From: Alkalispirochaeta sp.
Lineage (GTDB): Bacteria; Spirochaetota; Spirochaetia; DSM-27196; Alkalispirochaetaceae
DNA: 64,000 nucleotides
Assembly: GCA_965601925.1 (NCBI GenBank)
Contig: OZ271854.1
Location: 2,048,001-2,112,000 of the forward strand
Direction of reading: 5' to 3'
In this document: positions 1-64,000 of the stretch, in pieces
Layout of the letters: each line of letters starts with the position of its first letter
Numbering within the stretch: the stretch's first letter is position 1
Translations under genes and position numbers: made by a program
The notes under the pieces: model-generated
Database searches by the model: none
The model's input: the letters and a program-made list of their open reading frames with translations, nothing else
Told to the model about the DNA's origin: nothing

Positions 1-828
1 CCGATCCTGGTCGACGGGGTCGCGCACGGCGCCGACCGTCGGCTCGACGCGTCGTCCGCCGACGGGGCCGAGTCGCCGGGCGCATACGACGTAGGCGGCT
101 TTATGACATCTCTCGATTTCTATCACGCCGAGGCGTTGCTCATGGCCGGGTCGGCCGACCGAGCGCTATCGATGGCGATGGAGGCGGCTCGCGATCCCGA
201 ACACGCTGAGGCCGCCCGACGCCTTTCGCGGCGTATGAGCGAGTTCGGTCACGTATCGGCCGCTCTCGACCTCGCCCGTCGTGCCGTAGCGCGGGGAGGT
301 TTCGAAAGCGGCGAGGTCGATATTGCGATTCTCTACCCCTTGGCTTTCCGCGACGAGGTCGAGGCGGCGGCCGGTGAATACGAGATCCCCGCGGCGCTGC
401 TGTTCGGGCTTGTGCGTGAGGAGAGCCACTTTCGTCCGCAGGTCGTCTCGGTGGCGGATGCGGTCGGGTTGGCTCAGATCCTGCCGACCACCGCCGACGA
501 TATTCGCCGTCGCCTACGGTGGCCCGAGGCCGATATCCGTAATCCGGCCGATAATCTTCGCATGGGTGCGTTCTACCTGAACTATCTCGACGAGCAAGTA
601 GGCGATCTTGTGCTGCGTCTCGGTTCGTACAACGCCGGACTCGGACGCGGACGCCGGTGGCGCGAGCAGTTCGGCGATCTCCCGCCGATTTTGCAGGTGG
701 AGGCGATCCCCTTCATCGCGACCAGATGGTACGTACGGCGTATCGCCGTCTCGCGGGCGATGTTTCAATGGCGCATGGACGGAACCGCGCCGGAGTCGAC
801 GCTCGCGGTCTTCTTTCAAGGAGCCTAA
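1..828 (+). CDS. Lytic transglycosylase, SLT domain (5'-partial; frame open from position 1)
   Basis: SLT motifs: LYPLAF, REES with catalytic Glu, AVGLAQI, YNAG, IPF..TRWYV. Confidence 0.85.
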   Translation, partial: PILVDGVAHGADRRLDASSADGAESPGAYDVGGFMTSLDFYHAEALLMAGSADRALSMAMEAARDPEHAEAARRLSRRMSEFGHVSAALDLARRAVARGGFESGEVDIAILYPLAFRDEVEAAAGEYEIPAALLFGLVREESHFRPQVVSVADAVGLAQILPTTADDIRRRLRWPEADIRNPADNLRMGAFYLNYLDEQVGDLVLRLGSYNAGLGRGRRWREQFGDLPPILQVEAIPFIATRWYVRRIAVSRAMFQWRMDGTAPESTLAVFFQGA

Positions 829-829
829 G

Positions 830-1627
830 GTGAACGTATGGCAGGCTATCGCGCTCGGCGCGCTCCAGGGCGCCACCGAATTTTTACCCGTCTCCAGCAG
901 CGGTCACCTCGTGGTCATGCGGGAACTGTTCGGCGTGGCGGAGATATCGGTGTTGTTCGACGTTCTGCTTCACGTCGCGACTCTCGTTGCGGTGTGCGTC
1001 GTGCTTCGTCGGAGAATCGGCGCTTTTTTCGGTGCGATCGGCCGCGCCCTTGCACGACGCGCAACCGATGAGGACCGACCGTATCTCGTCCTGATCCCGA
1101 TTATCGTCGTGACGACCGCTATTACCGGTATCATAGGCGTCGGGCTCGACGCGCTCTTCGATATACGCGATCCACGCAGCACATCGCTATTGTTCATCGT
1201 GACGGCGGTACTCCTCGTTCTGACGCTCTGCTCCCGGGGTGCGCGTCGCCTAGCCGATGTTTCGTGGCGCGATGCACTCGTGTTGGGAGTCGCCCAGGGG
1301 TTCGGTGTGCTTCCCGGAATATCCCGTTCCGGTGTCACGATCTCGACGGCGCTCTACAGCGGGCTTGATCGCACGACAGCCGGCGAGTATTCGTTTCTGC
1401 TTTCGATTCCCGCGATTCTCGGCGCCTTGGTGCTGACTGTGCGGGATGCCGGCGAGCTTGGCGCGCAGGCGGGCATCGGACCGGTGGTAGCCGGCTGTAT
1501 CACCGCCGCACTCGTCGGCTTTGCGGCGTTGAAGGCGCTTTTGGGCATCGTTCGGGCCGGCAAGATGTATCTTTTTGCGATCTATCTCGTGCCCCTCGGT
1601 GTCTGGGGACTGATCTTCTTCCGGTAA
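830..1627 (+). CDS. uppP: Undecaprenyl-diphosphate phosphatase (BacA/UppP)
   Basis: QGATEFLPVSSSGH and PGISRSG motifs; hydrophobic; GTG at 830 just after the slt stop. Confidence 0.95.
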   Translation: MNVWQAIALGALQGATEFLPVSSSGHLVVMRELFGVAEISVLFDVLLHVATLVAVCVVLRRRIGAFFGAIGRALARRATDEDRPYLVLIPIIVVTTAITGIIGVGLDALFDIRDPRSTSLLFIVTAVLLVLTLCSRGARRLADVSWRDALVLGVAQGFGVLPGISRSGVTISTALYSGLDRTTAGEYSFLLSIPAILGALVLTVRDAGELGAQAGIGPVVAGCITAALVGFAALKALLGIVRAGKMYLFAIYLVPLGVWGLIFFR

Positions 1628-1738
1628 TACGCTCCGCCTCGCGGATCGTGCGTTCCGGTGAGACGGCGCGATCGTAACGTCTCCACACTCATACACATCC
1701 GAAATCGTGCCGATAAGCATGGACAGGGAGGGTTGTCC

Positions 1739-4273
1739 GTGGGTGTAACGAATCAATCCAGGAAGACCGACTATGTGCTTGCAACCATTCTCGGCGCGAC
1801 GGCGATCCTGATCGCGGTCTCTTTGGGGATCGCGTCGGTCGATCCCGAGGGGCTCCTCGGCTTTGCCGTGGCTGTGCCGGGGCGCTTTTTCTTCACTATG
1901 CTCCACCTCGCCGCGTGGTGGGTGCCCGTCTATCTCCTCTCGCTTACGCTCCTCGTGTTACGGGACCGGCCGATTACGTGGTCGAGTATCATTTTGATTA
2001 ACCTGGTGCACATTCCCGCAATGACAATCGGCGCGATCCTGCGCCTCGTAAGCGGCCCGTTGGATACCTCGGCACCGTTACTGTCCGTGTTGGAGCAAAG
2101 TTTCACCGTGCGCGGCGCGAGCCTGGTGTTGAGTCTGGTGCTTGCCCTGGAAGCGGTCGGTCTGTTGCACATCTGGCGACGGATGGAGCGACGTTCACGC
2201 GAGGACGATGACGCTCACGACGAGGATGAACCGACGACGCGCGTCGCCCCCGCCATACCGCTTCCCGCCCCCGCCGAGCCCGCATTTTCGCGTGCCGAGG
2301 ACGATGACGTAGACACCGATGACGAGACTATGACCGACGAGCAGGAGGACACCAACCGCGCCGTCGAGCCCGAGGATACGGAGACCGAATCGGTGCACCG
2401 CCCCGAACGGTCGATTACCGAGACGCTCTCGACGCTCCGCGAGCACATGCAGGAGGGCCTCGATGGCGCAGAAACCATAGAGGAAGAGCCGACGATCGAG
2501 GTCATCGTCGATCGTAAGCCCGAGGCGGTACGAGTGGTCGTTCCCACCGACGAAGATGAGGCCGATGAGGCGGACGAACCGCTTTCACTCATGTTCGGGC
2601 GCCATCGCGAGCTCAACGACGCCGGGGAGATCGAAGACGAGTCGTCGTATGAGGCCGAGTGGTATGCGATCGACGCCGAGACGATCGACGCCGACGACGA
2701 GGAGATCATCGACGAGTGGAGCGACGGCTACGACGAGGGCGGTGAGCTTCCGACGATCGCCGATGACGATGTGGATGAAGATGATATAGACGAGGACGAT
2801 CTCCATGAGGACGAGGTGTCGCTCGCTCCGCCGCCGCGTACGCGCTCGTCGTTGCGACGTCGCTATGAGCTGCCCATCGAAGGCATTCTACAGACCTACT
2901 CCGACGGCCGCTATTGGGAGATCGACGACGGCACCCGCGACGCCGCGGAGGTCTTGCGCATTACCCTCGAAGAGTTCGGCATCAAAGCCGAGGTCACCGG
3001 CATTCGAAAGGGGCCGGTGATTACCATGTTCGAGATCTTGCCCGCTCCGGGGGTCAAACTGGCTAAGATTACCAACCTTGCCGACAATATCGCACTGCGT
3101 CTCGCCGCCTCGAGCGTGCGTATCGTCGCCCCCATACCGGGAAAGCATGCGGTCGGCATCGAGATTCCCAACAAGGAACGTAATCTCGTGTCGTTTGCGG
3201 AACTTCTGCGGGACGACGAGTTCTTCGGCGATCGCGCGCACATCCCGATCGCCTTGGGCAAGGATATCGCCGGGGAGGCGCAAATCGTCGATATGACGAA
3301 GACTCCCCACCTCCTCATTGCCGGCGCGACGGGAAGCGGAAAGTCGGTCTGCGTCAACTCGATCATCTGTTCGGTACTCTACCGCCGCAGTCCGGCGGAA
3401 GTGAAGCTGATTCTCATCGACCCCAAGATCGTCGAGCTGAAGTTCTACAACGATATACCGCACCTTTTGACGCCGGTGATCACCGATCCCAAACGGGCGT
3501 TTCAGGCGCTGCAGTATCTGATCTACGAAATGGAGCGGCGGTACAGCCTCTTGGACAGCCTCGGAGCGCGGGATATCGCGAGCTACAATGCACGCATAAA
3601 GCGTAAGAATCTCGCCACCGAACCGTTACCGTATATCGTCGTGATCATCGACGAGTTTGCAGACCTCATGGCGACCAGCGGTAAGGAGCTCGAGAGTACG
3701 GTGGCGCGCCTCGCGGCGATGAGCCGCGCGGTCGGCATTCATCTGGTTCTGGCGACGCAGCGTCCCTCGACCGACGTGATTACCGGCCTCATTAAGGCCA
3801 ATATCCCCTCACGGATCGCCTTCATGGTGGCGAGCAAGGTCGACTCGCGCATCATCATCGATTCGCTGGGGGCGGACAAGCTTCTGGGGCGCGGCGACAT
3901 GCTGTTCACCTCCGCCGCCGATCCCTTCCCGATTCGCATGCAGGGAGCGTTTCTCTCCGAGGAGGAGGTAGAACGCATCGTAGAAGAGGTCAAGACCTTC
4001 GGTGAGCCGGAGTACATCGACGACGAGATCTTTATCGAGGACGACGAAGAGGACGTTGCCGACGAGTATCTCGAAGATCCGCTCATGGAGCGCGCGATCG
4101 AGATCGTCACGACCTCCCGCAAGGCTTCGGCGAGCTACCTCCAGCGGCGTCTCAAGATCGGCTACAATCGCGCGGCGCGCATGGTCGAGGAGATGGAACG
4201 GCTCGGGATCGTAGGACCCCAAAACGGAAGCAAACCCCGGGATGTCATCTCGTCCGGCGTCGGCGTGTCGTAG
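1739..4273 (+). CDS. ftsK: DNA translocase FtsK/SpoIIIE
   Basis: N-terminal TM segments, acidic linker, PHLLIAGATGSGKS Walker A, IIDEFADLM, ATQRPS, gamma domain SASYLQRRLKIGYNRAAR; GGAGG before GTG 1739. Confidence 0.96.
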   Translation: MGVTNQSRKTDYVLATILGATAILIAVSLGIASVDPEGLLGFAVAVPGRFFFTMLHLAAWWVPVYLLSLTLLVLRDRPITWSSIILINLVHIPAMTIGAILRLVSGPLDTSAPLLSVLEQSFTVRGASLVLSLVLALEAVGLLHIWRRMERRSREDDDAHDEDEPTTRVAPAIPLPAPAEPAFSRAEDDDVDTDDETMTDEQEDTNRAVEPEDTETESVHRPERSITETLSTLREHMQEGLDGAETIEEEPTIEVIVDRKPEAVRVVVPTDEDEADEADEPLSLMFGRHRELNDAGEIEDESSYEAEWYAIDAETIDADDEEIIDEWSDGYDEGGELPTIADDDVDEDDIDEDDLHEDEVSLAPPPRTRSSLRRRYELPIEGILQTYSDGRYWEIDDGTRDAAEVLRITLEEFGIKAEVTGIRKGPVITMFEILPAPGVKLAKITNLADNIALRLAASSVRIVAPIPGKHAVGIEIPNKERNLVSFAELLRDDEFFGDRAHIPIALGKDIAGEAQIVDMTKTPHLLIAGATGSGKSVCVNSIICSVLYRRSPAEVKLILIDPKIVELKFYNDIPHLLTPVITDPKRAFQALQYLIYEMERRYSLLDSLGARDIASYNARIKRKNLATEPLPYIVVIIDEFADLMATSGKELESTVARLAAMSRAVGIHLVLATQRPSTDVITGLIKANIPSRIAFMVASKVDSRIIIDSLGADKLLGRGDMLFTSAADPFPIRMQGAFLSEEEVERIVEEVKTFGEPEYIDDEIFIEDDEEDVADEYLEDPLMERAIEIVTTSRKASASYLQRRLKIGYNRAARMVEEMERLGIVGPQNGSKPRDVISSGVGVS

Positions 4274-4337
4274 TACCGAGCCGCGTCTTGACGCGCCTCG
4301 CCGTGAGGCGTCCGTCGACCGTGGAGCTTCCGATCCA

Positions 4338-5069
4338 CTATGCAATCGAGAGCGTTACCTCGTCGCGTTCCAACGCGTGCGAGAGGGCGTCGAATATCGC
4401 GCGCTGCGGTTCGACCGGCTCGATGTCGGCGCTGAACTGGAAGGTGCGCCGCCCGACGTCGTCCAAAAAGTGGGCGTCGGAGTCGCAAATGAGCGTATGG
4501 TTGCGCGTATCGACGGCGACGGGAAGGGTGGTCACCTCCAACGCGGAGAACCGGACGTCCGGTAGAAATCCCAGTTGAGAAATGAGGCTGTTGACGCTAC
4601 GGTCGATATGAGCGGGGATAATGAGTCCTCCTCGGGCGACCGTCTCGGCGGCGATCTCCTCTAACGACGCGTCGATCGCCGGAATGAGGTACCGTTCCTC
4701 AAAATCGATGATGTTTTCATCGACGTCCACCACCGCCTGATCGCCGAAACGCTCCGGATCGTGCGAAAACGCAGGCAACCGATCGTACACCCACCGACCC
4801 CAGTCGAGCGCCTCTTCAACCGTCGGGTAGATCGAGAGGATATGGATTTCCTCGCGCGAGGTCGTCTCGGTACCGAAGAGTGCCATCATCCCGACTCTTC
4901 GGCACGCCTCGGCAAAGGCGGGACAGTTGCGGGCGCTGTTGTGGTCGGTGAGGGCCAACAGGGTGATGCCGCGCTCAGCGGCCGTCTTTACGAGGCGGAT
5001 AGGGCTCATGTCCAGATCGCCGCACGGACTCAGGCAGGAATGGTTATGGAGATCGGCGCGGACCGTCAC
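4338..5069 (-). CDS. PHP-domain phosphoesterase (hydrogenase-associated)
   Basis: DLHNHS, ALTDHN, AHIDR, SDAH PHP metal motifs. Confidence 0.9.
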   Translation of the reverse strand: MTVRADLHNHSCLSPCGDLDMSPIRLVKTAAERGITLLALTDHNSARNCPAFAEACRRVGMMALFGTETTSREEIHILSIYPTVEEALDWGRWVYDRLPAFSHDPERFGDQAVVDVDENIIDFEERYLIPAIDASLEEIAAETVARGGLIIPAHIDRSVNSLISQLGFLPDVRFSALEVTTLPVAVDTRNHTLICDSDAHFLDDVGRRTFQFSADIEPVEPQRAIFDALSHALERDEVTLSIA

Positions 5070-5401
5070 GACGGCGAGATGAGCCGGAAGATCTCGCCGG
5101 AGACGGTAAACTGGTCGCGATCGCTCACGAAGATGCCTACCTTCTCATCCTTTGCCGCTTGAATCATATCGTCGGGGACAGGGCGGTCGTTGCACACCAG
5201 GATCGCTCCGACTCCGACGAGAGTGGCGACCGCAACGGTGTTTTTGTGTGACTGGATCGTGATCAGCACGTCCGCATCTTCCGCGTTGGCCATGACGTCG
5301 CTCAATAGATCGGAGGTGTAGGCGCCGGCCAGCGGCCTATCCTCGAACTCATCTTGAACGACCGTGAGAGTCAACGCGGCGGGAATTTCAGAGAGTTGCA
5401 T
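5066..5401 (-). CDS. DRTGG-domain protein
   Basis: AYTSDLLSDVMA motif typical of stand-alone DRTGG/HPrK-N-like proteins; overlaps both neighbours. Confidence 0.8.
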   Translation of the reverse strand: MQLSEIPAALTLTVVQDEFEDRPLAGAYTSDLLSDVMANAEDADVLITIQSHKNTVAVATLVGVGAILVCNDRPVPDDMIQAAKDEKVGIFVSDRDQFTVSGEIFRLISPS

Positions 5402-6329
5402 CGGGCTCCTCCGGTGGTGTATTGATCACGGCGCGAACGGTGGTACCCGCCGGCGACGATTCGATATTGAAGTCATCGGAGACGCGGCGCGTGTTGGGTA
5501 GCCCCATCCCGGCGCCGAACCCCAAGGATCGCACCCACTCGGTGGCCGTCGAGTAGCCCTCCTTAAGTGCCTCTTCCACGTTTGGGATGCCCGGACCCTT
5601 GTCGCGTGCGGTGATCTCCACGTATCCGTCCGCAGGATCGAAGTTGACGCACACCGTGCCGCCTACCGAATGGACGACTTGGTTCATCTCCAACTCATAG
5701 GTCGCCACGGCTACCCGGCGGATCAGCTTGGGAGGTAGGTTGCGATCCTTCAACTGTTTTTTGGTGTCGGTGGACAGACGGCCGGCCATCTCGAAGTCGA
5801 ACTTGCGCGTAACATACTCCAGGCGAAAGCCCCGCCCGCTCGTCTCGGCCCGATGGAAGTGCTTTTCAAACTGTTCGACCTCTTTGTTGATTTCCAACAG
5901 GAGCGCGATGATGATGTCACGGCTGGTGACGATACCGACCAAGTTTTTGCCGACGTCCAAAATCGGAAACCGGCCGAAACGGTACTTCTCCAAGTACGAG
6001 ATGGCGAAGCTCAGCGGCATGTCGTCTTCCAACACGATGACGTTGCGGGTCATATAGGCGGAGACATTCTCATCGATGCGGCCGTCCTCAAGCGCGCGAA
6101 TCACGTCGTCCATACTCACGATACCGAGCAGGCGAGAGCCGTCGGCAACGGGCAGCCCCGTCACGCTGTTGGCCTTCATGACTTGCTGCGCCTCGCGCAT
6201 CGTACCGTCGACCCCGCACGTCTCAACGTCGCGCGTCATGACGTCCCGCACTTTGAGGCGGTAGATGAGCTCGGTGATGATCGGCGAAGGCTGTTCGATA
6301 TCGATGGGAATCGGGCCGCCGTGCGACAT
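5388..6329 (-). CDS. CBS-pair fused to an anti-sigma-type (RsbT-like) Ser/Thr kinase HATPase domain
   Basis: KVRDVMTRDV/YMTRNV CBS repeats; YELEMNQVVH N-box, DKGPGI G1, GYSTA, GFGAGMGLPN G2. Confidence 0.85.
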   Translation of the reverse strand: MSHGGPIPIDIEQPSPIITELIYRLKVRDVMTRDVETCGVDGTMREAQQVMKANSVTGLPVADGSRLLGIVSMDDVIRALEDGRIDENVSAYMTRNVIVLEDDMPLSFAISYLEKYRFGRFPILDVGKNLVGIVTSRDIIIALLLEINKEVEQFEKHFHRAETSGRGFRLEYVTRKFDFEMAGRLSTDTKKQLKDRNLPPKLIRRVAVATYELEMNQVVHSVGGTVCVNFDPADGYVEITARDKGPGIPNVEEALKEGYSTATEWVRSLGFGAGMGLPNTRRVSDDFNIESSPAGTTVRAVINTPPEEPDATL

Positions 6330-6333
6330 GCCG

Positions 6334-6669
6334 TCAGCCCTTCTCGCTGCAGCCGGCGAGGGCGCGACAGATGTCGAAGGTCGACAGTGCACTCGTCATG
6401 AGGGGAATCCCCTGCTCCTCGGCCAACCGGGCGAGGGCAGGCTGCGGATTCTTGCCGTTGGCGAGCAGAATCGCCCGTGCGTCGACAATATGTGCGGTCC
6501 GGGCTACCTGCTCCGAGGCCAGCGATGTCACCAAAAGAAAATCGTCGTGATCGGTTACCAGCACATCGCTCATCAGGTCCGATACGACCACATCGAAGAA
6601 CTCGATACTCTCATCACCGGCTACGATCCACCGGGCCGACACGCGATTAACGCATTCTTTGAGTGTCAC
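6334..6669 (-). CDS. DRTGG-domain protein
   Basis: VSDLMSDVL motif, LLVTSL; GTG start. Confidence 0.8.
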   Translation of the reverse strand: MTLKECVNRVSARWIVAGDESIEFFDVVVSDLMSDVLVTDHDDFLLVTSLASEQVARTAHIVDARAILLANGKNPQPALARLAEEQGIPLMTSALSTFDICRALAGCSEKG

Positions 6670-6678
6670 GTGCGAGGC

Positions 6679-7389
6679 CTATCCGACGTGCGAGCTGAGC
6701 TCGACGGGCTCCCGTTCTCTCCCGTTTTCGATTACCAGGCCGTTGTCCTTCATGCGGACCAAGTAGAATAGATTCTCGATCTCCAGCCCGATGTTTACAT
6801 TCTGCACCACGCACCGCACCGGGCAGTTCTCAAAATCGCACCTGGTACATTTGAGCTCGACCGACGTGAAGTTCAAGACTCCTGAAATCCCGGCGCCGGT
6901 CACCATCTCGAACACCTCGGTAGAGGAGGTGTCGGGGACCGCCAAAATCGCTACGTTGATGTTGCGACGGGTGACGAACTCGTTGAACTCTTCCATGGGT
7001 AGGATCGGCGTCTCTCCGCCCGGTTTGATAACCGCCGGATCGATGTCGAAGCCGGCGACGACCTCGATACCTTCGCGATCGAATTCGGAATACTTCATGA
7101 GCGCCTGGCCGATCTTTCCGCATCCGACTACGACGACCTGTTGGCGATCCTCTTTGCCGAGAACCCGTTCGATCTCCTCGACAATAGTGTCGATATTGTA
7201 TCCGCCCCGCTTATTGCCGGGTATATTAATAGTAGAGAAGTCTTTTCGCACGACTGCGGGGGTGACACCGATCGCGTCACCGAGGTTATTTGAGAAGACC
7301 TTCACAAAACCAAGGCCCTTGAGTTTGTGCAATACGCGCAAATATTTTGCGAGTCGCAGTACGATTCCTCGATTGATTTTAGTCTCCAT
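6679..7389 (-). CDS. rex: Redox-sensing transcriptional repressor Rex (with Cys-rich insertion)
   Basis: RLAKYLRVL, VVRKDFS, GKRGGY-like wing, GCGKIG Rossmann motif, AGFD, GVLNF; true start ATG 7389 lies inside the longer ORF call. Confidence 0.93.
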   Translation of the reverse strand: METKINRGIVLRLAKYLRVLHKLKGLGFVKVFSNNLGDAIGVTPAVVRKDFSTINIPGNKRGGYNIDTIVEEIERVLGKEDRQQVVVVGCGKIGQALMKYSEFDREGIEVVAGFDIDPAVIKPGGETPILPMEEFNEFVTRRNINVAILAVPDTSSTEVFEMVTGAGISGVLNFTSVELKCTRCDFENCPVRCVVQNVNIGLEIENLFYLVRMKDNGLVIENGREREPVELSSHVG

Positions 7390-7422
7390 ATATTTGCACC
7401 TTCCGTCACATAAACTACAAGA

Positions 7423-7451
7423 ATAATACCCTAGTATACCAACTTGTTCAA
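7423..7451 (-). promoter_or_regulatory. Putative sigma70 promoter of the rex operon
   Basis: Minus strand TTGAAC-17 bp-TATTAT in an AT-rich intergenic region. Confidence 0.5.
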
Positions 7452-7473
7452 CAAATCTCTTTATATATTTTTT

Positions 7474-7491
7474 TTGTGATCTCGGTCGCAT
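7474..7491. promoter_or_regulatory. Possible Rex operator
   Basis: TTGTGA-N6-TCGCAT versus consensus TTGTGA-N6-TCACAA; lies between the divergent promoters. Confidence 0.4.
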
Positions 7492-7504
7492 TAAAATATG
7501 CTGC

Positions 7505-7533
7505 TTGCAATAAAAACACCTTCGAGATACAAT
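7505..7533 (+). promoter_or_regulatory. Putative sigma70 promoter of the hydrogenase operon
   Basis: TTGCAA-17 bp-TACAAT, followed by AGGAG RBS before ATG 7570. Confidence 0.7.
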
Positions 7534-7569
7534 TCCAGTGAAATTTCGACAGTTAACAGGAGACGCGCT

Positions 7570-8058
7570 ATGGCGACCCAGGCAGCAGATACCACGAGCC
7601 TTCCACAGGAGCTTTTGTCTTTTGTCGACGAATGGCGTGATAAGCCGGGTAATTTGATCATGATTCTCCACAAAATGCAGGAGATATACGGCTTTATCCC
7701 CCGCGCCGAAGCACTGGAGTTGGCGCGAGTCATGGATATCCCTCTCGCCAAAATCTACGGAGTCATCACCTTTTATCACTTCTTTAAGTTGAAGAAACCG
7801 GGGAAAAACAAGATCCAGGTGTGCATGGGTACCGCGTGCTACCTCAAGGGCGGACAGGACCTGATCGACGAGATCGAAAACCTCGTCGGTGTCGGCGTCA
7901 ACCAGACGTCCGAGGACGACATGTTCTCTATGGAGGCGGTGCGATGCGTCGGCTGCTGCGGTCTGGCTCCGGTGGTGACGATTAACAACGAGGTGTACGG
8001 CAAGCTGAAGAAGGCCGATCTCCCCGAGATTTTGGCCAAGCATCGGGAGGAGAGCTAA
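7570..8058 (+). CDS. hndA: [FeFe]-hydrogenase NuoE-like [2Fe-2S] subunit (HndA/HydC)
   Basis: IYGVITFY, CMGTACYLKG, RCVGCCGLAP. Confidence 0.92.
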   Translation: MATQAADTTSLPQELLSFVDEWRDKPGNLIMILHKMQEIYGFIPRAEALELARVMDIPLAKIYGVITFYHFFKLKKPGKNKIQVCMGTACYLKGGQDLIDEIENLVGVGVNQTSEDDMFSMEAVRCVGCCGLAPVVTINNEVYGKLKKADLPEILAKHREES

Positions 8059-8060
8059 CA

Positions 8061-8600
8061 CTGCACTACTCCGTCGGAGACTACGTGCTGGACGTCGTCC
8101 AGAACTCCGTGGAGGCTCATTCGGCCAGAATCGAGCTTACCGTAGCGGAGCGTGACGAGGTGCTGGAGTTGATCCTGGTCGATAACGGAGTCGGCATGGA
8201 TGAGGAGACGCTCCGGCGCGCACAGGATCCGTTTTATACCGACGGCATCAAACACCCCACCCGTACGGTGGGGCTGGGACTGCCCTTTTTGCGGCAGTTG
8301 GTCGAGGCCGTCGGCGGAACGTTCTCCTTGGAGAGCGCTCCCGGCGTGGGGACGCGATTGTGCGTCACTACGCCGAGGTTCCATTGGGATCTGCCGCCGG
8401 TCGGTAATCTGGCGGTGGTATTTCAGCAGTCGCTGTGCTTCGCAGGCGACTACGAGATGGTAATCAACCGTCGGCGCGACGGCGTCGACTATTCGATGCG
8501 GCGCAGCGACTTGGTGGACGCGCTCGGAGAGCTGGACACCGCCGGATCGCGGGCGCTGCTCAAAGATTATATCGAGTCTCAAGAAGAGACTCTGGAATAA
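8061..8600 (+). CDS. HATPase_c (histidine-kinase-like ATPase) protein; start CTG 8061 or GTG 8085
   Basis: DVVQNS N-box, DNGVGM G1, DPFYT F-box, GLGL G2, GVGT. Confidence 0.85.
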   Translation: MHYSVGDYVLDVVQNSVEAHSARIELTVAERDEVLELILVDNGVGMDEETLRRAQDPFYTDGIKHPTRTVGLGLPFLRQLVEAVGGTFSLESAPGVGTRLCVTTPRFHWDLPPVGNLAVVFQQSLCFAGDYEMVINRRRDGVDYSMRRSDLVDALGELDTAGSRALLKDYIESQEETLE

Positions 8601-8613
8601 CGGAGGCCGTGGA

Positions 8614-9021
8614 ATGGCAAAGATGACGTTGGAAGATCTGAGGAAGCTCCGAAATGCGAAGCGGCAAGAGCTGGAGATGCGCTCTCCCGACAACAAGGAT
8701 GCGCAGGTGATCGTGAGCATGGGAACCAGCGGGATCGCCGCCGGGGCCAAGGATACGCTCAGCGCATTCGTCGAAGAGCTGACGAACCAGGGCCTCACCA
8801 ATGTGGCGGTACGCCAAGTCGGCGGCATGGGTCTCGAGCACGCCGAGCCGACCGTGGAGATCCGCGTGCCCGGTATGCCGAACGTGATATACGGGACCGT
8901 TACCGCCGAGGTCGCGCACACGATCGTCCGACGCCACATCATGGGAAAAGAACTCGTCAACGAACACATCTACGACCGTCCTGCCGCGGACATCGTCGGT
9001 GAGGCGGGGCAGGGAGAGTAA
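8614..9021 (+). CDS. hndB: Thioredoxin-like hydrogenase subunit HndB/HydD, lacking cysteines
   Basis: MGTxGIAAGA and EPTVE motifs; position between HATPase and NuoF-like gene; no Cys in 135 aa. Confidence 0.8.
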   Translation: MAKMTLEDLRKLRNAKRQELEMRSPDNKDAQVIVSMGTSGIAAGAKDTLSAFVEELTNQGLTNVAVRQVGGMGLEHAEPTVEIRVPGMPNVIYGTVTAEVAHTIVRRHIMGKELVNEHIYDRPAADIVGEAGQGE

Positions 9022-9022
9022 C

Positions 9023-10810
<1,788 letters not shown>

Positions 10811-10836
10811 GCGCGGCGAGCAAGGAGACGAGAGAG

Positions 10837-12588
10837 ATGAATACTATTACCTGCTACATCAACGGCACCGAGATCAGCGTACCTGCGGGAACCAGCATCT
10901 TTAAGGCCGCTCAGGAAGCCAAGGTGAAGATACCGGCCCTCTGTTACCATCCCGATCTGCCGGCATGGGCGGCGTGCGGTATCTGTGTCGTCAAGTTGGA
11001 AGGATCCCCAAAAATGGTACGGGCGTGTGCCACCGCGGTCTCCGACGGGATGAAGATCATTACCCACGACGCCGAGTTGCACCAAGTGCGTAAGACCGTC
11101 ATCGAGCTGATTTTGTCGACGCACCCCAACTCCTGTCTTACCTGTCCGCGCAACCAGAGTTGCGAGCTCCAGCGTATGGCGGCGGAGTTCGGTATCCGTG
11201 AGATTCCCTTTGAGATAAACATACCGGAGATCGAGAAGGACGATTCGACCCCGTCGATCGTGCTCGATCCGGAAAAGTGCGTCAAATGCGGTCGCTGCGT
11301 CATTGTTTGTCAACAGATGCAGGACGTGTGGGCGTTGGAGTTCATCGGTCGCGGCGACGAGACCAGGATGGCGCCGGCCGGCGATATCGCCCTCAACGAT
11401 AGCCCGTGTATCAAATGCGGCCAGTGTTCGGCTCACTGCCCGGTGGGTGCGATCTACGAGCGTGACCAGACGCGCGAGGTCATTAACGCTCTACGCGACG
11501 AGGCGAGCACTGCGGTCGTTCAGATCGCCCCCGCGGTGCGCGTCGCGATCGGTGAGGCGTTCGGCTACGAGCCCGGTGAGATATCGACCGGTAAGCTGTA
11601 CGCCGCCCTCCGACGCCTCGGATTCGACGTGGTGTTCGATACCAACTTCGCCGCCGACCTCACCATCATGGAAGAGGCGAGCGAGTTCGTGGAGCGCTTC
11701 GCCAAGAGCAAGGGCAAGATTCCGATGATCACGACGTGTTGTCCGAGCTGGGTCGACTACATGGAGAAGTACTATCCGGAGCTGATTCCGAACTTCTCGA
11801 CCGCCAAGAGCCCTATGATGATGATGGGCGCAATGGTGAAGAGCTACTTCGCCAAGAAGATCGGGAAGAAGGCCGAAGAGGTGTACCACGTGGCGATCAT
11901 GCCGTGTACCTCCAAGAAGTACGAGATTACGCGGGACGACAACATGTTCTCTACCGGTGTCAAGGATGTCGACGCGGTGCTCACCACGCGCGAGCTCGCT
12001 CGTATGATCAAGAGTGCCGGTATCGATTTTGCCAATCTCGAGGATGAGGAAGCCGACCCCGCGCTCGGTATCTACACCGGCGCCGGCACGATCTTCGGAG
12101 CAACCGGTGGCGTTATGGAGGCGGCGGTTCGCAGCGCATACAATTTCGTAACCGGGAAGAATATGGCCAAGGTCGAGTTTGAGCCGGTCCGCGGCCTCGA
12201 AGGAGTCAAAGAGGCCGAGGTCGACATCGAGGGTACCACGGTGCGCGTCGCCGTTGCACACCAGATGGGCAACGCTCGCGCGGTTGTAGAGCGAATCAAG
12301 GCCGCCGAGGCTGCGGGGCAAGAACCGCCGTGGCACTTCATCGAGATCATGGCGTGTCGCGGAGGGTGTATCGGCGGCGGCGGACAACCTTACGGCGCAA
12401 CCGACGAGATTCGAAAGAAACGCATTGCGGGGATCTATACCGACGACGAGGCGCAGACCTATCGTTGTAGTCACGAGAACCCGCAGATCCAAGAGATCTA
12501 CGAGCAGTTTCTCGGTAAGCCCCTCGGCGAGAAGTCGCACAAGTTTTTGCACACTCACTATTCGGAGCGCAAACTCTACCAACGCTAA
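10837..12588 (+). CDS. hndD: [FeFe]-hydrogenase catalytic subunit, group A (HndD/HydA)
   Basis: H-cluster motifs TTCCPSW, MPCTSKKYE, EIMACRGGCIGGGGQ; N-terminal 2Fe-2S, His-ligated 4Fe-4S and 2x4Fe-4S. Confidence 0.97.
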   Translation: MNTITCYINGTEISVPAGTSIFKAAQEAKVKIPALCYHPDLPAWAACGICVVKLEGSPKMVRACATAVSDGMKIITHDAELHQVRKTVIELILSTHPNSCLTCPRNQSCELQRMAAEFGIREIPFEINIPEIEKDDSTPSIVLDPEKCVKCGRCVIVCQQMQDVWALEFIGRGDETRMAPAGDIALNDSPCIKCGQCSAHCPVGAIYERDQTREVINALRDEASTAVVQIAPAVRVAIGEAFGYEPGEISTGKLYAALRRLGFDVVFDTNFAADLTIMEEASEFVERFAKSKGKIPMITTCCPSWVDYMEKYYPELIPNFSTAKSPMMMMGAMVKSYFAKKIGKKAEEVYHVAIMPCTSKKYEITRDDNMFSTGVKDVDAVLTTRELARMIKSAGIDFANLEDEEADPALGIYTGAGTIFGATGGVMEAAVRSAYNFVTGKNMAKVEFEPVRGLEGVKEAEVDIEGTTVRVAVAHQMGNARAVVERIKAAEAAGQEPPWHFIEIMACRGGCIGGGGQPYGATDEIRKKRIAGIYTDDEAQTYRCSHENPQIQEIYEQFLGKPLGEKSHKFLHTHYSERKLYQR

Positions 12589-13006
12589 CCGTTCGCGTAC
12601 CGGAGGCGAAGCCGAGGAACGCGAACCTCCGCCCCCCGTTCGCGTACCGGAGGCGAATCCGAGGAACGCGAACCTCCGCCCCCCGTTCGCGTACCGGAGG
12701 CGAAGCCGAGGAACGCGAACCTCCGCCCCCCGTTCGCGTACCGGAGGCGAAGCCGAGGAACGCGAACCTCCGCCCCCCGTTCGCGTACCGGAGGCGAATC
12801 CGAGGAACGCGAACCTCCGCCCCCCGTTCGCGTACCGGAGGCGAATCCGAGGAACGCGAACCTCCGCCCCCCGTTCGCGTACCGGAGGCGAATCCGAGGA
12901 ACGCGAACCTCCGCCCCCCGTTCGCGTACCGGAGGCGAATCCGAGGAACGCGAACCTCCGCCCCCCGTTCGCGTACCGGAGGCGAATCCGAGGAACGCGA
13001 ACGGTT
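12587..13006. repeat. Tandem array of a 47-bp palindromic unit (8 full copies + 1 truncated), REP/BIME-like
   Basis: Unit GTTCGCGTACCGGAGGCGAAKCCGAGGAACGCGAACCTCCGCCCCCC starting at 12591, 12638, 12685, 12732, 12779, 12826, 12873, 12920, 12967. Confidence 0.97.
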
Positions 13007-13018
13007 GCGGGCACCATG

Positions 13019-13059
13019 CGGCGTGTGCGTCCCGAAAGGGAGGTACGCGCCGTTTTGTT
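13019..13059 (+). terminator. Intrinsic terminator of the hydrogenase operon
   Basis: CGGCGTGTGC/GTACGCGCCG stem with inner TCCC-GAAA-GGGA, then TTTTGTT. Confidence 0.75.
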
Positions 13060-13231
13060 ATTCGGTTCCGGGACGGCGGGCGGTTGGTCGCGCAGGTAAT
13101 ATGGGTGACGACGGGCGCGCCATGCGTTTCCGCACGCCGAGTTCCCCCCTGCTCACCCCGCACAATCCACCAAGCGAGCCGGCCGGGACGAGTATGCGCC
13201 GATCTACTATACTACCGACGAGGAGTTGCGC

Positions 13232-14716
13232 ATGATATGCCTCTGCCTAACCGGCTCCACCATATCCGACTGGACCCGCCAACTCGACCGCAATCGCCGT
13301 TGGATTTCCGCCGTTGAGCTGCGAGTCGATTTGTTGAGACCGTCGGAGCGTTCACCGGCTGCTCTATCGGAATGGTGGCGGAGTGCGCGTGACGATCTGA
13401 CTTCGATCCTCACCGTTCGGCGTCCTCGCGATCTCGGTCGTTGGGAGGGGGACGAGGCGCAGCGACTCTTTCTCCTTTCGCAACTTGTCGAGGTCCTGGA
13501 GCCCGACTACCTCGATTTGGAGCTCGATCGTGCGCGGAGCCCCGGCTGGGTCGAGCTTGCGCGCGCGCAGTACGATCGGGGCGGCGCCGTGGTGCGCTCG
13601 CATCACGAACCCAAAGCGACCCCCGAGGAGCTTGCACCTCTCATCGCACGGTTGGCCACCGACCCCCACGAGGTGCCCAAGCTCGCGGTCTACTCCGAGT
13701 CGTGCTCCGATGTAGTTCGCCTACTCGGCGCCGTGCGGGAGTTTCACCGGCGGATGCCCGGCCGCAAGGGCATTTGGATCGCCATGGGTGAGTACGGGCT
13801 GCCGAGTCGAGTCGCGCCGAGCCACTTCGGCTCCGCATGGACCTATGCCTCCGACGACGATGAGGTGTCGGCCGCCCCGGGACACGTAAGCCCCAGGGTG
13901 CTCCACGATACGTATCGTATTGCAGACGTGCGCGCCGATTGGCCGCTCTTTGCGGTGTTGGGCGCGCCGGTTGCGCACTCACACTCGCCGGAGTATCACA
14001 ACCGTCGATTCCGAGAGGATGGGCACGACGCACTTTACATACCCGTACGTGCCGACGATTTTACCGAGTTCGAGGCACTTGCGGAGCATTTGGATATTCG
14101 CGGGGTCTCGGTGACGGTGCCACACAAGCGCGCCGCTCTCGCGTTCGGCGAAGACGGTGCCTCAGAGCGCGCGCGGGCGGTGGGCGCGGCCAATACACTG
14201 TGGATCGATCGCGATGGACTCCGGCGTGCCGACAACACCGATGTGGAAGGATTCCTGGAACCTTTGCGAGCGCTCCTGGGCGATGCCGCCGCAGGTACGG
14301 CGGTGGTCATCGGCGCGGGCGGTGCGGCGCGTTCGGCGGTCGCCGGCCTCGCCGGCGACGGATGGACCGTCGAGGTATATAATCGCACCCCGGAGCGGGC
14401 CGCGGAGATGCTGTCCTCGATGGGGCTTGCTCCGACCGCGGCACACCCCCTTGCGAAACTCGCTGCGCTCAAGCCCGGCGGGGCGGATCTGCTGGTTCAG
14501 ACGACTCCGGTCGGTATGCGCCACGGGAGCGAAGGCGACCCGAGCGCGGGCTATCGCTTTGCCGGGACCGAAGTAGCCTACGATATGATCTATACGCCGC
14601 CCGAGACCGAGTTCCTCCGCCGCGCCCGCGAATCGGGAGCGCGCACGATCAACGGCGAAGCGATGTTTCTCGCTCAAGCGGATGCGCAGTATCACATATT
14701 TGCAAGTCTGCTCTGA
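13232..14716 (+). CDS. aroE: Bifunctional type I 3-dehydroquinate dehydratase / shikimate dehydrogenase
   Basis: VELRVD, SHH, KLAV, IAMG, APGH (AroD); HSHSP, SVTVPHK, GAANT, DNTD, GAGGAA, NRT, DMIY (AroE). Confidence 0.92.
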   Translation: MICLCLTGSTISDWTRQLDRNRRWISAVELRVDLLRPSERSPAALSEWWRSARDDLTSILTVRRPRDLGRWEGDEAQRLFLLSQLVEVLEPDYLDLELDRARSPGWVELARAQYDRGGAVVRSHHEPKATPEELAPLIARLATDPHEVPKLAVYSESCSDVVRLLGAVREFHRRMPGRKGIWIAMGEYGLPSRVAPSHFGSAWTYASDDDEVSAAPGHVSPRVLHDTYRIADVRADWPLFAVLGAPVAHSHSPEYHNRRFREDGHDALYIPVRADDFTEFEALAEHLDIRGVSVTVPHKRAALAFGEDGASERARAVGAANTLWIDRDGLRRADNTDVEGFLEPLRALLGDAAAGTAVVIGAGGAARSAVAGLAGDGWTVEVYNRTPERAAEMLSSMGLAPTAAHPLAKLAALKPGGADLLVQTTPVGMRHGSEGDPSAGYRFAGTEVAYDMIYTPPETEFLRRARESGARTINGEAMFLAQADAQYHIFASLL

Positions 14717-14722
14717 TGCGGA

Positions 14723-16888
14723 CTATCGCCTGCTGGACGTCCTGCGAATGAGTGTTCCGCTGAGGCGACGAACGAGCGATATCCGACGTATGCGAATGCG
14801 GATCGCCCGCTGATCCGGCTCCTGTCGCGCCCTGAGCATGAGGTCGTCTCCGGAGGCGACGATCTCCCGAGGTTGGATCATGATTCTTTGAGGCGCACCG
14901 GACGTCGAGCGCATGATTACTTCGAGCATGTCGCCACTCTCGATCGCCTGCTCGATCAGACGAATCTTTCCCAGGTAGTCGAGACCGCGCGCCTCGGTAC
15001 TACGCTGCGGTGCGAGCTCTTGGCGCAACTGATCAGGAAAGAGGATCAGCTTGCGATCGATGCGTAGTGCCAGTTCTCGATGAACATCCTCGGGGAAATC
15101 ACGTTTCTCAAGATTTTCGCGGAGTCGACCGGCGATTGTCGCCGCATCGTCGCTATGCCCCTCTACGGATGCGGGAGCGCCTCGCGTTTCGGGTGCTTCC
15201 GTTTCGTCCTCCTCCTGGTGAGTCGCGCCGTCGGAATCGACGGATGTGTGATCTGCCCGTGTCCCGATCTTTTGGGGACGGGTATGGAGGGGAAGGAGCG
15301 GTTGCTGGTAGTGTTGATGGAGCCGCAGGAAATCGGGGATATCGACGTCCACGGGTCTGTGACCCTCGACGGTGGCCGCCGATACGAGGTCGAGTTTCTC
15401 CAGGAGGCGTTCTACCGTCCTCAACGCGTCACGGTCTACTAAGAACACCCCGGGAGCGAGCTCCTCCCGAAGGAGACCGCGAAACTCCGTCGACCGGTTC
15501 AGAATCGCCGCCTCCTCTTCCTCCGCCACTACAACTACTCCGCTCAGTAGGCGTACCGCCCGTGAACGTGTCTGCCATCGTGAGAGAAGAAAGCGAACGT
15601 TCTGCGGAAGCTCTCCCGCGACCCGCTCCAAATCGGACAGCGCGTCACTATGCATCTCGCGCCGCGCCGAGGCGACGCTCGCCTCATTGAGGCTAAACTC
15701 CGCAACGACATCGAATCGGCTCAGTGTGGCGACGCGGGCGACGACAAGGGCGTCGACGAAGCGCGCCCCCGGCGTAACGGTCACTTCCATGTTGGCCTGG
15801 ATGCGAATGCGGTGGTCGCCGTACGACTCGTTGCGTACCGCCGTCGTCACCGTCGGATTGAGGCCGAATCGCTCTTCGATATCCTGCTGCTCGTCGCCGG
15901 CGGCTACGTCCTCCACTTCGTCGTGACGTCGGCCGTCCAGACGTCTGAGGTATCCCGCCTCGTACAGGCGCTCGACGGTGTCGCGTCCGATCGGCAGCGA
16001 GAAACCGTTTCCGCTCAACTGCAGCAACCGCACGATCTCGGTGACGCTGTAGCTGTATTCGGCCGGCATCGTCTCCGCCATTTCCAAAAGGATTTGCGCA
16101 TAGTCGAAGGTGCGTTCGACCGAGCTTGCCAACAGAGCGGCCCACAGGAGCGCCTGAATCCAACGATCCGGCAGGCGAGCGAGTTCGTCCCAGCTGTCTT
16201 GGCGTATCGTCGTTTTCCCCTCTTCGCGACCGATGAGGCCCAACGTTTCGAGGGCGACCAGGGCACTTCGCAGTCGAAGCGTTCCGTCGGCGTCGGCAAA
16301 AAGCCTTCCGAATCGTGTTTCCAGCTCGCGTGCCGCTTTTTTCCGCATCGTGCCCGTTTGTGTGAAGAGATCCGAATGTGTTCGCAAGAAGGAGTACAGC
16401 GCAAGGACCAAGATCGGTGAGAGCCACGACATCGCCGGGGTGACGAGCGCATCCGCCGGTTCGATGGGCGCCCCCACGATGAGGTGACGGATTCCGATTT
16501 CCGGATTCAATGCGTCGGCCACGACGGGATTGATGGTAAGGGCACCTTCGGGGTGTCCTCCGATCACCAATAGCCGATCCTTGAGATTGAGTAATCGCTC
16601 ATGAAATGCGGCGTAATCCAGACCGTCACCGAGAAATCTGAATAGGCGTTCGTCGTCGGGCCGCGAGAGGATATGTATACCCGAAAGAAACATGCGATCG
16701 GTCGCATCCAGAACGTCTACGATCCGGGCCTGGGTCTCGGGTCGCGTATAGAACTCGCGCAGCCCCCCGATTAAGTCGTGCTTGTTGTACGGTGTTTTAA
16801 TCGGTCCGAGATAGTTGCGAACCAGGGCGAAAAACGACTCGTCGTCGAGCCCCAGGAGGTAGCGAGAAAAGCGATCCATGCTTGCCAT
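14723..16888 (-). CDS. XPB-helicase-associated domain protein
   Basis: RIQANMEV...LPQNVRFLLSRW Helicase_C_3-like segment; coupled downstream of the XPB helicase. Confidence 0.65.
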   Translation of the reverse strand: MASMDRFSRYLLGLDDESFFALVRNYLGPIKTPYNKHDLIGGLREFYTRPETQARIVDVLDATDRMFLSGIHILSRPDDERLFRFLGDGLDYAAFHERLLNLKDRLLVIGGHPEGALTINPVVADALNPEIGIRHLIVGAPIEPADALVTPAMSWLSPILVLALYSFLRTHSDLFTQTGTMRKKAARELETRFGRLFADADGTLRLRSALVALETLGLIGREEGKTTIRQDSWDELARLPDRWIQALLWAALLASSVERTFDYAQILLEMAETMPAEYSYSVTEIVRLLQLSGNGFSLPIGRDTVERLYEAGYLRRLDGRRHDEVEDVAAGDEQQDIEERFGLNPTVTTAVRNESYGDHRIRIQANMEVTVTPGARFVDALVVARVATLSRFDVVAEFSLNEASVASARREMHSDALSDLERVAGELPQNVRFLLSRWQTRSRAVRLLSGVVVVAEEEEAAILNRSTEFRGLLREELAPGVFLVDRDALRTVERLLEKLDLVSAATVEGHRPVDVDIPDFLRLHQHYQQPLLPLHTRPQKIGTRADHTSVDSDGATHQEEDETEAPETRGAPASVEGHSDDAATIAGRLRENLEKRDFPEDVHRELALRIDRKLILFPDQLRQELAPQRSTEARGLDYLGKIRLIEQAIESGDMLEVIMRSTSGAPQRIMIQPREIVASGDDLMLRARQEPDQRAIRIRIRRISLVRRLSGTLIRRTSSRR

Positions 16889-16893
16889 ATCGC

Positions 16894-18579
16894 TCACTCC
16901 TCCCAATGCTCGATATGGTAGGCGTACCCCTGTTCGGTAAGGAACTTCTGGCGGTTAGCCGCAAAGCTCTCCTCGACCGTCCGATTGGACACCAGCGTGT
17001 AGAAGAACGAGTTGCGGTGGGCGCCCGTTTTGGGGCGGAGCACGCGCCCCAAGCGCTGCGCCTCCTCCTGCCGTGAACCGAAGCTCCCCGACACCTGAAT
17101 CGCGACCGACGCGTCGGGCAAGTCTATCGCAAAATTCGCCACCTTACTCACCACGATCACCCTGAGTTCTCCGCGACGAAAGGCGGCGTATATCTCCTCG
17201 CGTTTGGCGTTGGGCGTCTTGCCGGTAATGATCGGTGCGTTCAAGTGCTCCGACAGTTCGGCGAGTTGGTCGAGGTATTGGCCGATGACGATAATGGCGT
17301 CCTCTCGATGGTTGGCCACGATCTGAGATGCCGCCTCGACCTTGCGAGGATTTTCGCTCGCAATACGGAACTTGGCACGCTTGTCGGCTACCGCGTACTC
17401 GGTGCGCATCCCTCGCGGCATATCCAAACGGATCTCGTAACAGACCGCCTCGGCGATCCACCCCTTTTGTTCCAACTCCTTCCACGGTACGTCGTACCGC
17501 TTGGGTCCCACGAGAGAGAAGACGTCCTCCTCGCGTCCGTCTTCGCGCACCAGGGTCGCGGTGAGCCCGAGACGGCGGATCGCCTGGATTTCGGCGGTCA
17601 CGCGGAACACCGGAGCCGGCAGAAGGTGCACCTCGTCGTAGATGATGAGGCCCCAATGGTGTTTACGAAAGATGTCGAAGTGCGGAAAGATCGCCTCTTT
17701 GTCCGGACGCCATACGAGAATCTGGTAGGTCGCAACGGTCACCGGTTTGACCGCTTTGCGGCTTCCCGTGTATTCACCGATGTCCTCCGGGGTGAGTTCG
17801 GTTTTGTCTACGAGCTCGTCGATCCACTGGTGAACCGCGGCGATATTGGTCGTGAGGATCAACGTGCTCGTACGCATGAGATCCATGACGGCCATACCGA
17901 CGACCGTCTTGCCGGAGCCGCACGGTAGCACGACCGTGCCGTATCCGGCGCCCGGCCTTCCTTCGCCGAAAAATGTCGACGCCGCCTCGATTTGGTAGTC
18001 GCGCAAATCGAAATCCTTACCCGACAACGTCCTCCGCCGTAGGCCGAACGCAATGGGATCGCCCTCGACCAACGGTGCGCGGTCGTCGACGGGATAACCG
18101 ATTCTTACCAGTTCCTGTTTGACCGTTCCGCGGTCGACCAAGTCCACGAAGAAGGCGGTATCGTCGCCCTCCGCGGTCGGCTCGGCATCGCGCAGGAGCT
18201 TCGCGATTTTCGGTCGCGATCGCAGCTCGGAGCGAATATCGGCGTCCGGCACGATCAGGCGGAGCGTGTACGCGTCCTCGTCGGGCTCGAGGCGAATCGT
18301 TCCGTAGCGCCCCACCAGCTCGACGATGGTGCGTTCTACATGCGTGGGGACCGGGAAGCGGCTGTGCGCGGACAATGCACCGAGAATTTCATCGGCCGAG
18401 AGTCCTGCGGCCGCGGCGTTCCACACCGACAACGGCGTGATGCGATAGGTGTGAAAGTGCTCCGGTGACTTTTCGAGCTCCGCGAAGGGCACAATTGCAT
18501 TGCGAGCCGCGTCGACGTCGGCGTCGTGGACATCGAGGAGAATGGTACTGTCTCCCTGTACGATTAAAGGTTGCGCCAT
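16894..18579 (-). CDS. DNA repair helicase XPB/Ssl2 (bacterial type)
   Basis: ELEKSPEH N-terminal domain, LRDYQ, LPCGSGKT, DEVH, GLTATLVRED, QRLGRVLR. Confidence 0.93.
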   Translation of the reverse strand: MAQPLIVQGDSTILLDVHDADVDAARNAIVPFAELEKSPEHFHTYRITPLSVWNAAAAGLSADEILGALSAHSRFPVPTHVERTIVELVGRYGTIRLEPDEDAYTLRLIVPDADIRSELRSRPKIAKLLRDAEPTAEGDDTAFFVDLVDRGTVKQELVRIGYPVDDRAPLVEGDPIAFGLRRRTLSGKDFDLRDYQIEAASTFFGEGRPGAGYGTVVLPCGSGKTVVGMAVMDLMRTSTLILTTNIAAVHQWIDELVDKTELTPEDIGEYTGSRKAVKPVTVATYQILVWRPDKEAIFPHFDIFRKHHWGLIIYDEVHLLPAPVFRVTAEIQAIRRLGLTATLVREDGREEDVFSLVGPKRYDVPWKELEQKGWIAEAVCYEIRLDMPRGMRTEYAVADKRAKFRIASENPRKVEAASQIVANHREDAIIVIGQYLDQLAELSEHLNAPIITGKTPNAKREEIYAAFRRGELRVIVVSKVANFAIDLPDASVAIQVSGSFGSRQEEAQRLGRVLRPKTGAHRNSFFYTLVSNRTVEESFAANRQKFLTEQGYAYHIEHWEE

Positions 18580-18695
18580 TTTTGTAAGGTGTACACTATC
18601 TTTGAGGAAATTTTAACCGTTAGTGCGCTACACTATCGGAGTCGCTACGGCGGCGCGATATCGGACACGGTGTTCTGACATGGGAGGTACTAACG

Positions 18696-20039
18696 ATGTC
18701 CAGAAAAAGTAACGGCGAACGACGTCCCCAGGGAACGGGCGGCACTCCGGTTAAGACCTTCGTCATCGACACCAATGTACTCATTCACAGACCCGACGCA
18801 ATCCTGAGCTTTCGTGACAATGAAGTCGTCGTGCCGATGTGGGTGCTCGAGGAGCTCGACCGACTCAAAACGTTCTCCGACGAGCGGGGGCGCAACGCGC
18901 GCCAAGCGATCCGATTTCTCGACGCGGCGGGGCGCCACGGCAACCTCGCCGAGGGTGTCCGGATCGAAAACGGTTCGGTCCTCAAAGTGATATCGACCCA
19001 ACCCGACCACATTCCCAACGACTTTCTTCAGGACAAGGCGGACAACAAGATTATCCTCACGGCGTGGCAGATTCAGGAGGCCGGGGGCATCGTCTTTTTC
19101 GTGAGCAAGGATATCAACGCGCGCGTCAAGGCGACGGCGTTAGGCATTAAGGCTGTGGATTACGAAAAGCAGAAGGTCGATATTACCAAGCTCTATACCG
19201 GCTTCTCATCGGTCGATACACGGCCCGAGTCGTACACCGAACTTCAGAACGAGGGGCAGTTGGACTGGTCCGAGGAGCTCGCCCCCAACCATTATCTCAT
19301 GCTTCGCGATAAGGATCACGAGGACGAAATTATCGGTCGCTACGACGCGGAGGATCGACGTCTGTACTACGTCGATCATCGCATGAAATCGGTGGCCGGG
19401 ATTCGCCCCCTTAATGACGAGCAGCGAATCGCCCTCGATCTCTTACTCAACCCGCGCATACAGCTGGTCACCCTGGTCGGCAAAGCCGGCACCGGCAAGA
19501 CGTTACTGGCGATCGCCTCGGGACTCAAACAGACGATCGAGGATAAGACCTACAAGCGGGTACTTGTCAGCCGGCCGGTCGTCCCCATGGGCAAAGATAT
19601 CGGGTATCTACCGGGTGCCAAGAACGAGAAACTCTCGCACTGGATGCAGCCGCTGTTCGACAACTTGGAGTTCATTATGAGCGTCTACCATCGTCAGAAC
19701 TTCAAGCAGCCCGAGCAGTTGATCGGCAACAACATCATCGAGTTGGAGGCGTTGAGTTACATTCGGGGCCGCTCGTTGCCGAGTCAGTTCATCGTTATCG
19801 ATGAGGCGCAGAACCTTTCTCCGCACGAGGTCAAGACGATCGTGTCGCGCGCCGGCACCGACGCCAAGGTGGTGCTCACCGGCGATCCTTACCAGATAGA
19901 CAGTCCCTATCTGGACGCCAACTCCAACGGTTTGACCTATTTGGTCGAGGCGTTCAAAGGTCAGCGCATATTCGGACACGTGCTTATGACGCGGAGCGAA
20001 CGGAGTCACCTCGCCGAACTTGCGGCGGAACTGTTATAA
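18696..20039 (+). CDS. phoH: PIN-PhoH fusion (PhoH2-type ATPase/RNase)
   Basis: VIDTNVL PIN domain, DNKI, SKDIN, GKAGTGKT, IGYLPG, IRGRS, DEAQN, TGDPYQID. Confidence 0.92.
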   Translation: MSRKSNGERRPQGTGGTPVKTFVIDTNVLIHRPDAILSFRDNEVVVPMWVLEELDRLKTFSDERGRNARQAIRFLDAAGRHGNLAEGVRIENGSVLKVISTQPDHIPNDFLQDKADNKIILTAWQIQEAGGIVFFVSKDINARVKATALGIKAVDYEKQKVDITKLYTGFSSVDTRPESYTELQNEGQLDWSEELAPNHYLMLRDKDHEDEIIGRYDAEDRRLYYVDHRMKSVAGIRPLNDEQRIALDLLLNPRIQLVTLVGKAGTGKTLLAIASGLKQTIEDKTYKRVLVSRPVVPMGKDIGYLPGAKNEKLSHWMQPLFDNLEFIMSVYHRQNFKQPEQLIGNNIIELEALSYIRGRSLPSQFIVIDEAQNLSPHEVKTIVSRAGTDAKVVLTGDPYQIDSPYLDANSNGLTYLVEAFKGQRIFGHVLMTRSERSHLAELAAELL

Positions 20040-20101
20040 GCGCGTGAGGAATGACTCGGTACCATTGCACCTCATGCGTATGCTCACTATAGTTGGATGA
20101 G

Positions 20102-20290
20102 ATGACACCCGTCGACGGCACGCCCTGGCGTCCGCAGCAGCTGGACGAGTATCTCGACGACTCGTTCGAGCAGATCGAGGAGATGCAGCATGTGCGACTT
20201 CTCGAACGGCTCGATGAGATGAGTCGTAAGCTCTACCTTCTCGAAGAAGAGCTCGACACCATGCTGCGGCAGGCAGCGAACTACTCATAG
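20102..20290 (+). CDS. Small acidic coiled-coil hypothetical protein
   Basis: Coding-like codon usage; own promoter TTGCAC-17-TATAGT at 20065-20093. Confidence 0.55.
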   Translation: MTPVDGTPWRPQQLDEYLDDSFEQIEEMQHVRLLERLDEMSRKLYLLEEELDTMLRQAANYS

Positions 20291-20429
20291 GCGCCGGGTA
20301 GCCGACGAAGGCTTTCGATCCGTCGTTGCGGCGGGTAGGAAACATCGCCCACCGGTCTCGGTCGCATCCCGTGCGTTTCATCACATCGATGGGGCCGTCC
20401 GAACGCGAATCCTGGGGGCAAGGAATACC

Positions 20430-21395
20430 GTGGAGATACTCTCGTTCGGCTTGGGGCTTTTCGCCATTATGGTGGCCGGTTTGGCGCTGGCGATCGGCAT
20501 TATTACCTATCATCGCTACCGTAGAGCGTGGCAGTTGTTATACCTCATATGCGCCGCGGCGTGGGTCGTCGATATCGGCTCGCATTATCTCGGATGGTTC
20601 GCCTTTGAGATGTCGGGATTCGTGTTTTGGGACGCGACCTCTTTCACGTGGCTCGATCTCGTCCTCATACCGTTCGATCTGTTTCTCATGCCGATCTGGC
20701 TTGTTATGTTGGTTCGGCGGACCGTGCAACGTACCCTGGTGGTTGCGCTCCTCGCGAACGTCATAGCGATCGTAATACTGCTTTTCGTCCTGGCGAATCG
20801 ATTTGCCGTCGAGGGACACGAGGCGACCGCCTTCGATATCGTGGTGGTGGTACTCCTGTTCCTGCAGTCCTACGGGATCTACTTGGCGAGTTTGACGTAT
20901 GCATTCTTCGGTCTCCGTAACCGGTCCGTCTCGGCCCAGCGTCGCGATTTTCGATTCGTCGTCCTCATTCTTGTCGCCTCTACCATCATCGGATACGTTG
21001 CCGACGTAATCGCGGAAAACGGAGCGTCGGCGGGCGGGTACAATCCGCGGCTCGAGCTTCCGATCTTTGCGTTGGTAGGGTTCGGCTTCATCGGGTATCG
21101 CCAGGCTCGGCGGCTCTTTCAGGAGACGTCCGGCGACCTCGGCGCCGGCGACGTGGTCGACAACGCCTTTTTTGCCGAGTATGGGCTCTCCCCGCGAGAG
21201 AGGGACGTCGCGTTGTCTCTCCGGGCGGAGGGGCGGACGAAGGACATCGCCGAGCGATTGTTTGTCTCCGAGTCGACGATAAACTCCCATATTCGCAACA
21301 TCTATCGCAAGTGCGACGTCCATTCGCGGGTCGAGTTGGTCAGCCTCATGCGCCGGTACGAACGATTGCCGAAAACGGTGATAGGCGCACGATAA
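20430..21395 (+). CDS. Membrane-bound LuxR-family HTH regulator (paralog 1)
   Basis: About 7 TM helices; YGLSPRERDV...IAERLFVSESTINSHIRNIYRK. Confidence 0.88.
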   Translation: MEILSFGLGLFAIMVAGLALAIGIITYHRYRRAWQLLYLICAAAWVVDIGSHYLGWFAFEMSGFVFWDATSFTWLDLVLIPFDLFLMPIWLVMLVRRTVQRTLVVALLANVIAIVILLFVLANRFAVEGHEATAFDIVVVVLLFLQSYGIYLASLTYAFFGLRNRSVSAQRRDFRFVVLILVASTIIGYVADVIAENGASAGGYNPRLELPIFALVGFGFIGYRQARRLFQETSGDLGAGDVVDNAFFAEYGLSPRERDVALSLRAEGRTKDIAERLFVSESTINSHIRNIYRKCDVHSRVELVSLMRRYERLPKTVIGAR

Positions 21396-21727
21396 GGGGC
21401 GACGATATCCAACGGGTCCCATAACACATCGTCTCGGTCCTCCGGTACGGTTGTGAGAAATCGCGCACCGTCGCGTTCGTCAAACCGGTGGCCGGCTAGT
21501 CCGCTTGTGTGCTGTCGCGGATAGCGCGCAGTGATCACCGCGCGGAAGTCGATACCGCCGTCGCGGCGCGTCCGGCTCACCCCGAAAGAATCGGTACATT
21601 GCCGATCGAAACTTCGTAATCGTATCCCGCCTCTTCTACCGCATCCCGAATGTCGAAGTGATCCTCGCGGTTGTAACCGGACGACGCGGGCGCGCAGTTC
21701 CGGACGGGCCCGTGCTTCCGACGCGTC

Positions 21728-22537
21728 TCACAGTACCCGGTTCTTAAGGCGTATCGGCCCGTGGGGGTATCGAGTGATCATGTCTTGAACACGCTCCACG
21801 TCCTCGGGGTTGTCCAGATTTCGGGCGGTCCCCATACCGTACGGCACGTCCAGGCTCCTGCACTTCGATGCTCCGAGGTTGTGATACAAGAGAATTTCCG
21901 TTTCGTATGGACCGCTTCTCGACTTCGCGCTCTCTGCGCAGATGGCGACGATGTGCTCCTCCGAGTCGTTGATTCCCGGGACGATCGGACAACGGCGCGT
22001 CACCGCTACGCCGCGTTTACACAGCATGTCGAGATTCGCCTCCACCGTTTCAAGGTCCGCACCCGTGTTTTTCCGAAGGCGTAGCGAATCGCTGTCCTTG
22101 TAGTCGTAGAGATAGCGGTCGATGTACGGCAGCGAGGGCTCGATGTTGCGCCACGGTACGGCGCCGGAGGTCTCTACGGCCACGTGAATGCCCTCCTCCA
22201 TAGCGGCACGGGCGAGACGGGCGACAAACGCGGGGTGGAGAAGGGGTTCTCCGCCGCTGATGGTGAGCCCGCCGCCGGAGGTCTCGTAGTACGCCCGATC
22301 CTTTTTTACCACCTCCACGATCGCCTCGATACTCATCTGCGTGCCGACGGTACGGATCGTACCGGTGTTGGGATTTCGAAGAGCCTCGGCGCCGAAAGCC
22401 CACGACTCCGGGTTGTGGCACCACCTACAACGGAGGTGACAGCCCTTCAGAAATACGGTGGTTCGAATGCCCGGGCCGTCGTGCATGCTGCAACGGGCGA
22501 TATCGAAGATCAGCGGGTCGCCGGACGCGTTATCCAT
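21728..22537 (-). CDS. Glycyl-radical enzyme activating enzyme (radical SAM), no ferredoxin insert
   Basis: HDGPGIRTTVFLKGCHLRCRWCHNPES, TISGGEP, ETSG. Confidence 0.95.
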   Translation of the reverse strand: MDNASGDPLIFDIARCSMHDGPGIRTTVFLKGCHLRCRWCHNPESWAFGAEALRNPNTGTIRTVGTQMSIEAIVEVVKKDRAYYETSGGGLTISGGEPLLHPAFVARLARAAMEEGIHVAVETSGAVPWRNIEPSLPYIDRYLYDYKDSDSLRLRKNTGADLETVEANLDMLCKRGVAVTRRCPIVPGINDSEEHIVAICAESAKSRSGPYETEILLYHNLGASKCRSLDVPYGMGTARNLDNPEDVERVQDMITRYPHGPIRLKNRVL

Positions 22538-24851
22538 TGCTGGTTCTCTGGATAATCTCGTTCTGCGTATCTACATCCAACTCGACAAACCGAGCGCTGA
22601 AGCCGCCGCAGCGGACGATCAGGTTGCGATGGCGTTCCGGGTTAGCCTGGGCGTCCAAGAGCGTCGCTTGGTCGGTCACGGTGATCATAATCTGCGTGCC
22701 CCCGGGCCTCGCAAAGTATCCGTCCAGAAGCATCTTCACCTTCCCGCGTTCCCCGTTGAAGAGCGTCGGCGTACATTTGAGATTTTGCACGTAGCCCCCG
22801 TGGATATCGGGCCTGAACTTCGATATAGAGTTGAGCATGGCGGTTATGCCGTGCGTGTCGCGGCCGCTGTGCGGGTTGTTTCCCGGGGCGAGATGCTCGG
22901 TCCGAGCGCGCCCGTCCGGACTTGCGGCGGTCTTCAGGCCCCAAAGAGTGTTGGTGTTGTTGTTGATGTTTACCGCCAGAAAGCTGTGAAGTCCCACTTC
23001 GCGCCCTCGATTCCTGATGTAGGCACACGCGCGATCATGGAGGCGCGTCGCAATAGTGTCCACCGAGTCCTCGTCGTTACCGAACTTCGAGGCACCTTTG
23101 AGTCGCTCCGCGATGCCGGCGGGCCGCCCGTCGACGTCGTGTTCGCGCATGGATTCCGTTTCGATCCGCGCCATGAGATCCTGCAGCGTCATCATACGCT
23201 CCTCGAAGACGACCGACTCGATCGCTCGGAGGCTGTCTATTGCATTGGAGAAGCCGTAGAACTCATTGACCCCTCCGTAGTAACGGACGCCTCCTTCCAG
23301 AATCGGCTTTCCCCGGGCTATACAGTCGCGCATGAGTAGGCTCGGAAGGACGAACGAGGAGCGGGCGGCCATGAATCGGTAGCTCTCTATTTGATACCGG
23401 ACCGTGATCTCCAAGATGTGATCCAAGTAGTCGAAGTACGCTGCTTCTACCTTCTCGTAGCTGTCCAGCGTCCCAACGTCGACAAAGCGATAGTCGCCGC
23501 CGCGGTAGACTCCGTCGAACGGATCGATTCCCTTGTTGAGGGCCAGTTGGAGCACCTTGGTGAAGTTGACGCACACATTGGGCGAACCGGTCCCGCGTCC
23601 GTAGATCACATACTCTCCGCACCCGTATGGCACATACTGCTCGGCATCGTCACGGCTCACCGCCATCGCCGTCGCGACGGCCCCCACATTGACGCTATCA
23701 TTGTAGAGCATGGGAAAGGTGCATCCCCGTCCGATCGCGTCCAGAGCAAGATCGTAGATGTCTTCCGGCAGTTCGTCGTGCACCCGTAGGGTGAGTTGCG
23801 GTTTAACCGTCCCGGTACTCATGGTGGTCCGAATCGCCAGCCGCGCGACAATGTCCGCGGAGTGCGGATTTCGACGGCCGGCGCCGCCGATGATGACTCG
23901 GCCGTTGCCGCGGTTGCAGCAATCATCGATCAGATACCACAGACTCTCGAGGTACGTCGTCGCCCGCTCCTCCGTAAGCGTCCCGTCGGATAGGTCGCGC
24001 TCCAGGAAGGGGCCCAACTCGTCGTCGAGCCGTCCGTAGTTGACCACCCCTGCGAGTTGATCGTAGAGGAACATGAGCTGTATTGCGCTGTGAAGGGTCG
24101 TGGGCGGACCGGCCCGTACGGTGCGTAGCGACGATATCAACAGCGCCCGCGTCGCCTCGTCGACCTCGCCGTATCCCGCTTCGAGCATCTCGACGTAGTG
24201 CGAGACGGTGTCGAACATCAATGCCAACGCCTGAACACCGGCGGCGAGGAACTCATTGTCCGTCGAGTCCGCGAGCGCCGCTTCTATGTCGTCAAGGAGA
24301 CCCGGCAGACCCTTTTCGAGAAGTGTAGTGTGATCCAACTGGAGCCCGGAGAGTCTGGTCAGGACGAGTATCGGAGGGAGAAGGTCGGTGATGTCGCCGC
24401 CGAACGCCGAGGCGTCGTAACGGGTCGAAAAGTCATCGACCGCTTGGGTGTGGGTATCGTTGTGCTTCCAAAAGGCGATCAGACGATCGAGTCGGGCGCG
24501 CAAGTCCGCGGTCCGTGTCCGGGATCGCATCGCGGTAAGTTGGTCGACGCGGCCGTAGTACGAAGGACCGCCGCTGTTCATCTCGCGAGTACTCGCCCCG
24601 TTAATGGGCACCATGTCTTCCCGGTCGTTGGGGTCGTCGCCGCCGCCCAAATTGGCCCACTCCAGACCGTGGCCGACGGGCAACACGATGAAACGCCCTA
24701 CAAAGAGGTCGGTCCTCCGGGGCGGAACGAACACCTCGGGAAAGAGCTCCCTGAGACACACAACTTCTCTGAAAGATTTTGACATGCCGGACGTCTCTTG
24801 GTAACGCTCCGTGAAGCGTTCCATCAATGCGACGCGTCGCGTGATATCCAT
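22530..24851 (-). CDS. Glycyl radical enzyme of unknown specificity (PFL-like superfamily, not PFL)
   Basis: Gly loop LIVRCGGFS, single-Cys loop PYGCGEY, GRLD, ASPDGR; overlaps the activase gene. Confidence 0.93.
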   Translation of the reverse strand: MDITRRVALMERFTERYQETSGMSKSFREVVCLRELFPEVFVPPRRTDLFVGRFIVLPVGHGLEWANLGGGDDPNDREDMVPINGASTREMNSGGPSYYGRVDQLTAMRSRTRTADLRARLDRLIAFWKHNDTHTQAVDDFSTRYDASAFGGDITDLLPPILVLTRLSGLQLDHTTLLEKGLPGLLDDIEAALADSTDNEFLAAGVQALALMFDTVSHYVEMLEAGYGEVDEATRALLISSLRTVRAGPPTTLHSAIQLMFLYDQLAGVVNYGRLDDELGPFLERDLSDGTLTEERATTYLESLWYLIDDCCNRGNGRVIIGGAGRRNPHSADIVARLAIRTTMSTGTVKPQLTLRVHDELPEDIYDLALDAIGRGCTFPMLYNDSVNVGAVATAMAVSRDDAEQYVPYGCGEYVIYGRGTGSPNVCVNFTKVLQLALNKGIDPFDGVYRGGDYRFVDVGTLDSYEKVEAAYFDYLDHILEITVRYQIESYRFMAARSSFVLPSLLMRDCIARGKPILEGGVRYYGGVNEFYGFSNAIDSLRAIESVVFEERMMTLQDLMARIETESMREHDVDGRPAGIAERLKGASKFGNDEDSVDTIATRLHDRACAYIRNRGREVGLHSFLAVNINNNTNTLWGLKTAASPDGRARTEHLAPGNNPHSGRDTHGITAMLNSISKFRPDIHGGYVQNLKCTPTLFNGERGKVKMLLDGYFARPGGTQIMITVTDQATLLDAQANPERHRNLIVRCGGFSARFVELDVDTQNEIIQRTSNG

Positions 24852-24995
24852 CGTCGGCCCTCCGCAATATAAGATTATCGTAAACCGAGGATCTCGATCG
24901 CTTCCTCCTCCGGAATGATGTATACTGAACTATATTGACGATATTCTGTCGGAAATGCGTCAGCGCGGATGCACATCGATAGGGGAAAGCGGTAC

Positions 24996-25844
24996 ATGAA
25001 GCCTCCCGACCGCGGAGAAACGGCGGTTCTGCACCTCCGTGATTACGTACACGGCCGAGAACCGTCGATCCACATCGCCCGCTCGATCTACTCGCGTACC
25101 CGGCGTCATCCCTTGCACGCGCACGACTTTTACGAGTTTTACATCATAGAAGAGGGACGGCTCCGTCACCAACTCAACGGGCGCGAGGTGAGTCTGGAGA
25201 AGGGGGCATTCCAGATGATTCGTCCCCTCGACATCCACGCCTTTGAGGGACTGAGCGACCGAGAGAGCGTCTTGTTGAACGTCGCCTTCTCTCCCGCCGT
25301 CTACGATCGCCTCGCCGCCGCGTTCGACGTCGGGCTTATTGAGCGCCCCGTACCCGTATATCTGACGTCGGGGTATCTCGCCCGTCTCCGAGAGCGTGTG
25401 AAGTGGATAGAGCGCGGAACACTGAGCCCGTACCCGTTTTTGGCGGCGCTGTTCATCGAGTATGTCATCGGGGCGCGACACGCCCGGGAGGAGGCGGAGA
25501 CCGACGTCGTGCCGTCGTGGCTCAAAACGTCGATGAATGCGATGGAGAGCCCGGACAATCTCCGCGGCGGTCTCCAGCGCTTCGTCGAGTTGTCGGGGAA
25601 ATCGCAGGAGCATCTCACCCGCTCTCTGAAGCGACTCCTGGGTATCACGCCGTCGGCGTGGATCAATGCGCATCGCCTCGAGTGGGCGCATAGGATAATC
25701 CGCGAAACGGACCGCACCATCCTCGATATCGGTTTTGAGGTGGGGTTCCGGTCCGAGTCTTACTTCTACCGGTTATACAAGGCCTATTTCGGGACGACTC
25801 CGCGCCGCGAGAGACGGCGAGAGGCGACTTCGAGCGCACCGTAG
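24996..25844 (+). CDS. AraC-family regulator, ChbR/CelD-like
   Basis: Cupin HAHDFYEF..HQLNG; SGKSQEHLTRS; DIGFEVGF..YFYRLYKAYFGTTP. Confidence 0.88.
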   Translation: MKPPDRGETAVLHLRDYVHGREPSIHIARSIYSRTRRHPLHAHDFYEFYIIEEGRLRHQLNGREVSLEKGAFQMIRPLDIHAFEGLSDRESVLLNVAFSPAVYDRLAAAFDVGLIERPVPVYLTSGYLARLRERVKWIERGTLSPYPFLAALFIEYVIGARHAREEAETDVVPSWLKTSMNAMESPDNLRGGLQRFVELSGKSQEHLTRSLKRLLGITPSAWINAHRLEWAHRIIRETDRTILDIGFEVGFRSESYFYRLYKAYFGTTPRRERRREATSSAP

Positions 25845-26444
25845 GCCGGTGCTCGACACATGGTTGTTACGGACGAACTACCTCGCGAGCGTAGACCGCC
25901 GTCGGTGTCCATTGCGGTTGAAGGTAGTGCCATCCCGTCTTGTTCTCCTCCCGCAACTCACATGGAGCCGGTAGGACGCGTTTGTACACGCGAGTTGCCG
26001 GGGTAGGGTCGGTCTCGCTGTGCATCACTATCTCCGAGGGAGCGTTCTCCGTCTCTGCGAGGGCGAGCGTCACGGCGTCCGGTGAGTCGGCGAGCCCCAT
26101 CGCGTGCATCGCCGCCGGAGAGGCGAAAAAGATGGGACTTTCGAAGCGCAGCAGCCCCCGCGTCTCTCCGTCTTTCCGTGCGACCCCCGTTCCTCATTGG
26201 CGTCGTTCTTCATGGAAGAAACGCATCGTCGCGTTCTCGTCCCGGCAGCGTCAAGAATAATGATTGTACTCGATTCCGTCCGGTACTCGTGTCGGAAGCT
26301 GGTGTCGGCGCCTTGCGAGATGCACCGATGTGGTGCTGAGTCTTCGCCCGGCCCGGCCGGTCTCCAATCACCGATACACCGTTCGTCGATGAGCGTCTTC
26401 ACCGCGGTTGCGGGCGGTCGCTCGCGGGGCTACTATGAGCGTGC

Positions 26445-27626
26445 ATGGAGTTGCAACACACACGCGACTTGCGTCTTCACAAACTCGACCGCGTCATTCG
26501 GCTCTTCTCACGCGCCAAAGGCTGGACGCGAAAAGAGTTGGAGATCGAGACGGGCTACAGCTACGGAACGATTTCGAATATTCTCCAGACCCTTCTTTCC
26601 GATGGTATCGTTCGCGAGGAGAGCATTCAGGAGTCTTCGGGCGGCCGAAAACCGCACATATACACCCTCGACGGAAGTCGAGCCCGCTTTCTTTCGCTCG
26701 ACATCGGCACGGCACGCATAAAGTGGGCTCTTCAGGATGTGCGGGGTATGTCGCTGGAGCGGGGAACCGTTACGGACAATCCGGCGGTCCCGCTGCAACA
26801 GGTCGTCGAAGAGGCGTTTCGCGACGCCCGCCGCGGAATCGAGCGTCAAGGACTCTCGATCGAACTGCTTCATAGCGTCGCGATCTCTATCCCCGGCCAC
26901 TACCGACCGACCGACGATTGCATCGTCCGCAGTTCCACGGAGCGAATCGGCTCTCTCAAGCTGGCCGAGATGCTCGACGAGTTTTCACGAACGCGAATCG
27001 TGATCGAGTCCGACGCGCACGTCGCCTCGCGCCGCGATATTGCCACGATGATTCCCGGTCTCGACGGCGCCGCCGTTGCGTTATACCTCCTTGTGACCGA
27101 GGAGGGGGTGGGTTCGTCTATTGTGATCGGCAATCGCGTGCACTACGGCGCCGGCGGTCACGCCGGTGAGGTGCATGTGCTTCCGGTGCGAATCGGAGGC
27201 GAGGTCAGACCGCTCGGTGAGTTTTTGGATGTACAGGTCAACAAGGACTACGCGGAGACGGCTCTTGGACGTGCGTTTACTATCGTCGAGTACGTCGATT
27301 TGCTGGTCGAAGGCGACGCAGCGGCGGTAGCGCGCTACCGAACGATTGTCGACGCCTTTGCCGAGGCTATCTATCTACTCGACAATATCCTCGACCCCGA
27401 TTTCGTCATTATATCGGGTATCTACAACGCGTTGGGGTCGCGGTTGGCCGACGATATTCGCGATGCGCTCGGTAGACGGTCCGAGCCGCACCTCATCGAT
27501 AATCTTCAGCTCCTCTTGGCACCCTCGGATCCCGATCTCATGCTGAACGGGTTGGCGTACCTACAGGTAGAGGAGTGGCGTAAGGATCGAGTGACGCAAC
27601 TGCGACAGCCGAGTGACGTGTTGTAG
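26445..27626 (+). CDS. ROK-family transcriptional repressor
   Basis: N-terminal wHTH with SSGGRKP, LDIG, ISIPG, ESDA, GVGSSIV, GHAGEV. Confidence 0.88.
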   Translation: MELQHTRDLRLHKLDRVIRLFSRAKGWTRKELEIETGYSYGTISNILQTLLSDGIVREESIQESSGGRKPHIYTLDGSRARFLSLDIGTARIKWALQDVRGMSLERGTVTDNPAVPLQQVVEEAFRDARRGIERQGLSIELLHSVAISIPGHYRPTDDCIVRSSTERIGSLKLAEMLDEFSRTRIVIESDAHVASRRDIATMIPGLDGAAVALYLLVTEEGVGSSIVIGNRVHYGAGGHAGEVHVLPVRIGGEVRPLGEFLDVQVNKDYAETALGRAFTIVEYVDLLVEGDAAAVARYRTIVDAFAEAIYLLDNILDPDFVIISGIYNALGSRLADDIRDALGRRSEPHLIDNLQLLLAPSDPDLMLNGLAYLQVEEWRKDRVTQLRQPSDVL

Positions 27627-27760
27627 GCGGCACGTATCACCGACGGAGGAGCGGCGGCGTCGGGCCGTCGGCGCCGGACAAACAAGACGCGTGGCGAGGG
27701 CGTTGTCCGTCGTGCACGATCATCCCGGGACGTTGCGCTCGCCGAAACGGCAGACGACGC

Positions 27761-29914
27761 CTACGTCGCTACGACGTCACCCTCGAAGCGGTGTCGCTCA
27801 TTACCGTTCACCGCCACCATGACCGCCGCCTGCGTGTTTTCTACCTCGTTTACTCCCTTGAATAGAGCGCTTCTCAGCCGACCACCGTGCACCGCGAGGG
27901 CGCCGGCACAGCGACCGGGGCCCTCAAACGCGATCACCGTTCCGGCCACATTGAAGTGTACGTTGGTGGGCGTGGCGGAGAACTTGAAGAAAAAGATGAA
28001 CTCCTCGTCTTCGCCCGCGTAGCGAAAGAATCGTATCCCGGGTGCCGACGGCACGCCGGGTGTGATCCGCCGGGCGGCGAGAAACGCCGGAAAGGCCGAA
28101 GGACGTTCGATGTGCGCCGACGGAATGTCGATGAGTCGATCTCCGTCCGCCGCAAGGGGGGACAAGGACTCACCGTCCCACGTCCGACGCGGGCGATTCC
28201 CGCCGTAGAGGAGGACACCACCGGCGTCCAGATAGTTCTGCAGCGCTCGATGGAGCGGCGCCGATATGCGTTCGCCGGCGACCACTACGAGCGGCTCGGG
28301 CGCGATTGCGGCGAGGTCGTCTCGTCCTTCGAGTCCGATGAGCCGGGGTATGTAGCCCGCCTCTTGAGCGGCGCAACTGAGCCGCTCCATCTCCGATCCC
28401 CCGGCACGGATACCGTCGATACCGCTCCCATCTCGCGCCCAGCTCATTACCGCGGCGTACGGCGCCGGTACGGCAAAGGCGATGTCGCTGATGCGACCGG
28501 CGGCGAGCAACCCCTTCCCCTCGGCACCGAACCACCGGTTGATGTCCTTCATGGCCGCGTACATCGACGTGGTTGTTCCATCGGCGCGGATCGGCGCATC
28601 GGACGGAAATGTCGAATGCTGCAGTTTGGTCATGCTATCCAGGTCGTCGTCCCAGTAATCGTGTTGTACCGCGCAGAAGACCGTATAGCCCGTCCCACCC
28701 GCGGCTATCGATAGGAGCGTCTGGAAGAACGGCACAAACGGAGCCGCGGAAAAGGGATGATAGAGCTTTGCAAACCCCCAGTTCTCCTCTAAGTTGATGC
28801 CGCGGCACCGGGCCGCGGTATTTACATAGCGGTTGAAGACGTCGTTCGGCACGGTAGACCTCGACGTATCGATCGTCGAGGGGTCATCGATATTGTACGC
28901 CGCGACACCGAGCCAACTGATGAAGCCGTAGTGGTAGATCTCGTCGTCGCGTTCCAGACGGTTCATGTGAAGCCACCAGTCCGCGTACCGTTTCGCCGGG
29001 CGAGTGCGCGTGCGCTGCGTCTCGCGCAGAGGTACGCCGTGCGTTCTCTGGGGGACGTTTTCCTCGATCGGCGGTGTGATTCCCGCGTGGTTGGATAGGT
29101 GAGGCAAATCGACTCCCAACATCTCGCGATATCGTCTGTACGTCTCTCTCCGCAGCCACCATTGATAGTCGGACCACCGGATGAGCGACGCCGCGGCGTC
29201 TCGTGCGCCGGTGGCGATCGGTACGATACGCGGTATCTGCCCGAGGACGACGCCGGTCGCCCGGCGATACTCGGCGATGGAGCTCTCTTCGTAGCCCAGC
29301 GTCCACGGCGGACTATTACTCGTGCAATACAGCGTCTCGTCGTTGATCTGGACGCCGATAACCGGCCCCGATGGGTAGACGAACGGCCGAAGGAGCGATC
29401 CTACCGCATTGAGCCACGTTGCGGCCATTCGTATGTATTCTGAGTCGAAGGGGGCGGGAAGTATGGCCCCGTCGTACTCCCATCTCACCGCCCGTCCCCG
29501 ATAGTTGAGCGCGGGTGAGATCCGTGACGTGTACGACGGACTGGCCGCGTCCGGGAGACCCCCGATATTGAGTTCCGAGTGAACGAAGGGTCCCGGCTTG
29601 ACGATGGCGTGCATGCCGGTGTCGGCGACCGTGGCGATGAATCCCCTTACATCGCGATTGGCCGCCGTCGTACCGGAGAAGTCGAATTGTTGTGGATCGT
29701 TCGCTACCTGGTGGTGACGCCATGGAACGTAAAACGTGACGGTATTGGTGCCGGCCGCGCGGATGAGATGCAGTGTTCGGCTCCACGACTCCCGGCGATC
29801 GCGATAGTATTGATACTCCGCCGCAATTACGAAGTGCGGATCGCCGTCTATGATGAAGTGGCCGTCTCGATACGCGACCGGTTCATTCGCCGAAGTATCG
29901 ATCATGTTTTTCAT
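27761..29914 (-). CDS. GH35 glycoside hydrolase, exo-beta-glucosaminidase (GlmA)-like / beta-galactosidase family
   Basis: YQYYR, GTNTVTFYVPW.HH, FDFSG, KPGPFVHSE..GGLP, QINDE acid/base motif. Confidence 0.82.
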   Translation of the reverse strand: MKNMIDTSANEPVAYRDGHFIIDGDPHFVIAAEYQYYRDRRESWSRTLHLIRAAGTNTVTFYVPWRHHQVANDPQQFDFSGTTAANRDVRGFIATVADTGMHAIVKPGPFVHSELNIGGLPDAASPSYTSRISPALNYRGRAVRWEYDGAILPAPFDSEYIRMAATWLNAVGSLLRPFVYPSGPVIGVQINDETLYCTSNSPPWTLGYEESSIAEYRRATGVVLGQIPRIVPIATGARDAAASLIRWSDYQWWLRRETYRRYREMLGVDLPHLSNHAGITPPIEENVPQRTHGVPLRETQRTRTRPAKRYADWWLHMNRLERDDEIYHYGFISWLGVAAYNIDDPSTIDTSRSTVPNDVFNRYVNTAARCRGINLEENWGFAKLYHPFSAAPFVPFFQTLLSIAAGGTGYTVFCAVQHDYWDDDLDSMTKLQHSTFPSDAPIRADGTTTSMYAAMKDINRWFGAEGKGLLAAGRISDIAFAVPAPYAAVMSWARDGSGIDGIRAGGSEMERLSCAAQEAGYIPRLIGLEGRDDLAAIAPEPLVVVAGERISAPLHRALQNYLDAGGVLLYGGNRPRRTWDGESLSPLAADGDRLIDIPSAHIERPSAFPAFLAARRITPGVPSAPGIRFFRYAGEDEEFIFFFKFSATPTNVHFNVAGTVIAFEGPGRCAGALAVHGGRLRSALFKGVNEVENTQAAVMVAVNGNERHRFEGDVVAT

Positions 29915-29920
29915 GACAAA

Positions 29921-29945
29921 ACTTATTATTAGACTTAAAATAAGT
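29921..29945. promoter_or_regulatory. 25-bp inverted repeat, probable ROK operator
   Basis: ACTTATT-N11-AATAAGT between the divergent GH35 and ABC genes. Confidence 0.7.
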
Positions 29946-29946
29946 A

Positions 29947-29975
29947 TTGACAAGTGAAATTACCGAACCTACCCT
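29947..29975 (+). promoter_or_regulatory. sigma70 promoter of the ABC operon
   Basis: TTGACA-17 bp-TACCCT; AAGGAGG RBS downstream. Confidence 0.7.
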
Positions 29976-30001
29976 GAAATGGAGGCCAAGTAATAAGGAG
30001 G

Positions 30002-31291
30002 ATGAGGATGAGACGATCGTTGTGTTTCACGATGTGTACGGTCCTTATCGCGCTACTCGTCGTATCCGGTGTCGTCGCCGGGGGACGTGGTGAGGATACG
30101 GGGACGGTGTTGCGGATAGCGTCCGCGATTCAAGGTCCGGAAGAGATCGCAATATACGACGACGTAGCGGCGACCTTCGAGGCGGAGTATCCCGGCGTGA
30201 CCGTCGCGTGGGATCGTTCGACCGGCGACGACTATCAGTTCACCGGCTTGCCGTCGCTCCTGGAGAGCGATACGCCACCCGATATCTATTTCGAATGGGG
30301 GGGTGACCGCGTCGCCTCGCGCGCAGTCGACGGATACGCGCTCGCGATTAACGATCTCGCCGACGAACTGCGCCCGTTTATCAACGAGTCGGCGTGGAGC
30401 GGAACGATGGTGAATGGTGATGTGTATATGATTCCCGACAACCAAGATATCACCATCATGATGTGGTACGATCGCGTGTTGTTCGAGCGACTCGGCCTGG
30501 AGCCGCCGGCGACGTGGGAGGAGTTTCTCGCACTCTGTGAAGCGCTTTCCGGAGCCGGGATTACGCCGATTCTCATGGGAAACGCCGATGCATGGGTCGC
30601 CGGAAACTTCGGCGGGTTGTTTCTCTCTCGCTGGGCCGGAGACGAGTATACCGATCGCGTGTTGCGCTTGGAGCCGGGAACGCAGCTTAACAATGACCTA
30701 TTTGTGGAGGCGCTCCAGTTTGCTTACGAACTCGGTCGGCGCGGCTACGTCAACCTCGACATGAACACGTTGGGATATGAGTCGAGTTTCGCGCGGCTAT
30801 TTGACGGCTCCTCAGCGATGTATCCACTCGGTACGTGGTTCAGAGACGAAGTCGTCGCTCAGTTCTCCCGCAATCCCGACGGAGAAGAGTGGGACTTCTT
30901 CAACCTACCGCCCTTTCCCGGTGGACGCGGAGCGCCGAGCAGCGTCATGGGTCTCAATACCGGATGGATCATTAACGCCGACACGGCGCACCGAGATTTG
31001 GCATACGCATTCATGGAGGTTATGATGCGTGGAGAGTTCCAATCGCGTTTGGCGGAAATCGGTCGCATTACGACGCGTACCGCCTCGCTGGAGGATTCCG
31101 AGAGCGAGTACGTACAACGAGTCGCGGCGGTTCTCAATGATACGCCGCAAATCGTGGCGCCGCCGGACACGGGATACAATCTGGAAATAGCGGCCGCGCT
31201 GTACGAGGCTATCGCAAAAACGTTCGCCAACGCCGAGACGCCCGAGGAGGCGCTCGACGCCGCGGAGCGCAAGATCCAGCATCTACGATAG
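30002..31291 (+). CDS. Carbohydrate ABC transporter substrate-binding protein
   Basis: Signal peptide, PPDIYF, GDVYMIP, PATWEEF, SBP family 1 layout. Confidence 0.92.
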   Translation: MRMRRSLCFTMCTVLIALLVVSGVVAGGRGEDTGTVLRIASAIQGPEEIAIYDDVAATFEAEYPGVTVAWDRSTGDDYQFTGLPSLLESDTPPDIYFEWGGDRVASRAVDGYALAINDLADELRPFINESAWSGTMVNGDVYMIPDNQDITIMMWYDRVLFERLGLEPPATWEEFLALCEALSGAGITPILMGNADAWVAGNFGGLFLSRWAGDEYTDRVLRLEPGTQLNNDLFVEALQFAYELGRRGYVNLDMNTLGYESSFARLFDGSSAMYPLGTWFRDEVVAQFSRNPDGEEWDFFNLPPFPGGRGAPSSVMGLNTGWIINADTAHRDLAYAFMEVMMRGEFQSRLAEIGRITTRTASLEDSESEYVQRVAAVLNDTPQIVAPPDTGYNLEIAAALYEAIAKTFANAETPEEALDAAERKIQHLR

Positions 31292-31313
31292 TCCGTGGCG
31301 TCCAGTACAGGAC

Positions 31314-31336
31314 CCCGGGCCGCACAGGGGCCCGGG
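31314..31336 (+). other. GC hairpin after the SBP gene (possible mRNA stabiliser)
   Basis: CCCGGGCC-N7-GGCCCGGG. Confidence 0.45.
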
Positions 31337-31377
31337 CTGCACCGTAAAACGGCGCTGCACCGAGAGGCTCCCCAGTA

Positions 31378-32247
31378 TTGAAACGACGAGGAATAGAGCC
31401 GTATCTCTACACGATTCCCGCCTTTGCCCTCTTTGCGATGGTGATTCTGGTTCCAACCGCTTTCACCTTCGTCTTCAGCGTCGTCGAATGGAGGCGTTTT
31501 CAGCCGCTCGATCTCGGAACCCTGGAGCATTATCGCCGATTGTTCGCCGATCGCACGCTCGGTATCGCCTTCGGCAATAACTTCGTGTACATCTTCTACA
31601 CGATTCTGCTGGAGGTGGGGGCGGGATTGTTTTTTGCCGGCATCGCGATCCATCTTCGGAAGTCGCTCATGTTTCGCAGTTTGGTTTTTGCCCCGGTCAT
31701 TTTGCCCTCGATCGTTACCGGCGTCTTGTGGCGTCAAGCCCTCGCGTATCAGTCGGGATTGCTGAATGCCGCGCTTGCCCGATTCGGTGTCGCGCCGATT
31801 CAGTGGCTCGGTCCGCCGTTCACCGTCCTGTCGGTATCGATCGTGTCGGGGTGGATCTGGTCGGGCTTCTTCATGACCGTGTTCTACGCCGGTTTGACGC
31901 GCATTCCGGGGACGCTCATCGAAGCGGCCGTTATTGAGGGTGCATCGCGAGTGAGAATTTTCGTTCGGATTCAACTTCCCCTCATTCGGAATTTGCTCGT
32001 ATTGGCGCTCTTGATCGTCTCCACCGGCGGTTTTAAGGGGTTCGATTTGTTCAAGATTCTTCTGCGTCGCGATCCTCTGGAATCGGGAGTGGTGCTGCCG
32101 ACGTATCTGGTACGCGTCTTCTTCGAAAATCAAGATATCGGCTACGGATCGGCCGTCTCTGTGTTGCTCACGCTGGTCGTGCTCGCGATTATGGGCGTCA
32201 TTGCCCTCATTCGACGCGTGTACGTCGGCGAGATGGAGGAGTATTGA
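31378..32247 (+). CDS. Carbohydrate ABC transporter permease
   Basis: EAA loop LIEAAVIEGAS, GLLN, GYGSA. Confidence 0.93.
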   Translation: MKRRGIEPYLYTIPAFALFAMVILVPTAFTFVFSVVEWRRFQPLDLGTLEHYRRLFADRTLGIAFGNNFVYIFYTILLEVGAGLFFAGIAIHLRKSLMFRSLVFAPVILPSIVTGVLWRQALAYQSGLLNAALARFGVAPIQWLGPPFTVLSVSIVSGWIWSGFFMTVFYAGLTRIPGTLIEAAVIEGASRVRIFVRIQLPLIRNLLVLALLIVSTGGFKGFDLFKILLRRDPLESGVVLPTYLVRVFFENQDIGYGSAVSVLLTLVVLAIMGVIALIRRVYVGEMEEY

Positions 32248-32248
32248 G

Positions 32249-33061
32249 GTGCGTGGACGGGTGATCACCGCGGCGGCGGCGCTATTGATCGTTCTCTATG
32301 CGCTCCCTATCGCATGGATGTACGTCTCCGCCACTCGGACCGATGCCGATTTCATAGCCGACCCTCTGGGGCTCCCCGAGTCGATTCATGTAGAAAACTT
32401 CGCTCGGGCGTATCGGACGGCGGAGATGACGCGCCATTTCGCGATATCTATCGTCGTAACGTCCGTCTCGACGGCGATCGTAGTGTCGGCTTCGTCAATG
32501 GCGGCGTTCAGCTTCTCCCGTTTACAGTATCGTTTTCGGGGTGCGTTGTTCAGTATCTTCTTCGTCGGACTCATTTTACCGATTCAGAGCTTCATTGTCG
32601 GACTCTTCGTCTTTTTTCGTCTCTTGGGACTGCTCAACTCGATATGGGCTATGATACTGCCGACCGCCGGGATCGGGCTTCCCATCGCCATTCTGATTAT
32701 GAAGTACTACTTCGATACCATGCCGACGTCCCTGGAAGAGAGCGCCTACATCGACGGCGCCTCGTCTTTTCTCGTCTATCGCGCCATCGTGATGCCGATC
32801 TCATCGGCGATTATCGTGACGGTAATCATTTTTTCCGCGATCAATGTGTGGAACGAGTTCCTGATTCCCTTTGTGATGGTGCAGAGCCGGAACATTCGGC
32901 CGCTTACCACGAGTCTGTACGTGTTCTCTACGCGCCACGCCGCGCAGATCACGCTGACGATCGCCGCATTGGCGATCATCGCCACACCGATGTTCGCGGT
33001 GTACTTCCTCTTCCAGCGTCGCGTGCAGGAAGGTATCACCGCCGGAGCGCTCAGGGGGTGA
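32249..33061 (+). CDS. Carbohydrate ABC transporter permease
   Basis: ENF, LEESAYIDGAS, WNEF, GALRG terminus. Confidence 0.93.
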   Translation: MRGRVITAAAALLIVLYALPIAWMYVSATRTDADFIADPLGLPESIHVENFARAYRTAEMTRHFAISIVVTSVSTAIVVSASSMAAFSFSRLQYRFRGALFSIFFVGLILPIQSFIVGLFVFFRLLGLLNSIWAMILPTAGIGLPIAILIMKYYFDTMPTSLEESAYIDGASSFLVYRAIVMPISSAIIVTVIIFSAINVWNEFLIPFVMVQSRNIRPLTTSLYVFSTRHAAQITLTIAALAIIATPMFAVYFLFQRRVQEGITAGALRG

Positions 33062-33063
33062 CG

Positions 33064-33822
33064 ATGTCGCGAGTCACTTCCCTCGTCGAGAGACCGGACA
33101 TTCTCGCGTGCCGTCGTATCCTGTGCGTACAACCCCACCCCGACGATATGGATATAGGGTGGGGCGGGACGGTGGCGCGACTCGCGGACGCCGGCGCCGA
33201 GGTTATGTATCTATCGGTCACCGACGACGCCGCGGGGCTAATCGGCGAGGACGCCCGGCTTTCCGTAGCCGAACGCACGGCACTCCGTAAAACTGAGCAG
33301 GAGCGTGCGGCGTCGTTACTGGGCGTCGCCGACCTTCTCTGGTTGGGGCTTCCCGACGCCGGGCCCTGGCGCGTTTATGACGTGCGCAATGGGATCGTCG
33401 ACGCGATACGCCGAGTGCTGCCCGACGCGGTCGTCACCGTCGATCCGTGGCTTCCCTATGAGGCGCACGCCGATCATCGCAAGACGGGACTCGCCGCGGC
33501 GGAGGCGATGATTCTCGCCCGATTTCCGGCGGTCGGTACCGTGCCGGTACCGCGCGGACTCGACGTACGCGCCGGCGGCTTCATCTTCACCGCTCGTCCC
33601 AACACCGTGGTTGATGTCGGGCGGTATCGCGACCGGAAGCTGCAAGCCATTCGTGCCCATCGCTCTCAGTTCGACGACCGCGCAATGCGGGAGCTCGAGC
33701 GCGTAGACTCCGCGCGCGGCGCCGATCTCGGAGAGACGATCGGCTGTCGGTACGCCGAGGGGTGCAAGGTCGTCAGCCCGGAGATCGCGCTCCATATTCT
33801 GCCCGAAGCGGCCGAGCTTTGA
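33064..33822 (+). CDS. PIG-L/LmbE deacetylase, diacetylchitobiose deacetylase (Dac)-like
   Basis: QPHPDD, DPWLPYEAHADH, HRSQF. Confidence 0.9.
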   Translation: MSRVTSLVERPDILACRRILCVQPHPDDMDIGWGGTVARLADAGAEVMYLSVTDDAAGLIGEDARLSVAERTALRKTEQERAASLLGVADLLWLGLPDAGPWRVYDVRNGIVDAIRRVLPDAVVTVDPWLPYEAHADHRKTGLAAAEAMILARFPAVGTVPVPRGLDVRAGGFIFTARPNTVVDVGRYRDRKLQAIRAHRSQFDDRAMRELERVDSARGADLGETIGCRYAEGCKVVSPEIALHILPEAAEL

Positions 33823-33849
33823 CACGCGACGCAGCATAGGAGGTTACCG

Positions 33850-35190
33850 ATGAATCTGGCGATATCAGGAGGCGCACCGGTACGGGATTCGCGAGTGCGC
33901 CCGTGGCCCCGGTGGCCGGTGTGGGACGACCGGGATCGTGAACGCCTCGAGCGGGTACTTGAAAGCGGCGTCTGGTCGTACAACGGACCCGCCGAACGCG
34001 AGGCGCTGGCGGCGCTCAGACGGTTTTTCGACGTGCCGCACGTCGTGCTGGCGATGAACGGTACGGCGACGTTGCAACTGGCCCTAGAAGCGCTCGACAT
34101 CGGGTTCGGCGACGAAGTCATCGTGCCGTCGTTGACGTGGCAGGCAACCGCCGCGGCGGTACTGGATATCAATGCCGTACCGGTTCTGGTCGATGTCGAT
34201 CCGAAGACGTGGTGCGTCGACCCCGCCGCGGTGGAGGCGGCGATCACGCGTCGAACTCGTGCGATCCTTCCGGTTCATCTCTACGGCGCCATGGCCGATA
34301 TGGACGAGATCATGAGGATCGCCGCCGCGCACCGTATCGCGGTAGTCGAGGATACCGCGCATCAGCACGGAAGCGAATGGCGCGGAAAGAAGGCGGGTGC
34401 GATCGGCGATATCGGCAGCTTCAGTCTGCAGCTCTCTAAGGTTCTTACCACCGGCGAGGGCGGTATCCTCACTACCGGTAGTCGCGATTTGTGGGTGAGG
34501 CTCGACGCGTTGCGCAACTGCGGCCGCCGTCCCGAGGGGGCCGCGTCGGACGAGGATAAGGGCGGCGGACAGTACGGAAGCGAAGGCGATCTCGTCCAGT
34601 CGGGCAACTATCGGATCACCGACTTCCAGGCGGCTCTCCTCATCGGCGCGCTCGAACGACTCCCGGAACAGAATAGACGGCGCGAGGAGAACGGCCGCTA
34701 CATCGACGCGCGTCTCGCCGACATCACCGGGCTGGAGCCGATCGTACCGTATCCTGGGCAGAATCGCCGCGCATACTTCAACTACGCCTTTCGCTACGAC
34801 GGAGATCGCTTCTCGGGCGGAGGGATTCCCGCGTCGATCTTCCGGGAGGCGCTGAGCCGCGAGTTGGGAATCGAGTTTGAAGCGTGCTACGAGCCGCTGA
34901 CCGACTGCAGCTTGTATCGTCCCCAGACCAAGCGAAGGTATCGCATCACCCGAGAACACTGGCAAGCGATCGATCCGTCTCGATTCGAGACGCCGTCGGC
35001 GGTGCGCGTGTTTCGTCATGAATCGGTAGTCGTGCACCACCGCATCCTTTTGGGCGGAAGGGACGACATGGACCAGATCGCAGAGGCGATACGGCGTCTC
35101 GAGGCCGCGGGAGACGAACTGCGCGAGATCGCGGCTCACCGTTCCTTCGCCGGAGACGCGGAACCGGGCCGAGGTTCGCGGTATGGGTAA
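33850..35190 (+). CDS. DegT/DnrJ/StrS PLP aminotransferase, aminocyclitol (StsC/BtrR)-like
   Basis: WPRWP, NGT, PVHLYG, EDTAHQHG, SLQLSKVLTTGEGG (PLP Lys), C-terminal HWQAIDPSRF. Confidence 0.9.
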   Translation: MNLAISGGAPVRDSRVRPWPRWPVWDDRDRERLERVLESGVWSYNGPAEREALAALRRFFDVPHVVLAMNGTATLQLALEALDIGFGDEVIVPSLTWQATAAAVLDINAVPVLVDVDPKTWCVDPAAVEAAITRRTRAILPVHLYGAMADMDEIMRIAAAHRIAVVEDTAHQHGSEWRGKKAGAIGDIGSFSLQLSKVLTTGEGGILTTGSRDLWVRLDALRNCGRRPEGAASDEDKGGGQYGSEGDLVQSGNYRITDFQAALLIGALERLPEQNRRREENGRYIDARLADITGLEPIVPYPGQNRRAYFNYAFRYDGDRFSGGGIPASIFREALSRELGIEFEACYEPLTDCSLYRPQTKRRYRITREHWQAIDPSRFETPSAVRVFRHESVVVHHRILLGGRDDMDQIAEAIRRLEAAGDELREIAAHRSFAGDAEPGRGSRYG

Positions 35191-36403
35191 TCCGGCGGTG
35201 CTGGACACCTTCCCCCTCGCACCGACCGAGGAGTCTCACAGAGACGCCCGACGGTCGGCGTCGGACGAGTCGATCCGGTTCGGCCTGATCGGTGCCGGCT
35301 ACATCGCCGCCTATCACGCCCGGGCGATTTTGGCGACCGATAGCGCGGAGCTGGTATGGGTCGCGAGCCGAAGCGGGGAGAGTAGTCGTGCACTCACACG
35401 TACAATCGGTGCGGGCCGGTCCACGATCGATCTCCAACGCGTTGTCGACGATCCTTCGGTCGACGCGGTCGTCGTCGCGACTCCCAACGGTCTCCACGAG
35501 GAGCACGCCGTGGCAGCGTTGCGGGCCGGAAAGGCCGTGCTTGTAGAAAAACCTCTCGCCGCAACCTTGGAGGAGGCGCGCCGGATCGCTGCGGTGGCCG
35601 GAGCGGAGCGAGGTTTTCTGCAGGTCGGACACATGTGGCGACACGACCTGGAGGCGCAATGGATACGAGATAGCGTCGCGGCCGGCGAAATCGGGCGCGT
35701 GTATCGAAGCGTCTCGTACGGGATCCATGAGCGGTGGGGACCCGATGGCTGGTTTGTCGATCCGAAGCTCGCCGGGGGCGGTGCACTGCTCGACATGGGA
35801 GTACACGCCGTCGACACGACGCGCTTTCTCCTCGGCGATCCGATACCGCAGTCGGTATACGCCCGCATCTCGACGGAGCACGGCGACTATGCAGTGGACG
35901 ACACCGCACTGGTGATCGTCACCTGGGAAGACGGGGTCGTCTCAACGATCGAGTCGGGGTGGTGGCAACCCCATAGCGACGGACCCGAGGCCGCCACCAG
36001 ACTCTACGGAACGCACGGTTTTGCGTCCCTGTTTCCGACCTACGTTGAGGCGATCGATCGTTCGCCGAATCGATTTGACGGCTCACCGTACGACGCTCCG
36101 AAACGGGTGCAACCGACCTTCCCACCTCGGAGTGAACACTGCGACCAGCGAATGTACACCGCGCAGATCGCCGCATTTGTCCGAGACCTTCGGCGGCATC
36201 GACGCGGCGAGGCGGAGCACGGGCGGGAAGATTCGCACCACCGATCGCGTACGTTCCCCGGGACGGCGGACGAATCGGAAATGGCGGCGGGCCTATCTCA
36301 TGCACCGTCGTGGGAACCCGGACTCACCGTGATGGAGATTGTGGACGCCGCATACCGATCGGCGGAGAGCGGCCGGACGGTACGCTTGTCGAACGGGGGG
36401 TAG
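35183..36403 (+). CDS. Gfo/Idh/MocA family NAD(P)-dependent oxidoreductase
   Basis: GAGYIA, ATPNGLH, EKP, GGGALLDMGVH. Confidence 0.92.
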   Translation: MGNPAVLDTFPLAPTEESHRDARRSASDESIRFGLIGAGYIAAYHARAILATDSAELVWVASRSGESSRALTRTIGAGRSTIDLQRVVDDPSVDAVVVATPNGLHEEHAVAALRAGKAVLVEKPLAATLEEARRIAAVAGAERGFLQVGHMWRHDLEAQWIRDSVAAGEIGRVYRSVSYGIHERWGPDGWFVDPKLAGGGALLDMGVHAVDTTRFLLGDPIPQSVYARISTEHGDYAVDDTALVIVTWEDGVVSTIESGWWQPHSDGPEAATRLYGTHGFASLFPTYVEAIDRSPNRFDGSPYDAPKRVQPTFPPRSEHCDQRMYTAQIAAFVRDLRRHRRGEAEHGREDSHHRSRTFPGTADESEMAAGLSHAPSWEPGLTVMEIVDAAYRSAESGRTVRLSNGG

Positions 36404-37136
36404 AGCGCCTACCCGGCGACCGTCGGAGTCACATTGGGGCGGCGGCCGGCGCCTTTGCCCGGATTATCCCACGTCCTCGATCAGCAAGTACGACGTCCGG
36501 CGGGTCGTCGTACTCGCCCGACGATTTTCGACGCCGACACGTACTCTCTTGGGCCGCGAATGCGGTCCATCGGCCGATACCGCCCCTCGCCGGACGCTTG
36601 GTCGAGGCGATCAACACGAACAGCGGTTCCTGGATGGCGGCTGTACTCGAGTCCGTTCGCGGCAAGGTCAAGCAGATCGGCGCACTCTCGAGCGAGGAGT
36701 TTTTTTCTAGGAAGCCGCCCTCGGAGCGCTCCATCGGGCCTTCTTCGACGGAGTGGGAGACATACCTTTTGCGCTTCCGTCCGTCGACTACGGCGCGAGG
36801 ACGATCCCCCGCTTTTATGGCGGGCTCTCCCTCATTTCATCATGCCGAGAGCCGCTGTCCGTCCGGTGTCGATGAGCGCCACGAGACCCTCTCCCCCTGC
36901 GTATCGTCGTCGCAACGGCGTTGGAACTCTCCACGCCGGCTCTCACCGCGAATACACGTCACTTTCAATCCATCCCCGAACTCTCGCCGGTGTAATCCGT
37001 AGGCGGCGCGTCGCAGCGTCGTCGCCCGTTGTGGGCTGCGCGCCGTCGTGGCGGCGGCGATACGGCCGACCCGGCGACTACACGCCTTGATCGCGGCGAT
37101 ACGATATGCCACCCTGGGCGACATCGGAGAGGAATC

Positions 37137-38123
37137 GTGGCGATAGTGTCGTTCGGGCTGGGGCTCATTGCCCTGATGGTAGCCGCGGCGGCGATTACGA
37201 TCGGGGGCATCACCTACCGCCGATATCGCAGGCCGTGGCAGCTCTTGTATCTCATCTGCGCGGTCTCGTGGATCGTCGATTTGGGATCGTACTATCTCGG
37301 GTGGGTCGCCTTTTCCGTGTCGGAGTCCGCTCTACAGGCGGCACAGATGCTCACGTGGTCCTCAATCGCCCTTTTGCCCATCAATTTGGTCGTTATGCCT
37401 CTGTGGCTCCTGCAACTCGCCGGACGTCCCGTGCGGCGCCCCATGGTGACCGGTCTCGTCGGCAATCTCGTAGTCGCTCTGGCGCTGGTGTTCTTTCTGC
37501 TCCAACGATTTACCCACGAAGGGGTCGAGGTACGCCCCGTCGACTCCGTCGTTGGGATCGTACTCCTACTCCAATTCTACGGCGTCGCTCTCGGTAGCCT
37601 CGTATACGCTCTGATCGTCCTCCGCGACCGCTCGATCCCCGCGCCGCGGCGCGACTTTCGGTTTGTCGTCGTCATCATTATCATTGCCCTGGTCTTCGAC
37701 TACGTCGCAGAGCTCCTGGGACTCGGCGATATCGAAGGATACGGCGCACGCATCGAGCTTCCCTTCTTTGCGTTGGTGGGATTCGGATACATCGGCGTTC
37801 GACAGGCGCGTCGATTGATCGATGCGGGGTCGGATGGGGGAGGCGGGAGCGTGGTGGTGGACCATACGTTCTTTGCCGAGTACGGTCTATCGCCTCGGGA
37901 GCAGGAGATTGCGCCGGCGCTGCGTTCCAATGAGAAGACGCGAGCGATAGCGCAGCGGCTCTTCATCTCCGAGGCGACGCTCAACTCTCACATTCGCAGT
38001 ATCTACCGGAAGTGCGGCGTCCATTCACGCGTCGCGTTGATCGATCTGATGCGACGGTACGAACGTCCCGCGGCAACCATACCGAGCCGGCGGAGTAGAC
38101 CGACGCCGCAGTATCCCACCTAA
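37137..38123 (+). CDS. Membrane-bound LuxR-family HTH regulator (paralog 2)
   Basis: Colinear with 20430-21395; YGLSPREQEI...SHIRSIYRKC. Confidence 0.87.
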   Translation: MAIVSFGLGLIALMVAAAAITIGGITYRRYRRPWQLLYLICAVSWIVDLGSYYLGWVAFSVSESALQAAQMLTWSSIALLPINLVVMPLWLLQLAGRPVRRPMVTGLVGNLVVALALVFFLLQRFTHEGVEVRPVDSVVGIVLLLQFYGVALGSLVYALIVLRDRSIPAPRRDFRFVVVIIIIALVFDYVAELLGLGDIEGYGARIELPFFALVGFGYIGVRQARRLIDAGSDGGGGSVVVDHTFFAEYGLSPREQEIAPALRSNEKTRAIAQRLFISEATLNSHIRSIYRKCGVHSRVALIDLMRRYERPAATIPSRRSRPTPQYPT

Positions 38124-38198
38124 GCGCATTCCCCGCCTCCGGCATGCGTGCTAAGCGGCGGTCGTGGAAACTCAGGGCGTCCGTGCCGTGCGAAGACA

Positions 38199-38591
38199 TC
38201 ATGAAGCCACGGCTCCATCCACGAGGGCCGAGCCCAACAGAAAGGCCGCGTAGCCGGCCAACAGAAGCGTCAAGACCGGCCCGTTCGTTTCGATGGTGGT
38301 ATTGGGATATCGGCCGCCCCACGCCGCAACGAGAATCGCGTCGAGCGTCTGCTGCACCACGACGACGACGACACCGAGACGGACGCCCACGAGGGAGCCG
38401 CCGGCGCGCGACCGCCGAACGTACACGGCGGTAAAGGCGCGGCCGACGACGACGAAGAGCACCACTACCGCCGGGACCGTGACTGCGAGCGGAAGCGCAC
38501 CGACAAACGGCGCGACCGCTATGACCGTCGCCGTCGCCACAATCCACAACAGCACGGCGATACCGATCCGTCTGAGAAGGTCTTGATCCAT
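38199..38591 (-). CDS. Small 4-TM membrane protein
   Basis: Four hydrophobic segments; AAGGAG RBS; divergent from TetR. Confidence 0.7.
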   Translation of the reverse strand: MDQDLLRRIGIAVLLWIVATATVIAVAPFVGALPLAVTVPAVVVLFVVVGRAFTAVYVRRSRAGGSLVGVRLGVVVVVVQQTLDAILVAAWGGRYPNTTIETNGPVLTLLLAGYAAFLLGSALVDGAVAS

Positions 38592-38606
38592 ACCGGTGTC
38601 TCCTTG

Positions 38607-38622
38607 TGTAGTAATCGCTACA
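38607..38622. promoter_or_regulatory. Probable TetR operator
   Basis: TGTAG-N6-CTACA palindrome upstream of the divergent membrane gene. Confidence 0.5.
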
Positions 38623-38788
38623 TTTTCATGTAATATAGTGCGCTGTCGTCGCATCGGCAAGAATATCGGGAAATGCACCATGAGAAATCTGCATACCGCC
38701 CGTCTTTGAGACCGGCGAGCCGGCGACCGACCGATCGACGCGTCCTATCCGGTCGAGTTTCCGCCGGATTCGATATATGCTGATCGCC

Positions 38789-39370
38789 ATGGGCGAGGAT
38801 CGCAGAGAGAAGCTCCTACGGGCGGCGACGGCGTACGCGGCGCATCACGGCATTGCCGGCCTTACGCTTCGGCCCCTCGCAAAGGCGATCGGCACATCTG
38901 ACCGTATGCTCGTCTATTACTTCCGGACGCGAGAGGATTTGGTCGTCGAGATTGTCGATCGGGCCGTCGATTCGCTCTTTAAAACCCTGGAGTCGGCCGA
39001 CGCAACGGATCCCGGAGATTATTTCCGCCGGTTGTGGGCGACGGTACGGAGCGATAGGCATCGCCCGGCGGTACTCCTGTACCTCGAGGCGGCGGGATTA
39101 TCCATGACCGATGCGCGGTGGCGGGGGCGCATGGACACCGCTATCGAGCGGTATCAGACATCGCTCGAGCGTTGGGCGCGCGCAGCCGGTGTACCGCCCG
39201 AGCGGTCTCCGACCGTCGCGCGGTTGGTCTCGGCTGCAGTCGACGGGTTGTTACTTCAGTCCACCATCGACGGAAAGCGTGCCGATACGGACTATGCATT
39301 CGATCTTCTCATTCGCGCACTGGAGCGAGAGTTGGGTGCCGATCGCTACGACGAGAGGCCGGGCGACTGA
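38789..39370 (+). CDS. TetR/AcrR-family regulator
   Basis: LTLRPLAKAIGTSDRMLVYYF HTH. Confidence 0.92.
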   Translation: MGEDRREKLLRAATAYAAHHGIAGLTLRPLAKAIGTSDRMLVYYFRTREDLVVEIVDRAVDSLFKTLESADATDPGDYFRRLWATVRSDRHRPAVLLYLEAAGLSMTDARWRGRMDTAIERYQTSLERWARAAGVPPERSPTVARLVSAAVDGLLLQSTIDGKRADTDYAFDLLIRALERELGADRYDERPGD

Positions 39371-39873
39371 GCACAGGCGAACGGTCGGCGTTGCGGACCG
39401 GAAAGGCGCTCCGGGATGTACGTCGATCGAGACGCTTTTGTCACAAAACGGCGGTCGTTCGACCGACAGTCTGCTCACGCTCTGCCTTGTCGTGTACTAT
39501 GCAATACGACTCGTCGCCCCTTTTCGACGGCTTTTTTTCCCGTGTCGCGCGATCCCGACGATTCGTGATGTCGGGACGGGTCGTATCCCGTTCCGAACCC
39601 CGTAAACGGGGCAATGACAAGTAGTTATCGTGCACAATCATCATTTTTGACGATGGCAAGAGTACGCCGTCACGATATGTTCCCGCGCAGGTGTCCGTGC
39701 GCTGATGCGGCGTTTCGCGCAACGATAGGCGGCCGGACACCGCGTGAAACGTGATCTATATCAGCGGATTGACGGTTTCCCTCATGGATTTACGACGGCG
39801 TGCGCGACAGCAACGCGGGCGGTGACGTACCATCGTTTCCGCGATTCGTATCATAATGCATAAGGAGAGCTTG

Positions 39874-42516
39874 GTGAGTTTGGAATCCGCCGTCCTCGCA
39901 AGGGCGGTCAGAAAAAGAATCGTCGCACACTCTCTGAGGGTAGCGCGCACGCGCCCGTGCTCCGCGAGACGAATCGGATGCTTCGCGACGGCCATGGTAC
40001 TGTGTGCCGCTATAGTTGCGGCGGAACCGATCGCCGTGGCGGTGGTCGATCGCGACCTGGAGATACCGCTTGAGGGAGTTGTCGTGCGCGATCCCGCCAC
40101 GGGGGTGCAGGTCGTGACCGACTTTGACGGTCTCGCGGTGCTCGATACCGAAATACCGCCCTCCGGGCGTGTCGTAGTCGAGTTTTCTCTAATCGGATAC
40201 GAGCCGACGAGACTGTTGGTTCGTCCGGAGGATCGCGCGCAGACGGTCGTCGTTGAGATGGTCATCCAAGGGCTGTTGATCGCCGATGAGCTGGTGGTCG
40301 AGGCGCCCTCGATCGGTACCTCCGACGCCCAGACCGGTGTATCGGTCGTCGCCGAGCGAGAGTTGATCAAGACCACGGCCATGATCGGGCCGATCGAAGA
40401 TGTAATGAATACCGTCAAGGTTCTCCCCGGAGTCACCTACGCCGGGAGTTTCAACTCTTTTCTCTCCGTGAGGGGCGGTGATCCGGGGGGACTGACGCAC
40501 GTGCAGGACGGGCTTGTTATCAAGTTTCCCTACCACTGGGGCGGCGGTGTCTCGATCTTCAACCCCCATATGGTAGAGAGCGTCAAACTTTCGGCGGGCA
40601 TCTTCCCTGTGCGCTACGGACAGGCGACCAGCGGGTTGATGGATGTGGCGAGCGTCAATCCTACCGAGGGATTCCGATGGTCGTTTGCGCAGTCGACGAG
40701 CACCTTAGAGGGATACGTTCAAGTTCCCCTCGGTGAAGAGGAGCGAAGCGGTCTTCTTCTCGGGACGCGACTCACCAACTATGACCTCGTCTTCGCCATG
40801 ACCGGTTCGATACTGGAGGACCAGGGTATCACTTTTTCACGGGTACCCTATATCTATTCGGCGTACGGACGCTTCTTTTCGCGTCCCGACGATCGCACGC
40901 GCATATTCGTCAACACCTTTCTCGGCACCGACGGTATCGGGGTGGCGGCGGTCGATCCCGATATCGATACCTCGACCGAGATCTCCGATTCGTTCGATTT
41001 CTTCTGGGAGAACCGAGTCGGATTCGTCGGCAGCGGTGTGAGCCGTCTCGTCGGCGATCGACTCCTGGTGGAGGCGCTGTTCGGCTACGAGGATTGGACG
41101 GCCACGACCGACGCCGAGTTGGGGGAGCAGGGCACTCGGATGTACTCCGACGACTTCATCGCCACGTTCGGGTCCGGTCTCGGATTGTCTTCCGGCGACA
41201 CGTTTTCCGTCGACGCGCGGAGCGACTTCGTGAGCGAGGTGACTCTGCGCCACCTCCAGGGACGCCTGGACTCAGACTACCAGCTCTCGGAGCGCTCGAT
41301 CATACAGACCGGCGGCGGGGCGTTCGTGTCGCTGACGAGTTTCGACGCCGACGGAGAGATATGGGCCTTCGTCTTCGATGAGACCGGAGAGGCGTCGTAT
41401 CGGCGCGTCGATTTCGACGATGCGGCGCCGGACAATCGCTCGGCAGTGAGCTTTGCCTACACCAACTGGATCCATACGATTCGTCCCGATCGTCTGGAGG
41501 CCGAACTGGGGGTGCGCGTCGACCACGGAATCTTCTACGGCGACGGGTACTCCATAAACACGATGCCGACGCCGGGCCCGCGGGCTCTCCTACGCTATAT
41601 GCCCGAGGCGCCCCGTTTGGCGCCCACGGTTACATGGACGCTCGGAACGGGGCTCTTCTCGAAGTTTCCCTTCGATTCGTCGTTTCTCTCCGAGGACAAC
41701 GATGTCGACGACTTCGAGATCGGGAGCGAGAAGAACCTCATGGGCGTTCTGGGTTGGCAGGGAATATGGGACAACGGCGTACGATTTCAGATCGAGGGTT
41801 ATTACAAGTACGTCTTCGATCGCTTCTACGTCAATCAAGCCATCGTGTCCGAGACCGACACGTCGGTCGAGTACGAACAGCGAATCTATCGCGACGGGAT
41901 CGGCCACGTGGGGGGGTTCGACTTTCTCCTCGATCGTCGTACCAGTCGCAACTGGGACGGTATGTTGAGCTACTCGTTCGTCTATGCGCGCTACCGTAAC
42001 CCCGAGGACGACGACGCCGAGCCGTTGTTCGACTCGGATCCGAGGGGGCGGTGGTACTATCCCAGTTTTCACCGCTTTCATAGCGTGAATCTCATCGTTA
42101 ACTACAGACCGACGACGTGGATGACCGTCACGACGAAGTTGACCTTCGCGACCGGCGCCCCGACGCCGCGGTTCGGCGACGCGCAGATGATTGCCGCTAC
42201 GATCGTCAACGAGGACGGGAGCCAGACGATCGCCGAGATGTACACGCGCTCCGAGTCGTACTCCGACGGCTCGCGGGATGCGTGGGTGTTGCCCCTCGAT
42301 GTGCGCGTAGCGTTTCACTGGTATCGCGAGGGCTCCCGGCGTTACAACGAGGTCTACCTCGGCGTGCAGGACGCCCTCTCACCGATCCTCGCCCGCTACG
42401 GACCCGATAACGGCGAGGTCGATACCGACCGCTACACCGGCGAGGATTCCACCGAGGCGTCGCAGCAGGGCGTCGATTTTCCGATTATCAGCATCGGATT
42501 CAGGCTGTCATTTTGA
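39874..42516 (+). CDS. TonB-dependent receptor
   Basis: Carboxypeptidase-like N-domain (TDFDG, LIGY), plug (LPGV, SVRGG, RYG), beta-barrel ending in Phe; start uncertain. Confidence 0.85.
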   Translation: MSLESAVLARAVRKRIVAHSLRVARTRPCSARRIGCFATAMVLCAAIVAAEPIAVAVVDRDLEIPLEGVVVRDPATGVQVVTDFDGLAVLDTEIPPSGRVVVEFSLIGYEPTRLLVRPEDRAQTVVVEMVIQGLLIADELVVEAPSIGTSDAQTGVSVVAERELIKTTAMIGPIEDVMNTVKVLPGVTYAGSFNSFLSVRGGDPGGLTHVQDGLVIKFPYHWGGGVSIFNPHMVESVKLSAGIFPVRYGQATSGLMDVASVNPTEGFRWSFAQSTSTLEGYVQVPLGEEERSGLLLGTRLTNYDLVFAMTGSILEDQGITFSRVPYIYSAYGRFFSRPDDRTRIFVNTFLGTDGIGVAAVDPDIDTSTEISDSFDFFWENRVGFVGSGVSRLVGDRLLVEALFGYEDWTATTDAELGEQGTRMYSDDFIATFGSGLGLSSGDTFSVDARSDFVSEVTLRHLQGRLDSDYQLSERSIIQTGGGAFVSLTSFDADGEIWAFVFDETGEASYRRVDFDDAAPDNRSAVSFAYTNWIHTIRPDRLEAELGVRVDHGIFYGDGYSINTMPTPGPRALLRYMPEAPRLAPTVTWTLGTGLFSKFPFDSSFLSEDNDVDDFEIGSEKNLMGVLGWQGIWDNGVRFQIEGYYKYVFDRFYVNQAIVSETDTSVEYEQRIYRDGIGHVGGFDFLLDRRTSRNWDGMLSYSFVYARYRNPEDDDAEPLFDSDPRGRWYYPSFHRFHSVNLIVNYRPTTWMTVTTKLTFATGAPTPRFGDAQMIAATIVNEDGSQTIAEMYTRSESYSDGSRDAWVLPLDVRVAFHWYREGSRRYNEVYLGVQDALSPILARYGPDNGEVDTDRYTGEDSTEASQQGVDFPIISIGFRLSF

Positions 42517-42524
42517 GGTGTGTG

Positions 42525-43331
42525 ATGTTGCGAGTACATTCGGTGTGTCGTCGGACGATAACGAGCCGCTTACGATCGGTTCTCATTGGCGTTGTGTCGC
42601 TCTTGGTCGCGGGCTCGTGCGCTACCGTGGGTTATTCCACGCACGCGGAGTTCGACCACCTCGGACGGCGCCGACACGTCCGGAGCGAAGCGACGATCGA
42701 GCTCGAGGACGAGTCGTTCGTGCTCACCTCCCCGTGGCTTCCCGGCGTCGCCGTCCGCGGTGAATTGCGGCGAGAGGCGCCGACGAGGTGGACCGGCTAT
42801 ATCGACGAGGTGGAGGTCGTCGCCAATTGGTCCAACGGGTGGACCTACGCCCTCCTCGACGCATCGGGAACGCTCTCGATCGAGGGGCGTACCGAGTCCT
42901 CCGAGGGGCTGCCGCGACGCGTCACGGTCGACCTCGTGGACACGATCGATCTATGGACGCTTAGGAACGGTGAGATTCGGTATTTTGACGACTATATCCG
43001 CGGCGAGGAGGGGCTGGCGCGGGTGCAGGCGCGTCTGGATCGCACCGAGGCGTACGCCGAATGGCTCCGGGATCATCGCGAGGGGCGCAGTACGATGCAG
43101 ATCGGTCACGCTCGCCGTGACGGCGCCTACGGGGAGTCTGCGGTCGAGCGCATGGAGAACGCCCTGGAGCGGGCCGAAGAGGCCGAGCCCGACTGGATGG
43201 TGCCGCTTCTGGAGAGCGGTACGGTAGAGCGAGATCTTTTGGAGAGTGCGCAGCTCATTCAGTTTTTCGTAAATGTTCCGTATATAGAGAGCTCCGTCCT
43301 CGACGGAGAGATGGTGTGGGAGAGGTACTGA
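42525..43331 (+). CDS. Hypothetical lipoprotein in the TonB operon
   Basis: LLVAGSC lipobox-like; coupled to neighbours. Confidence 0.6.
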   Translation: MLRVHSVCRRTITSRLRSVLIGVVSLLVAGSCATVGYSTHAEFDHLGRRRHVRSEATIELEDESFVLTSPWLPGVAVRGELRREAPTRWTGYIDEVEVVANWSNGWTYALLDASGTLSIEGRTESSEGLPRRVTVDLVDTIDLWTLRNGEIRYFDDYIRGEEGLARVQARLDRTEAYAEWLRDHREGRSTMQIGHARRDGAYGESAVERMENALERAEEAEPDWMVPLLESGTVERDLLESAQLIQFFVNVPYIESSVLDGEMVWERY

Positions 43332-43332
43332 T

Positions 43333-43974
43333 ATGGATATGACACTGAGAGATCTATTCGAGCTCGGCGGCTGGGCGATGTGGCCGCTTCTTGTCTTCTC
43401 GGTCGCGACGTTGTCGCTCATCCTGGAGCGCGCGCTGTTTCTGATAAGTCATCGTATGAACGTGTCCCGTCTTCGTTCCGAGGTGTCAGGTGCCCTCACC
43501 GACGGGGGCGTGGCGGCCGCGTTTGAGGTGTGCGATCGGCACGGCGCGCGCATGCTTGCCGTGCCCGTCTTTCGTGCCGCCCTCGCCGCCGCATCCTTCG
43601 GCGAACGGCGTATCGAACGGGCGATCGAGACCGCCGCCGGAGAACGCATCCACACGATCGAGCGCGGCTTCGACCTGTTGGTTGCCCTCGGTTCGATCGC
43701 GCCGATTACCGGCTTTTTGGGAACCGTTTCGGGAATGATTGCCGCATTCAATTCCATTGCCAACGCGGCGGATATTAACGCTCAGCTCGTGGCCGGCGGT
43801 ATCTTCGAGGCGCTGATCACTACCGCGTACGGGCTGGCGATCGCGATCGTCGCCATTACCGCCTACAACCTCTTCGCCCACTTCGCCGATCGATTCGCCG
43901 CAGAGTTGGAAGAGGGAGGCAATGAGTTGGTGACGTCCCTCATCGCGGGAAGTATCCAGCGGTCGCCGGCGTGA
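43333..43974 (+). CDS. exbB: MotA/TolQ/ExbB proton channel
   Basis: APITGFLGTVSGMI, GGIFEALITTAYGL. Confidence 0.93.
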   Translation: MDMTLRDLFELGGWAMWPLLVFSVATLSLILERALFLISHRMNVSRLRSEVSGALTDGGVAAAFEVCDRHGARMLAVPVFRAALAAASFGERRIERAIETAAGERIHTIERGFDLLVALGSIAPITGFLGTVSGMIAAFNSIANAADINAQLVAGGIFEALITTAYGLAIAIVAITAYNLFAHFADRFAAELEEGGNELVTSLIAGSIQRSPA

Positions 43975-44384
43975 TACGGTTGCAGCGAGCGCGCCGTCGC
44001 GGTATCGACGCCGCCGACTCCGGCGCGTTGAGCGACCTCGCTTTTTTGCTCATCATCTTTTTCATCGTGATCGCCGTGTTCAATATCAACAGCGGATTTC
44101 TCCTCGGTATTCCCGCCCAAGACTCGCAACGCCTCGTCGAGACGGCTGATCTCGCACGCGTGACGATAACGGCGGACGGGGGATATCGTCTCGACGATAT
44201 CGTCGTAACGGAAGAAGAGCTGACGACCTCCGTAACGGGTCAGCGTCTCGGAAGGCCGAATATGACGCTGATGGTGCGAGTCCATCCGGAGGCGCCGTAC
44301 GGTGCGGTGGTACGTACTATTCAACTCGTACGAGAGGCCGATGTGGACAACTTCTCGTTCGGTCTCCTCGAGGAGGAGCAATGA
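43971..44384 (+). CDS. exbD: Biopolymer transporter ExbD
   Basis: DLAFLLIIFFIV, APYG. Confidence 0.88.
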   Translation: MIRLQRARRRGIDAADSGALSDLAFLLIIFFIVIAVFNINSGFLLGIPAQDSQRLVETADLARVTITADGGYRLDDIVVTEEELTTSVTGQRLGRPNMTLMVRVHPEAPYGAVVRTIQLVREADVDNFSFGLLEEEQ

Positions 44385-44794
44385 AGATCCGCACCCCTCG
44401 GCGTCGTCGACCGATCGTACCGATTAACGCGATGTCGGATATCGCATTTCTGCTGTTGATATTCATTATGCTGATCTCCCTCATCAACTATCGCCGGGAG
44501 ATTCCGATCGAGTATCCCGAAGCGCGGATGACCGAAGTCACGCAAGCCGACGCCAACCTCGAGATTTGGATCACGGAACGGGGGGCGTTCTTCGTCGACG
44601 GAGAGGCGCTGACACCGGGTGAGATCGAACGGGTCATCGCCGCTGAGATCGCCGCCGATCCGGCCACGCGTATCCATGTTCTGGCGGATCGGAATACACC
44701 GTATCGCCACGTCGACCGCGTCATGGCGACGCTTCAGCTGTTGCAGCACCGCGTCGTATCGCTCGTGGTGCGGGAGCCGGAGGGTTCGCGATGA
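44381..44794 (+). CDS. exbD: Biopolymer transporter ExbD (second copy)
   Basis: MSDIAFLLLIFIM, ADRNTPY. Confidence 0.9.
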   Translation: MKIRTPRRRRPIVPINAMSDIAFLLLIFIMLISLINYRREIPIEYPEARMTEVTQADANLEIWITERGAFFVDGEALTPGEIERVIAAEIAADPATRIHVLADRNTPYRHVDRVMATLQLLQHRVVSLVVREPEGSR

Positions 44795-45390
44795 AGCGCA
44801 TCATCATTCTTCTCGTGGTACTCGGTCTGCACGCGGCGGCGTTCCTTACCGTCACGATTACGACCGCCGCTCGTCAGGAACGCGAGGACACGACGATCTT
44901 CAAGCTCGTGGACGTCACGGAGGTGCAGCCGCCGCCGGCCGAGCCGCCTCCCCCACCTCCGCCGGAGGATATACCGCCGCCTCAGGAGACGATCGCCGAA
45001 GAGGTGATCGAGACCGAGGAGCCGGTTCCCGAGTCGGTCGATGAGCTCGCGGTGCGTGAGCCGGTGGCGGTGCGGCGGGGCGTGGAGATCGAGTATCTTC
45101 CACAACATATGGTCTCCGTTCCGCCGGGTATCTCGGTAGAGGCGGTCCGCTCCCGAGTCCGCTATCCACCCTTGGCGCAACGGCAAGGGATCGAGGGTGT
45201 CGTCTATCTCGAACTCTACATCGACGATGAAGGACGCATACGCCGCGTGGAAGTTCTACGAGATCCCGGCTACGGGCTCGGCGAGGCGGCCGTCGAAGCG
45301 TTCGACGGCCTCACCGCCACACCGGCATTCGCCAATGGAGAGCCGGTCGCGGTGCGATTTCGATATCCCGTGCGGTTCTCGTTGCGCTGA
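44791..45390 (+). CDS. tonB: Energy transducer TonB
   Basis: N-terminal TM, Pro-rich linker, YPPLAQRQGIEG, PVRF. Confidence 0.92.
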   Translation: MKRIIILLVVLGLHAAAFLTVTITTAARQEREDTTIFKLVDVTEVQPPPAEPPPPPPPEDIPPPQETIAEEVIETEEPVPESVDELAVREPVAVRRGVEIEYLPQHMVSVPPGISVEAVRSRVRYPPLAQRQGIEGVVYLELYIDDEGRIRRVEVLRDPGYGLGEAAVEAFDGLTATPAFANGEPVAVRFRYPVRFSLR

Positions 45391-45493
45391 CGGACGCACG
45401 TATCGTCCCATTGGGCTGCGCTTGCACGCGCTTCCTGCTAATCTCTTGGCTCGAATGTGCCGACATTGAAGAACGTCACCGGGAGGTAGCAGT

Positions 45494-47869
45494 TTGAAAC
45501 GCGTTTGTTCCGTGCTAGCACTACTCATGTTGGTGAGCCTCGCGCCGTACGCGCAGGTTCATTTCGGCGATCTCGATCTCAACGCTTCCAGCGAGCTCCT
45601 TTTTTCGGCGACGAGCGAGGTTCCGGGGCTCGGCGAGTATCGTACCCTCTTTCTCGCCGATATTCCGGCCGCCGAGCTACGCCAACTCAGTGTATTTCCC
45701 GAACGCATGCTCATTCTGAACTCTACCGGCCAGATTCAGATTCAAAATCGTTTCGGTGTGTTTCGTAACGCGATCGCCGGCCCCGTGGGCGACGTACCTA
45801 CCCCCATTGAGGCCGAGGACGGCATTGTCGTCGGTCCACCGCGGCCCCGCCCCGCCTTTGAGGCGGTGCGTTCGTTTCCCGCCTTCGTACGCGGCAACGA
45901 GATACAGACGGGCAAGACCATCGCGGTGAGTTCGAGCCCCGACGGCGGCTATCTGACCTACATGGTTGCGACCTCGCCGGGGTATGGAGAGATCCGTCTC
46001 TTCGATACGGTGAGCGAAGAGGAAACGACGGTGAGTCGCGACGTCGAGTTGGCCCTCGACGAGCCCCCGCTTAGATGGTCCGACGATTCGAGCTTCTTCG
46101 TCTACGATAAGGGAAACGAGCTGTACTATTTCTCGTTGGAGCAATACACCGCCGGGCGAACGCTGAACGAGACGCTGCGTCACATCGGCCCCGGCACCCT
46201 GGCGGGCACCCAATGGCGTGAGAATACGCTCTATTACGTGAGCGGATCGTTGGTCTATCGCATCCTCGGGGTCGAGTTTTTTGCCCGCTCGCTCTACCAA
46301 GATCTCCTGACCATCGGCACGATCGTCGGAAAGCTCCCGCACGCCTTCGATCCGAATTTCGACGACTTTTGGATCTCGCCGGACGGACAGAAGATCCTCG
46401 TCGTAACGGAGGGACGGGGAGCGAACGTCTTTTTTCTGCAGGCCGACGACTATCTGTCGACCGGCGATACCCTTTCGCTGCCCTATCTGTACCTTCCGCG
46501 CAACACCCGGGTGCGCACCGTTTTGTGGTCGCCCGGCGACGTCGTGACGCTCCTGGCCGGAAGTATTCGCCACGGCGAATCGAGTACCTCGGTGTATCGC
46601 ATCGACCTGAGCGACGAGGAGACGCGTAGTCGGTTCGTCGAGACCTCCGATGAGGGCGTGCTCGGCATTGAGCTCTCTCCCGACGGACGTCGTGCACTGG
46701 TGTGGACCGACGACGGCGCATCGATTCGGCGCTATGTCGACTGGGAAGAGGAGCGCTTCATCGAGCACCCCGGTGTCGTTCACGCTCAGTGGTACGATGC
46801 GACGACGATCGTGATCGCGGGCCGTCACATCGTGGAGCGCATCGACCTGTCGGGGCGCGGTGAGACGGGGCGGGAGCTTCTGACGTTGAGCAGCGTCGAA
46901 GATTTCGGATACACTGTGGATGGATCGGTCATACGAGCACGCTCCGGCGGCACGTTGTACGAGTTTTCCGAGGACGGCTGGACATCGGTCGAGGCAGACG
47001 AGTTGGGCGTTGCCGAGGCGGGAGTCGCAAGCGACGAACACCGCGTCTACCTCGAGAATCTTTCGCGAGGCAGTTACCGCAACATGGTGATGGTCCGTAA
47101 TATTGCATCGTTCGGCACGGTGCCGCTCTTCCCGCGTCCGCAACGCCAGTACGAGGCTTTTCCCGATCGCGATGAGCCGGTTGATCTCACCAACTTCTCA
47201 CACGGATCGCGTATTCGTAGGAGAGAGGTATCATTGGTGTTCAACGCGATCGACTCGGTGGCGGGACTCACGGAAGTGCTCAATACCCTGTCGGAGTACG
47301 ATGTTCGTGCTACCTTTTTCCTCAATGGAGACTTCATTCGACGCCATCCCGGTGCAGTGCGTGAAATCGCCGATAGCGGGCACGAGGTCGGGAGTCTCTT
47401 TTACACCTATTTCGATATGTCAAGTAGCCGATTTCAGATCAACGCGGAGTTTATCAAGCAGGGACTCGCGCGCAATGAGGACGAGTACTTCGACGTGACC
47501 GGCCGAGAGCTGTCGCTTCTGTGGCACGCGCCGTTCTACTTCGTCAGTCCGATTATCATCGCCGCATCCCGACAGATGAACTATGCTTATATCGGGCGCG
47601 ACGTGGACAGCCTCGACTGGGTACCGAAGCGCGACGAGAACGGGGTTTCGCGTTTGTACCGGCCGACTGCGCAGATCATCGAAGAGGTTATGGAGGATAA
47701 GCGGCCGGGATCCATCATCGCCATGACGATCGGGCGACCGGGCGACGACCGACCCGACGGGGGGCGCGACGACTATCTGTTTCAGCGCCTCGATGTATTG
47801 ATTAATGGACTTATTGAACGGGGATACGAAATCGTTCCGGTTTCGACCCTGATGGAAAATGCACGATAG
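45494..47869 (+). CDS. Exported protein with beta-propeller-like repeats and a C-terminal NodB/CE4 deacetylase fold
   Basis: Signal peptide; SPDG repeats; ATFFLNG, GHEVG, DSLDW, GYEIVPVS. Confidence 0.8.
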   Translation: MKRVCSVLALLMLVSLAPYAQVHFGDLDLNASSELLFSATSEVPGLGEYRTLFLADIPAAELRQLSVFPERMLILNSTGQIQIQNRFGVFRNAIAGPVGDVPTPIEAEDGIVVGPPRPRPAFEAVRSFPAFVRGNEIQTGKTIAVSSSPDGGYLTYMVATSPGYGEIRLFDTVSEEETTVSRDVELALDEPPLRWSDDSSFFVYDKGNELYYFSLEQYTAGRTLNETLRHIGPGTLAGTQWRENTLYYVSGSLVYRILGVEFFARSLYQDLLTIGTIVGKLPHAFDPNFDDFWISPDGQKILVVTEGRGANVFFLQADDYLSTGDTLSLPYLYLPRNTRVRTVLWSPGDVVTLLAGSIRHGESSTSVYRIDLSDEETRSRFVETSDEGVLGIELSPDGRRALVWTDDGASIRRYVDWEEERFIEHPGVVHAQWYDATTIVIAGRHIVERIDLSGRGETGRELLTLSSVEDFGYTVDGSVIRARSGGTLYEFSEDGWTSVEADELGVAEAGVASDEHRVYLENLSRGSYRNMVMVRNIASFGTVPLFPRPQRQYEAFPDRDEPVDLTNFSHGSRIRRREVSLVFNAIDSVAGLTEVLNTLSEYDVRATFFLNGDFIRRHPGAVREIADSGHEVGSLFYTYFDMSSSRFQINAEFIKQGLARNEDEYFDVTGRELSLLWHAPFYFVSPIIIAASRQMNYAYIGRDVDSLDWVPKRDENGVSRLYRPTAQIIEEVMEDKRPGSIIAMTIGRPGDDRPDGGRDDYLFQRLDVLINGLIERGYEIVPVSTLMENAR

Positions 47870-47874
47870 GGAGA

Positions 47875-48309
47875 ATGGCAATGGCATATCAGCAGAGTTC
47901 CGTACATGCGTATCGTCAAACGCGAGTCAAAACGGCGTCTCAAGGACGCCTTATTGTGATGCTCTACGACGAGGCGATACGTCAGATCGATATTGCGGTT
48001 AAGCATATGGACTCCGGCACCAAGCAGCTCGATCTCATCAACAATGCAGTCGTTAAGACGCAGGATATCGTCACGGAACTCATGGTCTCCCTGGATATGG
48101 ATCAGGGCGGAGAGATAGCACAGAATCTATTTCGGCTGTATATGTTCTTTAACGATCGATTAATGGACGGCAATCTCAAGAAAGACAAAGAGCCGCTCCT
48201 CGGGGTGCGCTCCATGATGATTTCCCTGCGTGACGCGTGGAAGCAGATCGAGAATACCGACGCGCCGGGCCGTCAAGCATCGACCGGCGGGATCAATATC
48301 GCGGGGTGA
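47875..48309 (+). CDS. fliS: Flagellar export chaperone FliS
   Basis: TAS..LIVMLYD, IVTELMVSLD, GGEIAQNL.RLY, LRDAW. Confidence 0.95.
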   Translation: MAMAYQQSSVHAYRQTRVKTASQGRLIVMLYDEAIRQIDIAVKHMDSGTKQLDLINNAVVKTQDIVTELMVSLDMDQGGEIAQNLFRLYMFFNDRLMDGNLKKDKEPLLGVRSMMISLRDAWKQIENTDAPGRQASTGGINIAG

Positions 48310-48328
48310 CCGCGAAAGGTTGCGGCGG

Positions 48329-48760
48329 ATGAGCTCTTTTTCTCCCGAGAGCACAACGTCCTCACCGATGGAGCGGAAGCTCCGACACCATCTTGATCGG
48401 CGGCGGCGGCACCTTGCGGCGCTCCACGATCTCCTACGGGCACAGGAACGGGCCCTCGTCGCCGGCGATATCGACACGATGGGGCATTACACAGCCTTGG
48501 AGCGCGATATACTCGACGACCTGCGGGCTCTGGAGAGCGTTATCACCTCGATGCGCGCCCTTCTACCGCACGTAGCCGCGGAGCGACTCGACGATCTCCT
48601 CACGAGCGCCTCGCAACACCAACGCCGCAATCGGGAACTGCTCGCCCATCGCATTGAGGAGACGTCTCGGGAGCTACGCCACCTTCGTATTCCGCGCGCG
48701 CCGCGGCAGGTCTACCGACGCGCACGCCACGGGGGTGCAATGGTGGATGTGACGCTTTAG
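48329..48760 (+). CDS. FlgN-like flagellar chaperone
   Basis: Helical, RRNRELL, ends MVDVTL; follows fliS. Confidence 0.55.
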   Translation: MSSFSPESTTSSPMERKLRHHLDRRRRHLAALHDLLRAQERALVAGDIDTMGHYTALERDILDDLRALESVITSMRALLPHVAAERLDDLLTSASQHQRRNRELLAHRIEETSRELRHLRIPRAPRQVYRRARHGGAMVDVTL

Positions 48761-50205
48761 TCCCGAACCGCCTGCCGAACGCGGTGGAGGAACTCCTCGG
48801 GTGTAAGTCCGACGCGACATATCCCGCCGTAGACCGCCTTGAGAACCGCCGAATCACCCAACGATTTTTCCACGACGTCGCGCGCCTCCTTCTCGTCGCG
48901 TTCCGGGAGGAGGACCGCCAACTCGTCGGGCGTCAGCCACGAGAGGCGAAACACCCGCCCGCATTGCTCGGATAGGCGTCGCTCCAGTGCGTGTCTGAGC
49001 GGCTCGGTCCGATTGGTCTGTAGGTGGACGAGGGCGATGGAGAGCGGTCGGGCGAACTCGGCGGAGCGCTGAATTTCGTACTCGACGCGACGGATGAAGT
49101 CTCTCCGATTGAGGCGTGGCTCAGTCGCCGTTCCCTCGCTCGTATGCTCGCCCTTAAGCGACTGCACCAACAGCGTTGCTCGCGTGATATCGGTAATAGT
49201 GAGCGCTCGCCCGCGCATGCTTCCGGCGGTGTCGTTGATGGTAGTCGGACTCACCAAGTAGTACGACGGTTCGCCCTCGCGCTCGACGGCGAACGCGGCC
49301 TCGGACTCCTGTACGCCGTCGGCAAGCAGTACGAGGGGCACGTGCTCGGCCACCAGTTCCCGAAACGAGCGCCCCAGCACGTCGCGGCCGTCGGTCGAAC
49401 GAAGCTCGGGGAACAGCTCCGCCGCCGTCGGATTGATGTCGACGATGCTGCCGCGTACGTCCAATACGACGACGCCTTCCTGGAGCGTTTCGAACACTTG
49501 TGAGCGTCCGATGGGAGAGATGTCGAGGAGGTGCTCGCGGCGAAACACGAACAGGTACACGGACAACGTCACCATGAGGAAGAGCGACGTCGGGTTGAAG
49601 TTAACGAACGGGGGGACCTGCAGAACGTACAAGGCGCTCGCGATCCACGGAAACATCATGCCCGTGATCAACAAGATGTAGCCGCTGCGAAAACCGCGGT
49701 GCGCCTCGCTCATGCTCTCGATGATTACCACTACGCCTGCCAGGTACACCACGTACTGGTACGGCACGAACAGTATATTGTGGAACCACCGGTAGTCCGC
49801 GTCGATGAGCGTCATTCCCATGGATCGATAGAGCGTCGGTTGGCCGCGAAACACGTCGTGGAAATCGGAGGTGAAGGCGAGGACTATCGCAACTACCGGA
49901 ACGACGGTATGGAGTGCGAGGCGTACGCGGCCCATCTTCGGACGCCCTACCATGCGACGGCTGGATTCCAACCACGCCGCCGGGAGCACTCCGATACCGA
50001 TGAACTGAATATTGGCCCACATGAGTTTGGCACCGAGCGACGCGACGGAGATCTCCGCAGCATATCCTACCGTCCAGACCATCACTGCGCCTGCCGTTAT
50101 GAGAAGCGGTCGCGCCGGCGAACGCGAACGGTGTTTGAGGAGGAAAGCCACAACCATCACGGCTATGACGGTGTTTGCCAACAGAACCGCCGCGGCGACG
50201 CTCAT
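48757..50205 (-). CDS. HisKA_7TM sensor + PAS + degenerate GGDEF protein
   Basis: 7TM N-terminus, EGVVVLD..IVDINP PAS, LNRR..RPLSIALV, LTPDEL in place of GGDEF. Confidence 0.75.
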   Translation of the reverse strand: MSVAAAVLLANTVIAVMVVAFLLKHRSRSPARPLLITAGAVMVWTVGYAAEISVASLGAKLMWANIQFIGIGVLPAAWLESSRRMVGRPKMGRVRLALHTVVPVVAIVLAFTSDFHDVFRGQPTLYRSMGMTLIDADYRWFHNILFVPYQYVVYLAGVVVIIESMSEAHRGFRSGYILLITGMMFPWIASALYVLQVPPFVNFNPTSLFLMVTLSVYLFVFRREHLLDISPIGRSQVFETLQEGVVVLDVRGSIVDINPTAAELFPELRSTDGRDVLGRSFRELVAEHVPLVLLADGVQESEAAFAVEREGEPSYYLVSPTTINDTAGSMRGRALTITDITRATLLVQSLKGEHTSEGTATEPRLNRRDFIRRVEYEIQRSAEFARPLSIALVHLQTNRTEPLRHALERRLSEQCGRVFRLSWLTPDELAVLLPERDEKEARDVVEKSLGDSAVLKAVYGGICRVGLTPEEFLHRVRQAVRD

Positions 50206-50235
50206 ACCGATCGTCCGGAAGAGAGGTAACGGCGC

Positions 50236-50805
50236 TTAGTTGCTGCGCGAGATGTACGCCGACGAGCCGGAGTCAAAGCGCGGAAATGAGGATATCTCCT
50301 CAGGTGAGTAGAGTTCCGAGAGGGGTTGCGGGTCCGGTCGGTAGTCACGGGATATTCCGGGAGCAAGTTCCCTACGCCATGCATATTTTTCATGATGGTC
50401 CTCGTATTGGATACGCTTGCGCACCGTAAGTTCCGGCCGCCCGTTCTCACCTTTTTGTACGCTGACGATACCGAACGCGCCGCGTCCGAGATATGCAAAC
50501 CGCTCATCGTCGGACAGGGTCTCGTCGCGACACAACGTCTCGATGACTTTGTCGAAGCGAGTCGGTTTCCCGGTGCGCGGGTCGGCGATCGCCGTCAAAA
50601 TGCTCTCGATCTCCTCACCCGAGATGGGACATGCGTCGTACTCGCGCACCGGAATCGGCGACGGCATGAAGTGTTTCTCCGGGTCAAATGGCGCACGTTT
50701 TTTCTTCTTACGACCGCGTCCCTGTCCTTGCGGTTCCCGTGGTTGGCCGTTTCCCCCGTTGCCGGGACGTCTTCTCCCGCGCGAACGGTTGTTTCGCTTT
50801 CCCAT
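50236..50805 (-). CDS. Conserved hypothetical protein with basic N-terminus
   Basis: Arg/Lys-rich head, CPISGE, YLGRGAFG; coding-like. Confidence 0.65.
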   Translation of the reverse strand: MGKRNNRSRGRRRPGNGGNGQPREPQGQGRGRKKKKRAPFDPEKHFMPSPIPVREYDACPISGEEIESILTAIADPRTGKPTRFDKVIETLCRDETLSDDERFAYLGRGAFGIVSVQKGENGRPELTVRKRIQYEDHHEKYAWRRELAPGISRDYRPDPQPLSELYSPEEISSFPRFDSGSSAYISRSN

Positions 50806-50870
50806 ACGGTAAGTATATAACGGTGACCGGGCTTCTGTTCAATCCTGGCCGCACCGTGATATAAAGCACC

Positions 50871-53750
50871 ATGGACGATACGCTGTATGTATTGGATGGT
50901 TACAGCGTCATCTACCGCTCCTATTTCGCCTTCATCAGAAGCCCCTTGCGCAACCCTCGAGGTGAGAACTCATCGGCGGTATTTGGCTTTTTTCGGACGC
51001 TCTTCGCGCTATTCAACGAATATCACCCCAACTATTTCGCCGTTGCCATGGATCCGACGACGCCCACATTCCGGCATGAAAAGTACCCGGATTACAAGGC
51101 CAATCGCGACGCCACCCCCGATGACCTACACGCGCAGATTCCCGTCATCGAGTCGATTCTCGCCAAACTCGGCGTGCCGACGTTGCGAGTCGACCGCTAC
51201 GAGGCCGACGATCTCATGGCGACGTTGGCGGTGCGCTGCAGAGACGCGGGGCGGCGGTGTCGCGTTATCACCGGCGATAAGGATCTTCTGCAGCTCGTCG
51301 ACGGGCCGGTCTGCGTACTGCGCCCCGGCAAACACGGCGTCGACGAGATGGACCGAGACGCGGTGTTCCGCGACTGGGGTGTGTGGCCCGAGCAGATCCT
51401 CGATTACCTCTCTCTCATCGGCGACAGCTCGGATAACGTTCCCGGCGTAAAGGGAATCGGAGCGAAGACGGCGGCCAAGCTTCTGGAGCGATTCGGCTCG
51501 CTCGAATCGATTTACGATAACCTCGATGAGATTTCCAGCAAGAGCTGGCGCACAAAGCTGGAGGAGGGACGTGAGAGCGCACAACTGAGCCGCGAGCTGA
51601 TTACTCTTGCATATGACGCACCGCTTCCCGATGATCCCGAGACGCTGCGTGTGGCTGCGCCGAACGTCGAGGCGGCCGCCTCACTGTTCATCGATCAAGG
51701 GATGCGCTCGTTTGTCGAGGAGGCGGGACTGGATCCCGCGTCGTTCGGCGCTCCTGACGGGGGAATGCCGTTGCCGACGACCGATACACCGACCGACGAC
51801 GCGGATGTCTCCGCCAACGACGAGGATGTCACCGCCGTTCATCCCGGCATGCCTCCCGGGGAAATGGCCCGCGCGGTGTTGTCGGCCGCCGAGCGAGAAC
51901 GGTTCGCCGCCGGCGGCACGTACGAGTTGGTGGATACCGCGGAAGCGTTGGATCGCTGGGTCACCAAAGTGCGCGAGGCCCGCGTCTTTGCCTTCGACTC
52001 GGAGACCGACAACATCGATCCGATGGAGGCGCGGCCCGTCGGATTCTCACTCGCGACGGAGGTGGGGGAGGGGTGTTATATCGCCCTTGTGGGCCCCGAC
52101 GGACCAGTGTTGGATGATGAGGTGGTACGGGAGCGATTGCGAGCGATTCTTACCGATACGTCGCTCAAGATGGTCGGACAAAATCTGAAGTACGACTGGA
52201 AGGTGATCGCCCGTTGGGGAATCGAAATCGAAAATGTCGCCTTCGACACGATGCTCGCCGCGTGGCTCGTCGATACAACGGCCAACAGCTACAACATGGA
52301 TCGCCTCGCCGAGGACTATCTGGGGTATACGACGATTCACTTCGCCGATCTATTCGTGACCGAGGAGAATGGAGGGGCCGGAACGCGGAGTTCGTCGCGC
52401 AAGAGCGGCCCCGACGACCGATTTACCGACGTTCCCCTCGACAAGGCGACGCAGTACGCCGCCGAAGACGCAGACGTGACCCTTCGCCTCTACCGCGTGT
52501 TGGACCGCTTGATCGATCGGCGCGGCGTGAGAACGCTCTTTGAAGAGTTGGAGATGCCCTTGGTGCCGCTTTTGGCGCGCATCGAGCTCGAGGGAATCGG
52601 CCTCGATGTCTTTGCGCTCGAGGAGTACTCGCAACAGTTGGCGCTCCAGATCGAGGCCGTCCAGAAGGAGATTTTCGATCTCGTCGGGCATGAGTTCAAT
52701 ATCGGGAGCACCAAGCAACTTCAGGAGGTCCTCTTCACCGAGCGTAAGCTCCAACCGGTAAAGAAGACCAAAACGGGCTACAGCACCGACAACTCGGTCA
52801 TGCAGGAGCTATCCAGGGAGGACCCCGTCCCGGAGCGCGTTCTGCGATACCGTCTCCTCACCAAACTGCGAAGCACATACGTCGATGCACTGCCGAGGTT
52901 GGTGAACCGTCGTACGGGACGTATTCACACGAGCCTCAACCAGACGGGAACCGCCACCGGTCGCATATCGAGTACCGACCCCAACCTGCAAAACATCCCG
53001 ATCAAAGACGAGGAGGGGCGGCGTATACGCTCGGCCTTCGTGCCGCGAGACGGGCGGATATTCGTGAGCGCCGACTACGCGCAGATCGAGTTGGTCATTC
53101 TGGCGCACCTGTCCGGCGATCCGGCGTTGAGCGAGGCGTTCGTAGAGGGCGAGGACGTGCATCGTCGCACGGCGAGTTTGATTTTCGGCATGGATCCGGC
53201 GGAGGTGTCGAGCGAACAGCGCCGAATCGCCAAGACGATCAATTTCGGCGTCATGTACGGCATGAGCGCCTTTCGGCTATCTAACGAGCTCGGCATCCCG
53301 CGCAAAGACGCCGACGCGTTCATTACCGCCTACTTCGGTACCTATAGCGGTATACGCCGTTTCATCGACGATACGGTGGCGGCGGCGGAGAAAAACGGCG
53401 AGGTACGCACACTGCTCGGCCGACCGCGTCCCCTGCGCGACATCACCAATCGCAACCGCACCATCAAAGCCGCCTCGGAGCGGATCGCGGTCAACACGCC
53501 GATACAGGGCAGCGGCGCGGACATCGTAAAGCGGGCGATGCTTGCCATCGACAAACGCATCCGCGACGAGGGGCTCGCGGCGCGGCTCGTCCTCCAGGTC
53601 CACGACGAGCTCATCCTCGAATGCCCCCGATCCGAAATCGACCGCGTGCAGGCGCTTCTCATGGAGGAGATGCCCACGGCCGTTCCGCTTTCGGTGCCGC
53701 TGCGCGTCAGCGTCGAGACCGGCGAGCGGTGGGGAGATATGCACGCGTGA
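50871..53750 (+). CDS. polA: DNA polymerase I
   Basis: 5'-exo (DG.S..YR, YKANR, EADD, GDSSDNVPGVKGIG), 3'-exo (FDSET, YAAED), TATGRISS, DYAQIEL, KTINFG, QVHDE. Confidence 0.98.
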   Translation: MDDTLYVLDGYSVIYRSYFAFIRSPLRNPRGENSSAVFGFFRTLFALFNEYHPNYFAVAMDPTTPTFRHEKYPDYKANRDATPDDLHAQIPVIESILAKLGVPTLRVDRYEADDLMATLAVRCRDAGRRCRVITGDKDLLQLVDGPVCVLRPGKHGVDEMDRDAVFRDWGVWPEQILDYLSLIGDSSDNVPGVKGIGAKTAAKLLERFGSLESIYDNLDEISSKSWRTKLEEGRESAQLSRELITLAYDAPLPDDPETLRVAAPNVEAAASLFIDQGMRSFVEEAGLDPASFGAPDGGMPLPTTDTPTDDADVSANDEDVTAVHPGMPPGEMARAVLSAAERERFAAGGTYELVDTAEALDRWVTKVREARVFAFDSETDNIDPMEARPVGFSLATEVGEGCYIALVGPDGPVLDDEVVRERLRAILTDTSLKMVGQNLKYDWKVIARWGIEIENVAFDTMLAAWLVDTTANSYNMDRLAEDYLGYTTIHFADLFVTEENGGAGTRSSSRKSGPDDRFTDVPLDKATQYAAEDADVTLRLYRVLDRLIDRRGVRTLFEELEMPLVPLLARIELEGIGLDVFALEEYSQQLALQIEAVQKEIFDLVGHEFNIGSTKQLQEVLFTERKLQPVKKTKTGYSTDNSVMQELSREDPVPERVLRYRLLTKLRSTYVDALPRLVNRRTGRIHTSLNQTGTATGRISSTDPNLQNIPIKDEEGRRIRSAFVPRDGRIFVSADYAQIELVILAHLSGDPALSEAFVEGEDVHRRTASLIFGMDPAEVSSEQRRIAKTINFGVMYGMSAFRLSNELGIPRKDADAFITAYFGTYSGIRRFIDDTVAAAEKNGEVRTLLGRPRPLRDITNRNRTIKAASERIAVNTPIQGSGADIVKRAMLAIDKRIRDEGLAARLVLQVHDELILECPRSEIDRVQALLMEEMPTAVPLSVPLRVSVETGERWGDMHA

Positions 53751-54367
53751 GCGACCCTCGACCCATCGTGATAGGGGTCGCGGGTAAGTATTGCTCCGGT
53801 AAGGACGCGGTCACGCAGTGGCTTCTCGCGCGATCGTGGCGGGAGATCAACGTAGATCGAGTCGGTCATGAAGCGCTCGCGACGCTCCACAATCGAATCG
53901 TCGCCGCCTTCGGACGAACCATCGTAGACGCTCACGGAAAGATCGACCGCTCGACGCTTGCGCACATCGTCTTTTCCGACCGCGCCCAGAGGTTGCGCTT
54001 GGAGGAGATCGTGCACCCCTGGATGCGCCGGCGCGTTCGCGAGGAGATCGACATCTTTCGCGACGACGCGGCACGAGGCGATGAAGCGGCGCGGGGACTG
54101 GTCATCAATGCGGCGCTCCTCTTCTACATGGGGCTGGACGCCGCGTGCGACGCCGTCGTGTTGGTGCGCGCTCCCGTCTGGGTTCGTCTGCGTCGAGCCC
54201 GGAGGCGGGATCGCTCATCGGTATGGCGGACGCTGCCTCGACTGTGGGCTCAGCGTCAACTCGACACTCAAGCGTTGCGATCTACGGCCGACACTATAAT
54301 TGTGGAGAACGGTGGTTCGCTCGAGTCCTTACATGCGCAACTAGCCGAGTTACCGCACCTGCAGTAG
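53747..54367 (+). CDS. coaE: Dephospho-CoA kinase
   Basis: IGVAGKYCSGK, IDRSTLA.IVF, LEEIVHP; GTG overlaps the polA stop. Confidence 0.9.
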   Translation: MSDPRPIVIGVAGKYCSGKDAVTQWLLARSWREINVDRVGHEALATLHNRIVAAFGRTIVDAHGKIDRSTLAHIVFSDRAQRLRLEEIVHPWMRRRVREEIDIFRDDAARGDEAARGLVINAALLFYMGLDAACDAVVLVRAPVWVRLRRARRRDRSSVWRTLPRLWAQRQLDTQALRSTADTIIVENGGSLESLHAQLAELPHLQ

Positions 54368-54392
54368 GGCGTACAGGAGAACGGATAGAGGT

Positions 54393-55127
54393 ATGGAACA
54401 GAATAAGGTTCTAATGGTTATCGTCTCGATGGCGATTTTCTTTGCAGCGATCGTTGGCGTCGGCATTGCCCTCCTGTATCCGCGGAGTGACACCGTCGCC
54501 GGCGAGACCGCGAGCGGGTCGGTGCGCGAGTTCGATCCGATTGAGTATGTCCGTCGTCCCGAAACGGCGCCGCTTGTCCCGACGGACGAGACCGACGAGC
54601 CCCAGATCATCGTCTACGGCACCGAACCTGAAGGCGTGGTTCTCGATGCTCCCGAATCGCTCGGCGTGCGCGTTCCCGACGTCTCGATAGAGCGCGACGA
54701 GGGCGGCGTAGTGTCCGATCCCGAAATTACGATCATAGAACGTCCCGCTCGCGAGAGCACTCGGCGAGAAACGGCCCCGGCGGCTTCGACCGATACCACC
54801 CGCGATATCGCCTCACCGCGCTCGACGCCGGAGCAGCCGTCCACGCCGCGTCCACGGCAGATACGAGTGACCGAGTATTGGATTCAACTCATCGCGTCGC
54901 CCAATCGCGACCGGGTGGAGCTGGCGCGAAGTACGCTGGCCGACCACAGCCTCGGCGGCCGGGTTACCACCCGGGACATCGACGGAGAGCTCTTCTACCG
55001 TTTGCGCGTCGGCCCCTACGCGAGCCAAGAAGAGGCAGAAAAGTTCCTCGAATGGATTACCGATATTGACGGTTTCGAAGAAGCGTACGTAAGCGAGGAA
55101 TATCCGTTGCGCTCGGTAAACAGTTAG
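54393..55127 (+). CDS. SPOR-domain membrane protein
   Basis: N-terminal TM; YWIQL, YRLRVGPY. Confidence 0.87.
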   Translation: MEQNKVLMVIVSMAIFFAAIVGVGIALLYPRSDTVAGETASGSVREFDPIEYVRRPETAPLVPTDETDEPQIIVYGTEPEGVVLDAPESLGVRVPDVSIERDEGGVVSDPEITIIERPARESTRRETAPAASTDTTRDIASPRSTPEQPSTPRPRQIRVTEYWIQLIASPNRDRVELARSTLADHSLGGRVTTRDIDGELFYRLRVGPYASQEEAEKFLEWITDIDGFEEAYVSEEYPLRSVNS

Positions 55128-55183
55128 TTAACTCAGCGCCTATCCCTGGGTAGTTGTCCGCCACGTGTGCTACAATCGGTAGC

Positions 55184-56887
55184 ATGTGGCGGCACATATT
55201 CACAAAAATCGGTCTCGTCGGTCTTGTCATTCTGGTTCTGGTCTCTTGTGAGGCGGTCAACGACCTACTCGGAACGGGAGATGACGACGATCAGGAGCTA
55301 CCGGCAAATCTTCAAGTCACCGACTGGTCTCAGTCGCGTTACAACGAGATAGCGCGCGTAACCGGCTCGCGGCGAATCTCGGTCCCCTCGAGCCATGCGG
55401 GCGATTATCTACTCTACGTGGTGACGAACTCGGGCTCTTCAAACGCTGTTGTATCGGTTCCGTATGCGTCGAACCCGGCGAGTATCACATCGTCGTCGAT
55501 ACTCGGAAGCGACGTAGCGCCTGAAAGTGAAGCCGGGCGAGCAATCGCGGGATTCCCGGGACAGTTTGACGAACTAATTCCTGTCGGGAGGCCTTCCTCC
55601 TCGATGGTTGGAGCGTCGAGTTTGACGGCTAACGCGGCGGTGGGTGATACCTATACGTTTGCCGCCGCCACCGGGAACAGAGAGGCCAGGCTGGAAGTGC
55701 AAAGAAGCGACGGAACGTGGAGCCTCAACGTATGGTTACACACAACCGATCCCTATACCGTTACTTCCGAGATGCTGAATGCGGTGGCGGATCGTTTTCT
55801 GATGACCGGCGCCGACAACGACATCTTTGACTGGGTAACACCGGTGTTCGGCGATCCGTGGGGAACCCATCAATACTCCGATATCATCGGGCAAGATCGA
55901 CGCGACATTCACATTCTACTCTACGACATAGATGGCGATGGTGTGCCCGGCCCCAATGAAGGACGAGTCGTCGGGTACTTTTGGTCTAAGGATAACTTCT
56001 TAGAGGGTACGACGTTTTCTGATCCCAATGTTCCGAGTAGCAATGGGCGTTTGATGTTTTACATGGACTCGGCGTTGCTTTCGGACGACAGCGATGGTGA
56101 TGGGCTATGGGAGCTTACGGATACCTGGCCGGAATCGATTGTTTCTACATTGGCTCACGAGTTTCAACATATGATACAGTTTTACCAGCGTGTCGTCATC
56201 GTGAGTCCCGACGCCGTATACAGCACTTGGCTGAACGAGTTGACGTCGGAGGTAGCGGAGGATCTCGTCTCGAGACGACTCGGTACTCGGGGGCCTCGCG
56301 GTGTCGATCCCGCCGACGGTACGGCAGGATCACCGAGTAACTCCGAGGGGCGTATGCCGTGGTATAACGCGTTCGGCGACCAAACGAGCCTTGTTTCGTG
56401 GAATGGTGATATTCAGGATTATGCGGCCTCATATGCCTTCGGCGCGTTCTTGTTACGAACCTTTGGTGCCGAGTTCTTTCACATTCTTCTTACGGAAACT
56501 CCTGCCGATTCCAGTGTAGTGGATTACAGCGTATCGTCCGTCACACGCGCCGCCTCGTCCTTAGCCGGCCAGACGATTAGCATGGAAGAGTTATTGCGGC
56601 GGTGGGGCGTGGCGATCGCGGTATCAGATGATACGAGCGTACCGCAGGGATATCGCCTCAATCGTAACGGGTTTATCACAACCTCCGGTGGTGGGGTCAG
56701 TTACTCCGTCGGTTCATTGAACGCGTATAACTACGGAGGTTTTTGGTACGGGTTCGGTACCGGGTCCGTTGAAATCGAGGACACTGCAAATGCTTTCTTC
56801 ATCGGCGGTATCGTCCCCCAAGGCGGTGTGAATCTCGATTTCTCGCTTCCGACGGGCGTCGAGATAACCGTTCTCACATGGGACTAA
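55184..56887 (+). CDS. Peptidase M30-like zinc metalloprotease lipoprotein
   Basis: LVSC lipobox, VVGYFWSKD, TLAHEFQHM, WLNE. Confidence 0.8.
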   Translation: MWRHIFTKIGLVGLVILVLVSCEAVNDLLGTGDDDDQELPANLQVTDWSQSRYNEIARVTGSRRISVPSSHAGDYLLYVVTNSGSSNAVVSVPYASNPASITSSSILGSDVAPESEAGRAIAGFPGQFDELIPVGRPSSSMVGASSLTANAAVGDTYTFAAATGNREARLEVQRSDGTWSLNVWLHTTDPYTVTSEMLNAVADRFLMTGADNDIFDWVTPVFGDPWGTHQYSDIIGQDRRDIHILLYDIDGDGVPGPNEGRVVGYFWSKDNFLEGTTFSDPNVPSSNGRLMFYMDSALLSDDSDGDGLWELTDTWPESIVSTLAHEFQHMIQFYQRVVIVSPDAVYSTWLNELTSEVAEDLVSRRLGTRGPRGVDPADGTAGSPSNSEGRMPWYNAFGDQTSLVSWNGDIQDYAASYAFGAFLLRTFGAEFFHILLTETPADSSVVDYSVSSVTRAASSLAGQTISMEELLRRWGVAIAVSDDTSVPQGYRLNRNGFITTSGGGVSYSVGSLNAYNYGGFWYGFGTGSVEIEDTANAFFIGGIVPQGGVNLDFSLPTGVEITVLTWD

Positions 56888-56890
56888 ACG

Positions 56891-57322
56891 ATGAGACACT
56901 TTCACCTATCGGCACTAGCGGTCGTTCTCGCCGTTGTCTTATCGGCGGGTAACGCGACGGCGCAAGGGCGCCGAGAGGCGGATGTGCCGGATGAACCCGA
57001 TCCGGCCGCCGTCGAGATGACGATTCGCGCAACCGACGGCGGCGATGTTGCCGAGGGTAGTTCCGTCGTGGTCGTCGGAGAGGTGACGCGCGTCGGTAAT
57101 GAGCCGTTCGTCACCACCGTCGTGCGCACCGCGGCGCCCGAGGATTTCGTCACCGGGAGCGATCCTCGCCCCGTCTGGGTGATCGAGCTCACCGGCGGCC
57201 TCGTTGAGGAGATCGAGCGATCCTACCAGGAGCGGATCGTCGTCCTCGAGGGCGTTCTGGAGGCGTTGCCGGCCGGCGTATCGTACGGCAGGTTGCGGGT
57301 TGATACCGTCACGCTCCCATAG
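56891..57322 (+). CDS. Exported hypothetical protein
   Basis: Signal peptide; VGNEPF motif. Confidence 0.6.
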   Translation: MRHFHLSALAVVLAVVLSAGNATAQGRREADVPDEPDPAAVEMTIRATDGGDVAEGSSVVVVGEVTRVGNEPFVTTVVRTAAPEDFVTGSDPRPVWVIELTGGLVEEIERSYQERIVVLEGVLEALPAGVSYGRLRVDTVTLP

Positions 57323-57399
57323 ACGAACCTTCGCCCGATTTCGCAATGTATCGGGCGGCCGACGTAGCGGTGCGGACGTGTGAGAGGCGCTGAGGCCGT

Positions 57400-58044
57400 A
57401 TGATCGGTCCACTCACGATCCTCCTCACCGGTGAATCGGGAGCCGGCAAAACGGTCACGGCGTCCCGTCTCGTTGCTGCGCGACCACGGAGTATCGTCGG
57501 CGTATTATCGGTCTCGGAATGGGAGGAGGGGGTGCGACGCGCCATCGTCGCGCATCTTTTACCCGACGGCGCGGCCGTCGCCCTCGCCCGTCTGGCCCGT
57601 CCGGTCGTATCCTCCCGAACCATCCCCCCACCACTCGACGATGGACTCGACGACGCGGGCCGGCCCGTGGTCCGATTGGGTCCGTGGAATTTTTCGGCCG
57701 ACGGGATCGAGCGGGTCAATCGCCATCTCCGTCGGCTCGCCGACGCGCAACGACCCGCAACTCCAATGCACGGAATCGTGATCGATGAGATCGGCCCCCT
57801 GGAACTTGTGCACGGCGGCGGCTTTTTGACCGGGTTGCATGCAGTCGTGAGCGCCCGGTTGCCGTCGATCATCGTGGTGCGCCCGTCCCTCGTGGAGTCG
57901 ATCCGCACCTTGCTCGCTGCGGCGGGAGGAGCCGATACCCCGCCCCGAGTCGCGGTGGCGGAGATCACCCATCCGACGGAGAGTCCTCGCGTTTGCGATG
58001 CTATTCTTGCTATGCTAGACGACTCGGACGCCGGCACTGTGTAG
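57400..58044 (+). CDS. NTPase (NTPase_1/DUF2478-like P-loop)
   Basis: GESGAGKT, IVIDEIGPLEL. Confidence 0.75.
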   Translation: MIGPLTILLTGESGAGKTVTASRLVAARPRSIVGVLSVSEWEEGVRRAIVAHLLPDGAAVALARLARPVVSSRTIPPPLDDGLDDAGRPVVRLGPWNFSADGIERVNRHLRRLADAQRPATPMHGIVIDEIGPLELVHGGGFLTGLHAVVSARLPSIIVVRPSLVESIRTLLAAAGGADTPPRVAVAEITHPTESPRVCDAILAMLDDSDAGTV

Positions 58045-58087
58045 CGACGGCGGCGTGAGATCGTCATTCTCCCGGAGGTACGACGCG

Positions 58088-59287
58088 ATGAACCGAGCTG
58101 CAGCGCTCGACGCTATTACGATCATCGATTTGACGCAGGCCCTTGCGGGCCCCTATTGTACGCAGCTGTTGGCGGATTTGGGAGCGCAGGTTATCAAGAT
58201 CGAACGACCCGGCTCCGGCGATCAGGCCCGCGGGTGGGGACCGCCGTTCGTCCACGGCGAGAGCAGCTACTTCATGGGTACCAATCGCAACAAGCGCAGC
58301 CTCACGCTCGATCTCCGGGAGGCGGAGGCGCGTGCGTGCCTTCACCGACTCGTTGAGCGTGCCGATATAGTGGTGCACAACGTTCCGCGGGAGGCGACGC
58401 GGAAGAAGCTCGGCATCGATTCGGCGACCATTCGGTCTATAAATCCGCGTATTATTTGGGCCGCCATAAGCGGTTTCGGTCTGACGGGGCCCGAGGCGGA
58501 ACGTCCGGGGTACGACGTGATCGCCCAGGCGATGTCCGGTACCATGGCGCTTACCGGTGAACCTGAGGATCCGCCGATACGCTTTCCGACACCCATGGCC
58601 GATATCACCGCCGGCATGTATACCGCGATGGGTATCCTCACCGCCCTGTACGAGCGTGAGACGAGCGGCGAAGGGCAGGATATCGACGTGGCGCTCTTCG
58701 ACTCGCAGAGCACATGGCTCAGCAATGTCGCGAGCGCATATCTCGCCACCGGCACCCCCCCGACAAAGCGCGGAAACGTACACCCCAACATCGCTCCCTA
58801 CCAACCCTTCCGAGCGGCCGACGGACGGTTCATACTCGCCGCCGGGACCGAATCGCACTGGAAAAAGGTGGTGGAGCTTCTGGGAGCGGAAGATTCGCTC
58901 GGCGCCGATGCCCGATTTGCCGTCAACAGCGAACGGGTGGCCAACCGTGCGGAGTTGCAAGCGGCCCTCGAGGCGTACTTCGTGCGTCGTCCGGTAGCGG
59001 AATGGATCGCGGCGTTCGGTGAGCGCGGCGTCCCGTGCGGACCGATTCTCACACCCGAGGCGGCTCTCGACCATCCCCATCTGGCTGCGCGCGAGATGGT
59101 GGTCGCGCTTGAACATCCGACCGCCGGGACCGTGCGCTCACTGGGAAATCCCATCAAAATGAGTCGCAGTCCGGTGCAGTTGCGATCGGCGGCACCGCTT
59201 TTGGGCGGCGATACCGACGCAATTCTCACCGAACTCGGTTATACCGTAGAGGAAATCGCCGAGCTGCGACGCCGTGGCGTCGTGTAG
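58088..59287 (+). CDS. CoA-transferase family III (CaiB/BaiF)
   Basis: LAGP, LADLGAQVIKIE, NRNKRS, PGYD, ADITAG, APLLG. Confidence 0.94.
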   Translation: MNRAAALDAITIIDLTQALAGPYCTQLLADLGAQVIKIERPGSGDQARGWGPPFVHGESSYFMGTNRNKRSLTLDLREAEARACLHRLVERADIVVHNVPREATRKKLGIDSATIRSINPRIIWAAISGFGLTGPEAERPGYDVIAQAMSGTMALTGEPEDPPIRFPTPMADITAGMYTAMGILTALYERETSGEGQDIDVALFDSQSTWLSNVASAYLATGTPPTKRGNVHPNIAPYQPFRAADGRFILAAGTESHWKKVVELLGAEDSLGADARFAVNSERVANRAELQAALEAYFVRRPVAEWIAAFGERGVPCGPILTPEAALDHPHLAAREMVVALEHPTAGTVRSLGNPIKMSRSPVQLRSAAPLLGGDTDAILTELGYTVEEIAELRRRGVV

Positions 59288-59323
59288 GTCCAGATATCGC
59301 GACGCTCCGGCGGCTCTTCGTCT

Positions 59324-61465
59324 CTACTGAGGGGGCGCGGAGAGATTCTCCTCGACAAACCACGCGATCACGTTCCAGTCGTCGCCGCGCGGGAGGAGAA
59401 TCCACGCACCGAGGTAGAACTCGTCGTCAACCTCCTCGCGTTCCAGCGATTGGAGATAGAGGTTGCTCCACGTGTTGTACAGCACGTTGTCGAAGGTGAG
59501 TCCCGTCCGATTGACGATCCGGGCGTTACGGTAGGCGAGATAGAACTGCGCGAGCTCCCAGTTGGTGTAACTCGAACTGACGTACTCAGCCGCAGTTCCG
59601 ATGAGCTCATACACGCGATCGAGATCCCCGGCGTTAAGCTCGTTGAGGCGCGTTCTCAGAGCTTCCAGTATGAGTTGCTGGCGGTACGAACGCTCAAAAT
59701 CGTTTGAGGTGTGACGAGATCGGGCGAGGCGTAACGCCTCCACGCCCCCGAGGCGGTGCGTTCCCGCCTCGTAGAAGAGGGTGCTCCAACGTCCCGCCTC
59801 GCGCACGCGATATGTCGGATCGACCAGCGGCTCGGCCAACGTGACCTCTATGCCTCCCAAGAGGTCCACAACTTCGATAAAGGCGTACATATCGATCGCA
59901 ATCCATCCGTCGATCGTCTGTCCGGTTATCTCCTCGACCTGGAGGGCGAGATGACGCGTCCCGTGCACCTCGTTGTGGTAGCCGAGTTTTCGACCGCCCC
60001 ACCATATATCGCGGGGAATACTGATCATCGACACCTCCCGCTCCGGAGAGAGGTGAACGAACATGATGGAATCGGCCTTGTTTTCGTGGACCCCGACGAG
60101 CAGTATGTTGGTGCCGTCGGATTCGGCCCGACCGCCGCGGAACCCCGGCGGAAACGCATCGGGCAATTCCCGACTCGTCCCGGCGGCGGAATCCTCCGCG
60201 GCTCCTATCCCGCCGAGCAGTGCGGCCGGGTCGTCTCCCACGCGAGTGAGTGTCGTCAGTACGACGCCGTCGCCGTCGGTCACGTAAATCTCGCCAAGTT
60301 CCTTCTGCACGGCAAACGAACCGTAGCGCGTCGCGTCGTCATACACGATGTCGAAGTAAAAAAAGTCGAGGCCGTCGCGCAACTCTTCCACAAGGCGTAG
60401 ATTTCGGGATGCGAGAAACTCCGAGAATCCGCGATCATCGGCGATCTCTCGAATTGAGGCGATCGCCGACTCGACCGATTGTCGATCGGCGGTACGTGCG
60501 TCGACCCGATCGAGTCTGCGAACGACCAACGACGACACCGTTCCGAGGTCGGTCGTCTCGACCGTGTCCACGGTGACGGTAAAGGGCTTGCGTCGCACTT
60601 CGACGGCAAAGACCTCCTCCGCGGTGAGGGCCGCCCGGATCGGGATACGAATACCGTCCCCGTCGGTCGTGACCGCGCCGATGGCGAGCTCCCGCCGCGC
60701 CAATGCGTCGAGCACGGCATCGTTTTCTCGGAGCGTCGCCGGTACTTCGATACGGGCCCGCTCGAAGAGCCGGTTATCGCGCGCTTCGCGGTTGATGCGC
60801 GAGGAGACCTCGGTGAGCACCGCGTCGGGAGTTGCGGGTCGAACGGCGGGATCGGCCTCTATATGGCGCGCGATACCCGACGGAGAGGAGATACTCCACC
60901 GTTCCGGTGTCGCCGTAACGGTCACGATCGGCTCGCTTGACGCCGACGCACCGGCTGATAGGATCCACCAATGGAGTCGTCCCACGTAGCGTAGACGATG
61001 CGCGTCGGTAAGGATCGGCTCCAGACGACCCGGCAGCTCATCGACGATGCGACGCTCAAAATCCTGCAGTGCCGCCTCCTCGGCGATGCGATCTATTGCG
61101 GCGAAGAAGAGAGGAACGTGCTCCTCAGCCTCGACTACGGTCGAGGAAGGGGCCGCGTCGGACGGAGGTGACGTCGTTGCATGCGCCGCCCGTCCGGGAA
61201 GTTCAAAACGGTATCGTCCGGGGCTTAAGTTCAGTAGCTCTCGCACTTCCGCGAGGTGACCGGTCGCCTGGCGCTGATTGGCCTCCAGAAGGGTCGTGCG
61301 TCGGTGTTGTGTCTCCACTTCCGCCGCGACGGTCTCGGTAAACGCATCGACTCTCCGCGTAAGACGTCCGACACGTAACCCGAGCACGATATTGCTGATG
61401 AGAAGCGTTGCAATGACGGTCGCGACGATCACCAAAGAGATGCGCGGTGCTAATCGAAATCTCAC
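59324..61465 (-). CDS. LCP (LytR-CpsA-Psr) family protein with long N-terminal extension
   Basis: NILLVG, DSIM, SIPRD, VDLLGG, ARSRH, DFERSYRQQ. Confidence 0.85.
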   Translation of the reverse strand: MRFRLAPRISLVIVATVIATLLISNIVLGLRVGRLTRRVDAFTETVAAEVETQHRRTTLLEANQRQATGHLAEVRELLNLSPGRYRFELPGRAAHATTSPPSDAAPSSTVVEAEEHVPLFFAAIDRIAEEAALQDFERRIVDELPGRLEPILTDAHRLRYVGRLHWWILSAGASASSEPIVTVTATPERWSISSPSGIARHIEADPAVRPATPDAVLTEVSSRINREARDNRLFERARIEVPATLRENDAVLDALARRELAIGAVTTDGDGIRIPIRAALTAEEVFAVEVRRKPFTVTVDTVETTDLGTVSSLVVRRLDRVDARTADRQSVESAIASIREIADDRGFSEFLASRNLRLVEELRDGLDFFYFDIVYDDATRYGSFAVQKELGEIYVTDGDGVVLTTLTRVGDDPAALLGGIGAAEDSAAGTSRELPDAFPPGFRGGRAESDGTNILLVGVHENKADSIMFVHLSPEREVSMISIPRDIWWGGRKLGYHNEVHGTRHLALQVEEITGQTIDGWIAIDMYAFIEVVDLLGGIEVTLAEPLVDPTYRVREAGRWSTLFYEAGTHRLGGVEALRLARSRHTSNDFERSYRQQLILEALRTRLNELNAGDLDRVYELIGTAAEYVSSSYTNWELAQFYLAYRNARIVNRTGLTFDNVLYNTWSNLYLQSLEREEVDDEFYLGAWILLPRGDDWNVIAWFVEENLSAPPQ

Positions 61466-61537
61466 GATAGTGAGAGGCAGAATAGCAGATTGACTCGCGG
61501 AGCGCCAGTGTTTAGGTCGGTTTGTCGTCGCCGCGCC

Positions 61538-63169
61538 TTATGCGTGGTCGCCACCGTCCGTTCCGATGACGTCGAGCAGACGCGATATCGACTGTTGCGA
61601 GCTGGTACTCACCTCCACCGCCGACCGTGCCATAGAGGCGACCGCTTCGGCTGTAGAACGTGTTGTGGCGCTGTTACTCGTGAGCGCCGAGAACGAGTCG
61701 TGCATCGCATCCAAAGACGATTGTGACGCTCCCAAGAGTTCCTCGGTGAGGCGCAACTCTTCCCGACTCGCCGCAGCCTGTGATTCCAGCCCCGTCACCG
61801 CGGAGCCCACCTCGTCTACGGTGACGCGAATACGACCCAGGCGCTCTTCGAACGCGAGGATCTTCTCGGCGCTATCGTTAAGGTCTTGTCGGTAGTCCTC
61901 GTACAAGGTCCGGAAGTCCTGAATGGCCGATCGCGCATCGGCCGCCGAGGCTCCCGCGCTTTTGGTTGCCGACAGAATATCGTCCGTCCGACGGCGAACT
62001 TCGGTCGCTAGATTTTGCACCTCCCGCGCGACGACGGTGAATTGGCCGCCCGAACCGCCGGACCGCGCCGCAACGACCAGCGCGTTCATCGCCAGAACGT
62101 GGGTACGATCGGCGATCTCGGAAACGACGCGTGCCGTCTCGGCGAGCGTCTCGGTGCCGTCGAGCGTCTCCTGGAGTCGCGTCGCGGCGTGCGCGACCTC
62201 GCGTTCACGCTCAGGGAGTCGAGCCCTTCGATCCCGAAAGGTGTGGGCCAGAGCGGTCATCTCGGAGGCGATCTCGTCAATACTCCGATTCATCGAGATC
62301 GTCCGCTCGACAATCTCGGTCGCCCGTGCGCGCGTTTTGGTGAGGTGACCGTCGACGCGCCGCACGTTGGTATGGATCTTCTCGACCCGCTCCGACACGC
62401 CGTTAACCGCGGTCTCGGTCTTCTCGATCGTCGAGTCCGTATCGACCAAGTATTCGAGAATCAAATGACTCGAGGAGAGCGTACACTCTCCCACCTGCAC
62501 CACGTCGCTCGACAGGCGTACACCCTCCTCGGCCCCTCGCGCGCCGGTGCGGATAAGATCGTCGCGCTTGGTCGTTTCGCGATGCTGCTTGTCGGCCTCC
62601 AGCACCAGGAACATACTGAACTGCCAAATCGTTGCGGCTACCCATACCAATACCAGGAGCAGAAGATTTCCCACGATGTATGCCGAGAAAAATGTCCCCG
62701 GGAGGGACTCGCCGGCGACGAGTTCGCCCGTCTCCCGCATACGCGGCACCGTTTTCAGCCATACCGTAAGATTGAACAGTACGATGTTCGCGACTCCGGC
62801 GACGGTAATCTGCGATATACGCACCGAGATCAACGATGCGATGATGAGGTATGCGCTCATGTAGGTGAGGTAACGATACATCTCGAGGTAGTTGGCGTAC
62901 GGTATCAACAGAGCGGCCGCCGCGACGTTGAGCCATATTTGAAAGAGCGTGACGTTGCCGGCGGCAAATATGCGGCCCTTGCGGACGAGGACGAGAGAAC
63001 AAAAGAGCAAACTGATCAGAAGAACAACCGGGACGGCAAAGCGTAGCACGCCGGCCGCGATGGACGTCGCGAGCCCTGCAGCAAAAAAGGCGGCAATGAG
63101 CGTGACGTTCACGCGCCGTAGGTATCGAGCCCGCCCCGTAACGGTCAGCGAACGAATCGTATCGTGCAT
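61538..63169 (-). CDS. Methyl-accepting chemotaxis-like protein
   Basis: Multi-TM N-terminus; IADRTHVLAMNA..AAR..F.VVA.EV..LA signalling domain. Confidence 0.8.
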   Translation of the reverse strand: MHDTIRSLTVTGRARYLRRVNVTLIAAFFAAGLATSIAAGVLRFAVPVVLLISLLFCSLVLVRKGRIFAAGNVTLFQIWLNVAAAALLIPYANYLEMYRYLTYMSAYLIIASLISVRISQITVAGVANIVLFNLTVWLKTVPRMRETGELVAGESLPGTFFSAYIVGNLLLLVLVWVAATIWQFSMFLVLEADKQHRETTKRDDLIRTGARGAEEGVRLSSDVVQVGECTLSSSHLILEYLVDTDSTIEKTETAVNGVSERVEKIHTNVRRVDGHLTKTRARATEIVERTISMNRSIDEIASEMTALAHTFRDRRARLPEREREVAHAATRLQETLDGTETLAETARVVSEIADRTHVLAMNALVVAARSGGSGGQFTVVAREVQNLATEVRRRTDDILSATKSAGASAADARSAIQDFRTLYEDYRQDLNDSAEKILAFEERLGRIRVTVDEVGSAVTGLESQAAASREELRLTEELLGASQSSLDAMHDSFSALTSNSATTRSTAEAVASMARSAVEVSTSSQQSISRLLDVIGTDGGDHA

Positions 63170-63262
63170 AAGCCTACAATGTTATGAAAGTGTGAGTTTT
63201 GTATGAAGCGGAGCGCGCCCTTTTTTGTAATGCCGTCGCTGAAGACTATACTTGAAGTGTTC

Positions 63263-63739
63263 ATGGAATGGATGCTCGCGATCGGCACGGCCGTATCGAA
63301 AGCCGCACTCGGGCGCCTGTATGAGACGATTCGTTCGATTTTTTTGGACGGCGCACTCGAGATCGTGCTTGAGCGCGAGGAGATCGAAGACGAACCCCTC
63401 TCGCGTATTCTCGTGCACGAAATCATAGTCTCCGCTCGCGGTCACGGAAGAGGTTTCCGCCTATGTGTTCGTGCCGAGGGAAGTCTCGACTCGGTACACC
63501 GTCTGGCGCAGCTGTGCTCGATGATAGTCGAGGGCTACGTTGTGAACGTATGGGCTCTCGATCGATCGGTGAGCGTTGTCGCTCTAACGCGTTATACCGC
63601 GGGAGTATTGATCGACTCACGAACCGTTCCCGCCATACTCATGGGCGGGGACGAATCGCCCGACGGCGCCGTGGTTCGCGTCGGGGCGGATGCGGTGCCG
63701 GCGCTCACCGGAGACACGTTGCTCGGCTACATCTCATAG
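63263..63739 (+). CDS. Hypothetical protein
   Basis: Open frame filling the gap; TATACT upstream; no recognisable motif. Confidence 0.5.
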   Translation: MEWMLAIGTAVSKAALGRLYETIRSIFLDGALEIVLEREEIEDEPLSRILVHEIIVSARGHGRGFRLCVRAEGSLDSVHRLAQLCSMIVEGYVVNVWALDRSVSVVALTRYTAGVLIDSRTVPAILMGGDESPDGAVVRVGADAVPALTGDTLLGYIS

Positions 63740-63753
63740 CCGTGCAGGGTGGG

Positions 63754-64000
63754 TCACACCCCCTCTATGTACTCCATGGCTTGGTGTCGAAAGTACGTGT
63801 TGTATAGCTGCGCGTAGTGTCCGTCCGCGTCGAGCAGATCCGCGTGAGTGCCGTCCTCGATGATGGTGCCGCCGTCGAGAACGACGATACGGTCCGCCGA
63901 TTTGACCGTGGAGAGCCGGTGAGCGATCACGATCGCCGTGCGGCCCGACATGACGCTGTCGAGGCCCTCCTGAATTTGCGCCTCGGTGAACGGGTCTACA
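63754..64000 (-). CDS. ABC transporter ATP-binding/permease protein, C-terminus (5'-partial)
   Basis: VDPFTEAQIQ, IAHRLSTV H-loop, GTHADLL. Confidence 0.9.
   Translation of the reverse strand, partial: VDPFTEAQIQEGLDSVMSGRTAIVIAHRLSTVKSADRIVVLDGGTIIEDGTHADLLDADGHYAQLYNTYFRHQAMEYIEGV

Follow-up and report, generated by a model that had tools for sequence, protein, structure and literature searches.

Two separately regulated modules, one with a glycyl radical enzyme and one probably for glucosamine-type sugars, appear to share a spirochaetal gene block

We propose, with moderate confidence, that an eleven-gene block of Alkalispirochaeta sp., probably a free-living spirochaete, consists of two neighbouring, independently evolving and separately regulated units, here termed modules A and B; this confidence applies jointly to the division and to our readings of both modules. 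Module A would comprise an unstudied oxygen-sensitive radical enzyme plus its own regulator, and module B, an operon that is widespread and previously undescribed, probably feeds on glucosamine-type sugars and removes the amine by an aminotransferase and a reductase. The first-pass annotation of the window, i.e. the whole analyzed stretch of 64,000 nucleotides, had described the block as an amino-sugar catabolic island built around a glycyl radical enzyme (GRE). Its eight right-hand genes indeed appear to form an amino-sugar catabolic unit, but a role of the GRE as its centre is not supported.

All eleven genes were located in one contiguous block, intact and with open frames. As the annotation had also stated, no sugar kinase, deaminase or ABC ATPase gene is present among the ORFs scanned within the block; the single match to a MalK-type OB domain in the genome lies elsewhere, so that the block's lack of an ATPase gene finds its ordinary explanation in a shared ATPase. 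The region 19500–39000 was contained in one 106-kb contig in two of four runs, which speaks against a misjoin without being independent support, since all four runs represent one sample, perhaps the source of this assembly. In six of eight congeners, a gene that here lies at a distance of 25 kb from phoH comes within about 10 kb after it, and all eight lack block genes at the phoH site. The site downstream of phoH may thus be a variable one, at which modules A and B have accumulated. Two LuxR-type genes, 54% identical to each other, flank the whole block, an arrangement that a single insertion could explain. Modules A and B are not distinguished by codon usage.

The division of the block becomes apparent from the neighbourhoods of its genes. 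Among 162 loci of GRE homologues, the activase is found in 128 and the AraC regulator in 70, and ROK, GH35, PIG-L and aminotransferase genes in none (0/162). Reciprocally, GRE, activase and AraC are missing from the neighbourhoods of orthologues of the module B aminotransferase (DegT family; 0/15), the GRE clade is missing from the DegT-orthologue genomes searched whole (0/9), and 13 GRE-clade genomes contain no DegT match above 40%. All eight module B genes recur without the GRE in three congeners (G402, G409 and G413), in which other genes are situated upstream of ROK, where a 600-bp gap (25845..26444) forms the junction of the two modules here; since the operon is divided over contig ends inside genes in these congeners, we infer its continuity. 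The regulation of the modules likewise appears to be separate. A 25-bp AT-rich imperfect palindrome (29921..29945) between the GH35 and SBP genes of module B, which are divergently oriented, is conserved in all four genomes aligned, and a matrix built from those same four sites scores 46 here, 23 at the next best position in the genome and −4.9 at the best position in the GRE–AraC region, so that the scan reveals no module B operator in the GRE–AraC gap. The palindrome is probably the operator bound by the ROK-family repressor (26445..27626, plus strand, PF00480), orthologues of which (32–34%) are present in the three congeners and in genome G419. The comparison includes many short loci, and several of the genomes reach a completeness of no more than 80–86%. 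For the seven closest relatives of the GRE (47–59%), the context was read in one case; the two nearest (58–59%) lie outside that sample and could be linked to module B. As both families are rare (GRE clade in 2 of 400 genomes of the phylum, DegT orthologue in 4 of 60 relatives), their failure to co-occur rules out an obligate linkage, not a recent local recruitment.

Hence, the reciprocal counts and the missing operator speak against the view of the GRE as the centre of an amino-sugar pathway. Of two outcomes named beforehand as speaking against it, one was largely borne out, as none of the GRE-homologue loci contains GH35, deacetylase or aminotransferase genes; the other, a GRE within a characterized cluster, was not. 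A single pathway, in which the GRE would dehydrate or deaminate an amino sugar or cyclitol supplied by the importer, the deacetylase and the GH35 and would feed the aminotransferase and the dehydrogenase, is in line with the adjacency of both modules in one contig, the flanking LuxR-type pair with its possible single insertion, the genome's lack of NagA and of a clear NagB, and a CxE motif compatible with 1,2-elimination (PMC13450708). We nevertheless regard it as very unlikely, considering the neighbourhood counts, the completeness of module B without the GRE in three congeners, the absence of the operator upstream of the GRE, the 600-bp gap and the separate regulators; neither conserved co-occurrence nor shared regulation was found for a GRE-centred island. 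It is highly improbable that this lineage has added the GRE module to its amino-sugar operon, with the GRE as a radical amino-sugar deaminase (hydrogen abstraction at C3, ammonia loss from C2) that would substitute anaerobically for NagB alongside the transaminase. Such a combined radical pathway would be the more striking one if true, but it lacks support.

Module A, read as a unit of its own, would be an AraC-controlled GRE–activase pair of a large uncharacterized CxE clade. The GRE (22530..24851, minus strand, 773 aa, PF02901 and PF01228) carries the motif Cys411-Gly-Glu413 and Gly750, and C411, E413 and G750 are present in 120 of 120 aligned homologues, which bears out its earlier designation as CxE-type. 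Its end is overlapped by 8 nt by the glycyl-radical activating enzyme (21728..22537, minus strand, 269 aa), which has a CxxxCxxC motif at 33–40 and scores 244.6 bits against TIGR02494 (cut-off 174.35). With the Cys loop, the C-terminal Gly loop and the adjoining radical-SAM activase, the protein can be assigned by sequence to the GRE superfamily (PFL-like), and its Cys-x-Glu loop, shared with the CxE 1,2-eliminases GD, PD, HypD and CutC, suggests a place among the 1,2-eliminases and isomerases that this motif defines (PMC13450708). It passes no NCBIfam GRE cut-off (HypD 200 versus 1100, CutC 174 versus 1050, PFL2-3 subfamily 251 versus 678). Membership in a characterized cluster (HypD, CutC, HpsG/HpfG, PflD, PFL, IAD or HPAD) was rejected on these scores and on an identity of 24% to both YbiW and PflD; the GRE forms a separate branch in a quick tree (100% SH-aLRT), and was rightly called undescribed in that it stands outside every characterized cluster tested. 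Its Cys-x-Glu loop and C-terminal Gly align to Cys441, Glu443 and Gly786 of YbiW, but two parts of YbiW, a loop of 13 residues and a His-containing segment of six, are deleted in it and replaced by an Arg/Asn-rich set (R166, R318, E530, N630, N631 and N634). According to a 2026 review, entire GRE clades lack validation.

The AraC-family regulator (24969..25844, plus strand), divergent from the GRE, had been taken as a ChbR-like clue to amino sugars. We rejected an identity as ChbR, as it remains below the NF007633 cut-off (107 versus 264 bits) and is not linked to a chb operon. Moreover, 32 of 73 GRE-linked AraC proteins outscore E. coli ChbR against this regulator, ChbR ranking 33rd of 75, so that the resemblance belongs to the GRE module. 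Both GRE-subclade neighbourhoods read (L011 and L008) are PTS loci, and 23 of 131 dereplicated GRE-clade loci have GH92, GH38 or GH130 neighbours. For the GRE, the most likely reaction is a radical 1,2-elimination or a ring-opening, unrelated to module B; its substrate would be a sugar that is probably phosphorylated. For this widespread clade without assigned reaction, a search could start from its neighbours (PTS, mannosidases, PhyH).

Module B, in turn, may be described as a catabolic operon under ROK repression, its substrate being an amino-glucoside that is N-acetylated and beta-linked; an ABC importer that relies on a shared MalK-type ATPase would take this substrate up. The importer is represented by a sugar-binding protein (SBP; 30002..31291, plus strand, PF01547), with orthologues of 52–65% in four relatives and weak, mixed solved matches to xylo- and chito-oligosaccharide binders, and by two permeases (31378..32247 and 32201..33061, both plus strand, PF00528). 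The PIG-L/LmbE deacetylase (33064..33822, plus strand) contains HPDD at 25–28, HADH at 135–138 and a C-terminal His244, all kept in three of three orthologues checked, in agreement with the HxDD + H zinc motif of LmbE-like deacetylases (PMC4101496, PMC9779004). Its best solved matches are the Pyrococcus diacetylchitobiose deacetylases (Dac; E 1e-48 to 1e-50, as against 1e-13 for the next family), and it would deacetylate the non-reducing end and so expose the 2-amino group there. The GH35 hydrolase (27761..29914, minus strand, 717 aa; a start at TTG 29953 was replaced by the ATG at 29914) could then release the 2-amino sugar via its Asp-Glu motif, since D192-E193, found as Asp-Glu in 120 of 120 homologues, align to Asp178-Glu179 of GlmA. 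This pair is described as recognizing the 2-amino group at the acid/base position, which is otherwise Asn-Glu (PMC6566704). The best solved match of the GH35 is an exo-beta-glucosaminidase (E 5e-23, N-terminal 200 aa), and its sequence makes this the probable activity. Against the GlmA family model NF041127 it reaches 84.5 bits (cut-off 1500), the profile search aligning two partial stretches only; Glu347 (the nucleophile), Trp308 and Tyr379 of GlmA fall outside the alignment, and an invariant EEN at 376–378 is a candidate.

The BtrR-like aminotransferase (33850..35190, plus strand, PF01041) would transfer the amino group onto a 2-oxo acid, and the Gfo/Idh/MocA oxidoreductase (35183..36403, plus strand), which overlaps it by 8 nt, would reduce the resulting keto-sugar. 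The PLP residues Asp168 and Lys197 are present in 120 of 120 homologues, and the best solved matches over the full length are 2-deoxy-scyllo-inosose aminotransferases (E 1e-88 versus 3e-52 for the next), by which the protein classifies, on sequence, with BtrR/RbmB (5w71/2c7t and 5w70, as we take them to be). The family clues of the first-pass annotation were thus sound for aminotransferase, deacetylase and GH35. The best single-sequence match of the Gfo enzyme is 2glx, a C2-keto reductase (1,5-anhydrofructose reductase); a profile of ten orthologues places DgpA, 6nor and 6jw6 (the latter two presumably GenD2 and KanD2) on top with E 1e-44 to 1e-47, and 1,5-anhydrofructose reductase at 2e-38. 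With GenD2/GenS2 and KanD2/KanS2, which carry out oxidation and transamination at C3'' of aminoglycosides, the module B pair shares a Gfo dehydrogenase and a DegT PLP enzyme, a likeness of pair type; in contrast to these and to BtrR/RbmB it stands in a catabolic setting without aminoglycoside scaffold genes. No 2-deoxystreptamine biosynthetic genes are found in the block, and none were recognized in the 15 DegT-orthologue loci.

Like the chitinolytic pathway of Thermococcus and Pyrococcus, module B combines a Dac-like PIG-L, an adjoining GH35 with Asp-Glu and a sugar ABC importer, but it is bacterial, its GH35 aligns with GlmA over part of the length only, and its block holds the aminotransferase–Gfo pair in place of a kinase or deaminase. 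It differs from the E. coli chb operon in having ABC instead of PTS, PIG-L instead of ChbG, and ROK control, the ChbR-like AraC being part of the GRE module. Among the 15 DegT-orthologue genomes, a Gfo partner lies near the aminotransferase in 11 and an amino-glucoside-type hydrolase adjoins it in ten, from three unrelated families: a GH35 with Asp-Glu in three relatives; a CsxA-type GH2 (exo-beta-D-glucosaminidase E 3e-143 versus 5e-30 for mannosidases) with the motifs RLEG, SD and N[ST]E in six of six; and, in G419, a GH4 6-phospho-beta-glucosidase, 36% identical to ChbF, which is paired with the deacetylase and a BadF-type kinase. That three hydrolase families converge on one pair leaves a short and testable list of substrates, and the five loci without such a hydrolase and four without a Gfo orthologue indicate that the clade may serve several substrates.

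The substrates and the direction in which the pair works are inferred. We tentatively and slightly favour C3 of a 2,3-diamino-2,3-dideoxyglucose unit, yielding glucosamine, over C2 of plain glucosamine, on account of the top profile matches of the Gfo enzyme, the documented C3'' pair and a NagB over cut-off in six of six GH2-type genomes; in the same tentative sense, module B may be a multi-phylum pathway recycling 2,3-diamino-glucose from microbial cell-envelope glycans. Awkward for a route that ends in glucosamine is that NagA has no match in this genome and NagB none over cut-off, the candidates being weak NagB-like and SIS-type ones. The same absence would suit a pathway for chitin or chitosan oligomers, in which a C2 transamination would turn plain glucosamine into glucosone and a reduction would then give glucose or mannose, in place of the Thermococcus kinase and deaminase. 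The Dac-like and GlmA-like front end, the CsxA-type partners and the best single match of the Gfo enzyme point in this direction, 1,5-anhydrofructose reductase being active on osones. This route appears possible but doubtful, given NagB in the GH2-type genomes and the C3 oxidoreductases heading the profile; we know of no DegT enzyme that acts on C2 of a free aldose, and our literature search found no transamination route there.

The BtrR-type enzymes, which lead the solved matches of the aminotransferase by a wide margin, could also suggest degradation of an aminocyclitol or an aminoglycoside-type pseudo-disaccharide (inosamine, 2-deoxystreptamine) by reversed BtrR chemistry, as could the paralogous locus in this genome. 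We consider this unlikely, because the partner hydrolases are of beta-glucosaminide type and aminoglycoside links are alpha, the deacetylase fits Dac far better than MshB or BshB, and inositol-pathway genes were not seen in the loci listed; nothing but the BtrR likeness speaks for the earlier cyclitol/deoxy-inosose idea. It is quite unlikely, too, that the pair is biosynthetic and makes a 3-amino sugar, either kanosamine-like or a diamino-glucose, out of salvaged glucosamine or glucose. NtdA/NtdC is a dehydrogenase–aminotransferase pair working in that direction, but the block contains importer, hydrolase, deacetylase and repressor genes and no nucleotidyl- or glycosyltransferase or exporter. 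GenD2/GenS2, documented for C3'' amination, also runs that way, but the isolated pair is reported to give no aminated product unless a pulling step is present (PMC4340712).

In the open-licence literature, we found no description of a route that removes the amine of a glucosamine-type sugar by transamination and reduction. The BtrR-like clade comprises 1749 proteins at E<=1e-80, many of them automatically labelled as aminoglycoside biosynthesis enzymes, and module B, if read correctly, would give this large clade a catabolic role. The paralogous locus mentioned above consists of DegT, Gfo, SBP and MocR-type regulator genes.

All eleven genes named in the first-pass annotation are in place at 21728–36403 with open frames, and this stretch lies in one contig in two of four runs, all four of which come from a single sample. 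The block begins with a leftward activase–glycyl radical enzyme (GRE) pair and, across a gap at 24852–24968, a divergent AraC gene (module A), followed by a 600-bp gap to module B, in which a ROK gene and a leftward GH35 gene are convergent and a rightward run encodes a solute-binding protein (SBP), two permeases, a PIG-L protein, a DegT-type aminotransferase and a Gfo protein with successive gaps of 86, −47, 2, 27 and −8 nt. That the block lacks an ABC ATPase is accounted for by the one MalK-type domain found in the host genome, which sits outside the block. The host genome (5.05 Mb, 96.7% complete) probably belongs to a free-living spirochaete, as the names of close homologues suggest. No block gene deviates by more than 1 SD from the genome mean in codon usage or GC3, and neither measure tells the two modules apart. 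No repeat marking their junction was found, the main direct repeats being two flanking LuxR paralogues, and scans for promoters (5 versus 4.5) and terminators (9 versus 11.1) remained at chance level. ESM Atlas yielded generic family names only.

The first-pass annotation had read all eleven genes as a single GRE-centred pathway for amino sugars or aminocyclitols. We compared this proposal with 162 loci carrying GRE homologues, of which 160 came from genome and metagenome scans and two from a phylum search. A single-protein scan of genome contigs with the GRE gave no match, but an alignment-based scan did recover loci. An activase is present in 128 of the 162 loci, an AraC gene in 70, a distant Gfo gene (23–34%) in 23 and ABC genes in 7–8, whereas ROK, GH35, PIG-L and aminotransferase genes were found in none (tblastn, E≤1e-6). 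Restricting the count to loci of 12 kb or more (98 in number) gives the same picture (activase 87, AraC 54, Gfo 22, the four module B genes 0). After dereplication to 131 loci, with neighbour clusters labelled by one Pfam-scanned representative each, AraC accounts for 60, a PhyH-family protein for 34 and GH92/GH38/GH130 for 23. The PhyH-family (Fe/2-oxoglutarate-type) protein is frequently encoded between AraC and GRE (loci L012–L170), so an enzyme sensitive to oxygen has a neighbour whose fold uses it. As in the window, the AraC and GRE genes mostly run divergently, and 32 of 73 GRE-linked AraC proteins outscore E. coli ChbR in similarity to the window AraC.

The reciprocal comparison yields the same separation. 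Among 60 relatives, four carry an aminotransferase orthologue (58–66%). Three of them, the congeners G402, G409 and G413, have the complete set from ROK to Gfo (eight genes, order unchanged), in copies split at contig ends within genes; what precedes ROK there is unrelated. In the relative G419, a GH4 and a BadF-type kinase substitute for GH35 within an otherwise identical set. The uncharacterised CxE clade that holds the window GRE is absent from these four genomes (best matches 31–34%). Wider searches raised the count to 15 genomes (51–67%), six genomes returned twice being counted once; the DNA around the aminotransferase gene has no match to GRE, activase or AraC in any of the 15, and the nine genomes searched whole contain no member of the GRE clade. 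Conversely, thirteen GRE-clade genomes have no aminotransferase match above 40%, and among 21 genomes of the family the GRE clade is represented in G404 alone and the aminotransferase in four different genomes. At E≤1e-120 the aminotransferase was not found in 301 genomes from the phylum of locus L016; plasmids gave one match (39.5%) and viral contigs two (31–35%). Since both the GRE clade and the aminotransferase are rare, these zero counts exclude an obligate linkage, not a local recruitment. The gene content reported in the first-pass annotation stands, but its interpretation is only partly supported: the block probably consists of two uncharacterised systems, separate from each other, rather than of a single pathway.

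For module B, the hydrolases and the deacetylase indicate the class of substrate. Asp192-Glu193 of the window GH35 align with Asp178-Glu179 of GlmA, and Asp-Glu is found in 120 of 120 homologues; in GlmA this Asp takes the place of the β-galactosidase Asn and contacts the 2-amino group, according to PMC6566704. The PIG-L protein has Pyrococcus Dac as its best match (E 1e-48 to 1e-50, next family 1e-13) and contains the HxDD+H motif, as defined in PMC4101496 and PMC9779004. In six genomes from the phylum of locus L048 (Calditrichaceae), a GH2 gene is directly followed by those of aminotransferase and Gfo, one copy being truncated where its contig stops. A search with one of these GH2 proteins gave exo-β-D-glucosaminidase at E 3e-143 versus 5e-30 for mannosidases, and all six keep motifs aligned to CsxA Glu394, Asp469 and Glu541 (positions hand-counted on the alignment). 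The GH4 of G419 is of the 6-phospho-β-glucosidase type (36% to ChbF). In total, ten of the 15 aminotransferase loci, representing about three independent lineages and not ten, pair with an amino-glucoside-type hydrolase from one of three unrelated families, and 11 keep the Gfo orthologue. Five loci have no such hydrolase: G639, the short contig of G537 and three from planctomycetes, which carry a ceramidase-like protein. A pairing of DegT and ceramidase-like protein also occurs in the host at G000:C1 about 963900–973600 (L194), where the DegT paralogue is 38% identical and the neighbours comprise two Gfo proteins, an SBP and a MocR-type regulator; the pairing recurs in three planctomycete loci. 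By cut-off or by genomic context, three of the window proteins fall outside the GlmA, BtrR and ChbR families in the strict sense, to which the first-pass annotation had likened them.

Over its full length, the aminotransferase is closest to 2-deoxy-scyllo-inosose aminotransferases (E 1e-88, against 3e-52 for the next match). In a profile search with ten Gfo orthologues, DgpA, 6nor and 6jw6 come out on top (E 1e-44 to 1e-47), with 1,5-anhydrofructose reductase in tenth place; the former are glycoside C3 oxidoreductases, among them GenD2 and KanD2. GenD2 and GenS2 turn the C3'' hydroxyl into an amine, only with a further enzyme pulling the reaction, as described in PMC4340712. A similar pair working in reverse would strip a 3-amino group. 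Since the hydrolases appear to read a 2-amino group, the sequence comparisons point to 2,3-diamino-2,3-dideoxyglucose units as candidate substrate, with glucosamine as the product. Such units occur in some lipid A and diacetamido glycans. The front end of module B would then work like the Thermococcus Dac/GlmA route and its back end like GenD2/GenS2, but in reverse. A search of the open-licence literature found no published description of this gene set or route.

Glucosamine as the product fits the NagB scores of the six GH2-type genomes, all of which exceed the cut-off (against a background of 111 of 167, a count including the unpublished G1294 and G1349, otherwise used only in phylum denominators); in these six, the idea of module B as a plain NagB replacement failed. 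Nearly as likely is that plain glucosamine is transaminated to glucosone, instead of C3 of a diamino sugar being attacked, because the host has no NagA match and no NagB over the cut-off, only weak NagB-like and SIS-type candidates, and because the best Gfo match in a single-sequence search is a C2-keto reductase. The PF01182 match of the host sits behind a glucose-6-phosphate dehydrogenase-like ORF.

Between GH35 and SBP, a 25-bp AT-rich imperfect palindrome at 29921–29945 is kept in four of four genomes. By analogy to NagC/Mlc sites, we read it as a putative ROK operator. With a matrix built from the same four sites, the palindrome scores 46, the next-best site in the genome 23 and the GRE–AraC region at most −4.9. 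The real start of GH35 is 29914, and the palindrome accounts for the apparent conservation of an N-terminal peptide in the longer ORF. The second-best site (score 23) lies just upstream of the SBP gene of L246 (G000:C1 about 4052600–4060500), a locus that also encodes a GH4 and a weak NagB-like protein (89.9 bits versus 326).

Cys411-Gly-Glu413 and Gly750 of the window GRE align to YbiW Cys441, Glu443 and Gly786, and C411, E413 and G750 are retained in 120 of 120 homologues. In the accessible part of a 2026 GRE review, CxE is the mark of eliminases and isomerases, YbiW and PflD are the only sugar-acting GREs named, and the words 'inositol' and 'mannose' are absent (PMC13450708). The window GRE scores far under all NCBIfam GRE cut-offs and is 24% identical to each of E. 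coli YbiW and PflD; as judged by alignment, it lacks the 13-residue loop and the His-bearing segment of YbiW and has a conserved Arg/Asn-rich set instead. Its closest relatives, one of them QUI21030.1 from Vallitalea pronyensis, are seven proteins at 47–59% identity, the other 112 matches listed being at 33–43%; 392 proteins match at E≤1e-50, some of them other GREs. A quick tree of 30 hand-picked rows (15 of 151 loci, 10 of 120 proteins, the window GRE and four outgroups) places it in a 12-row subclade (support 100, SH-aLRT only) within a clade apart from YbiW/PflD. Both subclade contexts examined are PTS loci, which suggests a phosphorylated sugar as the GRE substrate. The Holdemania locus (L011:1854–12622, GRE 47%) encodes RpiR, GRE, activase, PTS, a HAD phosphatase, glycerate kinase and GH38, a set resembling mannosylglycerate utilisation genes, and the other (G293, GRE 42%) PTS, a class II aldolase and a PfkB kinase. 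Three further GREs are encoded in the host genome (G000:C1 about 112300–114300, 69900–71800 and 2790700–2792400), the first related to YbiW (57% identity), the second to PflD (44%) and the third PFL-like.

The gene phoH is present in 16 of 16 congeners. An orthologue of window gene 45494 follows it after ~0.3–10 kb in six of eight congeners examined (contig or region ends before it in the other two), compared with 25 kb in the window, and no block genes were found at the phoH site of these eight; hence, the block sits in a variable site. Membrane-anchored LuxR-type paralogues at 20430–21395 and 37110–38123 (54% identical, same orientation) bracket the block, which is compatible with one insertion or several alike. 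Further genes at 14723–20039 and 11361–11446 comprise an XPB-like helicase with an adjoining 727-aa gene (no Pfam match), a PIN-PhoH gene and tRNA-Glu.
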